Part shown: piece by piece, positions 1-64,000 of the stretch
Layout of the letters: every line of letters starts with the position of its first letter
Numbering within the stretch: the stretch's first letter is position 1
From: Candidatus Melainabacteria bacterium 17Bon1m
Lineage (GTDB): Bacteria; Cyanobacteriota; Vampirovibrionia; Obscuribacterales; Obscuribacteraceae
Reading direction: 5' to 3'
Length of the DNA stretch: 64,000 bases
NCBI GenBank assembly: GCA_032128875.1
Contig: JAVLKG010000003.1
Span: 824,974-888,973, forward strand
The notes under the pieces: model-generated
Seen by the model: only the letters and a program-made list of their open reading frames with translations
Told to the model about the DNA's origin: nothing
Databases searched by the model: none
Position numbers and translations under genes: made by a program

Positions 1-765
<765 letters not shown>

Positions 766-778
766 ACAGTAAACTCTT

Positions 779-3571
779 TTGGCACAGAAATCAGTTACTC
801 GAAAAACAGTTTGCGGAGTAAGACCATTTCGGTCTGTCGCCACTGCTCTCATTCTTACGCTTGCGACTCTTTTGCCGTTGGTGCTTCCTTTTGCCGGTGC
901 ACGGGCTCAAGAAGAGGAAGCTACCGAACTGACAGTATCGGAAATTGTCGATAAAACCTTCACTGCCTATGGTGGCAAGGAAGCGCTCGAACAAATTGAT
1001 TATCTCTCTGTGGTCAATGGAAAACAGATTTCAACGGTCGCCGGAAAGCGCACGGAGCTCGGCTACAGATGTGCCAGAAAGAACGGCAAGTGGCGAATTG
1101 ATCTGGAGCGTTTGCCGGAAAAGCCACCTGAAACTTCTGCGGATACATCTCAAAAGGCGGCGCCTGAATCTGACAAGGGTGGTGAAGAAAGTAAAGCTGC
1201 AGATTCTGCTGCCGGTGCAGCTTCTGGCGGTTCTCAGGCAGCGACCAAACAGGCAGAAGTCAGACCGGAAACCAAGCCAGAAACCAAATCGATTCAACCC
1301 TCCGAAGTTTTTGGATTTGATGGGCATAACGGTTGGCGTCTAGTTGGAAAAGAGGCTTCTGCTCTATCAGGCGATGAATTGGATGCTCTTACGGAAAAGG
1401 TTTGTCGTCATCCCGGCCTTCTGACTTACTGGCAAGAACCTGACACTGAATTGAAATTGGTGGGGCGTACTTTATATAAGCAACTGCCGGTCTATACTCT
1501 GGCGCTTGTGGCGAAGGGGCGTACCCCCACTACGTTCTATGTAGACGAGAAGAACTTTCTTGTTATTGCTCTTGCTTATGATATTGCTGGTGCCGGCGAC
1601 AAGAGCGTTCATTACACAATTGAGTATTCTCAGTATCGGCCGACAGGCGGCACCCTGTTTCCCTTTAAACAGATTCAGTTTAAGGATCAAGTGAGAGAGT
1701 CGGAATTGCTTCTTACCAGCGCCTCGGTAGGACAGCCGGTTGAAGATTCGCTCTTTGACAGACCTAAGCAAACTGGACGATTTCGCCTGTCGCGCAGTCT
1801 TACCGTTCCTTTCGAGTATGCCGACAATGAGATTGTGGTGAAGTGCCGACTCAACAATAGTGAAGATGTCGATTTTCTTTTTGACACCGGCGCTTCCGAC
1901 ACGATTATCGACCGTCGAATTGCTGCTCAAAACTTCCTGGCAAAACAGGACAAATTCGACATTGCGGGCTACAGCGGAATTGTGCAAGCAAATCGCTCTG
2001 AACTTAAACGTTTTGAGATTGGCCCTCTTGTTTTGAACGACGTGCCTGTACGCGTGCTCGATATGAGTGCGCAGTCGAGGCAGATGGGGCGGCAGATTGC
2101 TGGCATTATCGGTACAAACATAATTAGCCAGTTCTTGGTCACAATCGACTACAGTAAGCCCAATCTTGTTTTTGAAGATATGGAAACAGCGGTGCGACCG
2201 ATTAAAGCGGCCAACGTTCCATTTATAGTGCGTCAGTTGCCTTATATCAAAGTCTCGCTGAACGGGCGCGACGAGCAGCTTTTGCTGGTTGATACGGGTG
2301 CTGCTTTCAATCACCTACCTACGGGTGTTGCTCAACGGCATGTGCAAGGGGATCCTGCGGCGGTGCGGCATGTCACCGAGGCGACTGGTCTTGATGGCAG
2401 GCCGGTACAGCTTGGACGCGTGGTTATCGACAGTGTTGGTTTGGGTGGACTGACCCGACGGGGTGTTCCATTTACTTATCCGATTCAGCAAGAGAAGCGT
2501 CTATCTCCGAAGAAGCCGACGCCCGAAGGCAAGGAGCGAGCAGGGTTTTTCCAGGATTCTAATTTCGGCATTTTAGGAAATCCGTTCTGGGAAAATTTCA
2601 TTGTCACGGTAGACTATCGATTCCAGCGATTGCTCTTGCAGCAAAACCCAGTGTACAAGCTGAGGAACGACATGGATGATGCGCTGTCGCGTGGAGACAA
2701 CATGCTGGTGGCGCGGCGAGATTACCGTCAAGCAGAAGTGTATTACCAGAAAGCCTTACTCCTGGCCGATGGTGCGCGGGACATCAAAATGCAAGCGCGT
2801 CTTCTGGGACGGCTCGGCAATTTGCGCCGTATTATGGCGAAAGATTTGAACCGTCCTGAACATGCTAAGGCGGCGTATCAGTATTTTGTGCGTGCACAGG
2901 AATTGGCGAAGAAAGTCGCTGCTCGTGATGTTGAAGGACGAATTCTTGCGGATTGGAGTCTTCTCTACAGCGACAATGGACAGAAGGCGATCGCCAAGCA
3001 AGCAATCGATAGGGCGATGGTGCTGGCTCCGCAGGATGCGAACGTCAACGTTGATTGTGCAGTGCACCTCTATCGCGCCAAGCTTTTCCCTGAGATGCAA
3101 CGCTATGTCGAAAAGGCTCTTTTCCTTGAACCCTCCAACTGGTCCGCACTCTGGTATCAGGTGAAGCTAAGTGAAAATTTCCAGGACCTACCGCGGGTGG
3201 TGGCAACGCTAAAAGAAATTCTGCGCTTCTACCCCTGGTCTAAAGTCGCTCAAGAAAAATTGGCTTCGGTTAAGGCAAGCATGAATTTGCCAACAGTCAC
3301 ACCGGCAAAAGAAGAGCCGGTGCAGCAAGTACAGCCTGCGCCGCCGGTCAATCCCGGCGTAAATCCGTGGATGCCGCGCGTACCATCTGTCACTCCGACT
3401 CCAGCCGGCAAGTCTGTGCCGACTATATCGCCGTGGAATCAACCGGGTCGAGGTCAGCCATCGGTGCCCATGATCACACCGATGAATCGCCCTGTTGGAC
3501 CGGGTTCTGCAGGTGGCGCCAGAAATGTGCCAATGATTGTGCCGACGAATTCAAATGAGAAAGTACGCTAA
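779..3571 (+). CDS. Secreted multidomain aspartyl protease: LolA-like N-terminal region, two retropepsin-like domains, TPRs, Pro-rich tail
   Basis: Signal peptide ending A-R-A-Q; two D-T-G motifs (FLFDTGAS, LLVDTGAA), each followed by G-I-I/L-G; TPR-like helices near the C-terminus. Confidence 0.8.
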   Translation: MAQKSVTRKTVCGVRPFRSVATALILTLATLLPLVLPFAGARAQEEEATELTVSEIVDKTFTAYGGKEALEQIDYLSVVNGKQISTVAGKRTELGYRCARKNGKWRIDLERLPEKPPETSADTSQKAAPESDKGGEESKAADSAAGAASGGSQAATKQAEVRPETKPETKSIQPSEVFGFDGHNGWRLVGKEASALSGDELDALTEKVCRHPGLLTYWQEPDTELKLVGRTLYKQLPVYTLALVAKGRTPTTFYVDEKNFLVIALAYDIAGAGDKSVHYTIEYSQYRPTGGTLFPFKQIQFKDQVRESELLLTSASVGQPVEDSLFDRPKQTGRFRLSRSLTVPFEYADNEIVVKCRLNNSEDVDFLFDTGASDTIIDRRIAAQNFLAKQDKFDIAGYSGIVQANRSELKRFEIGPLVLNDVPVRVLDMSAQSRQMGRQIAGIIGTNIISQFLVTIDYSKPNLVFEDMETAVRPIKAANVPFIVRQLPYIKVSLNGRDEQLLLVDTGAAFNHLPTGVAQRHVQGDPAAVRHVTEATGLDGRPVQLGRVVIDSVGLGGLTRRGVPFTYPIQQEKRLSPKKPTPEGKERAGFFQDSNFGILGNPFWENFIVTVDYRFQRLLLQQNPVYKLRNDMDDALSRGDNMLVARRDYRQAEVYYQKALLLADGARDIKMQARLLGRLGNLRRIMAKDLNRPEHAKAAYQYFVRAQELAKKVAARDVEGRILADWSLLYSDNGQKAIAKQAIDRAMVLAPQDANVNVDCAVHLYRAKLFPEMQRYVEKALFLEPSNWSALWYQVKLSENFQDLPRVVATLKEILRFYPWSKVAQEKLASVKASMNLPTVTPAKEEPVQQVQPAPPVNPGVNPWMPRVPSVTPTPAGKSVPTISPWNQPGRGQPSVPMITPMNRPVGPGSAGGARNVPMIVPTNSNEKVR

Positions 3572-3582
3572 GCGGTAAAAAG

Positions 3583-4305
3583 CTACTGTGCCTTTTGACC
3601 TGCCGCTGTTCTTACAGCTCCAGATAGATTGGTGAACTTAGGAGTGAACCAGTACTTACGCATTTCCTTGTAGGCTGTATCGTAGTCGTATCCATCGCGC
3701 ATCACTCTCCAGATGCCGATCATGCAGCCTGTGCGGTCTGAACCGTGAGCGCAATGAACTAGCACTGCCTGCTTGGGAGTTCCAACCTTTGCGTTTTTTT
3801 CCAGCTGAGCAGATTCTGCTTTCGCAATTTTGTCGGCTTGGCCCGGTTCAGTTACTTCCACCGCATTGCCTTTCGCTTTGTCGATTTCTTCAACTAAGCG
3901 CTTAATTTGTTTGCTGGTCGGTGCTTTGGAGTTCATCGGCATACTGATGTAGCGGATGCCCAGTTCTTTTGCTGCATCTTTTTCGCTGTACGACATCTCG
4001 CCGGGATTGCGCAGGTCGAAGATGGTTGTAATACCCATCTCTTTTATCTTCTTCAATCCTTCTCTGGAAGGTTCGCCGCTGCGGAAGAGATAAGGGTGCA
4101 CCTGGTGAAAGTTCGGCAGGTCTTCTTTTACTTTTACTGCCTTGGTCGTTTGCGCTGTATCCGAGCTTTTTGCAGTTACCGCGGCAGGCGAATCGGCGGC
4201 TTGAGCGCCTATACTTGTCAGACACGAGTATAGAGCGCAGCTGGAAACGGTGAGAGTCAGGGCAATCGCCCGACCAAGGTTAACTGTTGTTAATAAAAGG
4301 CTCAA
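3583..4305 (-). CDS. Exported tyrosine/dual-specificity phosphatase family protein (start approximate)
   Basis: P-loop HCAHGSDRTG (CX5R), NFHQV..LFRSG and DLR motifs; signal-like N-terminus; the longer ORF call overlaps the sigma gene. Confidence 0.8.
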   Translation of the reverse strand: MSLLLTTVNLGRAIALTLTVSSCALYSCLTSIGAQAADSPAAVTAKSSDTAQTTKAVKVKEDLPNFHQVHPYLFRSGEPSREGLKKIKEMGITTIFDLRNPGEMSYSEKDAAKELGIRYISMPMNSKAPTSKQIKRLVEEIDKAKGNAVEVTEPGQADKIAKAESAQLEKNAKVGTPKQAVLVHCAHGSDRTGCMIGIWRVMRDGYDYDTAYKEMRKYWFTPKFTNLSGAVRTAAGQKAQ

Positions 4306-4377
4306 AAATTGAACTCCGAAGCATGAATTTACGTATTCAATAATAGCGGACCCTGAAGTCTGGCTAGGAGAAAAACA

Positions 4378-5007
4378 GTGGACCTTACCGACGAGGCCAT
4401 CGTTGAAGAATTTAGACAGACTGGAGACTCGACAAAGTTCAAGTCTCTGGTTCGCCGATACCAAAATCGCGTTTACAACGCGGCTTTGCGTATCTTGGGA
4501 AACCAGGATGAAGCCGAAGAAGTTACACAAGATACTTTCTTGAAAGTGCATCAAGGAATTACCGGGTTTAGAAAAGAAGCTTCTTTTGCCTCATGGATCT
4601 TTCGGATCGCACATAACCTGTGTGTCGATGTCGTGAGAACAAAACAAAGACGAGCTGGGGTGAAAGTCGTGTCCTTCGATCCTCAATCTACACAGAATGA
4701 AGAAGATTCGCTGGATCCGGCTGTCAGTCTTTCTCAAATCGCCGATCCGTTGCCTTCACCGGCGCAGAGAGTAGATCTTGAAGAGCAACAACTTTTCATT
4801 GAGAAGACATTGTTAGCGTTGCCGGAGAATCAGCGAACAGTAGTTGTATTGCATGATATCGAAGGCTTCCAGTATCAAGAAATAGCCGATATCGTTGGCA
4901 CCAGCGTCGGAACCGTACGCTCACGTTTGCACTACGGTCGCTTAAAAATGAGAGAACTGCTTGCCCCCTATTTTGACAATCAAGGTGTTCAAGCCGCTTC
5001 AAGGTGA
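4378..5007 (+). CDS. ECF RNA polymerase sigma factor (RpoE-like)
   Basis: Region 2 (DEAEEVTQDTFLK, FASWIFRIAHN) and region 4 (YQEIADIVGTSVGTVRSRL). Confidence 0.95.
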   Translation: MDLTDEAIVEEFRQTGDSTKFKSLVRRYQNRVYNAALRILGNQDEAEEVTQDTFLKVHQGITGFRKEASFASWIFRIAHNLCVDVVRTKQRRAGVKVVSFDPQSTQNEEDSLDPAVSLSQIADPLPSPAQRVDLEEQQLFIEKTLLALPENQRTVVVLHDIEGFQYQEIADIVGTSVGTVRSRLHYGRLKMRELLAPYFDNQGVQAASR

Positions 5008-5852
5008 TTTCTATGTCTAGTAAGAATTCCCAATGTGAAAAATTTGTACCGATGCTTGATGCATTCGTCGACAATGAGCTGGAGGGCTCTGAGAAGGAGC
5101 AGGTTGTTCTGCACCTTGCTGCTTGCGATGATTGCACCAGGCAGGTGAAAGAAATCGAGGCGCTGAAAGTTTCGCTTTCGAGTTTGCCGCGCAGGCAAAT
5201 GAAGTTTGACCTGGCGGACAATTTTGATGAGGTTCTTTCCCGCAGCTCATCGGCTCAGAGCGAGCCGCCTAGCAATGTTGTGCCGTTGCGCAGCAAGCGT
5301 AAATGGTTGGTAGCATCTGCAACAGCGGCGGCCGCAGTTGTGATTGCAATTGCCGGTTCTATTGTTCTAAAAGGCGATCCGCAGCAAGTTGCACACTCGA
5401 ATGTTGACGAACAGTCCAAAATGATGGCAGTGAAGAGTGCCGGTTCGCCAGTTCAAAACGACAGCGAAAGCAGTAGTGCTCAGAGCGCTGTTGATACACA
5501 CTCGAAAGAAGATCTTGCGCAAACGCAGCAGCAAGAAAGAATTGCAGCTCATCGGCCCCAATCAAACACCAATTCTCCTGCAGCAAATAAGACTGCCGGT
5601 GCGCATTTGAGCGAGGAAACGGAAAGACTTGCACATGGCGAATCTACAACTGCTGTCGCACCAAATAGTGAAAGCACAGAACCTCTTGTCGCGCAGCAGA
5701 GCACTAAAACAGTCGTGCCTGCGTCGCAAGCAATACAAAGCAATCGTGCCGCTTCATCAGAGCTATTGGCACTTTATGAAGATGACGACGGCATCAGTTC
5801 GGATATCGGAGTAAGCACAGATGAGGATGGCCTTTATGCGATCAAGCTCTAA
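5004..5852 (+). CDS. Zinc-binding (zf-HC2/ZAS) transmembrane anti-sigma factor
   Basis: HLAACDDC (HxxxCxxC) motif, single TM helix, overlaps sigma stop codon. Confidence 0.88.
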   Translation: MISMSSKNSQCEKFVPMLDAFVDNELEGSEKEQVVLHLAACDDCTRQVKEIEALKVSLSSLPRRQMKFDLADNFDEVLSRSSSAQSEPPSNVVPLRSKRKWLVASATAAAAVVIAIAGSIVLKGDPQQVAHSNVDEQSKMMAVKSAGSPVQNDSESSSAQSAVDTHSKEDLAQTQQQERIAAHRPQSNTNSPAANKTAGAHLSEETERLAHGESTTAVAPNSESTEPLVAQQSTKTVVPASQAIQSNRAASSELLALYEDDDGISSDIGVSTDEDGLYAIKL

Positions 5853-6741
5853 CAAATCACTTATTGGATGTTTGGCGCTGACGCTGTGCTTTCTTGCTGC
5901 GGCACCATTTGCCACGGCTCAAGGAGCCGGTTCTGCCTCTGACACTAAAGGTGGTGCATCTACCGGTTCGTCAGCATCCGATGCAATAGATAAGGGCAAG
6001 CGCAGAGTCCGCGCCTTGCTGAATGAGGTTGACAGCCAGAGCGGTACCGGCGATGTATCCGACGAGTTGGCGCGCCGCGCCAGAATGCGCAAAGCGATAA
6101 TGCGCGCTCGTCAAATGCAAGGACAAGTAGGCGGCCAGGCATCCTCACAATCACCTGGGCAATTATCTGGACAAGCTCTTGGACAAGAGGGCATGGATGC
6201 TGCACAAGAGCCGATTGCGCGCGGGCCGAATGTGCAAGCAGAAGGATTTGGTGGTGGTTTCCGAAAAGGCCGTCAAGGCTTTATGCAGGACGGACAATTT
6301 GGTGGACGCCGAGGATTTGCCGGCAGAGGTGGGGGATTTGGTGGAAGAAAAGCACTCGATCTCACTGCTCTTAACTTGACCGACGAACAAAAAGCAAAGA
6401 TTCAACAATTGCGAAAGGGCACAGCTACTCGTGTTCGCGAAGTAAGACGAAAACTTTTCAGTGGCGGGCAAGAACTCAGAGACATGATGTTTGATCCATC
6501 CGCATCGGACGATCAAATTCGCGCGAAAGGCAAAGAATTGCGCAAACTGCACGAACAGGCAGAAGACATGAAGCTGGACGATTTTCTTGCGATTCGCGGG
6601 GTTCTGACTCCGGAGCAACGCAAACGTCTGCCCGATGTAAAGCCTGGTGGTCCGCGTGCTGCGATGATGTCACCGGGTGCTCCACGCAGAGCAGATGGCA
6701 TGCCACCTGACGGCGGCGAGTCCGGAGGGCCTAATCAGTAA
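5821..6741 (+). CDS. Spy/CpxP-family periplasmic protein
   Basis: Signal peptide; LNLTDEQK and VLTPEQR (LTxxQ) motifs; third gene of the ECF cluster. Confidence 0.85.
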   Translation: MRMAFMRSSSNKSLIGCLALTLCFLAAAPFATAQGAGSASDTKGGASTGSSASDAIDKGKRRVRALLNEVDSQSGTGDVSDELARRARMRKAIMRARQMQGQVGGQASSQSPGQLSGQALGQEGMDAAQEPIARGPNVQAEGFGGGFRKGRQGFMQDGQFGGRRGFAGRGGGFGGRKALDLTALNLTDEQKAKIQQLRKGTATRVREVRRKLFSGGQELRDMMFDPSASDDQIRAKGKELRKLHEQAEDMKLDDFLAIRGVLTPEQRKRLPDVKPGGPRAAMMSPGAPRRADGMPPDGGESGGPNQ

Positions 6742-6790
6742 AATCCTAATCGGTAGAATAAAGAGTTGTTATAGCCGCTGAGCGCCCAAT

Positions 6791-8053
6791 TTACTTCTTT
6801 TTCTTCTTGCTTGATCCAGCCCAGTCAATGAGGAAATCGCCTTCGCCTTCTTCATCCACGCTGGGTGCGTCTTTTGCATCGCGTGCTGCTTTGTCTTCTT
6901 TTGGTTCCGGCTTAGGTTCGGCTTTCGGCTTTTCTTTCTTTATGACTGCGCGGGTCTGCAACATCGGTGCATTAGGGTTGTAGCCCATGGGTGGCGGCGG
7001 GGGAAACATCCCGAATGACGGAACGATAGGAGGCGGTGGTGGCACCAGTCCATTCTTGGAGCGTTTGGGCTGAGTTGTTGCAACGACCGGGGTTGGCATC
7101 GCAGGCGGAGGAGGAAGCACAGACGGTGCCGGTTTCTCAATCTTCTTAGCTGGAGACTTCGCAACTTCTTGCGCCGGCTGTTCTTTCTTTGGCTCTGCTT
7201 TCTTCGGCTCAGGCTTCGCTTCTGGTTTTACTTCCTTCTTCGGCTGTTTAACAACGACAGGCGGTTTCACAACCGGCTTCGGTGTTTCTTTCTTTGGTGG
7301 CGGAGTCGGTGCAATCACGCGCTTCATCAATGCTGAAACAACAGAAGGTGGAGCTTTCGGTTTTTCCGGTGCTTTCGCTTCCGCTTTGGCATCTGCCTTC
7401 GGCTCGGGCGGTTTGGTCGGTGCCGGCTCTTCTTTTTTGACTGGTGGAGCAGCCGGCGCATGCGGCTTGATGGCAGACGCCACCATGGTTTGTGGAGCGA
7501 TACGCTTGTCCATTCCACCAGCTATTTGATTGAGTACATAAGATTCTTGGGTCGCCAGAGCCACAAACCCTTTTTCTTGCAGCCAAACAATAAGAGCTCG
7601 TCTGGCAGCGATTGAATTGCGATTGCGCTTCAGGCAAGTTTGTATTTGGGAGAGAGCCTGATCGTGTTTTGCTCGAACTCTATAGATTTCGGCAAGTTTT
7701 ATTCTCGCCATCTCAGAGTTGGGATTACGCTTCAGTGACTCATTGAGCCAAGATTCGGCAGTGTTTTCCTTGCCTGCGTCAAAGGCGAGACTGCCCATTT
7801 CGAAATAAATGTCCGCAACGATGGTTGAATCGTTGCCGTATTCTTCGATAGCACGCTTCACTGCACGCTGGTAAGTTTCCAACGCTGATTCCGTCTGCCC
7901 TTCGATGTAACACTGGAAGGCCAGAACTCGCAAATTGTAGGGGTCATCTCCTGCCATCATCAGCCGGTTATCTGCATTGGCTCTCATGTCGAGACCAGCC
8001 AGAAGGCAGAAAAGAACACCCAGAATAGAAATTGGTAATCGTCTCAAAGACAA
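6791..8053 (-). CDS. Exported TPR protein with Pro/Lys-rich C-terminal region
   Basis: Signal peptide, TPR-like repeats, long low-complexity tail. Confidence 0.75.
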   Translation of the reverse strand: MSLRRLPISILGVLFCLLAGLDMRANADNRLMMAGDDPYNLRVLAFQCYIEGQTESALETYQRAVKRAIEEYGNDSTIVADIYFEMGSLAFDAGKENTAESWLNESLKRNPNSEMARIKLAEIYRVRAKHDQALSQIQTCLKRNRNSIAARRALIVWLQEKGFVALATQESYVLNQIAGGMDKRIAPQTMVASAIKPHAPAAPPVKKEEPAPTKPPEPKADAKAEAKAPEKPKAPPSVVSALMKRVIAPTPPPKKETPKPVVKPPVVVKQPKKEVKPEAKPEPKKAEPKKEQPAQEVAKSPAKKIEKPAPSVLPPPPAMPTPVVATTQPKRSKNGLVPPPPPIVPSFGMFPPPPPMGYNPNAPMLQTRAVIKKEKPKAEPKPEPKEDKAARDAKDAPSVDEEGEGDFLIDWAGSSKKKKK

Positions 8054-8335
8054 ATTTCTCGATTAACTAACAGTGGAGGTTCTGAGAGAACCGGGCATTG
8101 AGCCCTACCGAAATGGAAAATTGTGAGGTTTGGCTTTCGGGCCGGGTCTTTGAAGACAAAGCGGCATCCGAGAAACCTATACCCTAAAACACACAGGTGC
8201 ACTTAGTGCTCATTACATTGTAAGACTAAATTGCACTCATCAAACCGGAAAAAACCTAGTTTTTCCAAATTGATGTTTAGTACATTTGCGGACTGACAAG
8301 CTCAAAAGTGAGAACTGGCGGGTTTCCCTGTTAAA

Positions 8336-9304
8336 ATGCTCAGTTCTCACCCCTTTGATCGGGCTGGGATTGGTTTTGCCGAGAGAAATTCGGCAGCAAG
8401 GAGGATTATGCGACGCGGAAGACAGAGACCACGGGGAAGTCGTGAATCAGCGCCCGCTCAGGTCAGTCAGTCTCAACAGCCTCCCACAGCCAAACTGTTT
8501 TTGCGCCATGGTGTAGACATCAATACCAACATGGGTGAGGGTTTTGGACCCTACCGCATGCCTGGCGAGTCTGATGTGCTTCCTTTTGTCACATCTGCAA
8601 ACATCGCTTGCGGTGCACATGCCGGCGACCCTTCACTCATGGAAGCGGCTCTGGAAGAATGCCGTTATTACGGTCTGGCTCTGGGAGCACATATCGGCTA
8701 TCCCGATCTGCAAGGGTTTGGCAGACGAGAGATTCATTTGTCCACTTCCGAACTTCGTGCATCGGTTCTTTATCAAATCGGTGCTCTGTCCGGTATGGCT
8801 CGTACATTTGGTTTTGAACTGACTCAAGTCAGACCCCATGGTTTTCTTTATCGGCAGATGTCGCATGATGTTCGCATTGCAACCGTGGTTGCCAAAGCGC
8901 TTGCTGAGTTTGACCGTTGGCTGATTTTGATTGGACCATCAGGAAGCAATCTGCTTGCTGCCGGCGAGCGTGCGGGAATTAGAGTAGCTCAGGAAGCCTG
9001 GTTGGACAGAGCTTACGACAGCAATGGCAATCTCTTGCCCCATACTCACAGTCGCGCACAGTTGCGTTCGCACAACGAAATCATGAATCAAGCACGCTCG
9101 CTGATTAATTACGGCGAAGTGACTGCTGCAGACGGCTCACGAGTAAAAATCGACTTTCAGACGATCCACTTGCATGCTGGCATGCCGCAGGCTCGTGCTA
9201 TCGCTGAGGAGTTGCGCTATATGATCCCCAATCCGTGCGCTCTGACATCCGAGCCCTTCACTGTGGATGAAGAGAAAGACTCGCCGCTGCCTTACTTGCT
9301 GTAA
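8336..9304 (+). CDS. pxpA: LamB/YcsF family protein (5-oxoprolinase subunit A-like), divergent
   Basis: SANIACGAHAGDP, GAHIGYPDLQGFGRR, RPHG and DRAY motifs. Confidence 0.8.
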   Translation: MLSSHPFDRAGIGFAERNSAARRIMRRGRQRPRGSRESAPAQVSQSQQPPTAKLFLRHGVDINTNMGEGFGPYRMPGESDVLPFVTSANIACGAHAGDPSLMEAALEECRYYGLALGAHIGYPDLQGFGRREIHLSTSELRASVLYQIGALSGMARTFGFELTQVRPHGFLYRQMSHDVRIATVVAKALAEFDRWLILIGPSGSNLLAAGERAGIRVAQEAWLDRAYDSNGNLLPHTHSRAQLRSHNEIMNQARSLINYGEVTAADGSRVKIDFQTIHLHAGMPQARAIAEELRYMIPNPCALTSEPFTVDEEKDSPLPYLL

Positions 9305-9337
9305 GCAGGTTGGCAATCAACTAGATTAGAACGCGTG

Positions 9338-9889
9338 CTAAGGCAGTCGCTTCGCCGGTGGTACGATTTCGTCGTACCAGCTGCCGTAATACTCTGGATA
9401 GTCTTCGCCCGTGGTAGACGTGATTGTTTTCTGCAGGGCTTTCATGATTGCCTTGCGTCCGCCACGTTTATAGCGTTTCAACCACTCGAGCTCCTTTGGA
9501 TCTATTTTTACTCCGGCCTCAATCAGCTCTTTGACGATGCTAATTTCGTGAACGATAGCCTCTGTCTCTTCCTCGAGACAGCGAGTGACGAATTCCTGTC
9601 TGCCGGTAACACCTGGAACTGGGTCGATAGTCGGACGAATGACTGCATGGACGAACTCGTGCGCAATGCTAATCAATTTGTAGTTGCGCGGACACCATCT
9701 GCCAATATAGATCGTGCGCTTCTTGCGGTCGTAGTACGCCCGGCAAGGTCCATCCACCAGCCTAATCTTGACGCCCTCCTGGCGAATACGTTCAATGTCC
9801 GCGACTAAGGTCGGACATTTGAGAGCGCACTCGACTAGGCGTTTACCAAATTGGCGTTTCAGGTTTCTGAACTGTGATGCCGAGGTCAT
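9338..9889 (-). CDS. Putative zinc metallopeptidase (HExxH)
   Basis: IAHEFVH followed by EEETEA; ATG at 9889 with a purine-rich RBS. Confidence 0.65.
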   Translation of the reverse strand: MTSASQFRNLKRQFGKRLVECALKCPTLVADIERIRQEGVKIRLVDGPCRAYYDRKKRTIYIGRWCPRNYKLISIAHEFVHAVIRPTIDPVPGVTGRQEFVTRCLEEETEAIVHEISIVKELIEAGVKIDPKELEWLKRYKRGGRKAIMKALQKTITSTTGEDYPEYYGSWYDEIVPPAKRLP

Positions 9890-10320
9890 TTGAGGCTTCC
9901 CTTTTATATTAAATGAGCTTACATTAATTCTATACCAATTCGGGGGCGCTTTGAAACGTGCTGTAACGCCCGCTGTATTGGCGTTTGAGCGACTAGCCAA
10001 GTGGGGAGAACGTTTTTAGCAAAAATAAACTTTCGCTAATCTCGTTTTCTCGCGCCTGGTTGCTGTTTGGCGGTGACTCTTTGCGGTGCAAGCGCTCTGG
10101 GCTCCCGCACCTGTTTGCTACTGACAGCTGCACATGGCTGTATGTTCCCAGCAAAAACCCCGGCCCACATTAGAGGTTCGGCTTATAGTTGCTCGGAGTT
10201 CACTATGAAAAACCCGTATATGGACAGTACCGTATGTTATGGGGAAAATTGGAATATCCCTTAGGCTTAAGAGATCGATTAAAACCCTTGTTCGCCCTCC
10301 CGCCGTAATCGGTAAATTAG

Positions 10321-12141
10321 TTGAACGTACCTAAAGTTGCCAAATCAGAGAAATTAGTCGGCCCGGCTGATCTTTGGGCTTTGTTGAGCAAAGTCACTGA
10401 GCTTGTGCGCGGTTCTATGAGAGCGCCCGAAGACCTGTCTGTACTGACTAGCCGGGCGGCGCAGGAGATTGGGCAAGGATTGAATCTGGAGCGCTGTGCG
10501 GTTCTGCTGTTCTCAGAGGATGGCGCGTCGCTTTCAGTGAATGCGGAGTATTCGCGGTCGCAGAAATCTGTGTATTTGGGAAAGAGCTACCATTTAGGTT
10601 TGCGTTCCGAGTTCACCAAACTCCTAAGAGATGGGCGTCCTCTGCCATTGCAGGACATACTCTCGCACGAAGGATCGCAGTTGGGCGAGTTTGTCGGTGA
10701 TGCCAAAACCGGTGCTGTGATTGCATTCCCTTTAGTCGGACCGAAAGGTCCGATTGGTTGTCTCACTATGCACGCCGCTCCGGGTGCGGATAGTGCATAT
10801 TTCTCGGACGAGATGATTGAGGCTTGTGAGGGATTGGCGCAGCAGGTCGCGCTGGTTGTTGAAGTTTCCCAGGCTCTAAGAAGTCTAAATCGTGAAGCTG
10901 TCTTTTTCAGTGAAGCAGGATCTGCGTGCCTGATCGTCAATCGAGAAACATTGGCGGTCTTGAGCGCCAATGCGAGTGCGGCACTGTTGCTGACTGGCTC
11001 GAGCGCATCTCTCGTAAATGTCAGTTTGAGCGATTTGCTTGCTCCTAAGGCGCTTGTTGTCGAGGCGATAAACAGAGCTGCCAGCGAAGATTCTGCAAAG
11101 AGCGCCAGCGATTTGGCCGTATCTGCCGGCAAGACGGATGGCGTGACTGTTTCTTTGCTTGCTTATCCGATTCATGATCCGCAGTCGAATGGACAGCATG
11201 TGGCTGTGATTGTTTATCAACAAAAACAAATCGCATCGGGCTCTAAAACAGCTGGGGCTCAAGAAGATTTTGTACAAGCGGAGGCTGGTCAAGCCAGTCT
11301 TTCCAAGCAACTTACATGGGAAAGATGGATGCGCCAGATTGTCTGTCGTGTTCACTCATCGCTCGATCGAGACAGTATTATGCAATCGGTCGTCGACAGT
11401 TTAGGCCGCGCTTTAAGTGTCTCGCGCTGCATGATTGTCAGAACTGAATCCGTGACGGCGCCCCTTGTCACGCACGAGTATGCAGAGCCTGATGTTTCGC
11501 CGCTTGGGCTCGGGCGAACAGGGCAATTTCCTGCGCGTACAGCGTCGCATTTCAAAACCAGGGTAAAGGCAGTTGGTGATATCGTTGCTGAAAGACCAAA
11601 TCTGCAAATAAGCGATGAAGAGCTGGAATGGTTCCTGGACAATGGTTTTAGTAGCATTGCCGGCGCTCCGATTTCGCATCATGGGCATATTTACGGCGTG
11701 GTAGTTGCCATCTCCTGTGGTGCTGCGCGCAAATGGTTGCCGAATGAGCTCGATATGCTTGAAGTGGCTGCCGCAGAAGCTGCGATTGCTCTCGAGAACA
11801 GTCAGGCATTCATGCAAGTGAAAGATCAATTGTTCAACATGAACTTACTGGGCAACCTCACTCAGCAGTTGACGAATACTCTGGAAATGGCATCAAGGAC
11901 TAATCGACCCGAAAGTTTGGAAGACAAAGGTCGCGCTGAGACTGGCGGTCCGCCGCTTTCCTTCCGCGAGTTGGAAGTTCTGAAATTAATTGCATCAGGT
12001 CTTGCCAACAGAGAAATCGCTCAGCGTTTATTCCTCACCGAGTCGACCGTAGAACTGCACGCTTCGCGCATCCGAAAGAAACTCAAATTGAAGAGCCGTA
12101 CTGCTCTTGTCAAATACGCGTGCGACAACGATCTGGTCTAG
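10321..12141 (+). CDS. GAF-PAS-GAF sensor with LuxR-type HTH (one-component regulator)
   Basis: Two GAF-like segments, a PAS-like start, and C-terminal LSFRELEVLKLIASGLANREIAQRLFLTESTVELH. Confidence 0.88.
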   Translation: MNVPKVAKSEKLVGPADLWALLSKVTELVRGSMRAPEDLSVLTSRAAQEIGQGLNLERCAVLLFSEDGASLSVNAEYSRSQKSVYLGKSYHLGLRSEFTKLLRDGRPLPLQDILSHEGSQLGEFVGDAKTGAVIAFPLVGPKGPIGCLTMHAAPGADSAYFSDEMIEACEGLAQQVALVVEVSQALRSLNREAVFFSEAGSACLIVNRETLAVLSANASAALLLTGSSASLVNVSLSDLLAPKALVVEAINRAASEDSAKSASDLAVSAGKTDGVTVSLLAYPIHDPQSNGQHVAVIVYQQKQIASGSKTAGAQEDFVQAEAGQASLSKQLTWERWMRQIVCRVHSSLDRDSIMQSVVDSLGRALSVSRCMIVRTESVTAPLVTHEYAEPDVSPLGLGRTGQFPARTASHFKTRVKAVGDIVAERPNLQISDEELEWFLDNGFSSIAGAPISHHGHIYGVVVAISCGAARKWLPNELDMLEVAAAEAAIALENSQAFMQVKDQLFNMNLLGNLTQQLTNTLEMASRTNRPESLEDKGRAETGGPPLSFRELEVLKLIASGLANREIAQRLFLTESTVELHASRIRKKLKLKSRTALVKYACDNDLV

Positions 12142-12202
12142 ATTTTTCTGGTTTCAGACTGAACTGGTTCGAGCACTGCTGTCTAAACTGAAAACGACAA
12201 GC

Positions 12203-13537
12203 CTAAAGGCGCCCGCGCGTCTTGATTTCCAGATAGGTGTCGACAAGCTTGTCGGAAAGCTCTTGCGGTGGGCAGTCCAATACGAGGCATCCGCGTCTAT
12301 GCAAAACATTCAGCGCCAGTTCTCTTTGCGAAAGCAAATCGCACGCGACTGCGCGCCGGTAAATTTCGTCGACCGGAACACTTTTATCATGTGCGTCCTT
12401 AAGAACGCCTTGATGTGACATCTCGGTTACTTGGCGGTCCTTGAGTGTTACGCAAAACGGCAGATGTCTGCCGGCGAGGCTGGCCAGACCGGCGAGCATC
12501 GATTGAGAGCCGACAGCATCAGTTAAATCGGTAAGCAAAACCATAAGGCATCTGCCTTTCTGCATGGAAGCGAAGTACGAAAGCATCCCTAAATAGTCAG
12601 GCTCGATCATTTTAGGTTCAACATCGAATACGGCTTCAAGGATTTTTTTCAAGTACGCTTTGCCTCGCCGCGGCGGTAAATAGGCGAGCGGTTTGTCGGC
12701 GAAGATGCCGAATGAAACTTGGTCGTTGTGAGTGAGTCCTGTTAACGCCAGGCATAGACCGGCATTGAGGGCATGGTCGAAGCGCGTCAGACCTTCGAGA
12801 TCGGAAAGCATCATTCTTCCTGCGTCGATAAGAATTAAGAGACGTTGTTCTTGTTCTACTTCATATGTTCTCACGACAGGCCTGTCTCTGCGGGCGGTGG
12901 CTTTCCAGTCGATGAGTTTGCTGTCATCGCCTACCGTGTACTCGCGCAGGCTGGCAAAATCCGTGCCTTGTCCGCGTTTCCTTTGGTGCAGTTCGCCGAG
13001 CTCCGTTGTTCGGCTTAGCTTGATTGAAAGATCGTAGAGCGCTTTCAAGTCACTGTAGACCTTGGCACCCTTTTCCGCTTTACTCGTTGACTCGCGATAG
13101 AAAAGTCCTAAGAAACTCAAGTAGCGAACGTGGATATCGCCGAATTTATAGAGACCGCGTCTGCGTGGAACTACTTCGTACTTGAGAGTTATTTGTTCGC
13201 CGCTCTTAATAGTGCATTCGAATACTTCAACGCTTGGATTGAGATTCAGCGGGCAGTCATCTTTTACCTGGACTCTCAGGTCGAGGCTGCTCTTGTTTTG
13301 AACATAGAGGAAGACATCGTTGATTCTGCCGATGGATAGGCGCTCTTGATTATCTCTGGTGGCGGTGATCAATCTTGGTCTAGGCGTCAATTGAAAATCC
13401 ACTGCCACTGCCACCAGTATCAGTGCATCGAAAACCAGACCGAGTGTGTGCGCGCCTTCGACGAAATAAGCTGCAGCGAAAATCGCGACACCTACGCAAA
13501 GCAATAAATAAAGTCGCCGGCTGGCAGTGAATTTCAT
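12203..13537 (-). CDS. DUF58 / vWA-like protein of MoxR operon
   Basis: GTDFASLREYTVGDDSKLIDWKATARR, LIDAGRMM. Confidence 0.92.
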   Translation of the reverse strand: MKFTASRRLYLLLCVGVAIFAAAYFVEGAHTLGLVFDALILVAVAVDFQLTPRPRLITATRDNQERLSIGRINDVFLYVQNKSSLDLRVQVKDDCPLNLNPSVEVFECTIKSGEQITLKYEVVPRRRGLYKFGDIHVRYLSFLGLFYRESTSKAEKGAKVYSDLKALYDLSIKLSRTTELGELHQRKRGQGTDFASLREYTVGDDSKLIDWKATARRDRPVVRTYEVEQEQRLLILIDAGRMMLSDLEGLTRFDHALNAGLCLALTGLTHNDQVSFGIFADKPLAYLPPRRGKAYLKKILEAVFDVEPKMIEPDYLGMLSYFASMQKGRCLMVLLTDLTDAVGSQSMLAGLASLAGRHLPFCVTLKDRQVTEMSHQGVLKDAHDKSVPVDEIYRRAVACDLLSQRELALNVLHRRGCLVLDCPPQELSDKLVDTYLEIKTRGRL

Positions 13538-13549
13538 ATCAATGTGCCG

Positions 13550-14494
13550 TCATCTTGGCACGGGCACTTGCCTTAGCAAGTTAGCGATTACTTGACTGAC
13601 TGTAACGCCGTCAAGCTCTGCTTCAGCCGTGAGAATAAGCCGATGTCGCAAGACCGGTTCAGCGACGAATTTGACGTTGTCTGGCGTGACGAAGTCTTTG
13701 CCTTCGATTGCGGCATGCGACTTTGCTGCAGCCAACCAACTTAGAGCGGCACGGGGGCTCGCGCCTAATTGCAGGTCCGAGAGGTTGCGAGACTTCTGCA
13801 CAATTTCCATCAAATAATTGAGAATCGATTCTTCTACTTTTACATTGTCCAATTCCTGGCGAGCCTGCAGAATTTCTTCCACGCTTACACACGGTTCAAG
13901 GGCCGGCGTTTTCTTTCTATAAAATCCGTCTTGCCAGTTAATGAGCATTTGGCGCTCGGCATCGGCATCGGGATAGCCAATCATCACTTTGATCATGAAG
14001 CGGTCCAGCTGCGCCTCTGGCAGCGGATAGGTGCCTTCGAATTCAACGGGGTTCTGGGTGGCAACCACCATGAAAAGATCGGGCAGCTTTTGAGTGCGGC
14101 CGTCTAGGGTCACCTGACGCTCTTCCATTGCTTCAAGCAGCGCTGACTGAGTCTTGGGAGGCGTGCGGTTGATTTCATCAGCGAGCAAAAGGCTCGTAAA
14201 AATTGGACCTTTTTTCAGCGTGAATGTTTTCGTATTGAGGTCGTAGATGCTTGTTCCGAGTATGTCGGATGGTAGCATGTCAGGTGTGAGTTGAACGCGC
14301 CCGAACTCAGCACCTATCAGCGATGCAAGTGTTTTGACCAGCATCGTCTTTGCTGTGCCAGGTACGCCTTCCAGAAGAACATGTCCTTCAGCAAGCAAAG
14401 CGACCAGAAGCTGATCGATTACCATTTGTTGTCCAACAATCACTGAAGAAAGCCGCTCTTGCAAGCGCTTAAAAACTGTTCCGATTTCGCTCAT
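13550..14494 (-). CDS. moxR: MoxR-family AAA+ ATPase
   Basis: [56 protein letters not shown]. Confidence 0.96.
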
Positions 14495-15711
14495 GAATTA
14501 GATTCCGCCTTTGTTTTTTCGTCTGTAGAATCGGCAAGAGTTCTGGCTATCTTATCGCAGGTGCCCACTAAGGTTCTCAAATCAGAGTCGCTCAAATGTT
14601 TCTTGCTTAATGCTCGCTCATAATTTTCAATCAATTCTTGCATGTTCGCTTTTGGTGCCAACTTAGATTGCTGCCACGCGGAGACTATGTTTTCGGATGA
14701 TTCATGGGGCGAAATGCCAAGCGTTTTGCAAAGACGGTGTTTGAAGGACTGCCCTAGTATTTCCAGAACAGCCGTGTTTGCGCGGGCGCGTCGGAAAGCA
14801 TTTGATAATCCGTGAATAAATTCCAGATTGGAAATCTTTCGAGTAACAAACACTTGGCGTACGGCACCAAATCTTTGTGCTGAGCTAATTGTTGCTATTA
14901 GCAAAATCAGCATTAGCTGCCAAAAGATAGGACCCGTAGGTCCCCTTAGAAGATAGTGGAACACATTTGTCGCGGAGGAAAACCCGTGGCAACGCTCGTC
15001 AAAAATTACCGCACCGTGGGCAGTGCTAAACCAGTTAGCGAGAAATTGGAAGTTCGACCAGGACTCAGGATTGGCGAGCCGGCGGTTCGAGCAGATGCTT
15101 GGGACTGTACCGAGGAGCACTCGACCCTTTCCGTGTTTCACCAAAGCAATTAGAGTGCCGGACGAATCAGAAAGAAGAGCCTGACCACCTTTCAGGCGTC
15201 GTTCGGCACTTAGTAAAAGCGATGAAACATGCGCGAATTCAGGAGCTGCTGTGTTGTTTAGAGGTAACACCTTGTCCACAATGTCAGTGCCATCCTTGGT
15301 ATCAATGTTCAATTTATCGATCAGGCGGCGAGTCAGCTTGTACGAAAAGTGATCGAAATAAATGAGGTCGTTTCCTTTTTCGACCCAATCAAGAATCAAT
15401 TTGGCGTCTAATTCTGAAAGTGACTCGGTCGGCTGGAGGATTACCAACATTCCTTTGACGTCAGCTAGATTGCGATATGGCAATTGCCATGTCATTGATT
15501 TTATGCCGGTTTTCGTGACTATTTCGTGCATCCCCGAAAGACCGCTAGGTTTTTTATTGAACACAGAGATGAGGATCTCAGTCTCCGGCCAGAACTTGTC
15601 CTTTTGTTCGTCGAACGCAAGTCCCGAGTAAACGGCCAATCCGCTGACCACGAGCAAGGCAAATAACTGCCACCAAATACGGTTCGACTTTTCGGTTGCT
15701 GTGTGGGTCAT
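14491..15711 (-). CDS. DUF4350-like membrane-anchored protein
   Basis: N- and C-terminal TM helices, FDERCHG and QRFG motifs; typical position upstream of moxR. Confidence 0.75.
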
Positions 15712-16400
15712 GAAACTTTGTCAGACCCCGCTGCGTTACTCTTCAGGGCGAGGTTTTGTGCTGCCGGTTCTTTCTTTACTTTTGCTCTGGCTTCATCGAT
15801 CAAACGCAGGCAACTTTCAAAATCTTCTCGTGCTGCCTGTTTGTTTCCAAACCAAACAAGTTCCACGATATCCGCTAGTTTCCTGAATATTGATTGAACT
15901 TCCTGGTGTTTGCTCAGTTGATACCAGTATTCGTAGTTTGTTTTTGCCGGTGCATATGGAGCTACTTCTTGCTCTTCGAGATGACGCAAAAAAGAAAGAT
16001 AGACTGCACGGCAAGCGGCTTTGTAGTGTTCTTTCTGGGCGAGAGATTTTGCTTCTTCGAGCCAGCCTTCTGATGTAAGTAACCTTTCGCTTTCGAGTGC
16101 CCCGGCGCGGGCTAGTTTACTCATTTGAGTGAGCTTGGTCATGCGCATGAAGACCAAGTAAATGATAATCAACGCGCACAGACCGCCGGCTGCGTAGAGC
16201 AATATTTGCATCATGTTTCCGACCATGCGAGTGTCGGAAAACCCGGAATTAAACAGGTGCAGCTGCTCGAGAAGGTCTTTCACAAATCGAAGCACTCGGC
16301 TGAGCATCTCTTGCACGTAAACCAAGAATTCCGGCGGCTTGTGGTAGTGGTAGCCCCTGGCGACGTCGGCAATTGCTTCGCTAATATCTTTGAATTCCAT
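15708..16400 (-). CDS. DUF4129 domain protein
   Basis: TM followed by ACRAVY..L, KTNYEY and VWFG motifs. Confidence 0.8.
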   Translation of the reverse strand: MEFKDISEAIADVARGYHYHKPPEFLVYVQEMLSRVLRFVKDLLEQLHLFNSGFSDTRMVGNMMQILLYAAGGLCALIIIYLVFMRMTKLTQMSKLARAGALESERLLTSEGWLEEAKSLAQKEHYKAACRAVYLSFLRHLEEQEVAPYAPAKTNYEYWYQLSKHQEVQSIFRKLADIVELVWFGNKQAAREDFESCLRLIDEARAKVKKEPAAQNLALKSNAAGSDKVS

Positions 16401-16416
16401 GACTTGCGGCTGAGCC

Positions 16417-17394
16417 TCAAATCCTGTCTTCGGCGATTAAACCAGCCGGCTTATTGATGTCTTCAATGCGTCTAATCAAATCAATTCCTTCTTTTCGCAT
16501 CCGTTGATCGTAGTAAAAAAGACCGGTTGCCATAAAGGAAATGGGCCAGGTGATAATGCTTACAATCGATTCCCAGCTTTGATTGAAGAGCGTGTAGTAG
16601 AAAGGCATTTTTCCTGGATCGGTTAGGAAATCTGGACTCATGCCTTGACGCATGAATTCGAAAATCGACACTAGTACCAAAGGCAGTGATAGAGGATAAC
16701 TAATCACCATTAAAGCTATGAAAAGCAGGCTGCAGAAATATCCTGAGCGCCAGAAATCTTGAAATACCAATGCGAAAGTACGGTTGAACAAACCACCCAA
16801 AGAGAGATCTTCACAGGCGCCGACTGCAAAAGAAAAATAGAGTGCAATGCATGTGATCGTGATTGAAGCTACCAGTCCCAGAAGTCCAAAGAGCATACCG
16901 GCGAAGAGTAAATAGGTGGTCGCGGTATTCGCTTTGAAGAACGCCATGCAGACTGAAACAATGATGCTCCAGAAAGTGACAGAAACGATAATCGCCACGT
17001 ACGCAAGAGTGACTAGTCCGATGATTTTCCACTTGCGCTTCATTATGTATGCCTGCGCATCGGCATAGTTATCTGCAAAACCGGTGACGAGGCGGATGAA
17101 CGAAAGTTGTCTCAATTGCAGGAAAAGCGCGACACCGATCAGGCTAAGAATGCCCAATACGGCGGCGATCCCTGAAATGATCACCATGGTCCAGTCCTTT
17201 TGGTCCAGGCGCAAAGAAAAACTAGTCACGCCCCAGTGGAAAGCAACCTTTGAGGCGGTTAGAAAAATTGTCGGCCACAGCAGAACATGGAAGAACAGTT
17301 TGATGTTTTTGCGATAAATTCTGATCGAGCGACCGATCAGGTCACCAACCGACTGTAATTGCTGAGGTGGCGGGTCAAACGCGGCAGTTTCCAT
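16417..17394 (-). CDS. Polytopic membrane protein of the MoxR operon
   Basis: About 6 TM helices; VGDLIGRS..Y N-terminus and YYDQRMRKEG.DL C-terminus. Confidence 0.75.
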   Translation of the reverse strand: METAAFDPPPQQLQSVGDLIGRSIRIYRKNIKLFFHVLLWPTIFLTASKVAFHWGVTSFSLRLDQKDWTMVIISGIAAVLGILSLIGVALFLQLRQLSFIRLVTGFADNYADAQAYIMKRKWKIIGLVTLAYVAIIVSVTFWSIIVSVCMAFFKANTATTYLLFAGMLFGLLGLVASITITCIALYFSFAVGACEDLSLGGLFNRTFALVFQDFWRSGYFCSLLFIALMVISYPLSLPLVLVSIFEFMRQGMSPDFLTDPGKMPFYYTLFNQSWESIVSIITWPISFMATGLFYYDQRMRKEGIDLIRRIEDINKPAGLIAEDRI

Positions 17395-17537
17395 CCCCTC
17401 AATTTTAGCGAATCCTAACCTTGTCTGCCGGTCATTGGGAGACCATCCTTTGGAAATTCAGGTTAGGTCGGTTGCCATGGTTATAATCTGAACCCTGAAA
17501 GTTCAAATCTGATTCGCTTTACTACGGCAAAAAAACG

Positions 17538-17551
17538 AATCGATAACGATT
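17538..17551. repeat. 14-bp inverted-repeat motif AATCGATAACGATT (reverse complement of AATCGTTATCGATT)
   Basis: Exact copy of a motif found five times in the window; lies in a divergent intergenic region. Confidence 0.7.
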
Positions 17552-17601
17552 GAGTTTTCAATTCCGTAAGTGGGGTTTAGAGGGGTTTTCGAGCGTTGAG
17601 T

Positions 17602-18114
17602 ATGAACCGTCCGCAGCTTTCGACTCATTTATTACCGCTTGTAAGACCTGTGCCCAATCACTTTACGGCGTCAGCCGTTGTCATTGAGGAAGGACATATC
17701 TTGCTTGTCCATCACCGACGCATCGGCGCATGGTTGCCACCGGGTGGTCATATCGACGAGGGCGAGCTGCCGCATGAGGCTGCTATACGAGAGGTTATGG
17801 AGGAGACGGGCGTTCAGGTCATGGTTCTAACTCCCGAACTTCCAGTCTCAATCGACAGCGACGCTTTTTTCCTACAACAGCCTCTGTGTATGCATGGCGT
17901 CTTTGCTGTTGAGGACGGCGTGGAGCTTTATCACATCGATATGGCGTACCTGTGCGCGGTGGACAGAGGTGAGTCCGGAAATATGCCACTTCTGACCGTA
18001 GCAGAAGAAGTGCACGATGCTGCATGGATTCCAATAGATGGTCTTGGCAGCCTTAATTTAGCCAAGAACGTAAGAGAGGTGGTCGATATGGCTCTTCTGA
18101 AATTGCGCGGCTAG
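17602..18114 (+). CDS. NUDIX hydrolase
   Basis: Nudix box GGHIDEGELPHEAAIREVMEETG. Confidence 0.93.
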   Translation: MNRPQLSTHLLPLVRPVPNHFTASAVVIEEGHILLVHHRRIGAWLPPGGHIDEGELPHEAAIREVMEETGVQVMVLTPELPVSIDSDAFFLQQPLCMHGVFAVEDGVELYHIDMAYLCAVDRGESGNMPLLTVAEEVHDAAWIPIDGLGSLNLAKNVREVVDMALLKLRG

Positions 18115-18163
18115 GTAACACAAATAGATCTAAATAAGCGATACTAGGATTCTGAGGGGCACT

Positions 18164-21085
18164 TTGGCGGTTCTCAGTAGAAAGAATTCGATGACTGTAG
18201 CGCTACTACAAAAACTTTCAGGGGTCAGGGATTTAAGAAAAATCCTGGAAACCACGGTCAAAGAAATCGGCGAAACGTTCAACGCCGATTCTTGCCAGAT
18301 TATGGTGAGCAATCCGCTCGATCCAAATGTCACGTCAATATGCGAGTTTAAGCCTCACAAAGACGTAAAATTGCCTGACAACTTGCCGAATGTTTCGATG
18401 CCTTTGGTCATTCAAGGACGCACCTTCGGTGCCTTGAGTTTGCAAAGACGCTCTGATGTTTCACGTGACGAAGTGAATTCGATGCGTGTCGCTCTCGGGG
18501 AATTAGGCGATATCATCCGTCACGCTCAAATCAATGACGTAATTCAGCGCGATACTTTCAGAGATACATTTCTGGTCGAAATCGGCAACGTAATGGCGTA
18601 TTCGCTTGGTATAGGCGATGCACTTTTTATGGTCGTCAATATCCTTGGCAAGGTTTTGCAAGCGAGTCGCTGTTTATTTATCTGTACCGATGATGCTCAG
18701 GCTGGCTGGAAGTGCTACGAATTTTGGCAACAAGACAAGGTTCAAAGCTGCCAGGATTATTATTGGCCGACCACCCATTCGCCGCTCATAGCGCAAGTTC
18801 TGCTCAGCAAAACGCCTCTTAAGGTTTTTGAGGGACAACTGAATTCTTATGCTTCGCCGGTGCAGGACGAACTGCAACTGATTAGCGTGAAGTCATTGCT
18901 GGGCATTCCGCTGCGCACTGCCAATGCGACTCACGGTTGTGTCATTCTGCAACAGTGCGATTATCGTCGGGCATGGACGCGCGGCGAACTCGATATGGTG
19001 CAAAATGTCGCAGACAAGGTTGCAGAAGCACTACTTAAATTGCCTGCTGAAAAGCGTGCCCGTGAGCCTATCATGCAGCTTCACCAGCGGGTTGTGCAAG
19101 ATACAGCGCCCGGCGAAAAAGCTTCGATTGGCACGGTTCGTAATGCTCTAAAGGGCGCACTCGGAGCACAAGCTATTCCGTCGGCGCGAAAAACATCGCA
19201 GCAATCTGTGCCGGCGCAGGCAAAGGCAGCGGCCGCTTCTACACCAGCTCCAGCGCCTCCGCCACCAGCACCTACGCCACCGGCACCACCGACTCCGATT
19301 CCACAACCATCTACGCCTCCTGCACCGCAACTATCTGCGCCTCCCGCTCCTGCACCGGTTGCGCAAGCTCCGGTGGCGCCAGCATCGCCACCACCTGCGC
19401 CACCACCTGCGGCGCCGATGTCCGAGACCGCACCTCCAACATCTACAGACATTCCGGCTCCGACAATCACTCCCGTTGTGCGTGGTCAAGGTGCTCCGCA
19501 ATCGCCGGCAGGATCTGCCGCAGGCAATGCGTTCAGCAACATATTGGAGCCGCCACCGGCAACCGCAACTGCCGATGTCCTGCCGATAAGCCCGGAAGAA
19601 ATTCTCACTAAAACTGCAGATCTTACCGATCAGCTGGGCGAAATCAAAGCGAAAGACCCTTACGCAGACATCGATTTTGGGGAATTTGTCGAGCCAGCGG
19701 ATTTTTCGCCGCCAGCTACTGAAACACAAGCGCTCCCGCCTGTTGACGTAGCAGCTGCTGCCCAAGCGCCTGTAGTGGCTCAACCTGCAGAACAAGCGCC
19801 TCTGCCTAACTCAGTTGCGCCGACGCCAGAAGTTGCACAGGCTGCGCCGCCAGCTCAAGAAATGGCTGCATCGTCAACTGCTGAAACAATTTCAGCTCCG
19901 GACCTAGCGCCAGCGCAAGAGCCTGCACCCGCACCCGCAGCTACACCCGCACCCGCACCCGCACCCGCACCTGCGCCCGCACCCGCACCTGCGCCCGCAC
20001 CCGCACCCGCACCCGCGCCTACACCTACACCTGCACCTGCTGCAACTCCTGAAGTGGCGGCGGCACCTGTCAGTGCAGAGTCTGCTGCAACAGCAGAAGC
20101 GGAAGCTCCTGGTGGATGGGGTAATCTTGACGCTATTCCAACACCAAAAGCGGCGCCGGCAGCAGCGCAGGCTCCCAGTGCGTGGGGCGATTTAGATTCG
20201 ATTCAAACACCCAAGGCAGCGGCGAATGCAGCACCCGGGGCTGGTTTGCGTGGCAAGCTCGGCAAGGGCAAGGCTCCGAGTCCCGCCGCTCAGGGTAGCG
20301 CTTTGCTCGCGTCGATGCACAAGGATAAGTCTCAGTTCAAGCCTCAGGAACCAGCGTCTGCGCCAGTGCAGGAAGCCAAACCTGAATTTGTCCAGGGACC
20401 GCCGATAGAAATTGATGAAGCAAAAGCCCAAGCGAAATTGCAAGAAATTCTCTCGTCAGCTAATCCGACAAGTGACTATATCTTCGCCACGCCCGGTCTT
20501 GACGCTCGTATGTTGGGCCGTATAGACGGCTGGGTTTCGCAAATCGAAGCCAAAGACAAATATTTGAACGGGCATGCGCGTCAGGTTGCCGAGTATTCGG
20601 TAGCGATTGCAAAAGGAATAGGGCTGGATGAAGAAGCGCAGAATCTTGTGCGGCAGGTGGCTCTTGTCCACGATGTCGGCAAGCTGGGTGCTGCAGCTCC
20701 CATCCTGCAAAAACGCGAAGAAGAATTACATGATTCAGAATTGATCACTGTGATGCGTCACCCGATCGACGGGGCCGAACTTCTCGAGTCGTTCCCCGAC
20801 TTGGCGCACCTGGCGCCGATCGTGAGGGCACACCACGAGGAATACAATGGAGAAGGGTTCCCTGCCGGCTTGAAAGAAAATGAAATTCCGATCGAAGCGC
20901 GCATAATTTGTCTCGCCAATGCTTATCACAACATGGTGAGCGACATGCGCTATGGACCTGGCATGGATCCTCAAGAAGCGCAGGCTGAAATTACCCGCGG
21001 GGCTGGACGCCAGTGGGATCCGACTCTCGTTCAGGCGTTTTTGCAGTGTTTGCAAAGTGGCGTAGTACCTGCAAAACATAGCTGA
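18164..21085 (+). CDS. GAF-GAF / long Pro-Ala linker / HD-GYP domain protein
   Basis: N-terminal GAF domains; C-terminal KDKYLNGH, HDVGK, HPIDG, HHEEYNGEGFP and GRQWDP motifs. Confidence 0.88.
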   Translation: MAVLSRKNSMTVALLQKLSGVRDLRKILETTVKEIGETFNADSCQIMVSNPLDPNVTSICEFKPHKDVKLPDNLPNVSMPLVIQGRTFGALSLQRRSDVSRDEVNSMRVALGELGDIIRHAQINDVIQRDTFRDTFLVEIGNVMAYSLGIGDALFMVVNILGKVLQASRCLFICTDDAQAGWKCYEFWQQDKVQSCQDYYWPTTHSPLIAQVLLSKTPLKVFEGQLNSYASPVQDELQLISVKSLLGIPLRTANATHGCVILQQCDYRRAWTRGELDMVQNVADKVAEALLKLPAEKRAREPIMQLHQRVVQDTAPGEKASIGTVRNALKGALGAQAIPSARKTSQQSVPAQAKAAAASTPAPAPPPPAPTPPAPPTPIPQPSTPPAPQLSAPPAPAPVAQAPVAPASPPPAPPPAAPMSETAPPTSTDIPAPTITPVVRGQGAPQSPAGSAAGNAFSNILEPPPATATADVLPISPEEILTKTADLTDQLGEIKAKDPYADIDFGEFVEPADFSPPATETQALPPVDVAAAAQAPVVAQPAEQAPLPNSVAPTPEVAQAAPPAQEMAASSTAETISAPDLAPAQEPAPAPAATPAPAPAPAPAPAPAPAPAPAPAPAPTPTPAPAATPEVAAAPVSAESAATAEAEAPGGWGNLDAIPTPKAAPAAAQAPSAWGDLDSIQTPKAAANAAPGAGLRGKLGKGKAPSPAAQGSALLASMHKDKSQFKPQEPASAPVQEAKPEFVQGPPIEIDEAKAQAKLQEILSSANPTSDYIFATPGLDARMLGRIDGWVSQIEAKDKYLNGHARQVAEYSVAIAKGIGLDEEAQNLVRQVALVHDVGKLGAAAPILQKREEELHDSELITVMRHPIDGAELLESFPDLAHLAPIVRAHHEEYNGEGFPAGLKENEIPIEARIICLANAYHNMVSDMRYGPGMDPQEAQAEITRGAGRQWDPTLVQAFLQCLQSGVVPAKHS
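19921..20040 (+). repeat. Coding hexanucleotide tandem repeat (GCACCC)n encoding (AP)n
   Basis: gcacccgcacccgcaccc... run inside the HD-GYP gene. Confidence 0.85.
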
Positions 21086-21161
21086 TAGTTAGTTCTATAA
21101 ACGTCGTGGCTTACAAACGTTGTGCTTACAAACGTTGTTTCACAGAACTGTGTTCTATCGC

Positions 21162-21193
21162 AAACAAAAGAGGGGCGGACTATCCACCCCTCT
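21162..21193 (-). terminator. Intrinsic terminator downstream of rpsA
   Basis: Minus strand AGAGGGGTGGA-TAG-TCCGCCCCTCT followed by TTTGTTT. Confidence 0.75.
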
Positions 21194-21235
21194 CTCGAAA
21201 TGTTCATGCTATTGATCGGTGCCTAAAAGCTCGCT

Positions 21236-22357
21236 TTATCCGCCGATCAAGTCGCTTACGTCCATACCACGCAGACTCAAAGAAATCTTGTGCTCCTTGG
21301 GGGAGAACTTCTTGATGATTGCTTTGACGTTCTGACCGACTTGAACAACTTCTTCGGGTTTGACGTTCGGTGTATCGGACATTTCTACCGTCGGCAAGAG
21401 TGCATCTACGCCAGGATAGATTTGAACGAATGCGCCGAAGCTTTGGATCTTGCGAACCGTGCCCGATACAACTTGTCCGTCTTGGAATTTGTCTTCGATC
21501 TCTTTCCACGGATCAGGCTGCATTTGCTTCAAGCTGAGAGAGATGTGGCCTTTGTCCTGGTCGACCTTGAGCACCTTGGTGGTGATAACTTGGCCGACTT
21601 TGAGAACATCCGACGGATGTGAGACGCGTTCCCACGAAATTTCCGAGATTGGCAACAAGCCGTCCAAACCACCCAAGTCGATGAATGCACCGAAGTCGGC
21701 GATACGAACCACTTCGCCAGTCACTTCTTGACCGGCTGCCAAAGTGCTCAAAATCTTTTCGCGCTGAGCAGCTTTTTCTTCTTGAACAGCCAAGCGTTGG
21801 CTCAAGATGAGCTTGTTGCGCTTGGTGTCTGTTTCCAAAATCTTCATCGGGATTTCCATGCCGATCAATTCTTCCGGCGTGGTTCCCTTTACGCGCAATT
21901 GGCTGGCCGGAACGAAACCGCGCAGACCATAAACATCTACGACTACGCCGCCTTTGACCACTGCAGAAATCTTGGCGCGAATGGTGTCGTCGTTTTTCTT
22001 CTGTTGTTCGAGCAGAACCCAACCGCGGGCTTGAGCGACTCTTTTCAATGAAAGCGTCAGCTGTCCGTTTTCGTTTTCCTCGCGAAGGATGTAGAACTCC
22101 AATTCTTCGCCGTCTTTGACTACATCTTTGATGTTGTCGACGGGTACATTGGAAATCTCCTTCAATGGCACGAAGCCTTCAGACTTGCTGCCCACATCGA
22201 CCAATACTCCGTCGCGCTCGACACGAACGACGAGACCCTTAACGATGTCGCCCTGCTCGTAGCGGCGGCTATTCATCGTTTCATCGAGAAGGCGCTCGAA
22301 TTCAGACCGAGTGTCCTGGTCGTGTTGTAACTGCTTTTCCGTCACTGAAATTGCCAC
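21236..22357 (-). CDS. rpsA: 30S ribosomal protein S1 (four S1 domains; start approximate, GTG)
   Basis: DVGSKSEGFVP, LRGFVPASQL, DFGAFIDLGGLDGLLPISEISW, SFGAFVQI. Confidence 0.93.
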   Translation of the reverse strand: MAISVTEKQLQHDQDTRSEFERLLDETMNSRRYEQGDIVKGLVVRVERDGVLVDVGSKSEGFVPLKEISNVPVDNIKDVVKDGEELEFYILREENENGQLTLSLKRVAQARGWVLLEQQKKNDDTIRAKISAVVKGGVVVDVYGLRGFVPASQLRVKGTTPEELIGMEIPMKILETDTKRNKLILSQRLAVQEEKAAQREKILSTLAAGQEVTGEVVRIADFGAFIDLGGLDGLLPISEISWERVSHPSDVLKVGQVITTKVLKVDQDKGHISLSLKQMQPDPWKEIEDKFQDGQVVSGTVRKIQSFGAFVQIYPGVDALLPTVEMSDTPNVKPEEVVQVGQNVKAIIKKFSPKEHKISLSLRGMDVSDLIGG

Positions 22358-22525
22358 TCCTTTAACCTCTTTTGATGCATCGATGCGGTCGAAACGTCGC
22401 TCCCATGCCGCGAATTGCCCAAGCACTCGCTGGTGCATCGACGCGCCGAAATATCGGCGGGTCACAAACCCAAGATCTTAATCTTGGCATGCGACCAAAA
22501 CTTCCGCCACCGGGCGGAAACGTAC

Positions 22526-22555
22526 AATATAAGACAACGTGCGCAAGGACTTCAA
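22526..22555 (-). promoter_or_regulatory. Candidate sigma70 promoter for rpsA
   Basis: Minus strand TTGAAG-18 nt-TATATT upstream of a hairpin-rich leader. Confidence 0.45.
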
Positions 22556-23036
22556 GGTTATGTATTGAGGTTTAGAGGAACCTTTAGACTTGCTTTATAG
22601 TTCGTCGCTAATCTGTATCCCTCTTATGCCGCGCAGGAGCCTGTTTCCGGGCGTTTCCTAGAAGCTTAAACGACGCCGCGGTAAAACCCTCCCTTATCCT
22701 CTATTTATCTAAATCCCTGCAACTTTTCTCAATTTTTCTATCAGAAGCACCGAATTTTTTCGAAACTCTCGGTCATTTTTCTCCACATTTGATTTCAAGT
22801 TGGACTTTTGAAATTGGAAAACGTGCCGTTAATGTATCTCTTGGCTTCTGGTTTTTGGAAGATTCCAACCTCTCTATATGCAAACGGGTCGAAAACCGAT
22901 CAAAAGTATTCGCGCTGTAGATCTGTCGGATAGCCTGATTTTGTGAGCTTTTTCATAGTTGCGCGCTAACCTTAAACACGACATATAATTTTCTCGTTCC
23001 GTTGTTCATCAAGGTTTTGACAGGCGAGGCAAGCAA

Positions 23037-23543
23037 ATGAAGCCAGCAAGTTTTTATCGTAAGTCGGTAATGGGCGCCGCAAGCACCCTTGCCATATCTC
23101 TCGTTTTTGGTATCGGTGCTGGTGCACAGACAGCAGTCGCACCGTCCGAAACACCCGAGTTGGCTGCATCCAGCCATGCTCTCGAGCTAGCCAAGACAAA
23201 GCTCGACCAATGCCGCAAGCAGCTGGAAGCATCACGGGCGCTGCTGCGTGCTGCTGAAGCAGAGTACAAAGCTGCCGTGGCAAGCAAGGCTGCTCTCAGT
23301 TTGAGAACGCATGCCAAGCAGCTCGCTGATTTGTCCGGTTTGCCGGCGCATATCTCTGATTCGGCGCCGGTAGTGGTGCCTGTTGATTTGCAGAGCCTTC
23401 CTGCTTTGGGCATCGGGACACAAGTTAAGGCCGGTCAGCCTCAACAATCGGTAGATCTCGCTCCCACACGCATCAATAATGTGGATTTCAATGCTGAGCC
23501 GGCACCGGCTCCTGGCGCGCAAAATCCACCGGTTCAACAGTAA
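23037..23543 (+). CDS. Exported hypothetical protein with coiled coil
   Basis: Signal peptide, RBS GAGG, helical heptad segment. Confidence 0.7.
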   Translation: MKPASFYRKSVMGAASTLAISLVFGIGAGAQTAVAPSETPELAASSHALELAKTKLDQCRKQLEASRALLRAAEAEYKAAVASKAALSLRTHAKQLADLSGLPAHISDSAPVVVPVDLQSLPALGIGTQVKAGQPQQSVDLAPTRINNVDFNAEPAPAPGAQNPPVQQ

Positions 23544-23580
23544 ACCGAAAGGTTTGAGTCGTCAGGCAAAAGAAAATCGT

Positions 23581-24318
23581 TTAGCGGTCGCCCTGGCGGC
23601 CGCTTTTCTTTAGGGCTGAGACGCCTATCTTCTCTACGGCAGCCTTGGCTGCCATCTGCTCGGCGGCCTTTTTCGTGCTTCCAGAGCCGGACGCCAGCGT
23701 GTTTCCCTCTATAGCAACCGAAACTGAAAACGTCGGTTCATGGGGAGGTCCGTCAATTTTGTCTACCGTGTAGACCGGCACGCCCTGGCCGCCGCCCTGG
23801 CTGTACTCCTGCAATTGCGCCTTGTAATTGTCTTTTGCTTCGTCTTTATCAACGTCTGTTGCGCGGCTTCCGAAGAGCCTCAAGACTAGATTTTGTACTT
23901 CGAATAATCCAAGATCGTTGTATACGGCGCCAAAAATCGCTTCCATCGAACGCGCCATAATCGAGGGGCGCATCTGGACTTGTCTTCCTAGCAAAATGTA
24001 CTTGCTCAGTCCAAAGTCTTGCGCAATTTCTGCCAGTGTTTTGTCCGAAACCAACACTGAGCGAATAGAGGTGAGCTGCCCTTCATCGTAGTCGGGAAAG
24101 CGCTCTAGCAAATATTCGCTTACGACAAAGCGCAAAACCGAGTCGCCAAAGAATTCCAAGCGCTCGTAATCACGAGCTCCCGGGGTTTCGGCCGCAAAGG
24201 ATGAGTGCGTTAGTGCCTCGTTAAGAACCGCCAGGCGACCGAACAGGACGCCCAGCTTCTGGCAGAGCTGCTCTAATTCTTTGACACGTTTTGGGGACAG
24301 TGAATAGCTATCTATCAT
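23581..24318 (-). CDS. rnc: Ribonuclease III
   Basis: ALTHSS, signature YERLEFFGDSVL, dsRBD (KAQLQEY...GPPHEPTF...KKAAEQMAA). Confidence 0.96.
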   Translation of the reverse strand: MIDSYSLSPKRVKELEQLCQKLGVLFGRLAVLNEALTHSSFAAETPGARDYERLEFFGDSVLRFVVSEYLLERFPDYDEGQLTSIRSVLVSDKTLAEIAQDFGLSKYILLGRQVQMRPSIMARSMEAIFGAVYNDLGLFEVQNLVLRLFGSRATDVDKDEAKDNYKAQLQEYSQGGGQGVPVYTVDKIDGPPHEPTFSVSVAIEGNTLASGSGSTKKAAEQMAAKAAVEKIGVSALKKSGRQGDR

Positions 24319-24600
24319 TGCTTTTACTTCAGGGATTCCAAAAAGAACTATTTGATCTAACCAATATTTTTACTTACAAGCACCCTCGTCTTGAATACTT
24401 GAGAGATAGAAGAACTATTTTTGTTAACCATTGTTGCATGCGTAGTCCGATTATGCCCATGCCTGCTGGGTTTGAATGCCGCGGCGAAGACAAAAAACGG
24501 AGATAGTCAAGTATTTCTGTCGCTGAAGACCGGGCTCCAGTCATAAAGGTCGGTTCGTTTTTCTTCTTGAAATTTTTGCCAGCTTTCAAAAAAAAGATTG

Positions 24601-24642
24601 AATCGTTATCGATTGAGTTCTTATAGCGAATCGTTATCGATT
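24601..24642. repeat. Two tandem copies of AATCGTTATCGATT (24601-24614, 24629-24642)
   Basis: Exact 14-bp repeats with starts 28 bp apart in the rnc/nuoA divergent region. Confidence 0.75.
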
Positions 24643-24893
24643 GGGTTTTTTGAAGTGATGAGTGCCGCTTGGCTTCGCGGAAGCTGAGCGGTAGTAATCA
24701 AGTATTGAGCAAAATTCAAGGTAGGTCTAAAACCGCTACACGTGCCTAATTTGTGTTCTCTAAAGCTAATTTCAACTCGCTTCTTACGTGCCTATAATCT
24801 AGTTACAGTGCGGCGTTATGTCAGGCCTGATATGCTTTACGGGGCGGTGAAAATGACCGCCGATTGCCAGAAATATTCGGCTCGGGGATAGCG

Positions 24894-25286
24894 ATGTATC
24901 AACTTCAGTTGGCGCAGATTGCCTTGTTTGTTCTGATGGGCTTTGCCCTTCCGGCGCTTGGAATGATCTTGCTTGCTTGGATCTTGCAGCTCATGTTCGG
25001 TTATCACAGACCGTCGAAGACCAAGATTCAGCCTTACGAATGCGGCATGAAGCCTCTGCAAGAAGCTCATGTGCAGTTTGATATTCGCTACTACCTGTAT
25101 GCGCTTCTCTTTATTCTTTTCGATATCGAAATCGTATTCATCATTCCCTGGGCTCTGGCAACCGACCAGGTCGGCAAAGCACTCAATTTCAAGATGTTTG
25201 GACCTATCGAAGTAACGATATTCCTTTCCATTCTGGTAGTTGGACTTGCATACGCCTGGAAAAAGGGCGCTCTTGAGTGGGAGTAA
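24894..25286 (+). CDS. nuoA: NADH-quinone oxidoreductase subunit A (NdhC)
   Basis: PYECGM, FDIRYYLYALLFILFDIE, KKGALEWE. Confidence 0.96.
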   Translation: MYQLQLAQIALFVLMGFALPALGMILLAWILQLMFGYHRPSKTKIQPYECGMKPLQEAHVQFDIRYYLYALLFILFDIEIVFIIPWALATDQVGKALNFKMFGPIEVTIFLSILVVGLAYAWKKGALEWE

Positions 25287-25292
25287 TGATCG

Positions 25293-25982
25293 ATGGCAGA
25301 TAGTGACGTCCAGGGCATGAACGAAGTCCCTGATGAATTGAAAGACACAGTCACGCTGACAACGCTTGAAAAAATGATTGAAGCGATGGGTGATTTATTG
25401 TCGCCTGTAGTCAGCCCTATTGCCAATGCGGCTCGCTCGAATTCAGTTTGGCCTTTGACATTCGGCACTTCGTGTTGCGCTATCGAGATGATGTCAGTCG
25501 GGATGTCGAAATTCGATATCTCTAGATTCGGCTCTGAAGTTTTTCGCGCTACTCCGAGACAGGCGGACATGATCATTACCGCCGGTACAATTACTCGCAA
25601 AATGGCGCCGGCTTTGATCACTCTTTATGAACAAATGCCTGAGCCTAAGTACGTAATTGCCATGGGCGCATGCACCGTGACTGGCGGCATGTTCAACGAT
25701 TCTTATTCTGTAGTGCAAGGTGTTGACCGCGTTATTCCGGTCGACATTTATTTGCCTGGCTGCCCTCCTCGTCCGGAAGGCATTCTTGATGCACTTCTCA
25801 AGCTGCAACAAAAAATTCGTACTGAGTCTTACGCCGAGCGCAAGAAAAAACGGTACAGACAAAATGCGGTACGCCAAGTCGATTACGATACCGGACGTCC
25901 GCTTGAAGACTTGATCGATGAAGCTAGATTCGAAACCGCTCTAGCGCTTGATCCGCTCAAGAGTCTTCAAGAAAAGGCGTAA
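25293..25982 (+). CDS. nuoB: NADH-quinone oxidoreductase subunit B (NdhK)
   Basis: [27 protein letters not shown]. Confidence 0.97.
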
Positions 25983-26016
25983 TTGCAAACCACAGCAGAT
26001 AACAAGGGACTTCGAA

Positions 26017-26553
26017 ATGTCAGAGACACCAGCCGCAAAACCGCCCGAGGAGCCTAAAGGCCCGGGACTCTGTGGGCAGTTTTTGAAAGATCACGGAATT
26101 GCTACAAACCGCTTGGCTGATTCATGCGGTGTGGAGACCATCGAAATTGACGGCGCTCATCTGGAAGCCGCGATGAAGCTGCTGCGCGGATCTTCCGAGA
26201 TTAAGCTCGACTATCTCGTAGCCGTTAGTGGTGTCGACAGTGCTGACACTTTTGATTCGGTTTATCAACTTTGGTCATATACCAATAACAATGAGTTGAT
26301 TATCAAAGTCAGAGTCAAGAAGACAGATGTGGTGGAAGGGCAATTGCCGCTGGTTCCTTCCCTTTCGCGCTTCTGGAGCGCAGCCAACTGGCACGAACGC
26401 GAAACTTACGATCTTGTTGGAATTCGTTATTACGGCCATCCATATTTAAGACGCATTCTCAACGTTTGGGATTGGGACGGTCATCCATTGCGCCGCGATT
26501 ACAAGCAGCTGGTTGATTCGCTCAATGACAAGGCTCCCGGCAGTTTCCGCTGA
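26017..26553 (+). CDS. nuoC: NADH-quinone oxidoreductase subunit C (NdhJ)
   Basis: AANWHERETYDLVGI, GHP.LRRIL, GHPLRRDY. Confidence 0.95.
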   Translation: MSETPAAKPPEEPKGPGLCGQFLKDHGIATNRLADSCGVETIEIDGAHLEAAMKLLRGSSEIKLDYLVAVSGVDSADTFDSVYQLWSYTNNNELIIKVRVKKTDVVEGQLPLVPSLSRFWSAANWHERETYDLVGIRYYGHPYLRRILNVWDWDGHPLRRDYKQLVDSLNDKAPGSFR

Positions 26554-26584
26554 GCGCCGATTTACTTATTAGAGGCAAGGACCA

Positions 26585-27724
26585 ATGGCAACGGACACAG
26601 AAGTCGATCTGACACCCAGGCTAAAAACAGACGAGATGCTCATCAACATGGGCCCTCAGCACCCGGCAACACACGGTGTGCTGCGTTTGATTCTTACCCT
26701 GGACGGCGAAATCGTTCGTCATACCGAGCCCATCCTTGGTCACCTTCACAGAGCTCAAGAATGGCAGGGACAGAATCGCACCTGGTTCCAATACCAAGCC
26801 TTAATCGACCGAGTCGACTATCTTTCCGGCATGTTTACTTCCTGGGCAATGGCTCGCGCGGCTGAAGTCGTAGATGGTTGCGAAGTTCCCGAACGCGCTG
26901 AATACCTGCGCGTAATGGTTTCAGAAATGAACCGCATCACTTCGCACTTACTCTGGTTAGGCACTTATTTGATCGACTTGGGCGCGATGTTTGGTTTTCC
27001 TTTCTATCCTTTCCGTGAAAGAGAGAAGCTGCTCGAACTCTTTGAAGAAATTGCCGGTCAACGCATGATGTTCAACTACATCAGAATTGGCGGCGTCATG
27101 CGCAATCCGAAGGATGCCTGGCTTTCCAAGCTGAAGAAGTTCACAGAAGAGTTTCCTGATCGTGTTGATGAATACGAGGCCATCGTTACTGAGAACCCGA
27201 TCTTCTTGAAACGTACAAAAGGCATCGGCATTCTCAGAAAAGAGCTGGGCATGGATTACGGAATTACCGGTCCATCTATTCGCGCCTCGGGCGTTGATAT
27301 CGACTTGCGCCGCACCAAACCTTATTCGGTTTATCCGAAACTTAAATTCGATGTTCCGGTCAACGACCGCGACGGCGATACATTCGACAGATACATTTTC
27401 CGCATTCGCGAAATGAGACAGTCCAACGAGATCATCAAACAGTGTCTCGATATGTTGCCGCAAGGCGAAATTTCCGGCAAGAAACAAATCGCCGGTTTGC
27501 GCGTAAAAGCCGGTGAAGGTTTTGCTGCTGTCGAATCACCGCGCGGAACTCTCGGTTGCTACATCATCTCGAATGGCTCCGATAGAGCTTACAGAATCAA
27601 GTGGCGCAATCCGTCGTTCTGCAACCTTTCGATTTTGCCAGAACTTCTGAAGAACCACCCAATTGCCGACGTAATGGCAATTTTCGGTTCAATCGACGTA
27701 ATTCTGCCCGACGTAGACCGCTAA
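26585..27724 (+). CDS. nuoD: NADH-quinone oxidoreductase subunit D (NdhH)
   Basis: NMGPQHPATHGVLRL, ESPRG, DVILPDVDR. Confidence 0.97.
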   Translation: MATDTEVDLTPRLKTDEMLINMGPQHPATHGVLRLILTLDGEIVRHTEPILGHLHRAQEWQGQNRTWFQYQALIDRVDYLSGMFTSWAMARAAEVVDGCEVPERAEYLRVMVSEMNRITSHLLWLGTYLIDLGAMFGFPFYPFREREKLLELFEEIAGQRMMFNYIRIGGVMRNPKDAWLSKLKKFTEEFPDRVDEYEAIVTENPIFLKRTKGIGILRKELGMDYGITGPSIRASGVDIDLRRTKPYSVYPKLKFDVPVNDRDGDTFDRYIFRIREMRQSNEIIKQCLDMLPQGEISGKKQIAGLRVKAGEGFAAVESPRGTLGCYIISNGSDRAYRIKWRNPSFCNLSILPELLKNHPIADVMAIFGSIDVILPDVDR

Positions 27725-27824
27725 AAATCATATTGGACCGGTGAGAAACTCCCTGGTATCGCTAGTAAAGAATGCTCTCTGTTAGAAAACCCATCTCCTT
27801 AGAACAAGGACAGCTTTTAGAATC

Positions 27825-29279
27825 ATGAGAAACGGCGCCGAAATTTTGAAACTTGGAACGCTCACCTTCACCTGGTGGTGCATCATATTCGGTGCGGTCT
27901 GGATTGCCTGCTACGTGGTTGGTGTGGCAATTCCAATGCTGCTCTCGTCTTATGAAAGTGATGCTGCAAGAATCACAGCCGAAACATGCAGAGCACTGAC
28001 ACCAATTCTTTCGGTGCTGGTTTTTATTCCGATTAACGCGATGTTCATGGTGCTTTTCGAAAGAAGAGGACTGGCAATTTTCACAGTTCGTCTGGGACCA
28101 AACAGAGTCGGTCCTGATGGCTATCTACAAACAGCCGCAGACGCCGTCAAACTTCTTTTCAAAGAAGACATCACTCCTCACGGAGCGGATGCTTTCATGT
28201 TCACATTGGCTCCAATCGTGTTTTTTGCTCCATCAATTTTTGGAGCGATGCCGCTTCTGGCTGCTGTCACCAATTATCACGAGCTCTTCCAGATCGTTAA
28301 TTTGCCCACCGGGATTTTCTTCATCCTGGCTGCGTCATCGGTTCCGGTTGTTGGAATTGTGATGGGCGGTTGGGCCAGCAACAATAAATACTCGCTTGTG
28401 GGTGGATTGCGCTCTGCCGCTCAAGCAATCAGTTATGAAATTCCGCTTGTACTCTCGCTTGTGACCGTATGCTTGCTGGCAGGCAGCTTAGATGTTGTCG
28501 AAATCATGAAGCAACAAGCTGGAGGAATTCTCAACTGGAACATCCTGGGTGGCGGTGCTCTTCGTGGTCTTGATTCCGCTCTGGCACTGAAATTCTCCAA
28601 TGCTGCGCCAGCGCTGCAAGAACTCTCTGCTAAATCTTTTGACCAAGTTCTCAAAACTGCCTACAGCGATCCAGCTGCTGCTGCCCTCGGTCTTGCGGCC
28701 GGTCAGGATTCGATGGCTACAATCGCTTCAGTTATTGCTGTTGTAGTTCTTATGGCTTGCGTTTTAATCGCTGCCGGTCTTTATATGACTGGCGCCTGCG
28801 CTGAAATCAACCGCATTCCTTTCGATTTGCCGGAAGCCGAATCTGAACTTGTAAGTGGATATAACACCGAGTACAGCGGCATCAAATTCGCTATCTTCTT
28901 CTTGGCTGAATTCACTAACTTGTTCGTGGTCGCTTCGATTTTTGTCGTGATGTTCCTGGGCGGGGGTGACTGCCCTGTGCCTGCTTGGCTCGGTAATATG
29001 CTGGGCGGACCGCAAATGGCGAGCGCTATCAATCAGTTACTCTCTCCACTCATTGCTATCAAATTTGTAGATCCACCTACTTTATTTGCAGCAATCTGGG
29101 TAATCCTCAAGGTTTACGGCATCGTATTTTTCGCAGTCCTTGTTCGTGGCACCTTGCCTCGTTTCCGCATCGACCAGCTTATGGATTTTGGCTGGAAGCG
29201 TTTGATTCCGTTGTCTCTCATCGTTTTCGTGTTGGTTGTCTTTGCAAGGGAGTTCGTAAACGTTCATGTTGGGTCTTAG
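27825..29279 (+). CDS. nuoH: NADH-quinone oxidoreductase subunit H (NdhA) with insertions
   Basis: RLGPNRVGP.G.LQ..ADAVKL..KE, LRSAAQAISYEIP, NRIPFDLPEAESELV.GY.TEYSG, PRFRIDQ. Confidence 0.95.
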   Translation: MRNGAEILKLGTLTFTWWCIIFGAVWIACYVVGVAIPMLLSSYESDAARITAETCRALTPILSVLVFIPINAMFMVLFERRGLAIFTVRLGPNRVGPDGYLQTAADAVKLLFKEDITPHGADAFMFTLAPIVFFAPSIFGAMPLLAAVTNYHELFQIVNLPTGIFFILAASSVPVVGIVMGGWASNNKYSLVGGLRSAAQAISYEIPLVLSLVTVCLLAGSLDVVEIMKQQAGGILNWNILGGGALRGLDSALALKFSNAAPALQELSAKSFDQVLKTAYSDPAAAALGLAAGQDSMATIASVIAVVVLMACVLIAAGLYMTGACAEINRIPFDLPEAESELVSGYNTEYSGIKFAIFFLAEFTNLFVVASIFVVMFLGGGDCPVPAWLGNMLGGPQMASAINQLLSPLIAIKFVDPPTLFAAIWVILKVYGIVFFAVLVRGTLPRFRIDQLMDFGWKRLIPLSLIVFVLVVFAREFVNVHVGS

Positions 29280-30141
29280 TTTAGTTACACGCGCCAAAGA
29301 CAGCTTCTATCAAATCTATCGCGGTTTGAAAACAGTAGCTATGCACACGTTTCGTGAGCCGATCACGCAAGTCTATCCGGACCAGATGCCGGATACGCAT
29401 ATAAGAGGAAGATTGGCGCTTGCTGTCAATCCTGAATCCGGCGAGCACCTCTGTATCTCTTGTCGCCAGTGCGAGAGAGTTTGTCCTGATAAGTGCATTG
29501 AAATCACTGCACACAAGAGTCCGGAAACAAGCAAATTGGAATTGATCGATTTCAAAATTGATCACGGGCTTTGCATGTTCTGTGGTTTGTGCACCGAGGT
29601 CTGCCCAACCAGTTGCATTATCAATACCAATGATTTTGAAATGTCCGAGTACAGCCGCGAGGCTCTTGTGTACGATTTGCGCAAGCTGACTTTGAGTCAA
29701 GAAGAGTCGGGATACTATTTCGACCGTAAAGAAATTCCGCTGCCGAAGCCTAAACCGGCCAAAGCCGCCCCAGCCGCCGGCGCCGCTGCCGGTGCTGCAA
29801 AACCAGCTGCCGCTGCTGGAGCTGCCGCAGCCGGAGCTGCCGCCGCCGCGAAACCAGCCGCACCGGCTTCTGCAGCAAAACCTGCTGAAGGCGGTGAAGC
29901 AAAACCAGTAGAAGCTGCAAAACCAGCGGATGCTGCAAAACCGGCTGATGCTGCAAAACCGGCAGAAGCTGCAAAACCGGCAGAAGCAAAAGCTGATGCA
30001 GAAACTAAACCTGCTGCAGAAACTAAGCCGGCAGAAGCTAAGGAAGAAAAGAAATCTGACGCCGCAGAGAGCAAAGACAAACCTGCGGAAGAAAAGAAAG
30101 AAGCAGAGAAGAAGGAAGGCGAAGACAAGCCGAAAGAATAA
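29266..30141 (+). CDS. nuoI: NADH-quinone oxidoreductase subunit I (NdhI) with Ala/Lys/Glu-rich tail
   Basis: Two 4Fe-4S motifs CISCRQCERVCP and CMFCGLCTEVCP. Confidence 0.95.
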   Translation: MLGLSLVTRAKDSFYQIYRGLKTVAMHTFREPITQVYPDQMPDTHIRGRLALAVNPESGEHLCISCRQCERVCPDKCIEITAHKSPETSKLELIDFKIDHGLCMFCGLCTEVCPTSCIINTNDFEMSEYSREALVYDLRKLTLSQEESGYYFDRKEIPLPKPKPAKAAPAAGAAAGAAKPAAAAGAAAAGAAAAAKPAAPASAAKPAEGGEAKPVEAAKPADAAKPADAAKPAEAAKPAEAKADAETKPAAETKPAEAKEEKKSDAAESKDKPAEEKKEAEKKEGEDKPKE

Positions 30142-30181
30142 TCGGCTGCACAATTGTTTTGAGGAGTGAGGACAGGGAATT

Positions 30182-30796
30182 ATGGAACAGTTTGAGATGC
30201 TCAAAGCGCTGGCTGAGACCAATGTAGAGAGCTTTATGTTCTACATTCTGGCTACTATCTCCATCCTTCTTGCGTATGGGGTCATTCTGGATAGAACAAT
30301 TATCCGTAGCGGTTTTATTTTGATCGGTGTGTTCGGTTCTATTTGCGGTTTGTTCTTACTCTTGCAAGCGCAGTTCCTCGCACTTGCACAGCTGATGATT
30401 TATGCAGTCGGCATTACCCTTGTAATCGTAATTGCGCTGATGTTGACCAATCCGCGCATGGAAAAGTCTCAGCTGAGCACCGCAGCTCCCGCCAATCAGC
30501 TTGGCGCGTTTATGGTGGCAGTTGGTCTATTCATGACTATCTACCTTTCTGTAAGACCTGAAAATTGGACGCTCAGCAGTGAACCACTTGATATGAATAA
30601 TGTTCAAGTCTTAGGTCGTGCGTTGACGACTGATTACTCGCTGCCTTTTGAATTTGCATCTGTTTTGCTGTTGGCTGCACTGATTGGAGCTGTGATGCTG
30701 GCGAAAGCTGAGAAACCGCCGAAACCAGGCGAAGAAGATTTTGAATACTCGGTGGTAGAAGATTCTGCCGCAGAGCCCGTCGCGTCAAAGAGGTAA
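30182..30796 (+). CDS. nuoJ: NADH-quinone oxidoreductase subunit J (NdhG)
   Basis: [33 protein letters not shown]. Confidence 0.94.
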
Positions 30797-30801
30797 TAAG
30801 G

Positions 30802-31410
30802 ATGACTAGCTCAGTGGCAACCAAGTCCCAATCTCCAGTTCAAGCAATGTCTTACGCATTGGCTTATGCGATCGCGGTGTGTTTCGTTGTTGGAGCCTAT
30901 GCGACTGGGAATCTCGACAATTTCGTAAGTATGACCGGACTCAGTTCTGTACTTGAGTCCTGGGCGCTAAAGGATTACACAGAACTTCTCGCCTTTGTTC
31001 TTATCGTGCTTCTTGGCTCAACGGTTGCGCTATTGGGCGGACAGACATCCATCATTATGGCTGTAGGAACGGTGGGTAGTTTCTTTGCACTAACTCTCAA
31101 CCAGCATCCTTTGATTCAGTACTTGAGCCTCGCAGCAGTTCTTTTCGCTATTGGGCTTTACGGCATGGTTGTTTCGCGCAATGCCGTAAGGGTGCTAATG
31201 GCAATTGAGTTGATGCTGAACGCGGTCAACATCAATTTGGTTGCCTTTGCTCGTTATGTTGATCCGGTTCAAGTAAAAGGACAATTGTTCGCCATCTTCG
31301 TAATTACAGTTGCAGCCGCTGAAGCTGCAGTTGGACTAGCAATCGTTCTTTCCATCTACAGAAATACATCTACCGTTGATATGGAAAGATTCAACCTTCT
31401 CAAGTGGTAA
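30802..31410 (+). CDS. nuoK: NADH-quinone oxidoreductase subunit K (NdhE) with N-terminal membrane extension
   Basis: [38 protein letters not shown]. Confidence 0.93.
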
Positions 31411-31438
31411 TTCTAAATTTCACCGTATAGTTTCGTTG

Positions 31439-31465
31439 AACCGAATCGTTATCGATTCGGTTTTT
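31439..31465 (+). terminator. Intrinsic terminator of the nuo operon built on the AATCGTTATCGATT motif
   Basis: AACCGAATCG-TTAT-CGATTCGGTT followed by TTT. Confidence 0.7.
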
Positions 31466-31586
31466 CGCTATTTGTCCTGAATTTTGCGGGCTTTCAAAAG
31501 GACGCGAAAATTTTTTCGCGTTCCGTTGAACTTTTTGGTCGCAGTTTACGTACCTGTTTATATGCGTGCGTAGCGAGGTGGGCGAA

Positions 31587-32615
31587 ATGTCATCAAATCC
31601 TCAAATTGAGAAATTTACTTCTTCAGAAGAAGAGATAGATCTTTGCTTCGCGCGATTCGAAGAGAGATTTCCTACCAAGGCTGATAAGGAGGAGTCAATC
31701 TATAAGTCTCTGACACGAAATGGGTTTTGGTGTGCCTGTGGCACGCTCATTACAGACAGAGAGTATGGAAAGCGCAACGTAAAATGCTCTGCCTGCGGCA
31801 GAAAGTCTTCTATTACGGCGAATACCTTTTACCACGGCGTCAGAAGACTTTCTGCGTACTGCAACGGGCAGTTTTTGATGGGTGAGGGAATCACAATAAG
31901 TGCCAATGATTTTGCAAAACGAAATGGCATTTCATCCTCACAGGGAAACAACATCCTCCACGCTGTTTCTTCGGAAATAGTGAGGGAAATGGAAGATGCC
32001 GCGGAGATACTTACCGCGGTTCTTTTAGAGCCTGTGGGTAAACGCAGTAGAGAAACCCCTGCTGGAGAACATCCTAAGAAAGAACAAGAAGAGCTCGAAA
32101 AGAAAGTTGCAAAAGGAGGGAGTAAAAGAGCTGAAAAAAATCCTCGCGAATTTCCAGCAAGGTTGCCGTCCGGAGAAAAGGACAGACGAATACTCCAACT
32201 CTTGCAGAAAAAACCGCTCACCACCGATGAGCTCGTAACGTTAGCGAAGATGGCTCTGTCTGAGCTTCTCAGCATTCTAACAATGTTGGAGCTGGCTGGA
32301 TTTATTAGAACACTTCCTGGAAATCGCTATGAGGTTATCCAGGAAACAAAAACAGCACAATCAGTACCGGTCGTCGGAAACACTATGGAAAAGCTGCTTA
32401 AAGGTTTTATTCGCTTTGTAAAACTTACATTCCACACTATCTCTCGGAAATATTTGCAGCGTTATTTGGCTCGATACTGGTGTTTCATCGACAGAAAGAA
32501 ATGGAGTTTCGAAACTCTTCTCGAAATGTGCGCGAGGGCGCCATATCAGAGTTCTGCGCAACTCGTTAGTTATGTTACGCCGCTCAAGGCAAAGGCTGTT
32601 TTTGAAGACGCATAG
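31587..32615 (+). CDS. IS1595-transposase-related protein (Zn ribbon + HTH + winged helix; DDE core not evident)
   Basis: CACG...CSACGRKSSITANTFYHG, ISANDFAKRNGIS, and FHTISRKYLQRYL resembling the IS1595 C-terminal motif. Confidence 0.6.
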   Translation: MSSNPQIEKFTSSEEEIDLCFARFEERFPTKADKEESIYKSLTRNGFWCACGTLITDREYGKRNVKCSACGRKSSITANTFYHGVRRLSAYCNGQFLMGEGITISANDFAKRNGISSSQGNNILHAVSSEIVREMEDAAEILTAVLLEPVGKRSRETPAGEHPKKEQEELEKKVAKGGSKRAEKNPREFPARLPSGEKDRRILQLLQKKPLTTDELVTLAKMALSELLSILTMLELAGFIRTLPGNRYEVIQETKTAQSVPVVGNTMEKLLKGFIRFVKLTFHTISRKYLQRYLARYWCFIDRKKWSFETLLEMCARAPYQSSAQLVSYVTPLKAKAVFEDA

Positions 32616-32645
32616 GTGCAGGCTCGCACTGTGCCGGTTGTTAGT

Positions 32646-33929
32646 TCAATGTGTCTCTCTCAACTGTTTATATATTCCATCTGCTTCGGCAGTGCGGTTC
32701 AGTTTGTACAAAAGGCGCGCATAGTCTTCCATAACTTTGCGTTGTTTTTGTGCGTCAATTCCGCTTGATGTTTTACCTATTTCCAGCGCTCGCGTCATAA
32801 GAGGTTCTGCGTCTTTGAGCTTTGAAATAGTGACATACATCTGCGCATAGTCGTGGAGTAGTGAATGCAACTCAGCTGCCTGCGAAGTGTCCGACTCAAC
32901 AATTGCAAGAGCAGTTTTGTAATTCTCTTCTGCTTCTTTGTAGTCATGTAATTCCACGGCACAATTTGCCAACTCATGGTGCGCTTTTGCAGCTTGTATG
33001 CTTTGCGCACCCGCCTTTGAGACTTGCTGGTCGAGAGCGTTCTTTAGATTGAAAAGACGTTCCTGCACCTGAGCTTCCCGCTCTTGCAGCTTGCGATTGA
33101 CCGCCGTGTCAACTTCTAACGGACGCAGCTGTGCACCGCCTGAGGAAATTTGATAATCACCTTGAGGCAAGGGCACACCGTTGAACTTCATTTTGTTCAC
33201 GAGGTCCTTGGTCGGTCCCGCTTCAAAAGTGAAAGTGACAGTCATCTTGTCACCTAAGCTGGCTGGAATGGCCGGATATGGTTCAGCCAGTTTAGCCGCA
33301 TGGAGCCCTGCGTCATCTACTATTTTGACGCCTGACGATTTAGCAACTTCGGCTTTGACTAATTTGCCCGATTGATCAACTGTGATTGCAATTGACACCT
33401 TGCAGTTTTTATCAACTTTTGGGTTGCGCCAAGCTGCGTTGACTTTTCGGCTAAATGCATTGATGTACGAGTCGTTGTCCGCTTTTGTTGACTGGTTGCG
33501 ATTGCCGGCATTAAATGTGTAGTTCAAAGTCATGCCATCTTTTGCCGAAGCGGGCATAGGCGGAAGCTGCCCTAGCGCGCTCAACGAAGCTATTGTCGCA
33601 TCGTCGAATGCTTGGTCGCCGGAGGGCTCTTTAATGGTTACGCTCTTGATTTTTCCAGATTGCTCAATCGATAACGATACGATTACTTTCTGCGCAGTAG
33701 TCTTTTCCGGCGCTTTCCACGCTTGCTGAATTTTGGGGCTGACCAACTTTATGTAAGTATCGATAGAATCTACACCTGGCGCTTTTGTAGGAGTTCTCAA
33801 TGTCGCCTTCGCGACGCCTTTTGCGGGTGCTTTTGATGTATCCGCTGCAAATGCTTCGTTGAATAGTGCATTCGAGACAAGCAAAATCGACCCAGACATT
33901 GCTAATAATTCCGCCGCTTTTTCTTTCAT
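32646..33929 (-). CDS. Exported protein with two TonB/TolA C-terminal-like domains plus TPRs
   Basis: Duplicated KIQQAWK..SG..FD..A / KVNAAWR..SSG..VD..A domains; C-terminal TPR helices. Confidence 0.8.
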   Translation of the reverse strand: MKEKAAELLAMSGSILLVSNALFNEAFAADTSKAPAKGVAKATLRTPTKAPGVDSIDTYIKLVSPKIQQAWKAPEKTTAQKVIVSLSIEQSGKIKSVTIKEPSGDQAFDDATIASLSALGQLPPMPASAKDGMTLNYTFNAGNRNQSTKADNDSYINAFSRKVNAAWRNPKVDKNCKVSIAITVDQSGKLVKAEVAKSSGVKIVDDAGLHAAKLAEPYPAIPASLGDKMTVTFTFEAGPTKDLVNKMKFNGVPLPQGDYQISSGGAQLRPLEVDTAVNRKLQEREAQVQERLFNLKNALDQQVSKAGAQSIQAAKAHHELANCAVELHDYKEAEENYKTALAIVESDTSQAAELHSLLHDYAQMYVTISKLKDAEPLMTRALEIGKTSSGIDAQKQRKVMEDYARLLYKLNRTAEADGIYKQLRETH

Positions 33930-33998
33930 TGCTCTGTCTCTATAAGTTCCACCAGATTCCTAGAAGCCGCACCGAATGACACTGGAAGTAGGAGTCGA

Positions 33999-34358
33999 CT
34001 AAACAATGATTACTTCTTGCCCGCAGCTAATTTGATAGGAGCCTTGCGACGCATTTTGCCATTTGCACAGAATCAAATAATCACCATTGGTAAAATCAAG
34101 TTTTAAATCTTCGCTTTGATTCATTTGAAAAGACATTATCTGAGTATGTAAGAGGCGAAAAATCGAAGGATCTTTCAAGATTCCATTCGGCGTCCAGATC
34201 TCGAAAGCTTGATTACCAGCCAAGGCGAAGTAGATGGGACTGTGCACGGAGATGAAATCAGCATTGAAAGTTAGAACCAATTCTTCTCTGCCGAACGCAA
34301 TTTGAAAGAGCTCTTGCCCTCTCAGATATCCCAGTTCGCTCGCAATGTTGTCGCCCAT
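33999..34358 (-). CDS. Hypothetical protein
   Basis: ORF with RBS (AAGGA) in a run of minus-strand genes. Confidence 0.6.
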   Translation of the reverse strand: MGDNIASELGYLRGQELFQIAFGREELVLTFNADFISVHSPIYFALAGNQAFEIWTPNGILKDPSIFRLLHTQIMSFQMNQSEDLKLDFTNGDYLILCKWQNASQGSYQISCGQEVIIV

Positions 34359-34377
34359 TTGATTTGTGTCTTCCTTA

Positions 34378-35088
34378 TTAGTGCCCGCTTGCTTTGTGTT
34401 GCTCCATACTCACGTACTCTTTGCTCATCAATTCGTAAGCGTTGTAGCGCACCTTTTCCAGCTCCACCGCTTTGTCGTAAATTGCAAGAGCCGTTTTCGC
34501 AATAGGAATATTCGTGCCTGAATCGGGTCCAATCAATTCTTGTAGCTCATCGAGTGATTTGTTAATTGCTCGAACATCACTTTGCCAGCTCTTCCAGAGC
34601 GGATTTATTTTTGCCTCTATATTTGGCGGTACAGCACGTCCGTTAGTGTCTACATCATGTATGTCATCAGTTAGTAGCTGGACAATTGGTTCTAGCGTGT
34701 TGATGTAAAAAACTAACCAGTCTTTTCTTGGTGGCATGTAGTTCTTTTTTTCCCTAAGCATCTCTGCGCTTATGGTGGTTGGGGAGAAATGAAGCGCTGA
34801 GTCGCCCGGCTTCACTACGACACGAGTGGCCTCCAAAAACAAATTGACGGCTTGTTGCTTAACTTGACCTACACTCAATCTGGTGTCGCGCAGATCAGAG
34901 AGCATCTCTTCCGGCAATAACTGCTGCTTATCGTCAACTGTTCGGCGACGCAAAAGCATTTGATGCTCGCTTGAGCGTCCGCTCTGCTTAATGTCAGTGT
35001 CTTCAGCATTTGCAGCCAGGCAGCCAGAGTGTCCGAATGTGGCAAAAGCCGCCACCAGAACCAACGACCTCAGCACTTCTTTCTTCAT
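34378..35088 (-). CDS. Exported helical hypothetical protein
   Basis: Signal peptide MKKEVLRSLVLVAAFA; RBS GAGGA. Confidence 0.7.
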   Translation of the reverse strand: MKKEVLRSLVLVAAFATFGHSGCLAANAEDTDIKQSGRSSEHQMLLRRRTVDDKQQLLPEEMLSDLRDTRLSVGQVKQQAVNLFLEATRVVVKPGDSALHFSPTTISAEMLREKKNYMPPRKDWLVFYINTLEPIVQLLTDDIHDVDTNGRAVPPNIEAKINPLWKSWQSDVRAINKSLDELQELIGPDSGTNIPIAKTALAIYDKAVELEKVRYNAYELMSKEYVSMEQHKASGH

Positions 35089-35119
35089 CTAATTGCAGTC
35101 CTCTAATTTCGAAAAGTGT

Positions 35120-35875
35120 TCAAAGCGCAAACAAATCTTCTGTTAGACCCTTATTTGTTTCCAAATTCTGAAATAGAACAAGCGCGTGCGGCACACCGTT
35201 TTGAAATGTATGCCAGCCGACTGGAGTTTTGGTGTCATTGCTGATGTACAAAACTTCCAAGATTTGGCTGTCTGCTGCTGGTCCGGCCCGCAGCACTATG
35301 ATGCTCACATCTCCCGGAAATGCTTTTACACTTGCTGACGGAGCAGTTGAAGCTGTCGCGCCGCTGCTTATACTGCTAGCCAACACATCATAAAGAGATC
35401 CAAAATCGCTTTGCGCCAAACTGTATCCAGTCGGCAATTGCAGAGTGCGCGAGTCCTCTTTCAATGTGATTTTCATAAAGCTGAGCGCGCCGCCGCCGCA
35501 TCCTTTTATGACACCGCTAGGTTCTCTGACAACGACCGAACCGTTCCTGTAGTCCTTGGTTTTAATAGTGGCTTTGAAAAGCCCTCGATATTTGTACAAA
35601 TAGTCAGCGCCGCCATAGTTTTTCCAGACGCCCCCTTTTCGAGTGTAGAGCTGGCAATAGCATTTGTAGTCGCGCAGTTTTGCCGCTTTGTCTTTGAGCT
35701 GGTTGATGAGAGCAGGACCAACAGAAGTTTTGGCCATGCCCTTCAAAGCGGTTGTATCTGGCAAGACTGCGTCCGGATCAATCTCGAGTGACGCGTTTGC
35801 CGCAACGCATGCAAAGAAAAGAGAGCAAAATGCGCCCACTAATGGAGCGACAAGTGATTTTGACTGCCAATTCAT
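35120..35875 (-). CDS. Exported LolA-like/DUF1571-like protein (start approximate)
   Basis: Signal peptide; beta-rich pattern ending F.N..TNKGLTEDLF. Confidence 0.55.
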   Translation of the reverse strand: MNWQSKSLVAPLVGAFCSLFFACVAANASLEIDPDAVLPDTTALKGMAKTSVGPALINQLKDKAAKLRDYKCYCQLYTRKGGVWKNYGGADYLYKYRGLFKATIKTKDYRNGSVVVREPSGVIKGCGGGALSFMKITLKEDSRTLQLPTGYSLAQSDFGSLYDVLASSISSGATASTAPSASVKAFPGDVSIIVLRAGPAADSQILEVLYISNDTKTPVGWHTFQNGVPHALVLFQNLETNKGLTEDLFAL

Positions 35876-35946
35876 AACCCTGCCTCGATATGCCCACGCA
35901 GCGATGACGTGCTTTGAAGAGCTTATTTCTAGCATATTTCGGCTAC

Positions 35947-36585
35947 CTACGGTCTTCTGTGCTTGCTCTTTGAAAGGACTAGTTTCTCAAGATCGCCGCA
36001 ATTGCATTTGTGGTGAGGGTCGAAGCTCATCGAGGTGCGGAACGCTTTAACTGCTTGCGGCACTTTCCCTTCTCCAATCAGATAGTAGCCAAGGTATCGG
36101 TGTCCTTCGATGGTACGAGGATTGAGCGCAATTGACTTCTTCAAATGCTGAAGCGCGCTAGTCTTGTCGCCCATTTGCAAATGTGACCAGCCCAGATAAG
36201 CCTCCGCTTCGGCATCTGGCTTTTGCGCGAGTTTCGCCCATAAGGGCAATGCTTCAGCAAACTCTCGCCGGGTCGTGTGAAACTTCGCCTGCTTACGAAT
36301 TTCATCTCGTTTTGCAGAAAATTCCTTAGGGTTCCTGGTTGCAGTTAAGGAGTGAATCGTTATCGATTGAGTATTCGAATCATATGGCGCTTCGGATGAG
36401 AGTGGCGCGGTTGCCGATTTCTGGGGCTTCGCTGACTTGTTTGCTGCTGCATGCACTTTGGCAGCAGGCACTTTGGCAGCAGGCACTTTGGCAGTGGGCA
36501 CTTTCTCTGCAGAAGCAAGTCTTCCTGCCACCGAAAAAGTGAGCACCAAGGCGAATGCAAACGCAGATGCGGCTTTAAATACCAA
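35947..36585 (-). CDS. Exported TPR protein (start approximate)
   Basis: Signal peptide, KVPAA-type repeats, TPRs (AYLGWSHLQMG, RYLGYYLIGEG). Confidence 0.7.
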   Translation of the reverse strand: MVFKAASAFAFALVLTFSVAGRLASAEKVPTAKVPAAKVPAAKVHAAANKSAKPQKSATAPLSSEAPYDSNTQSITIHSLTATRNPKEFSAKRDEIRKQAKFHTTRREFAEALPLWAKLAQKPDAEAEAYLGWSHLQMGDKTSALQHLKKSIALNPRTIEGHRYLGYYLIGEGKVPQAVKAFRTSMSFDPHHKCNCGDLEKLVLSKSKHRRP

Positions 36586-36596
36586 CAGAGTTACTT

Positions 36597-38069
36597 CTAT
36601 TTCAAAGCGCCTGTATAGTCCAGCGGAATACCGGGATGTGCACTGTGACGTCCCTGAATCGACTGGCGCAAGAAGCCCAGAGCCCAATCGTGCAGCTGGT
36701 TCCAGCCTACTACCCGGCGCATTGAATTCATACGCCGACGCTTCTCTTCTACTTCCATGCTTAACGCTTGCGAGATAGCATTCGCAATGCTGTCGGGACT
36801 TTCCGGATCAACAATCAATGCACCCTGTGAAAGCTCAGCGGACGAACCTGTTTGTTTGCTCAAAATGAGAGAGCCTTGCTCGTCTTGTCGGCATGCCACG
36901 TACTCTTTAGCGATCAAATTGAGACCATCTTTGATGGAATTGACCAGCAGAACGTCGGCAGCCTGATACCAGGCAGCTAGCTCATTTTGATCGAGATATT
37001 CTTTCACGGCTAATATTGGCTGCCAGCCGTTCGATGCAAATCGTTTGTTGATTGCTCCAATTTTTGATTCAACAAGGACTTCATAGTCGCTCGGAGCTGC
37101 ACCTGGTGTTTTTACCGCGTGGCAAACCTGCACATAGTGGAAGCGACGATGCCAGATTTCGTTCGTTTCAAGAAAACGCTCGATTCCCTCGAGTTTTTCG
37201 AGAACGCCCTTCGTGAAATCGATGCGATCAACTCCAAGTAAAACTTGATTGGCCAATCTGTGTTTGACTCCCATTGCTTCGGCTTTTGGTTTATTGCTGC
37301 GAGCCAGCTTTTGCCAGAGCGAGAAATCGAGACCGAGAGGCATTACGACGACGCGTGTGTGTGTGCGACGGCGGCGAACTTCCATTTTGAGCACGTCAAC
37401 CTGTGCGTTCGGGAAGAGTTCTTTGACTGTATTTAAAAAGTTAGTGGCGTACTCGGTTGTATGGAAACCGATCAGCTTATTGCACAAAAGTGCTTCAACC
37501 AACTCTTTGCCGATTGGCGAGTTGATGATTACTTCCGGCTCCGGCCACGGTACATGCCAGAACTGACAAATTATCAAACCTGCCTGCATAGACATAAGTG
37601 GCGCTGCAAGCGGCACTTGATAGTCATGCAGCCAGCAGAGTGTGGGAAAACTTTGTGAGGAAACGCTCAAAGAATCAGATGCAACAATTTCATTGACCTG
37701 GCGAAACGCCTTCCAATTTTCCGGGTCGAATTTAGCTTTGTCGGTAATGCCATGCAAAAGAGGGAAAAGGTACTCGTTGGCAGCTTTCCTGTGTCTCTCT
37801 GCCAGTAGCGCCGGTACTTTGGGAGAATAGAAGGAAAAACCTTCGGTAGGTGTGTCTTGGTCTGGTAGAGACTGTCCTTCGATGGCGAACCAATGTACTT
37901 TCGTGCCCAGTCTCTTAACGACGGGCTCCAGGCTCTTGCTCACTCCGCCGGACTGCCCGGGACCAGTGTACGAAATTACCTTCAGGGTCGGTAAAAACAG
38001 CTCCAGTTCTTGAAAATCTTCTCGGGACAGTGGGGTTAAAAGAGGAGGTGACTGGAGCGATGAAGGCAT
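36597..38069 (-). CDS. otsA: Alpha,alpha-trehalose-phosphate synthase (GT20)
   Basis: LFPLLHG, WLHDYQ, FWHVPWP, GVDRIDFTKG, DGLNLIAKEY. Confidence 0.9.
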   Translation of the reverse strand: MPSSLQSPPLLTPLSREDFQELELFLPTLKVISYTGPGQSGGVSKSLEPVVKRLGTKVHWFAIEGQSLPDQDTPTEGFSFYSPKVPALLAERHRKAANEYLFPLLHGITDKAKFDPENWKAFRQVNEIVASDSLSVSSQSFPTLCWLHDYQVPLAAPLMSMQAGLIICQFWHVPWPEPEVIINSPIGKELVEALLCNKLIGFHTTEYATNFLNTVKELFPNAQVDVLKMEVRRRRTHTRVVVMPLGLDFSLWQKLARSNKPKAEAMGVKHRLANQVLLGVDRIDFTKGVLEKLEGIERFLETNEIWHRRFHYVQVCHAVKTPGAAPSDYEVLVESKIGAINKRFASNGWQPILAVKEYLDQNELAAWYQAADVLLVNSIKDGLNLIAKEYVACRQDEQGSLILSKQTGSSAELSQGALIVDPESPDSIANAISQALSMEVEEKRRRMNSMRRVVGWNQLHDWALGFLRQSIQGRHSAHPGIPLDYTGALK

Positions 38070-38618
38070 TCTTGTGAGGTACTCCGATAGAGTGGTCCCG
38101 CCACATACTGAGGCTAACCTCAGCTGGCAGGTGTGCAGGGATATGTTTTGCAGTTTCCGTCAACGCCGGCAGAAATCTCGAAAGCCGAGTCCGCCAAAAT
38201 TCCATCGGATTTTGCTGGTTTCAGGAATCTGTCTTGTCCGTAAAAGTTTGAAAGTTGGCTAAGACAAAAGTCAGCCGCCGTTCAAAATCGGGGTGCCGAA
38301 GAGTCCAAAGTGCAATTTCCAGATACATATAAGGTAAGGTATATGCGCTGGGTAATCAAGTTGATCTTTGTTCAATTAATCCCGCCTTAACACACTTTAA
38401 CGAATTGCTTGCTGATACCATCTGCGGTGCGAGAAATTGGACATCGGTGTATGTTTGTCGAACGTTTTCTTTCGCTTCAAAATCACAAAGAAAAACTCTC
38501 TGCGATTTTGAAGCGAGCAATTTAAGATCGCATCGAGATCTTTTGAGAAGTTCTAGGTTTGAAGTTCTTTTTCGAGATCTTCTGGCTGAAGATTTTTGAG
38601 CCCAGCGATCTCATGGTT

Positions 38619-39161
38619 TTAGTCCAGCAGTCCGGGAAGATTGATTATCTCAATCCTGCGTCCTTTTATGTCTACGGTTGGAACTATTGCTTTGACGAAT
38701 GGAATCAGCACAGTGTCAGTTTTTGCGGCATCGGCACGTTTCAGTTCCAGGTACTCTCCCGTCTCGCCGATGATATCGCATACGGTGCCAAGCCTTTCTC
38801 CCTCTGTGGAAAATACATCGAGACCCAGTAGGTCCTTCATCCAAAACTCGTCTTCTTCCAGATCGCGTATTTGCTTTCGCTCAGTTGTAATCAAAGCACC
38901 CATGAATGTTTCGGCTTGTGTGCGATCGCAAATGTCTTCAAGCTTTACAAGCATGTGCCGCTTTTCGTATTTCATACTTTCGACTCGGTGATGCGTTTTG
39001 GCACCGGCTGCGGTGGCGAGTGAAACCGTCCTTACCTCACTCAAAAGATCCGGATTGTTCGTCTCCAGCCGTACTTTGAGAACACCCTTTAATCCCAGTG
39101 CTCCAATCACTCGACCGACTTGAAACTCGCTTTCTGTTTTCGATTTTTCGCGTTCAATCAT
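38619..39161 (-). CDS. rimM: 16S rRNA processing protein RimM
   Basis: VGRVIGALGLKG, DRTQAE, DEFW..DLLG, LIPFV...VPTVD. Confidence 0.95.
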   Translation of the reverse strand: MIEREKSKTESEFQVGRVIGALGLKGVLKVRLETNNPDLLSEVRTVSLATAAGAKTHHRVESMKYEKRHMLVKLEDICDRTQAETFMGALITTERKQIRDLEEDEFWMKDLLGLDVFSTEGERLGTVCDIIGETGEYLELKRADAAKTDTVLIPFVKAIVPTVDIKGRRIEIINLPGLLD

Positions 39162-39164
39162 ATT

Positions 39165-39833
39165 TCAAACGGTTATATTACTCTTCAATGTTGTCTTTTG
39201 CTCTGACTTCCATCTTTTGAAAAGCTGGTTGTCGAAACCAAATTGGTCGAGCACGCGACCAACTACAAAGTCGATTTGATCTTGCACTGTTTCAGGCTTG
39301 TGATAAAAGCCGGGTGAGGCGCAGGACACAATAGCGCCGGCCTCTGAAAGAGCCAACATGTTTTTCAATTGGATATGGCCAAAAGGCATTTCTCGCACGA
39401 CAATCATAAGCGGGCGTTTTTCTTTGAGGCAAACAGCAGCCGCCCTGTGGATGAGGTTTTCGGTCAAACCGGCAGCCAGAGCACCGAGAGTTCCTAGCGA
39501 ACAAGGGACGACGGCCATGCCTTTTGTTTTGTATGAACCGCTGGCCACTGTCGCGCCGTAGTTAGTCAGAGAGTGCACAGTCAGCGGCACATCCGCTGGC
39601 AAGTTCAAATGCTTGAGCAGTTCTTCTTTTAAGTTGTCTCCGAACACGAGATCGTTTTCTTCTTTCATAACCATCAGTGCCGCTTTCGAGACAAGCAGCT
39701 CGATGGGCTGATTCTTCGACAAAAGGAACTGAACCAGGCGAAGTCCGTAAACCGATCCTGAAGCTCCGGTTATGGCGACGACAAATGGCAGCGAGCGTGC
39801 GCTCTCGGCTGTGCTGTCCCCGTTCAAAGTCAT
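39165..39833 (-). CDS. ubiX: Flavin prenyltransferase UbiX
   Basis: AITGASG, ASGS, PCSLGTL, RAA.VCLKE.R, REMP, PGFYHKP. Confidence 0.96.
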   Translation of the reverse strand: MTLNGDSTAESARSLPFVVAITGASGSVYGLRLVQFLLSKNQPIELLVSKAALMVMKEENDLVFGDNLKEELLKHLNLPADVPLTVHSLTNYGATVASGSYKTKGMAVVPCSLGTLGALAAGLTENLIHRAAAVCLKEKRPLMIVVREMPFGHIQLKNMLALSEAGAIVSCASPGFYHKPETVQDQIDFVVGRVLDQFGFDNQLFKRWKSEQKTTLKSNITV

Positions 39834-39911
39834 TTTTCCGTCTCAGCAGTAGTCGGCTTCAAAACTCCATGCTCGGTCGAAAATCTAACTTGGTCAAAAA
39901 TCCGCGGCCTG

Positions 39912-41054
39912 TTAAAAATCCGTACCTGGAGCTTTCTGCCCATCAGGAGCAACGCCGGATGGAATTGTACCAGGCTGCCCGATGTATCCACCGCCGCCGC
40001 CATTGCCTTGACCGCCTTGCGGCTGTTGCGCACCGCCGGAACCGCCACCCTGCGGCTGTCCTCCGCTCTGGAACATCTGGTTACCGGGTATGAAGGAACC
40101 CTTCTGCGAAACGTCTGGAATCAGAGGTTGTTCTGGTTGTTGGTCTTGCTCTTCTTCCTCGGCGCCGGCTTTAGTTCCTCGTTTGGCGAATCGTCTGCCG
40201 CCGTTTCTATCGACCCGATCGGCGTCATCCATCGGGGAGTCCAGGACAGAAGTGCTTCCTGCCGCAGCCGCAATGCCCATTTTGAATGGCGCATCGATTC
40301 TGATTGAAAGAGGAGAGCCCGCCAGTATCCAGAGATTGTAATTGCGCTTTACCAGCGACCGGACATGAGACATGCCGGACATTTGAGTTCCCGCTTGACT
40401 GTTGCCGTAAATAGGATCTCGCATGATCTCCTGTGGCGTTACGACCTTTGGCGCCTGACCAGGCTTGGTGCGGAATCTTTGCGCCGCCCCCGGAGCGACC
40501 GCTTCAAAACCAGCCTGGGTGCCCACATAGGCTATACCATGCCCCAATTTTGTGTTGGCGCGCTCCATTCCACGACCGCGTCCGCGTCCGCCTCCTTGCG
40601 CCTGCGTTTCACCCGCTAACGACGCCACCATTGGATATGTCACGCCGTCTGGGGTTCTTAGTCCGGAAAGCTGCACTCTCAGCTGACCGGTCGGCTTTGG
40701 AAAACCTTTCTGGCGCGGCAGTTTGCTCGATGAAATGCATTCCACAACTTCACCGATTACTGAGGAACCCGCTGGAATTAGGACGTCGGTGCCGTTCGCT
40801 AGTACCGGCGATGAAACTTCAACTTCAAAACGCTCTCCCGGCTTGCTGCACGACGAGCCGATTGTATGGTCGATGCGCCCTTCAAAGTGAACCCCTATAG
40901 GAATGATCACTGTCTTGCCGTGCATCGTGTGCGCAGCGCGGTACAGGCTGTCGGCCGACTGATTTCGCTGCGCTTCCGCCGGCTTTAGTAAGCCGAAGCC
41001 AGATCCAGTCAGAGCCGCGATGCCCAGAGCGAATAATGCAGTTTTTGTCTTCAT
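39912..41054 (-). CDS. Exported TrbI/VirB10-like beta-domain protein with Gly/Gln-rich tail
   Basis: IP.G..FEGRIDHTIGS....GERF...VSSPV......LIPAGSSVIGEV...GQL.V.L pattern. Confidence 0.5.
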   Translation of the reverse strand: MKTKTALFALGIAALTGSGFGLLKPAEAQRNQSADSLYRAAHTMHGKTVIIPIGVHFEGRIDHTIGSSCSKPGERFEVEVSSPVLANGTDVLIPAGSSVIGEVVECISSSKLPRQKGFPKPTGQLRVQLSGLRTPDGVTYPMVASLAGETQAQGGGRGRGRGMERANTKLGHGIAYVGTQAGFEAVAPGAAQRFRTKPGQAPKVVTPQEIMRDPIYGNSQAGTQMSGMSHVRSLVKRNYNLWILAGSPLSIRIDAPFKMGIAAAAGSTSVLDSPMDDADRVDRNGGRRFAKRGTKAGAEEEEQDQQPEQPLIPDVSQKGSFIPGNQMFQSGGQPQGGGSGGAQQPQGGQGNGGGGGYIGQPGTIPSGVAPDGQKAPGTDF

Positions 41055-41138
41055 CTCGAAAGCCCTCAAAGAGGCATTTGTTTTAATCGATGTAACTTAG
41101 TGTAGATCAGGCTTGAGCGATTTTGCTCGCGGCGGCGT

Positions 41139-41453
41139 TTAGTTTTTGTCTGCTATGTCCTCTGCTCCGGTGCCGCTATTACCATTCGTTTGCGCTGATG
41201 CGGCAGATGTCTCGTTCGGCACTCCCGCACTCGCGGCGGTTGCTTTCGCTTTGCGAACTTTCTCGAGCGCTTGCCTGGCCATCATCACGTTCAATAAATA
41301 GGCCAGGCCTAGTGCCACCACAATTAGTATCACCATTCTGCCCACGCCGGCGACGAACTGAAAAATCGCGGGCAGCATAATGCCACAAGCGGCCAAAATA
41401 ATCAGGGCGCCCCCAATTTTGACCAGCTTGCTATTGCCTTTCTCTTCGCTCAA
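41139..41453 (-). CDS. Small two-TM membrane protein
   Basis: Two hydrophobic segments; overlaps the upstream gene stop. Confidence 0.65.
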   Translation of the reverse strand: MSEEKGNSKLVKIGGALIILAACGIMLPAIFQFVAGVGRMVILIVVALGLAYLLNVMMARQALEKVRKAKATAASAGVPNETSAASAQTNGNSGTGAEDIADKN

Positions 41454-41890
41454 TATTGCTCTTCCGCTTTCAAATACTGCGCGAACCTATCAATTACTTG
41501 CGGTGCGATTAATTTGGCGCCCGCCCACCAGGCTGCGCCTATGAAGACAGGGACTACAAGCACCCGCACTAATGGTGGTAAGAACCAATAGAAGAAACTG
41601 GACATGACGCAGGCAGCGCCTACTGCGATGGTGATTGAAAAACGTTCTATATAGCGCTCCTGCTCCGAGCGCGACAATTGTTGGAACGTCCTGCCCAGCA
41701 AGTTCAGATAATTTCGCCAGATCTTCTGCAGCCCGCCTTTGGAGTCTTTCCAAGCTTGAGTCTCTTGGATGCTGCGCGGTTTGCTTCCGTCCATAGGACG
41801 GCGCGATGAGGGCCTTTCAGCCGGCGGCCAGTTGTCGTCGCCGCCTCCCTCAAAATTTCCTTGGCCGCCTTTGAACTGTTTGACGCTCAT
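41450..41890 (-). CDS. Small two-TM membrane protein
   Basis: RBS GAGGAG; two C-terminal TM helices. Confidence 0.7.
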   Translation of the reverse strand: MSVKQFKGGQGNFEGGGDDNWPPAERPSSRRPMDGSKPRSIQETQAWKDSKGGLQKIWRNYLNLLGRTFQQLSRSEQERYIERFSITIAVGAACVMSSFFYWFLPPLVRVLVVPVFIGAAWWAGAKLIAPQVIDRFAQYLKAEEQY

Positions 41891-41954
41891 CTGCTACTCC
41901 TCGATTCTCCTGTCATTTAACAGTTTATCTAACACTCTCTTTCCCAAAAGTCAG

Positions 41955-43709
41955 CTATTTTGTCGATTTCCCCTTTTTAGGCTGTTTCTTTAGTTTAGCT
42001 AGATTCGCCTCCACTTCCTTGCGCAAGGGGTTAGCGTCGTCGGCTGCTTCCAGAAAGGCTGTCGCATAATCTATTGCTTTATCGGAATCGTCTCGCTCGG
42101 TCTTGGTGAAAATCGAGAATAGCCCGTAATAGGCGGCTGGGTATTGGGGATCGTGAATAAGCGCTTGATTGTAATGATCGATGGCCACTTCCGGAATCTT
42201 CCAGGTCGCGTCCCCTAGTTTGGTCTGTCGCGCCGCCTCATTGCGCTGGCTTTGAATCTTGCTTATACCTTGCTCGGCGCGGCTGGTCACCTCCGAGATC
42301 TCTTTGGCATATGTATAAGCGGTTTCTGCCGAACGCAAATCTCCGTCGTTCAAAGCAAGTTCACCAATGGTGAGCAAATCGTAGGCATCGTCCCTATGAG
42401 TGTTTATAACTTGCGAGAAAATTTCGCGACCTTCTCTGAATCGCTTTTGAGTAAGCGCTTTCTCTGCCTCATTCAGCTGAATGCTTTCTTGTAGAGTCTT
42501 GGCGCCTGGCTTGATCACCTGCGCTTTGACAGACTGCTCGCTGACAATGTTTTGCAGCTTCTCCATCAGCTCCTGCATGCCAGGCGGATACTGCCCTTCG
42601 CGACGGGCCTTGCGGTGATAAACTCGCGCCAGCCCCAGCAAAGCACGAGGATCGTCGGGTTCGGATGAGAGAATTGTGCGGTACTCTGTTTCCGCAACGT
42701 CTAATTTGTCCTGGCGCAGAGCCAGCTCAGCAAGCGCGTTTCGCAATTGCATATCATTGGGAAGAATTTCCAGCGCGTTGTGCATTTCAGCGATAGCAAA
42801 CTCGCCGTCTCCACGCAATGCATAATATTCGCCCATATGTTGATAAGGATCGGGCAAGTGCGGATCTTGTCGGATAGCTTCTTTCCATGATGCGAGTGCC
42901 GCAGGTCCATCGCCCTGTCTTCTATAAATGTCGCCTTCTACAAGACTCCACTCTGCATTGCGCTCTGCTCTAGGAATATTACGCAACTGCATGAAAGCGT
43001 CTTCGTTCTTGCCTTGCGCAAGGAGCACACGCGCTTTTTCCAGGTGCGCCGGATAAAACTTTTTGTCTTCCGCTAATACTTCAGTGACAAGCTGTTCGGC
43101 ATCTTTGTCTCGAGGATCTAAGCGAAGAAGCGCATGAGCCCAGAGAGTTTTGTTGGCATTGTTGGGATTCATCTCTGCCGATTTTTTGAGCGGCTCGACT
43201 GCTCCTTCGGCATCGTCTTGGGCGAGTTTTACAAGACCTAAAGTTTGATGGGCGATAACTGTTTCCGGATTGGCCTTAATAGCGCGTTTGCAGAGAGCTT
43301 CCGAAGCTTCCAAATAGGCATCGCGTTTTGCCGGCGACGCGACCTGGCGAGAGTGAACATAAGATACGAACCCAGCCGCAGCCATCAAATTGATGTTTTC
43401 CGAATACTTGTCCTTTGCGGAACGAAGCAGCTTTTCCGCTTCGATGATCTTTGGCGGCCAGTTCTGTTTTGCCAAAGCTACAGCCAGACCAGCGTGCGCG
43501 TCGCCCGACTCATCGTTTTTGCAAAGCGCACGATAGGATTCTTCGGCCGCTTCAAACTTGCCCTGCAGAAGAAGCTCATCGGCATCAGCAATTGATTTGT
43601 CTTCAGCAAACGATGGTAGGCACGCCGAAAATGAGAGGCAGAGAGACAATGCCACGAGCCCAGCGGTGAGCGATGTTTTGATAGTTGAGGTTTGCCTTTT
43701 GGGGATCAT
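41955..43709 (-). CDS. Exported multi-TPR protein
   Basis: Signal peptide, then continuous TPR-like repeats. Confidence 0.85.
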   Translation of the reverse strand: MIPKRQTSTIKTSLTAGLVALSLCLSFSACLPSFAEDKSIADADELLLQGKFEAAEESYRALCKNDESGDAHAGLAVALAKQNWPPKIIEAEKLLRSAKDKYSENINLMAAAGFVSYVHSRQVASPAKRDAYLEASEALCKRAIKANPETVIAHQTLGLVKLAQDDAEGAVEPLKKSAEMNPNNANKTLWAHALLRLDPRDKDAEQLVTEVLAEDKKFYPAHLEKARVLLAQGKNEDAFMQLRNIPRAERNAEWSLVEGDIYRRQGDGPAALASWKEAIRQDPHLPDPYQHMGEYYALRGDGEFAIAEMHNALEILPNDMQLRNALAELALRQDKLDVAETEYRTILSSEPDDPRALLGLARVYHRKARREGQYPPGMQELMEKLQNIVSEQSVKAQVIKPGAKTLQESIQLNEAEKALTQKRFREGREIFSQVINTHRDDAYDLLTIGELALNDGDLRSAETAYTYAKEISEVTSRAEQGISKIQSQRNEAARQTKLGDATWKIPEVAIDHYNQALIHDPQYPAAYYGLFSIFTKTERDDSDKAIDYATAFLEAADDANPLRKEVEANLAKLKKQPKKGKSTK

Positions 43710-43724
43710 TGCCGTTTTGCCCGT

Positions 43725-45551
43725 CTACTCTTTTTCCACTTCTCTCAGTTTCTTCATGACCTTTTCAATGTCTTTGGCGTCAGCTCCCATCTTCTGCATG
43801 CATTCCACAAGCTTTTTCAACGGCATCACCAAGTGCGGAGCTACCGTTGTCGCTTCTTTCCAACTGGACGCGGCACCTACCCAGTTACCCGCGGCTTCTT
43901 GTTTCTCGGCTTCTGCTTTGAATGGCTGAATCCGTGAAAGATCGACCTGATTCATCGCATCTTTTGCATCTGGGTCTTTTAAATTGAAAGCCATGCGATA
44001 TGCGACAGAAGCTTCATCAAGATTTCCTTTCTTTTCGTTAGCTCGTCCGAGATAGAACCAAGCTCTAGCGTCTTTAGGGTCTTTCTCAATTAAAGCGTCC
44101 GCTTCCTTTTTAGCCCCATCGCTATCATTTGCGGCCATCTTGCTTTCGATAGGAATCAGCCGTCTGGGGTCCAGAATTTTTTCCAGTGGAGCAGTCGCTA
44201 TCGGTGGAACACTCGCTGCAGCGACAGCGCCACCACCTGCGGGGGCGCCAGGTTTGGCTCCAGCGGCACCCGCTACAGCCCCCGCTCCAGCTATTGCTGG
44301 CGCCGGTCCGCCACCCAGGCGGCTTATGCCTTGAAGCAAATCGGGATGTACATGTGGATTGATTGATGCGGCTGCTTGATACGCTTTAAGCGCAGTCGCT
44401 TTGTCGCCTTGCTGCTCCTTACCCCTGCCGTATATGAAGAGCATTTCCGCATCTTGGTTGTTTTGACGAAGGATGTCTTCGGCTTTTTGCAAAGATGTAG
44501 CCAGCACTGCCGGCGGTGTCGCAGGGTTCATGACCACGGCCAGATGATAAGAACGGCGAGCCTTGGCCAGCTGAGGCGAATTAGGGTTTTTCTTCCAGCA
44601 TTCTTCGAATTCCATTTTTGCGTGTTCGAAGTCGCCTGATAATTGATAGGCACCGGCCAACATCAAATGGTTGTCGAATGAACCATTGATGGAGACAGCT
44701 TCACGAGCGACTTCTTTAAGTCCTTGTATGGCGTCCGAATAGGCCGGATTCAACGTAACTGCACGGCGATATGAAACAGCAGCATTCTGAAGACGCTTCA
44801 AGCCTGTCTGACGGTCACCTCTGTCGCGCGCTACTTTTGCGTATCGCCAAAGGGTGTCGCCCAACATCGTATGGCACTTAGCCTGTTCAATCTTGTCCTT
44901 CCAGGGTTTGTTGATGGCAATCTTCAGTTCTTCAAATGCAGCTACGTCTTGTCCGTCCTTTAGAAGAGAGCGGGCTAAATCGGCGTGGCTTGTGCCATCG
45001 TCAGTCATACGGCAAACTTTTCTGTATTCGACTTGTGCCGTGCGGAAACGTCCTTCTGTTTCGGCAGTTTCTGCTATCTGGTGGCGAACATTCGGGTCAT
45101 CGGCGTTTTTCCCGGATGCACGCAAGCACTCATCAAGGTTTCTGTCCGCCACTGCGTTGGCGGGGTCGGCGAATAGAGCCTTTCTATACTGGACCATTGC
45201 TTCGTAGTATTTTTTCTTCGATGCGAGCATATCGCCATAACGAAGACAGGCACCAGATAAATTGATTTTGAATTGTTCGTTATAAGGATCGCCTTCAAGC
45301 GCAATCTCGTGCTCGCGTATGGCATCAGCCCAGAGATTCTTGCTCCCCAGCTCAACTGCACGGTTGTTGTGCTCGAGCGGGTTTGTCGGGTTCGGCGTTG
45401 ACAGCATCACTCCGCCACCGCCGCCTCCTCCTGACGGAGCCGCACGTCGAGCGCCTTTAGCTAGACATTCGGGTTGGGCCCATATATAGGAAAGCGAAAG
45501 AGACAAACACAGAACGGCCGCAAGTTGCTTCTTGGAGCAGCTCAGGCTCAT
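43725..45551 (-). CDS. Exported multi-TPR protein (start approximate)
   Basis: Signal peptide, TPRs, Gly/Ala/Pro linker, further TPRs. Confidence 0.85.
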   Translation of the reverse strand: MSLSCSKKQLAAVLCLSLSLSYIWAQPECLAKGARRAAPSGGGGGGGVMLSTPNPTNPLEHNNRAVELGSKNLWADAIREHEIALEGDPYNEQFKINLSGACLRYGDMLASKKKYYEAMVQYRKALFADPANAVADRNLDECLRASGKNADDPNVRHQIAETAETEGRFRTAQVEYRKVCRMTDDGTSHADLARSLLKDGQDVAAFEELKIAINKPWKDKIEQAKCHTMLGDTLWRYAKVARDRGDRQTGLKRLQNAAVSYRRAVTLNPAYSDAIQGLKEVAREAVSINGSFDNHLMLAGAYQLSGDFEHAKMEFEECWKKNPNSPQLAKARRSYHLAVVMNPATPPAVLATSLQKAEDILRQNNQDAEMLFIYGRGKEQQGDKATALKAYQAAASINPHVHPDLLQGISRLGGGPAPAIAGAGAVAGAAGAKPGAPAGGGAVAAASVPPIATAPLEKILDPRRLIPIESKMAANDSDGAKKEADALIEKDPKDARAWFYLGRANEKKGNLDEASVAYRMAFNLKDPDAKDAMNQVDLSRIQPFKAEAEKQEAAGNWVGAASSWKEATTVAPHLVMPLKKLVECMQKMGADAKDIEKVMKKLREVEKE

Positions 45552-45860
45552 GGTTTCGCGCGATTGTCTCGGGGATGAATTGAATTTCAATGAACGAATA
45601 TAAAAGGACATGTCTTTTGTTGATGCTAAATTCGGAAGTTGATGTTAGTTTGTGCCTACATCCCTTCAGGATGTTTGTTCCTTGCTGGACCTGGCTTTAT
45701 TCAAATTCGGGCTGGTAAGTCGTTACTAAATCCGTCTTTTCTTTGATTTCCCGGTAGCGCTCTTATAAGTGCGCATTATTACCCGGATTTCATTTTAGCG
45801 ATGGTTGTATATTTGGCACAATTTTTTTTGTTGGCAAGAGGCTTTTCCCTGATGCCCGAA

Positions 45861-45884
45861 AAAGTGTTGTCTAGACAACACTTT
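45861..45884. promoter_or_regulatory. Perfect 24-bp palindrome AAAGTGTTGTCTAGACAACACTTT, candidate operator
   Basis: Exact self-complementarity; in a divergent intergenic region about 25 bp upstream of a TTGACA hexamer (45909-45914). Confidence 0.65.
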
Positions 45885-46165
45885 CCCCCACCAGAGCGAA
45901 GTTTGTTATTGACAATGGTGCCCCAAACAATTAAAAATTAGTCATTTCGCAGGCATTTTTGCCCAATTTCGCCCCGATTCACTAAAGGGAGATTAATTCG
46001 CTTTTATTCTGTTAGTATGAAACCAAGATCACATATATAGCCTCTAAGTATTTTGGTATCTCTTTTTTGTTATTTGGCGTTTTCTTACTAGGCAAAAGAG
46101 GCATGTGTTCAGAGAGGGCTCGTAGAGCCCGAGATAGATATCTCCCTTGGGAGGGATATTTAGTA

Positions 46166-47041
46166 ATGACAAAGCCTGCGCCACTTTTGGCAGCATTTAT
46201 CGTTTTGGGGCTTACGGTTCCAATGGCATACGCTCAGCTTCCGCAGACGAATATGGGCAAGTACGTCCACAAGCCGGGCGACAACCAGTATGACAAAGCC
46301 GCGCAATCAGAGCGGCATCCACCGCCCCCACCTCCCGTGACTCGATTCGCGACAAGCGGCGGAGGAGGCGGAGGTTACATGTACCGCCCAAAACCAAAAC
46401 CACGTAAGCCAGACCCTTCAATAGAACCAATCGCCTCAGACGAGCCTGTGCCGCCTGCGGGCTTTCCAGTTTTACCGGAAAGATTGGAATTGCCCATCGC
46501 TATGGGTAGCTGGGGAGGAGCTGGAGGCGGCGGTGGTGGCGGCGGCTCCTGGAGCGGCGCCCCTCAAGGCGGCGGTGCCAGCGACGACGGACCGCCCAGA
46601 ATGCTTTCTAAGAAGCAAGGCTACGGGCACTTCGAGCCTGGCGCTTTCATTCCGAAGAATCATAAGTCCGGATACTACAAGTGCAACGAGGTGACTCCTC
46701 CGCACAAGCAAGTCTCCGACCAGATCATGACCGGCAACGGTGGTGGCGGAGCTGTACCTGGTTTGGGTGGACCGCCCAGCCCGGCAGGAGCTCTTAAATC
46801 GTTGGGCAGAGAGCCCAAGTTGAACGATCGCGAAGATGGCGCCACTGCTCCGGATGCTCCGCAGCCGGTGGTGATCAATCAGTCGACGACACAAGACCTT
46901 TCACTTCCTGAGGATGATTTCTCAGGCAGCTCGGCAAAACGTCCGAGCAAGGTTGGCAGAAAAATGAGGCAGGTAGGTCGAAGAGTTGTTTCTCCAATCA
47001 ACTCGGCATCACGCAGATTTACCGGAATAAGTTTGTTCTAG
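46166..47041 (+). CDS. Exported Gly/Pro-rich hypothetical protein
   Basis: RBS GGAGGG, signal peptide ending AYA-Q, low complexity. Confidence 0.75.
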   Translation: MTKPAPLLAAFIVLGLTVPMAYAQLPQTNMGKYVHKPGDNQYDKAAQSERHPPPPPPVTRFATSGGGGGGYMYRPKPKPRKPDPSIEPIASDEPVPPAGFPVLPERLELPIAMGSWGGAGGGGGGGGSWSGAPQGGGASDDGPPRMLSKKQGYGHFEPGAFIPKNHKSGYYKCNEVTPPHKQVSDQIMTGNGGGGAVPGLGGPPSPAGALKSLGREPKLNDREDGATAPDAPQPVVINQSTTQDLSLPEDDFSGSSAKRPSKVGRKMRQVGRRVVSPINSASRRFTGISLF

Positions 47042-47060
47042 GTTTTTCCAGATACTAATC

Positions 47061-47083
47061 GGCTGCCGGAAGTCCGGACAGCC
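47061..47083 (+). other. Intergenic hairpin
   Basis: GGCTG-CCGGA-AG-TCCGG-A-CAGCC; no U-tract. Confidence 0.4.
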
Positions 47084-47110
47084 AATGGCTCGGGGGAAGG
47101 AGTTCTCAAA

Positions 47111-47797
47111 ATGGCTAAGTTAGTAAAAACAATGAGCTTGATAGTGGCAGCCAGTGCGTCCGTGGCTGTTTGCGCTGCACCATCAATGGCACAGGGTTTC
47201 AAAATCGATCAAAGAAAGCTGGACAAGACCACTTTCTACAGCGCGCCAAGACAAATGCAAATCTTGGACGAACGCCCGATCATCAAAGATTTCCGTGAAG
47301 CACCACAAGCCCAGCAGCAAATTGAGTTGCCACCTGGACCTCAAGGTTATGGTGGTGGCGGCGGCGGTGGCGCCGGCGCATTGCAAGGCGGCGGACCCGG
47401 CGGCGGACCGAATGGCGGTCCATTGCAAATGGGTGGACCAAGCGTGCAACCCAGAACCAGCAACGGCATGATGCCCAATATGGGTAGCTTGCCTAAAACA
47501 GGTTTTGGTCAGACAAATATTCCGGCACGCGGCATGGGACCGAAAGGACCTTTGGCAGATGCAACCAGCACCAACCGTTTGATGGGCAAAATGATGACTC
47601 CGCCCAAATCTCAAGGTGCTTCCGCCGGACCGGCTCGCGGCATGGCGCCGACGAAAGGACCGTCCAACGGTAATTATGCAGGACCGGCTGTTTCGTCCTA
47701 CAGCGGCGGATACGGCAATGGCTCGGGCGCCGGATTCGGCGGCAGCTCGTCCCGCACGGATACATCGGTTAGAGGAAGTCTTTTGAAGAGAAACTAA
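47111..47797 (+). CDS. Exported Gly/Pro/Met-rich hypothetical protein
   Basis: RBS AAGGAG, signal peptide ending SMA-Q. Confidence 0.75.
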   Translation: MAKLVKTMSLIVAASASVAVCAAPSMAQGFKIDQRKLDKTTFYSAPRQMQILDERPIIKDFREAPQAQQQIELPPGPQGYGGGGGGGAGALQGGGPGGGPNGGPLQMGGPSVQPRTSNGMMPNMGSLPKTGFGQTNIPARGMGPKGPLADATSTNRLMGKMMTPPKSQGASAGPARGMAPTKGPSNGNYAGPAVSSYSGGYGNGSGAGFGGSSSRTDTSVRGSLLKRN

Positions 47798-47833
47798 TAC
47801 ACTCACAAGCTAGAAAGCGCACACCACCCCCTT

Positions 47834-49822
47834 ATGCAACACACCCAAACAATTTCCAAATTCGCAGCGCTTGCCCTGACGCTGGCTTTGACTGGCTGTG
47901 CCAGACAAGAAGCCGGCAGCGGCGGCGCCTCTGCGCAAGGAATTGAGCAAGTGCAGGGACAAGGGATTTTGAACGCTTTGAGACCGAAAGCGGATCCCTC
48001 GATGGTGGAGCGTATTCGCCAGGAAGACGCAAACAGAATGCAGCAGGCGGCCCTCGCCCAGCAGCAGATGAACCAGCAAATGTCCGAGACTGACGGTTCC
48101 GGAAGGATCCTTCCTAAAGTCTCGATGGAGCCCATTGCTCCCCCGGCTGAAGAAGTTGCCTCAGCCGGTGCGGGCATGAGTGTGTCGGCTGATTCCGGTG
48201 CTTACACACCAAGCACTTCCGGCGCCGTTCCTCAAGCAGCAGGCATGACAGCGACTCCGGCTACTGCCAGCTATGGCAGCTACCAGGCATCGCAAGTGCC
48301 CGCTCCTCCGTCCGGTGCTCTCGGCGGCGGATTGGTTCCGCCACCACCAGCAGTGACGCTATCAACGACGGCGCAGACGACAGTCGCTAGCAACCCTGGT
48401 GCAGATCCGAATAATCCGTACGGAAATCCATATGGCAATCCGTATGCCAATCCATACGGCAACCCTTATGCCAATCCGTATATGAACCCATACGGTATAC
48501 AGTATCCGCAGCAGCAAGCGCAGCCCGCTGGTGACGGCGCCCCTCAAAGACCGGCTTTGTTTGGGTCTGGTAAGCGCACGCCGCGCGAAGAGTCTGAAGA
48601 AGATCCGGGCGCTCGCGAAAAAGCCAAGAAATTCGCCAATTTCGTGCCGATCACGCCGACCGGCATGGAAGCTCGCTCTCCTTACAAACAAAGAGACGAC
48701 TTGAGAGTGCTCTGGAAAGGTGCCATCGGCTCTGGAAGCTTGGGTGCCTGGTCTCAGAAAGACCCTAACATCGCCGCCTCTCTATCTCGTATCGATGTCG
48801 GACTGCCTGGTGAGTCGACCAAAGGTTCTTTCAGCGTCGGACCAAGACAAGTAGATGCAGTGTTCAAGCGGGTTTTCGTTGATAAGAGAATACAGCCTCA
48901 GCTGGTAAAAACTCAAAACGAAATGGTCCAGAGCTACTACCGTTATCTGTATTCATATAACCGATTTGCATTGTCTCAACAGACTGTAGCAGCAAGAAAA
49001 CAGGAAGTTGAAGTTGCCTCGTCGCACGCCGAACAACAAAGAGCGGCAGCCGATCTATCTCAAGCACAAAGTGAAGCAGACTCTTCAAAAGAAGACATGC
49101 GCTCGGCTCAGTTGGAGCTCGCTGCCGTAGCTGGTCCTCAAGCAGCTCGTGCAGTAATTCAAAAAGTGTCAGGTGTTTCGCCCACTATCGAATCGCTGGC
49201 TCAAGCCATGCCGGCACCGGAAGCCGCTCCGCAAGGTGGCGGATTCAATGTGCTTGGTTCGATGGGCAGCCTCTTTGGTTTCAACAAGAAAAAAGCGGAA
49301 GAAGGACAAGCTCCTGAGCCGGTCAAAGCCGCCAAACCAGATGAAGGCAAGAAAGAGAAAAACGCCGGCAAAACCAAAGAGAAAGAAACTAAAACCAAGA
49401 CAGCAAGCAAAGAAACCAAGCCCAAGAAAGGCGGCAAAGCCGAAGTAGCCCAAGGCGACCTCGAGCCTGCACCGTCCAAAGGTGAGTCACCCAGCGCCGC
49501 AGCACAGGCAGAAGCTCCGGCAGCATCGGACGGCATCTCCTTTGAACTCAAAGGCAAAAATATCAGCGCGCGCAAGAGCGTGCTAAATGTTTCTATTCGC
49601 AACTCGTCTGACAATGCTTTCAGCTTCAGCCCCGACGATATCTCCGTCCAGGAGGGCAATCAGAAGCTTTCGGAAGCAGCGATGCGCGCCGAATTCGACT
49701 CCACCAGCATTGCGCCAAATGGGGAAGTCAAAGGCACCATCACGATTTTCGGTAGACCCTGGAATGACAGGTTGACCATATCACTGTCAGACGGACAACG
49801 GAGCATCCATATGAAACGTTGA
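47834..49822 (+). CDS. Lipoprotein with NPY(G/A) repeats, TolC/OEP-like helical segment and C-terminal Ig-like domain
   Basis: Lipobox LTGC; segment VQSYYRYLYSYNRFALSQQTVAARKQEVEVA; C-terminal LNVSIRN...FSFSP...IAPNGEVKGTITI. Confidence 0.65.
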   Translation: MQHTQTISKFAALALTLALTGCARQEAGSGGASAQGIEQVQGQGILNALRPKADPSMVERIRQEDANRMQQAALAQQQMNQQMSETDGSGRILPKVSMEPIAPPAEEVASAGAGMSVSADSGAYTPSTSGAVPQAAGMTATPATASYGSYQASQVPAPPSGALGGGLVPPPPAVTLSTTAQTTVASNPGADPNNPYGNPYGNPYANPYGNPYANPYMNPYGIQYPQQQAQPAGDGAPQRPALFGSGKRTPREESEEDPGAREKAKKFANFVPITPTGMEARSPYKQRDDLRVLWKGAIGSGSLGAWSQKDPNIAASLSRIDVGLPGESTKGSFSVGPRQVDAVFKRVFVDKRIQPQLVKTQNEMVQSYYRYLYSYNRFALSQQTVAARKQEVEVASSHAEQQRAAADLSQAQSEADSSKEDMRSAQLELAAVAGPQAARAVIQKVSGVSPTIESLAQAMPAPEAAPQGGGFNVLGSMGSLFGFNKKKAEEGQAPEPVKAAKPDEGKKEKNAGKTKEKETKTKTASKETKPKKGGKAEVAQGDLEPAPSKGESPSAAAQAEAPAASDGISFELKGKNISARKSVLNVSIRNSSDNAFSFSPDDISVQEGNQKLSEAAMRAEFDSTSIAPNGEVKGTITIFGRPWNDRLTISLSDGQRSIHMKR

Positions 49823-49826
49823 CCCG

Positions 49827-52535
49827 ATGAGAGATGAAGCGTTTGCAGATCCTAGACCGCGTGAAATTACTAGACCAACGCTCAATCAGGTAGTTTTGAT
49901 GAATAAGATGTCGAGCCAATTCAAACTGGTTACACTGGCAAATGGCCAAGCGCGAGCAGCAATCGCGCTTTGCGTGCTGTTTGCAGTTGCGATATTAGCC
50001 CTGCCGGCATTCTCGCAGGCTAATACTAATCAGTTTTTCCGTAATGCCGAAGGCACTATGGATGACTCCAACAACTCTACCGCGCAAACCATCCGCGATA
50101 TGGCTTGCTTGCGCTACAAGTGGCTGGACATCAACCGCAGATACGATCAACTGCGCACTATCAACGAGCAAGCGCCTACGACCACACCGTCAAGAAGACA
50201 AACGATTCCTGAAAAACGCGAGGAATTCATCACCGACGGACGCTCGGCAAGACAGCCACAAGCCGGCGAAACAAGAGTAAAAGAAACTGCTGATTCTACT
50301 GCGCAAACCAAAGTTCTCGCATACGACTCCTGCTTCGTTCCTTGCGGCAGCCCGGTCGGCTGGTTCTTGCAAGACGCAGAAGCCTGGAAGTTTCCCAAAT
50401 ACACAGCCTACGGTATTCCTTGCTATGTCCAGCCCCGCATGGAGGCCATGGACAAAGTTAAGACGACCAGAGACGAAGCCATCTTCGAGAAAGCGACAGG
50501 CTACAACCCGCCTGGTATGGGCCGTATCACCACGTTCGGTCTGCCGATGTCTGATACGCAATATCAGTTGATCGACAGAGAAAATAATAACCGGATGCTC
50601 GAGTTGCTTTCCGACCCCGAGCGCTTCATGTGGGCAGCTTCGGTAACCGGTCAGATGATGAACGGTTCCGGCGCCAACAGCCTTGCCGGTGTTGCAGAAA
50701 GTGCTTTCGACAACGCCGCCGCCCGGATTATTCAAGGTGACTCCACCAATTCGTTGATCAACCTTGCTAACGAAAATTCGGGGACCGGACCGAATCTCGG
50801 TTCTTACTATCGCCAAGTTTCCGATGCAGTGAGACAAGTTCAAATCATGTACCACCAGGTATATGTGCCGCTGGCAATTCTTTTCCTTTTGCCGGGCGCC
50901 GTCATCACGCAAGCAAAATCCATTGTGGCAGGCGGTTTTGCGCTGAGATCACCTGAAGCTCAAAGTCCATTCGATGGACTGTTGCGCTCCTTCGTCGCTA
51001 TTTTCCTTATCCCTGCGACTCAATTGATTGTCAGTTATGCAATCGACGTCGGCAACTCGATGGCGTATAGCGTTTACGATCCCTGGGTCAATATAGACAG
51101 AGTCAAAGAGTGGACTCACCAGCTCAGCTACAACAACAATCCACGCACAAATTACGACAACAGTATTTTGCCTCCTGAGCAAGGCGGCCAAAATCAGAAC
51201 GGACAAAGTGCCTGGGATAGAGCATTATCGGGCGATGTTTTCGGTGCGATCTTGCAATTCGTTATGGACTTGTTCGGTTACGGAGAAGGTTTGGGCGGAA
51301 ACGTTCCAGAAACCGTGACGATGGAAGAGCGCAATTCATGGCTGTCATCTATGTTGGAAACAGCTTTCAACTGGATGATGTGGGGTATGTCGCAAGGACT
51401 TATTATCCTGACGGCATTCCAGCTCGTCTTTATGTGCTACCTCTTCTTGCTTGGACCTCTGGCCGCTGCATTCTATGCTTGGCCGGATTTGCAGAATGAC
51501 GGCAACCAAAAGCTATTCCGTGGTGTTTTCGGAAGCTGGGTCAATGCCGTGATTTCGCTTGCTCTGTGGCGCTTCTACTGGATGGTGATTTTGGCCATCA
51601 TGACTCAGCGCCTCATCTACATATCGCAATCGCGGACGGCGACCAACTTACAGTGGGAAGTTGCTGTCTTCACGTGCTTGCTTGGACTGATGCTGCACGT
51701 GCCGTTTAGTCCGTTCAAATTCGACCCGGCTGCCGCGCTGGAAAAAGTGGAGAAATTCGCCAATAGCATGGGCGGCAGTGGCGGCGGTGGAGCCGGAGGC
51801 GGCGGTGGCGGTGGTGCCGGCGGCGGTGCCGGAGCCGGCGGTGGCGGCGGAGGCGGCGGCGGAATGCTGCAGCAGATGGCCAACCAGATCCAAAGCTCCA
51901 ATATGCCTGCCGGTGATAAACAGCAAGCCTTGCAAGCAATCAACCAGACTTCGGTCGGCTTGAATGCCTTTAGAGACGGACGTTTCGGTGGCTACGACGC
52001 CTTCAATGGAGGCGGCGGTATCAACATGGGCGGTGACCAGGGACAGGGAACCGGCCAGGGCCAGGGCACGGGGCAGGATATAACCCCACCTCTGGTCAGT
52101 AATCAAAATACGGCAAACATCAATGCAGCACTGGCCAGTAATGCGATCATGCCTCCGTCTTCGACAGGAATGGATACAGGCACTGGCACTGGCACTGGTA
52201 CCGGTACCGGCGCAGGCGTAGACCTGGCCGCCAACCGCGGACCGACATCCTCACCCGCCGATGCATCCGAAACTGGTTCTCGCATCAACCCAGGAGTTCA
52301 ACTTGCCGGTTACGTTCAATCGGCACAACAAAACGTCCAGGACATTGGTGCTCAATTGCGCGGTGCCGGTATGCCTGAGCAGCAAGTGCAAGACTTCATC
52401 ACCAAGAATAATCCGCAGCAAATGATAGCGGCGCTCGATCCTCAGGGCAGCGGTTTCTTCCCTTCCGGTGGAGGTGATGACAGCGGCCCGAGACGACAGG
52501 ATCGAAGACCAGATGATGACTCTGATACCGCCTAG
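49827..52535 (+). CDS. VirB6/TrbL-like polytopic membrane protein, paralog 1
   Basis: Periplasmic N-region, about 6 TM helices incl. LLGPLAAAFYAWP...FGSWV, Gly-rich C-tail; near VirB4. Confidence 0.6.
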   Translation: MRDEAFADPRPREITRPTLNQVVLMNKMSSQFKLVTLANGQARAAIALCVLFAVAILALPAFSQANTNQFFRNAEGTMDDSNNSTAQTIRDMACLRYKWLDINRRYDQLRTINEQAPTTTPSRRQTIPEKREEFITDGRSARQPQAGETRVKETADSTAQTKVLAYDSCFVPCGSPVGWFLQDAEAWKFPKYTAYGIPCYVQPRMEAMDKVKTTRDEAIFEKATGYNPPGMGRITTFGLPMSDTQYQLIDRENNNRMLELLSDPERFMWAASVTGQMMNGSGANSLAGVAESAFDNAAARIIQGDSTNSLINLANENSGTGPNLGSYYRQVSDAVRQVQIMYHQVYVPLAILFLLPGAVITQAKSIVAGGFALRSPEAQSPFDGLLRSFVAIFLIPATQLIVSYAIDVGNSMAYSVYDPWVNIDRVKEWTHQLSYNNNPRTNYDNSILPPEQGGQNQNGQSAWDRALSGDVFGAILQFVMDLFGYGEGLGGNVPETVTMEERNSWLSSMLETAFNWMMWGMSQGLIILTAFQLVFMCYLFLLGPLAAAFYAWPDLQNDGNQKLFRGVFGSWVNAVISLALWRFYWMVILAIMTQRLIYISQSRTATNLQWEVAVFTCLLGLMLHVPFSPFKFDPAAALEKVEKFANSMGGSGGGGAGGGGGGGAGGGAGAGGGGGGGGGMLQQMANQIQSSNMPAGDKQQALQAINQTSVGLNAFRDGRFGGYDAFNGGGGINMGGDQGQGTGQGQGTGQDITPPLVSNQNTANINAALASNAIMPPSSTGMDTGTGTGTGTGTGAGVDLAANRGPTSSPADASETGSRINPGVQLAGYVQSAQQNVQDIGAQLRGAGMPEQQVQDFITKNNPQQMIAALDPQGSGFFPSGGGDDSGPRRQDRRPDDDSDTA

Positions 52536-52597
52536 AGTTTCCAGCGGCAGACAGGAAGCTCTCAAAGATTTACAGAACGCGTGAGGATGGATCTCAA

Positions 52598-55500
52598 ATG
52601 ATTGGAAGAAGAAAAACGGCATCAACGTTTAAAGCGCGGCTAACGCTAGTGCTGCTTCTCATCGGATTCGTACCGATAGCTGCCATGGCGCAATCGCCAA
52701 ATGTCGGCGCCGGCGGAGGCACGGGAGATTCTCGTGACGGCAACCCCGGTTCTGCCTCACTGACATTGAAGCAATTCTACTACCGGATGAAGAACGCCCA
52801 GACTTATTCCACCACCGAATATGGTGGCACCGACGTATTGCAGAACGTCGGAGGATCTCAGGGCATTTCCAGATTTACCAATGGTCTTAGCAATCTCGTC
52901 CAGGGCAATGTCCGCGGGGCACTTCAGGCTGCTACCGGTCAAGACGGTCGCGGTCCGAAAGAATCTGTCGGACCTGGTATCGTTAAAACCCAGTCTGGTC
53001 CTACTTTTGCATGGCCCGTGCCGGTGCCTCCCGGCATTCCTTCGACAGTGCCCACGAAGCGCGACGAAGGTATCAACAAAAACGAACTGAAGACTTTCGG
53101 CTATCCCGTTTCTGATACGCAGTTCCAGCTCATCCAACGCTACAACCAGAACATCATGCTGGAACAGCTGTCCAATCCGGAACGTTTCATGTGGGCAGCC
53201 AACACCTTGGGCGGCTTGTCATCGAACGCCGCTGCAAACTCAGCCAACAACATGGCTACCAACCAAGCAATCAGTGCAATTGATTTCAGTAAGAAATATC
53301 TGGTCAACTTTACTGCCGAACAAGGCAACGTATGGCACCGCCTGCGCGATCAATTGTTTATCCCGATGGCAATTCTCTTGCTTTTGCCCGGCGCAGTGCT
53401 TGCGCAAGTGAAGGCGATTGTTGCTCAAGGCTCGCCATCGTGGGCACAAGCAGATAGTCCTATTGAAGGTATTACCCGCTCTATTGTTGCTGTTTTCCTG
53501 ATTCCTGCAACCTTCCTTGTCATCAACTACGGTATCGACGTATCCAACTCGATCACGTTCACGATTGCCGATGAGTACAAGAGAATTTTTGGCACGGACA
53601 TGTATGAGGATGCGATTTGCCACGAGAAACGAGCGATGGCGATCAACCCGGCCAACCGCAAGGAAAACGCTATCCATGAGGAAGAAAGACCAGTCAATAG
53701 AGGCGGCTCGGTATGGTCGTCCTTTGAAGGCTTGAACTCGACCGTGCGCGAATATGACCCCTGCTTGGGCGTAGACAATACACGTGTACCTGACGAAAAC
53801 GTCGTACAAGCGAAGAACTTCAACCGCCTGGCTAAGGGGATGGCCAACACCGGATTGACCGCTGCCTGGAACATTATGAGTGCGTTCCAGATGGCTTATC
53901 TCTATTATCTGTGGTGCATGGGACCGATAGCAGCAGCCCTGTGGGTCTGGCCGATTGGACCGATGCGCGGTGCTCTCAGAAGCTGGATCGAAGGCGTTAT
54001 CACGCTGTGTTTCTGGAGCTTATTCTGGAACACCACTGTCTTGCTGCTTGCTTGCTTCAAGGGGGTCGGCGACGACGGTTCGGTTATCGTCACCGCTTTG
54101 AATACACTTGCAAACTTGTCGGTTAAGAAGGCATTCGACTTCGCTGGTTTGATCGCTGAGGCCGGTAGTGCGGCATCTGCAGAAATGCAGAAGTCCATGG
54201 CTGGTGGTGGCGGCGGCGGTGGCGGCAGTCGAGGCGGCGGTGGTGGCGCCGGCGGTGCTGGTGGGCAAGGTGGACAGGGAACACCTGGGCGCAGTGCAAG
54301 CGGACCGGGAGGCGGTCAAGGACTCGTTTCAGGACCTGGCTCTGGTCAAGGCTCGGGCGACATCGGTCAAGGTGGAGGAGCATTGGCTCTGTCGCCTGCC
54401 GGAGGCGATCTCACCAGTGGAGCTCTCACTCCTCGCGGTGGTGCCGACATCGATCCACTTACCGGACTGCCGAGAGACGGCAGTGTGCCGGGCGTAGATC
54501 CCGGCCTGCCTCCAGGCGAGCGCGGTACAAATATGGGTATGCGTGGAGGCGCCGACGCTACCACCGAAGCAGCTGCATTGGCGGCTCTGGGTGCTGCGGG
54601 CAGACCTCCATCCGACCAAGAGCGTCAGATGTTCGACAACGTCAAACGCATGGACGACGCCGGACACCCTGCTGCGACCGCACTTGTAGAATCGCTTTCA
54701 CGCACGCAGCCAGGCGATCTTGCCAAAGCGATGGACGGCGATGCCGATGCGGCTGCTCGTATCAGATCCGCAACCGGTATGGACGCCAAGACGCTCAACG
54801 ACGGCTTACGTGGAGACTCCGCCGCGATGATGACTGCAGCAGCAGTTGTAGGCGCTGCCGGATCAGCCGGGGCCGCCGGATCTCTTCTGTCTCGCGCAGA
54901 GCAAGGCGATGCTGGTGCCAGGGCACAATTGGAAAGCCGCACCGGTATCAACCCCGATACACTCATACGTGCTGCGCAGGGCGACCAGGGCGCGCAAATG
55001 GCTGTCATGGCGAGAGCCGGACAGGATGGATCCGTACAAGCTGCAGCCCAAGGCGGCGACCGAGTGTGCGCTGATGCGGTTCGTGCTGCAGAGATGACCT
55101 ACGCTCGCAACGGTGTCACCGGCGACTATACGCAAGTAGCCGCTTACGACCCGCAGACGGGTGTATTCTCAGCTGCGGACGCTCAAGGCAATATCTTGCG
55201 CAATGCTGATGGCACTGCCCAAATATCCTTCGACCAAGCTAGTGGTGGATATCAGACTAGAGACGGCGCGGGCGTTACCTACGACGCCGGCTCCGGACAA
55301 TGGCTCGCTCGCGACGCCAATGGTTCTGCCGCTGGTGGCATCGTCTACGATGTTAACGACGGGCGGTTTGCGGTTGCCGGAACAGGTGCTGCGGTCAACT
55401 ATGAAAATGGAAACTTCGTTGCCGCAGGTACCAACGGAAATGTTGTCTGGGATGCTCAAGCCAATCGCTTCCAGGACGGCGGCGGCAATGCTGTCATGTC

Positions 55501-57916
55501 CGATCCGGGCGGCTCTGGACAATGGTTCCGCGTGGCTCAAGATGGTCAGAGCATCGAGCGACTGGCCGGTGGAGCACAAGGACAGGGCAGCTGGGAAAGA
55601 GTTTCCGGTGCTGCACCGATGGAGGTCAAAAACGGCGAGGTCATCGCCGCAGGCACCAATGGCAATGTCGTGTTCGACACTGCGCAAGGCAGATTCGAAG
55701 CCAGAAATGTCGATGTCGGAGTGCAATACGACCGCGGTTCCAATCAATGGTATGCACAGGGCGCATCCGGTCAGGTCGCATACTCTGTGGACGCTGGTCA
55801 GTTCAAAGCCACGGGCACCAATGAAGGAGTCACGTATTCCGGTGGTCAGTGGTCCGTGGACAACACCGGCGGCCGCGTAGTTCTTGATGCGGCGCAAGGT
55901 CGCTATGAAGTGGCTGGAGGCAACGCTGCTGTAGCCTACGACAGAACCAGCAATGGTTGGGTTGCGGCGGACACCGGCGGCCAGATCAGATTCGACCGCC
56001 AAGACATGCGCTTCGAAAATAGTTCTGGAGCCGTCGCTGTCGCTGATCCCAACGGATCGGGCAGATGGTATGCCCCATCAGCTGATGGCAGTTCCGTCCA
56101 AGTGCTCTCGCCTGCCTCGAGCGGCTCGGCCACCTGGTCGGCCGCAGGAGCTGATGCGCCTGTTTCACTGCAAGGCGGAACATTCGTCGCACAAGGATCC
56201 GGCGGTCAAGTCTTCTACGATCAGCAAGCCGGTCAATGGGAATTGCGTCAGCCAACCGCTCAGGGTGGCTTCATCGATACCAATATCGCGATGGCTAGAG
56301 ACTCTGCATCGGGCAACTGGATGGCAGCCGGAACAGGAGGCCAGGTCGTTCTCGATCCTGCCTCCAGACAGCTGGAAATCTACGGCACCAATACGCCTGT
56401 TGCACGCGACAATACAGGAACTTTCGTTGCGGCCAACACCGGCGGTAGTGTCATTCTCGACACTCAAAATGCCGGCGGTCCTCGATGGGAAGTGCGCGGC
56501 GCCGATGTCGCTCTCACACCCACTCCTAGTGGACAATGGACGGCAGCGGACAGCCGCGGAGCGGTCGTTTGGGATGCTCAGCAAAATCGATTCGAGCAAG
56601 CCGGTACAAATGTGGCAGCTTACCGAGATCCAGGCGGTTCCGGTTGGTACTCCGTGGCAGCCAACGGCATGGTCACGCAGTTGCAGCCAGACAATCAGTG
56701 GAGATCGGTCGATCCGGCGACTGCGCCGATTCGCGTCGATCAAGGTGGTGTCATCAGCGCCGCTTCGTCCAACGGCATGATCACATTCGACCAACGCGAC
56801 AACCGTTGGGAGCTGCAAGGTGGTCAACCGGTTCAGTACGACTCGAGAACTCAGCAATGGGTCGCTCCGGAGACGGGCGGCCGCGTAGCCTACGACTTCA
56901 ACGACAGGAGACTGGAAGTGGTCGGCTCCAATGGTGCCACCACCAATGTGCCGGTAGTTTCAGACCCGAGCGGTCGCAGCTACTACGCCTTCGGTGCAAA
57001 CGGAGACGTAAGGCAGCTCGATACGACAGCCGGCTCGTGGAGACCACTCGATGCAACGTCGTCGGTCGGCTACACGCAAAGCGGACAGATCTACTCGACT
57101 GCATCCATCGCGCCAGGCGATGCAACACGTACTCCGCAGGTCATGTACGACACGCAACAGGGTGCATGGACTGTGGCGAACAACCCGAATCCATCAGCCA
57201 ACGGTGTAGCTGTAACGCAGTCTGGAAGCGGCTTCTATGCGGAAGGCACGGGACGGCAAATCGAATATGATTTGAACAACCGCCGCTTCGAGCTGGCTGG
57301 CTCCGACAGACCGGTCGAGTTTCAGCGCGGTACAGGATGGACATATGCAGGCACCGGTGAGCAGGTCGCACTGCGGACGCCGGACGGTGGATGGACTGCC
57401 GGAACGCACGCCTCTACAGACCCGAGCAGGGTCCAGCAAGGCTACGATCCATTCTGCAACCCGACTCACCACCAGGGCGGATACACACCTGATCCTACAT
57501 ACGGCCACAGATTCCCCGACTGGAGAGCCGACGTCGGTGAAATGCGTGGTGGAGAACACATGGATGTGAGAAGCCCTGATGTGAGCGCTCACATCGGACC
57601 TGGACATGCCCATGTCGACGTCCATACACCTGGCTTCCAAGCTCACGTAGACACGCCGACTGGCGGCATCATGGATGCTCCCAGAAGAATGGATCCGACA
57701 GGAGGCACTGCAGGTAAGGCCATAACAGCTGCCGGTGTCGGAGCCGCTATCTGGCAACAGTGGTCCAATATAAGCAATCGCATGAATCGCGGACAACAAG
57801 GACCGGCTCAGTCACTTCAAGATATGATGCGCAAGGGTGGAGGCTCGCAGCGCAAGAAGGACAACCGCAAAATAATCGGCTATGACGAATACGGCAATCC
57901 GATTTATAAAGACTAG
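52598..57916 (+). CDS. Giant VirB6/TrbL-like membrane protein, paralog 2, with long beta-hairpin repeat C-terminal region
   Basis: Membrane core clearly homologous to the preceding gene (MGPIAAALWVWP...LRSWIEG); about 750 aa of YD/WD..G.W/F repeats. Confidence 0.65.
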   Translation: MIGRRKTASTFKARLTLVLLLIGFVPIAAMAQSPNVGAGGGTGDSRDGNPGSASLTLKQFYYRMKNAQTYSTTEYGGTDVLQNVGGSQGISRFTNGLSNLVQGNVRGALQAATGQDGRGPKESVGPGIVKTQSGPTFAWPVPVPPGIPSTVPTKRDEGINKNELKTFGYPVSDTQFQLIQRYNQNIMLEQLSNPERFMWAANTLGGLSSNAAANSANNMATNQAISAIDFSKKYLVNFTAEQGNVWHRLRDQLFIPMAILLLLPGAVLAQVKAIVAQGSPSWAQADSPIEGITRSIVAVFLIPATFLVINYGIDVSNSITFTIADEYKRIFGTDMYEDAICHEKRAMAINPANRKENAIHEEERPVNRGGSVWSSFEGLNSTVREYDPCLGVDNTRVPDENVVQAKNFNRLAKGMANTGLTAAWNIMSAFQMAYLYYLWCMGPIAAALWVWPIGPMRGALRSWIEGVITLCFWSLFWNTTVLLLACFKGVGDDGSVIVTALNTLANLSVKKAFDFAGLIAEAGSAASAEMQKSMAGGGGGGGGSRGGGGGAGGAGGQGGQGTPGRSASGPGGGQGLVSGPGSGQGSGDIGQGGGALALSPAGGDLTSGALTPRGGADIDPLTGLPRDGSVPGVDPGLPPGERGTNMGMRGGADATTEAAALAALGAAGRPPSDQERQMFDNVKRMDDAGHPAATALVESLSRTQPGDLAKAMDGDADAAARIRSATGMDAKTLNDGLRGDSAAMMTAAAVVGAAGSAGAAGSLLSRAEQGDAGARAQLESRTGINPDTLIRAAQGDQGAQMAVMARAGQDGSVQAAAQGGDRVCADAVRAAEMTYARNGVTGDYTQVAAYDPQTGVFSAADAQGNILRNADGTAQISFDQASGGYQTRDGAGVTYDAGSGQWLARDANGSAAGGIVYDVNDGRFAVAGTGAAVNYENGNFVAAGTNGNVVWDAQANRFQDGGGNAVMSDPGGSGQWFRVAQDGQSIERLAGGAQGQGSWERVSGAAPMEVKNGEVIAAGTNGNVVFDTAQGRFEARNVDVGVQYDRGSNQWYAQGASGQVAYSVDAGQFKATGTNEGVTYSGGQWSVDNTGGRVVLDAAQGRYEVAGGNAAVAYDRTSNGWVAADTGGQIRFDRQDMRFENSSGAVAVADPNGSGRWYAPSADGSSVQVLSPASSGSATWSAAGADAPVSLQGGTFVAQGSGGQVFYDQQAGQWELRQPTAQGGFIDTNIAMARDSASGNWMAAGTGGQVVLDPASRQLEIYGTNTPVARDNTGTFVAANTGGSVILDTQNAGGPRWEVRGADVALTPTPSGQWTAADSRGAVVWDAQQNRFEQAGTNVAAYRDPGGSGWYSVAANGMVTQLQPDNQWRSVDPATAPIRVDQGGVISAASSNGMITFDQRDNRWELQGGQPVQYDSRTQQWVAPETGGRVAYDFNDRRLEVVGSNGATTNVPVVSDPSGRSYYAFGANGDVRQLDTTAGSWRPLDATSSVGYTQSGQIYSTASIAPGDATRTPQVMYDTQQGAWTVANNPNPSANGVAVTQSGSGFYAEGTGRQIEYDLNNRRFELAGSDRPVEFQRGTGWTYAGTGEQVALRTPDGGWTAGTHASTDPSRVQQGYDPFCNPTHHQGGYTPDPTYGHRFPDWRADVGEMRGGEHMDVRSPDVSAHIGPGHAHVDVHTPGFQAHVDTPTGGIMDAPRRMDPTGGTAGKAITAAGVGAAIWQQWSNISNRMNRGQQGPAQSLQDMMRKGGGSQRKKDNRKIIGYDEYGNPIYKD

Positions 57917-57923
57917 CAATTAG

Positions 57924-57956
57924 AGGAAAGGGCGGCATTGCGCTGCCCTTTCCTTT
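57924..57956 (+). terminator. Stem-loop after the giant gene (probable terminator or stabiliser)
   Basis: AGGAAAGGGCGGC-ATTGC-GCTGCCCTTTCCT with only a short T-run. Confidence 0.6.
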
Positions 57957-58141
57957 GAAAAAGTCAGCTAGGGACTGTACAAAACAAAAAAAGTCCATAC
58001 AATGCGGAAAGACCTATTTGACCATGGTCTTCCAAATTCAAGCAAAATAAGCAAGCCAAGCAAATAACATATGAAAAGCCGCAGGAGGAGAGGCATCTCT
58101 TTCCTGCGGGTATTAATATAGATAGATGGTGGTCAGAGTCC

Positions 58142-59161
58142 ATGGACATGTTGTTAGCTGAAGTAGGAGTCAGGTGCGATCGTTGCGGAACCTCATTTGT
58201 TTCGCGTCAATTGCCGACCTTTATTGATATCGGACATCGCAATTCGGAATTGCGCCAGGATTATCGCGGCTATCAGCCGATGATGGAGCAATACGCAATT
58301 ATCAGCTGTCCGAGTTGTGGGCGTGCCGATTGGTCTACCGAGTTTCCTCCGGTGCCTGGCACGCCTGTTTTGGCTCAAGCTTCCACCAGCGCGCATATGC
58401 AATACAGGCAGGCCGCGCTCGACAAAGAGCGCAATGCCGGCAGCATCAACTCCTTTAAGGCTGCAGTTTTTTATGTGCATGCCGCTTGGTGTGCCGACGA
58501 CAGCAAGGCGTTTCCGCAGGCTCGAGAGTACAGACGGCTAGCCGTAGAGTCTTATAAACGCTCGCTTTCCGACAATACCTGCCCTCAAGATTCACGCGGC
58601 GAGACTGAATATTTAATTGGCGAATTAATGCGCCGCGCCGGAGACTTCGAAGGGGCTCGCGATCATTTCCGCATGTGCATCGGGCGCTTGAATGCTCGAT
58701 TTGCATTTATGGCTCGAAAGATCATGCGCCTTTGCGAACAAGGCAGCACCGAGTCCATCCAATTCGAAGCCGACACCCTGATGCAGTCCTCCGTGGCCTC
58801 TTCCGGCTCGGCGGTAGGCGCTCCGCTGGGCGTTTCGGCTCCGGTAGCTCCGGCTGGCGCGCCGCCTAGTTCTGCACCGCCCAGCCCGCGTGCTTCATAT
58901 TCGGGACCGCCAGCTGGTGGCCCGCCTGGTTTTTCCGGCGCACCACCTATAGGGCAATCTCAGTCGTCTCATCAGTCTCAGCCGCCTCGTCAATCGCAGC
59001 AGTCGGTGCCTGCGGCTTCCCCGGGGGCTTCGCGCTCCTCGACCAATTTGCCAAGTTCTCCGGGCGGACCGCCGGTCGGACCGCCAGGGTCGAAAAAGGG
59101 CGACTCGAAGCCGAAAGGTCCTCCTACTCAGCCCCCGCCAGGCGCTCCGCCCTTGGCTTAA
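58142..59161 (+). CDS. DUF2225-like Zn-finger/TPR protein with Pro/Ser-rich tail
   Basis: CDRC...CPSC, AAWCADD, YLIGELMRRAGDFEGA. Confidence 0.7.
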   Translation: MDMLLAEVGVRCDRCGTSFVSRQLPTFIDIGHRNSELRQDYRGYQPMMEQYAIISCPSCGRADWSTEFPPVPGTPVLAQASTSAHMQYRQAALDKERNAGSINSFKAAVFYVHAAWCADDSKAFPQAREYRRLAVESYKRSLSDNTCPQDSRGETEYLIGELMRRAGDFEGARDHFRMCIGRLNARFAFMARKIMRLCEQGSTESIQFEADTLMQSSVASSGSAVGAPLGVSAPVAPAGAPPSSAPPSPRASYSGPPAGGPPGFSGAPPIGQSQSSHQSQPPRQSQQSVPAASPGASRSSTNLPSSPGGPPVGPPGSKKGDSKPKGPPTQPPPGAPPLA

Positions 59162-59218
59162 GTTTTCCAATCAAGGCAAAATGATGTTAGGTCCGAAACT
59201 GCAATAAGGAGTTAGTTC

Positions 59219-59620
59219 TTGGGTTACGTCCAGCGAGTGATCATCCTCAACAAGCCGCTTAAGGTGTTCGGTTTCGAACCCCGGCAGCTGATATTGCTAT
59301 CAGTTTGGGTTGTTTCCGGATTGATCATTGCCGGTCGCTTTCCTCAGGACTGGAAATTCCATAATTTCCCTATTGGCGTGTGGTTTTTCATCCTCTGGAT
59401 GTGCGGTGCCGTGGCTGTTGTTATGGGCACCCGACTGAAGCCCTTCTCTTGGTGGAAAAATATCCTCACGTACAGGTTGGGCTTGGCTCCTAATCTCTAT
59501 GTTTCACGCGCAGAACCCGCTCCGATCTATCCAGATGGGAATATAATTGAGGTTAAAAAAACTAAAGAAAACTTCTATGTCCAAGCTGAAAACACAACTG
59601 CAGACCCGGATGACTTCTAG
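59219..59620 (+). CDS. PrgI/VirB3-like two-TM protein
   Basis: KVFGFEPRQLILL start typical of PrgI; two TM helices; immediately upstream of VirB4; RBS AAGGAG, TTG start. Confidence 0.65.
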   Translation: MGYVQRVIILNKPLKVFGFEPRQLILLSVWVVSGLIIAGRFPQDWKFHNFPIGVWFFILWMCGAVAVVMGTRLKPFSWWKNILTYRLGLAPNLYVSRAEPAPIYPDGNIIEVKKTKENFYVQAENTTADPDDF

Positions 59621-59708
59621 AAGTCCGGTTTTTCAATTGGTCAGCGCCCAATCAAGTTCTTGAGACCGACCCGGCAGAACACCCAGGAAACCCGAGACAG
59701 GAAACCCA

Positions 59709-64000: not shown

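Follow-up and report, generated by a model that had tools for sequence, protein, structure and literature searches.

Extended VirB6 proteins, as defined in the 2025 review PMC12857230, have five or more hydrophobic helices and large central or C-proximal hydrophilic domain(s), and what these extra domains contribute to the machines is described there as not known. Those of Rickettsiales, such as VirB6-1 to -4 of Anaplasma phagocytophilum, are tandem paralogs encoded beside virB3/virB4 whose large hydrophilic C-terminal extensions bear repeats and are proposed or shown to be surface-exposed; in Anaplasma the TrbL/VirB6 domain can be identified from sequence, and the repetition is also tandem at the DNA level, in numbers that differ between strains (PMC7648143). 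In DotA of the Legionella Dot/Icm system (PDB 9ngy) a large extra domain sits between a helical hairpin and the hydrophobic helices, while TrwI, the 342-aa VirB6 of R388 (PDB 7o3v), lacks any appendage and is part of a complete MPF_T system that includes pilin, VirB5 and VirB7-11. TraG of the F plasmid and of SXT joins a VirB6-like polytopic N-terminal domain to a large hydrophilic C-terminal domain. The latter is implicated in mating-pair stabilisation and entry exclusion. For the repeats considered here, the closest known systems are YD/Rhs repeats and teneurin shells, with short beta-hairpin units and an aromatic-Asp...Gly pattern, and the OCRE domain of RBM5/RBM10 (PDB 5mfy, 2mxw) is also among them.

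Here we analysed a gene in a window (the whole 64,000-nucleotide stretch of DNA studied) from Candidatus Melainabacteria bacterium 17Bon1m, a member of the Obscuribacterales. As in Rickettsiales, tandem paralogs lie beside virB3-like and virB4 genes and one carries a large hydrophilic, repeat-bearing C-terminal extension, and we also count a proposed surface exposure as a likeness. Unlike in Anaplasma, no sequence model matches the core, the array has no DNA repetition, its 19-22 units are fixed within the genus, and the repeats are predicted by AF2 to form a folded all-beta domain. In contrast to DotA, to which the core has 10% sequence identity in structural alignment, the insert here spans only ~80 aa, and the large addition lies at the C-terminal end and is all-beta. 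Unlike the R388 system, this genome has no TrbC, T4SS_pilin or CagX/VirB9 match at cut-off and only weak TrbI matches, and unlike F and SXT TraG, the protein matches no TraG model and no similarity was found between the C-terminal domains. We consider it on balance probable, if not strongly so, that the gene encodes the extended VirB6 of a divergent, chromosomal and Obscuribacterales-specific type IV secretion-like machine, with the repeat array acting as an extracytoplasmic contact or tether.

Gene and domain organisation

The gene and the segments of its product are as follows.

52598..57916, plus strand: putative extended VirB6/DotA-like gene, an 'A-type' core-family member (ORF, 1772 aa)
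52598..52693, plus strand: signal-peptide-like N-terminus, aa 1-32 (hydropathy scan; helix 5-23 in the model), with a hydrophobic stretch and a putative cleavage site ...AAMA/QS read by eye
53291..54145, plus strand: VirB6/DotA-like helical core, aa 232-516
54173..54517, plus strand: Gly-rich linker, aa 526-640, 39% Gly (composition)
54518..55123, plus strand: Ala-rich region, aa 641-842, 24% Ala (composition, conserved columns)
55124..57400, plus strand: beta-hairpin repeat array, aa 843-1601 (unit HMM, AF2)
57401..57682, plus strand: His/Pro/Asp-rich segment, aa 1602-1695 (composition)
57683..57913, plus strand: C-terminal tail, aa 1696-1772 (composition, conservation)

The protein has at least five predicted hydrophobic helices and a large C-proximal hydrophilic part, here of 1250 aa, the features by which PMC12857230 defines an extended VirB6. 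The Gly-rich linker is the least conserved region among orthologs and contains a 12-nt GGY tandem run (54206-54257, Tandem Repeats Finder), and the Ala-rich region is probably helical. By eye, 'GD..A' motifs recur in the Ala-rich region. Across aa 526-1695 Arg is far in excess of Lys. The His/Pro/Asp-rich segment is poorly conserved, with pLDDT <50 in its modelled part, and the tail consists of a short Gly/Ala-rich hydrophobic stretch and then a basic end (K 7.8%, R 9.1%), being 80-97% identical in closer orthologs and very different in more distant relatives. A C-terminal membrane anchor at ~aa 1700-1722 was considered and dropped; the stretch is ~12-17 residues long and under the hydropathy threshold.

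Topology of the C-terminal extension

Hydropathy read by hand gave an N-out protein with five segments after the signal peptide and the C-terminus inside. This would fit a core with the classical five-TM VirB6 topology, in which case the architecture could be as proposed but with a cytoplasmic appendage, serving as a docking platform for substrates, ATPases or the DUF2225 protein encoded nearby. In agreement with this, the fifth hydrophobic segment is strongly hydrophobic in the B-type paralogs, several A-type paralogs are K-rich just past the last hydrophobic segment (e.g. GKGGGKGGKGGKK), which by the positive-inside rule would place the extension in the cytoplasm, and the last 77 residues of the protein are basic. 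The C-terminus of A. tumefaciens VirB6 is cytoplasmic. However, the array has a composition unusual for a cytoplasmic domain, being Gly-rich with 0 Cys, 0.3% Lys, 28% N+Q+S+T and 9.4% aromatics, and with Leu/Ile/Glu scarce. Such a low-Lys, Cys-free, N/Q/S/T- and aromatic-rich make-up is associated with secreted beta-rich proteins. Furthermore, the R388 and Dot/Icm structures put the later hydrophobic helices of VirB6/DotA in a periplasmic stalk; R388 VirB6 has only two N-proximal helices in the membrane and its bulk forms a periplasmic pentamer (PMC12857230). In Anaplasma the C-termini of extended VirB6 proteins were found to be surface-exposed, with the C-terminal repeats of VirB6-3/-4 trypsin-accessible on intact cells (PMC7648143). 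By analogy with these systems we place the array probably outside the cytoplasm, and regard a cytoplasmic appendage as rather unlikely.

Gene neighbourhood and paralogs

The neighbouring genes are as follows.

46067..49822, plus strand: three upstream secreted/lipoprotein genes, of 324 aa, 228 aa, and 662 aa with an LTGC lipobox
49827..52535, plus strand: upstream paralog with a 'B-type' core, 902 aa, six TM-like segments
58142..59161, plus strand: DUF2225 protein (zinc-ribbon/TPR-like; Pfam E 3.4e-11)
59219..59620, plus strand: 133-aa two-TM protein that occupies the VirB3 position right before VirB4
59709..62546, plus strand: VirB4/TraC-type ATPase, 945 aa (Pfam, NCBIfam)
62626..63635, plus strand: two bitopic membrane proteins, 137 and 198 aa

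The ATPase matched P-loop_TraG (3.5e-18) and TraC_F_IV in Pfam, and conju_CD1110 (4.7e-57), TraC-F-type (5.2e-55) and VirB4_CagE (3.6e-41) in NCBIfam, all under the equivalog cut-offs. A VirB4 and a preceding two-TM protein near the gene correspond to the gene-cluster context of the VirB6/DotA family. The 133-aa protein matched no Pfam or NCBIfam family and is called VirB3-like from its position and topology; the two bitopic proteins gave no family match, and a VirB8-like role for them is a guess. Likewise, the three upstream secreted/lipoprotein genes matched no family, their order is unchanged in orthologous loci, and synteny is kept in related loci of the 1772-aa gene. A second cluster in this genome contains a DUF2225 gene in the equal position, a small TM protein, VirB4, a VirD4-like protein and another B/A pair, and this VirD4-like gene is the only one, with no coupling protein recognisable in the window's cluster. 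Expression was considered from three RNA-Seq-labelled runs and is not claimed; their 37-53 kb contigs span the whole 18.5 kb stretch, and the runs share a sample with the probable DNA source.

The B-type paralog is ~33% identical to the A-type core, and the genome has B-to-A pairs at four further places. The core forms a multigene family: this genome has ~20 matches, and of 107 Obscuribacterales genomes 104 contain it, with a maximum of 22 matches per genome. A tblastn search of 72,556 plasmids with the core gave no match at E<=1. The core-family profile gave none in a phylum-wide sample of 300 other genomes, which we read as 'not found in those searched' because a long profile can miss weak matches.

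On our reading, the order lacks recognisable pilin, VirB5 and VirB9 genes. On this basis one could envisage a pilus-less type IV machine in which the VirB6-like pentamer itself bears the extracellular contact device and the paralogs are interchangeable tips. Five arrays on flexible Gly linkers would then run through the outer membrane, or past it, and serve as a built-in fibre or grapnel. The core paralogs, as many as ~20 in a genome and each bearing a different appendage, would set which cells or surfaces are engaged. We hold this version to be unlikely.

The VirB6/DotA-like core

In the model the core starts with a helical hairpin (H245-278 and H290-331), followed by an insert, formed by a loop with a beta-hairpin (384-395) and the near-invariant Cys341/Cys389, and by long hydrophobic helices (404-448, 454-486 and 495-510). 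When the predicted core was ranked by structure against 48,161 chains, DotA and TrwI/VirB6 took ranks 1 and 2 and both matches span the whole core. The model therefore presents the structural hallmark of the VirB6/DotA family, a two-helix hairpin and then long hydrophobic helices that are superposable on solved structures. In addition, the order of signal peptide, TMI/TMII, insert with disulfides and hydrophobic helices is that reported for DotA (10.1101/2025.06.23.660953).

With the TrbL/VirB6 models there was no Pfam match at E<=10 and no NCBIfam match on the protein, none of the 15 scanned core paralogs matched in Pfam at E<=10, and PF04610 TrbL and PF19590 TrbL_3 found nothing in the genome. 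The only Pfam domain among the 120 best core-family matches listed was one PF01391 entry. PDB sequence and profile searches with core and array returned only low-complexity or chance matches (E>=0.56), and Foldseek on the core returned nothing at E<=0.001. Aligned to the VirB6 profile with hhalign, a 'GP...F..W' stretch of the core family scored 26-33 compared with 15-19 for controls (reversed and ten block-shuffled), with a probability of 3.6-18.8% for the family against this profile. Whole-protein Atlas neighbours of ortholog P0006 scored 0.84-0.88 and included TrbL_3 clusters, which serves as a lead only.

The VirB6-like label of the preliminary description is thus upheld by the predicted fold and by gene context (VirB3-like and VirB4 downstream) but not by sequence models. 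The core could instead be an unrelated, lineage-specific membrane family that merely lies near VirB4 genes, in which case the type IV secretion reading would be wrong; this would agree with its failure to match any sequence model and with most of its ~20 genome matches lying away from VirB4 genes. We find this highly doubtful, as it would leave two VirB6-family proteins heading the structural ranking, the DotA-like domain order, and B/A pairs adjoining both VirB4 genes of the genome, and VirB6 paralogs of Rickettsiales are known to multiply away from other vir genes (PMC7648143). Our reading of the protein is an extended VirB6 that carries a new repeat domain, predicted to be folded.

The repeat array

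Using a unit HMM that was seeded with 16 units picked by hand and then iterated against the protein, we found 24 units of ~18 aa in aa 843-1601, besides degenerate units, and 22 of the 24 reached a domain E<=0.01. The consensus emitted by the HMM was GTGGQVAYDTQSGRWEA, with column counts (n=24) of V/I 21, Y/F/L/W 22, D 19, G/N 18 and W/F/Y/L 23. This is the pattern V-x-(Y/W/F)-D-x3-(G/N)-x-(W/F)-x-A-x-G-T given in the preliminary description. The array, with 22-24 recognisable units, is present where it had been placed, with its limits shifted by 6-10 bases from 55130-57410 (aa 845-1605) to 55124-57400. The higher-order repeats quoted there also stood, as four modules of ~100 aa.

55415..55717, plus strand: higher-order module 1, aa 940-1040, VVWDAQANRF...DPGGSGQWF (local alignment)
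55958..56260, plus strand: higher-order module 2, aa 1121-1221, IRFDRQDMRF...DPNGSGRWY (z 27.5 vs module 1)
56537..56827, plus strand: higher-order module 3, aa 1314-1410, VVWDAQQNRF...DPGGSGWY (z 21.2 vs module 1, 16.3 vs module 2)
56861..57187, plus strand: higher-order module 4, aa 1422-1530, VAYDFNDRRL...DPSGRSYY (z 6.4-12.2)

In pairwise local alignment the module pairs scored 70-191, far above the 31-36 (sd ~6) of shuffled controls (100 shuffles each), with z of 27.5, 21.2, 6.4, 16.3, 9.7 and 12.2 for the six pairs, and module 4 was the most diverged. Tandem Repeats Finder detected no DNA-level repeat in the array, only a 23-nt scrap at 56538-56560, and the repeats are therefore old and diverged rather than products of recent slippage.

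Full-length orthologs measure 1751-1785 aa, and their arrays are 70-99% identical to this one. Within the genus, array identity is 70-86%, compared with 55-82% for the Gly and Ala linkers, only 0-5 of its 759 positions are gapped, and its unit number is constant (19-22, unit HMM on orthologs); its aromatic, Asp and Gly positions are invariant in 11 sequences. The array occurs in 16 of 107 Obscuribacterales genomes and is carried by one ortholog group only within the core family. An exhaustive HMMER search of 1.84 billion representative proteins returned only eight relatives, all from the protein's own family. One distant relative, P0014, has more hairpins beside a phage tip-attachment GpJ FNIII-A domain (PF24801, 30.4 bits vs a cut-off of 27).

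The AF2 model of the array, built on only 9 sequences, is all-beta with 79 strands (mean pLDDT 78.6, pTM 0.60), and the array is thus predicted to be structured. The array had no match in Pfam, NCBIfam or PDB sequence models, with no family at its cut-off in a Pfam scan at E<=10, and in the Atlas (via P0006) the array alone gave no usable match; no described family already fused to VirB6 was therefore recovered. The proposed likeness to choline- or glucan-binding solenoids found no backing, Choline_bind_1 (PF01473) giving no match on the array and a sole genome match elsewhere (E 1.2).

Could the array be a diverged form of a known hairpin-repeat class, either a YD/Rhs-type shell or tandem beta-propellers? 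Foldseek gave E 4e-10 to 1e-7 against the BT4663/BT4673 tandem propellers, Rhs/teneurin YD shells (locally ~1e-9) and YWTD propellers, one unit matched PF03527 'RHS' at E 0.23, and the unit motif (aromatic-Asp, turn, Gly/Arg, aromatic) is similar to the YD motif. However, these Foldseek matches have TM-scores of 0.07-0.14 and rmsd of 22-32 A, with no global match to YD/Rhs or teneurin shells (TM <=0.10). Likewise, RHS_repeat PF05593 made 54 matches elsewhere in the genome, including real Rhs genes, but none in frame in the array at E<=10, and no Rhs core-end motif was noticed on reading the protein. As PF01473 is also silent and the exhaustive search returned only the protein's own family, we think membership of a known class quite improbable. 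Local matches in BFVD to adenovirus fibres, phage tail fibres and autotransporter-like proteins (E 1e-8 to 1e-4) were not read as kinship (TM <=0.16). The earlier suggestion of a new repeat family accordingly gains from these searches; the comparisons support the array as an undescribed repeat family and candidate new one, and its model possibly represents a new beta architecture.

Discussion

In the extended VirB6 reading that we prefer, a signal peptide and then a ~200-aa periplasmic region would precede a core with the DotA/VirB6 layout: a two-helix membrane hairpin, an inserted loop that bears a conserved Cys pair, and then long hydrophobic helices. If R388 and Dot/Icm are a guide, the core may build the central stalk or protochannel over VirB3/VirB4. 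The remaining 1250 residues, at the C-terminal end, would be a lineage-specific appendage composed of the flexible Gly linker, the Ala-rich segment, the 760-aa array and the basic tail. The stalk could carry the array into the periplasm or out to the surface, where it might act as a contact or tether device towards the envelope, the cell's own wall or a target cell, a role that has been suggested for the extensions at the C-terminus of Anaplasma VirB6-3/-4 and of F TraG. That the appendage is instead cargo, cut from the core and then either released or translocated through the machine into a target cell, the basic tail serving as type IV secretion signal, is suggested by the long flexible linker, the well conserved basic last 77 aa, the Arg excess and the release of extended VirB6 C-termini proposed for Rickettsiales (PMC7648143), but is very unlikely given that no cleavage motif was identified, that the only VirD4-like gene lies in the second cluster and that the tail differs strongly in more distant relatives.

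The VirB6-like reading of the core would give an identity to a previously unannotated family. The presence of this family in 104 of 107 Obscuribacterales genomes points to a type IV secretion-like apparatus that is spread through the whole lineage and heavily diversified, in a little-known group of non-photosynthetic relatives of cyanobacteria. The extra domain here is a large, conserved, predicted-folded module and not low-complexity sequence, and therefore could be expressed, solved and tested for binding.

Domain architecture and conservation of the repeat array

The hairpin repeats are enclosed by a single open reading frame (window 52598-57916, + strand, 1772 aa), in which the 55130-57410 stretch of the preliminary description corresponds to aa 845-1605. 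The protein comprises the following segments.

Segments of the 1772-aa protein
First part: signal-peptide-like N-terminus, from hydropathy and composition
Between this N-terminus and the core: hydrophilic region, ~200 aa
aa ~232-525: hydrophobic helical core
aa 526-640: Gly linker, 39% Gly
aa 641-842: Ala segment, 24% Ala
aa 843-1601 (window 55124-57400, + strand): hairpin array, delimited by unit profile
aa 1602-1695: His/Pro/Asp-rich segment
C-terminal to aa 1695: basic tail

Using a unit profile, seeded with 16 units from a simple pattern and then iterated on the protein, we recovered 24 units (22 at domain E<=0.01) with the consensus GTGGQVAYDTQSGRWEA, in which the hydrophobic, aromatic, Asp, Gly/Asn and second aromatic positions are kept in 18-23 of the 24, and degenerate units are interspersed among canonical ones. 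Likewise, the four ~100-aa higher-order blocks (modules 1-4) were mutually alignable (z = 6.4 to 27.5; 100 shuffles per pair), and no tandem repeat was found in the array at the DNA level. Both the repeats and their higher-order organisation are thus borne out.

The array contains 2 Lys in 759 residues, no Cys, no His and 5.9% Arg, with 28% N+Q+S+T, 9.4% aromatics and a net charge of -28, a composition that would fit a secreted β-rich protein. Lysine avoidance is strong across the whole appendage (aa 526-1695, window 54173-57682; 0-1.5% Lys vs 3.5-8.4% Arg), which is followed by a Lys/Arg-rich tail, and local G+C here rises to 0.58-0.61 vs ~0.50 for the window. Within the genus, conservation among orthologs is highest in the core (89-99%), followed by the array (70-86%); it is lower in the His/Pro segment (42-90%) and in both linkers, Gly and Ala (55-82%). 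With only 0-5 of its 759 positions gapped within the genus, the array is, as judged from the alignments, behaving as a folded domain and not as a slippery low-complexity repeat.

Comparison with known repeats and predicted fold

Pfam matches to the array were all far under their cut-offs, the only ones at E<=10 being Fascin (0.038), RHS protein PF03527 (0.23) and DUF5597 (0.28), while a PDB profile search gave no match and an Atlas search no usable neighbour. AlphaFold2, using an alignment of 9 sequences, predicted an all-β chain of 79 short strands (mean pLDDT 78.6, pTM 0.60), low confidence being confined to its two termini. Foldseek comparison of this model with the PDB returned many matches (E 4e-10 to 1e-7), including the tandem-propeller sensors BT4663/BT4673, Rhs and teneurin YD shells and YWTD propellers; with TM-scores of 0.07-0.14 and rmsd of 22-32 Å, these likenesses are therefore local. 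That the array is a diverged known repeat is improbable in the light of these TM-scores, and neither PF01473 nor, in frame, PF05593 (RHS_repeat) matched it, the 54 PF05593 matches in the genome lying on other contigs, in genuine Rhs-like genes. The genome codes for several large, true Rhs/YD-repeat proteins (C8:39-41.6 kb, C12:3.6-8.8 kb, C15:69-71 kb and C10:182-184 kb; open frames of 1908-3999 aa). The model speaks against an unstructured array, and the structure prediction and comparison proposed earlier yielded a predicted all-β chain and no global match; we regard the array as a predicted folded, hairpin-built domain.

Relatives of the array

A word-indexed search found 11 clusters related to the array (1552-2336 aa, 42-99% identity), those named all being from Melainabacteria/Obscuribacterales MAGs, and exhaustive HMMER searching of 1.84 billion representatives gave only 8 proteins at E<=0.001, none of a different kind. 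With no Pfam match above cut-off and none by PDB profile, this scarcity supports the earlier proposal of a new repeat family. The array occurs at nine loci in species genomes, with the same neighbours, and in 16/107 genomes of the order, always in single copy: this genome, 8 of 12 further genomes of its genus, the one genome of a second genus, and six of a third (27-32% identity). Comparison of repeat number among orthologs, as had been suggested, gave 19-22 units within the genus and 26 in the longer relatives P0009 and P0011, the latter with extra module-3/4-type copies; close relatives thus keep a stable repeat number, which changes from genus to genus. For P0014 and P0016, distant relatives with hairpins that have diverged away from the profile, the counts were 7 and 1.

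In P0014 (2480 aa) the sequence extends past the ordinary C-terminal end, continuing with a helical region and additional hairpins, followed by an FNIII-A domain of the phage tip-attachment protein J (PF24801; residues ~2358-2473, E 4.8e-7, 30.4 bits vs a cut-off of 27). This may reflect gene fusion or read-through across adjacent genes. Near-identical DNA to window 45500-64000 was present in runs labelled plankton, drinking-water and aquifer metagenomes, and in 37-53 kb contigs from RNA-Seq-labelled runs of one sample, which look like DNA carry-over.

The hydrophobic core and its family

The VirB6-like assignment of the preliminary description failed with every sequence model and stood with the predicted fold. 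Neither Pfam nor NCBIfam gave a VirB6-type match for the protein or its neighbour, no TrbL-type family matched any of 15 paralogs at E<=10, PF04610 and PF19590 found nothing in the genome, and a PDB profile search with the core had no match. In a profile-profile alignment against nine VirB6 proteins of the MPF_T class (TrwI of R388 plus eight homologs from plasmids), we observed a weak local match with the 15-sequence core (score 33.4, probability 18.8%) and with the 138-sequence core (26.4, 3.6%), always at the family's 'GPI.AA.W.WP...F..W' stretch; controls scored 18.7 (reversed) and 15.4-17.6 (ten block-shuffled). The top two structural matches of the core model, among 48,161 chains, were the two solved VirB6-family proteins, DotA (PDB 9ngy) and TrwI/VirB6 (PDB 7o3v). 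Furthermore, the domain order agrees with that described for DotA, namely signal peptide, two-helix hairpin, disulfide-bearing inserted domain and hydrophobic helices (10.1101/2025.06.23.660953), and the insert in our core contains a β-hairpin and two near-invariant cysteines (C341 and C389). Because of these matches and this order, the N-terminal part appears VirB6-like by predicted fold; a core outside the VirB6 family, as the silence of the sequence models could imply, is hard to reconcile with them and improbable.

In the genome 19-20 core matches were found, from which we extracted 14 open reading frames (450-1772 aa), mostly in pairs of a B-type paralog followed by an A-type one (the type of the present core), with one six-gene array.

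Core-family loci in the genome
C1:533285-545349
C1:809080-814005
C1:921121-925579
C8:230502-236275
Window 49827-57916

The family is present in 104/107 genomes of the order (2-22 matches each), including all 39 of high quality, and a search of 300 other genomes drawn from the phylum gave none. One PF01391 entry (core relative P0113) was the only Pfam domain among the best 120 of 171 core relatives, and none of 16 long members or paralogs scanned matched Pfam at E<=0.001. Since other members carry highly variable, S/T/N/Q/D-rich low-complexity appendages, and none of 117 examined has at least 3 hairpin units, the array stands out as a single structured type among the diverse appendages that this conserved VirB6-like core bears. 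Rickettsiales show a parallel arrangement in their tandem, extended VirB6 paralogs (PMC7648143).

Gene neighbourhood

Genes flanking the array gene
Upstream: three secreted or lipoprotein genes, and the 902-aa B-type core paralog (49827-52535)
Downstream, 58142-59161: DUF2225 protein (zinc-ribbon/TPR-like)
Downstream, VirB3 position: 133-aa two-TM protein
Downstream: VirB4/TraC-type ATPase
Downstream: two bitopic membrane proteins

The ATPase matched the NCBIfam models conju_CD1110 (4.7e-57), TraC (5.2e-55) and VirB4_CagE (3.6e-41), all under equivalog cut-offs. A second VirB4, 29% identical, lies in another cluster (L023, C1:796000-815900) comprising a 1384-aa protein, DUF2225, a 112-aa small TM protein, VirB4, a 219-aa protein and a VirD4-like coupling protein (983 aa), which a divergently placed B/A core-paralog pair adjoins. 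In both clusters a DUF2225 gene (L023:5092-5835 in the second) immediately precedes those for the small TM protein and VirB4, a placement that suggests a conserved accessory component of the machine. TrbC/VirB2, T4SS_pilin and CagX/VirB9 models found nothing at cut-off in the genome (93% complete), and TrbI/VirB10 gave three sub-threshold matches, one in the window at ~40302-40832; the machine is therefore type IV secretion-like and distant from canonical sets.

The protein with this last match (39912-41069, - strand, 385 aa; Pfam E 3.8e-4, 20.8 bits vs a cut-off of 35) is encoded on the opposite strand, ~5 kb ahead of the cluster, in a neighbourhood of TPR-protein genes. At 47834-49822 we observed a 662-aa predicted lipoprotein (LTGC lipobox) with an NPYG/NPYA repeat run, a coiled-coil-like middle and a Lys-rich stretch; its position is conserved in orthologous loci, and no family match was found for it.

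Location and role of the array

Only two N-proximal helices of R388 VirB6 lie in the membrane, the remainder forming a periplasmic pentamer (PMC12857230), and DotA is described likewise (10.1101/2025.06.23.660953). On this model the appendage, coming after the last hydrophobic helix, would therefore begin in the periplasm. The array would then be extracytoplasmic, and its composition, the trypsin accessibility of Anaplasma VirB6-3/-4 C-terminal repeats on intact cells (PMC7648143) and the hairpins of P0014, a possible fusion, beside a domain of phage tail tips point the same way. It could work there as a contact or tether device. However, the hydrophobic segments, taken at face value, would place the N-terminus outside and, after five segments, the C-terminus inside, and several paralogs are K-rich directly after the last segment. 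These two features would suit a cytoplasmic scaffold, which we consider unlikely given the R388/DotA model, the Anaplasma repeats and the composition. Cleavage or translocation of the appendage as cargo has a low probability. Location and role are inferred here. We slightly favour the reading as a whole, in which an extended VirB6 bears a new folded array acting as an extracytoplasmic contact or tether device; its identity part alone is probable. Some of the explanations weighed here could hold together.

C-termini that bear repeats are already known from extended VirB6 proteins, so the kind itself is known. Main-text literature searches on Melainabacteria type IV secretion, Obscuribacter secretion systems and extended VirB6 C-termini yielded no description of this array or core family, and the available part of the Vampirovibrio paper (PMC4451040) has a T-type system with VirB6 unmentioned. 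What appears new is a sizeable, conserved domain of hairpin repeats, predicted to be folded and for which no family or structural match was obtained, on an unannotated, putatively VirB6-like family recognisable by fold alone. Also new are the expansion of this core family throughout a whole order and its setting in non-photosynthetic relatives of cyanobacteria.
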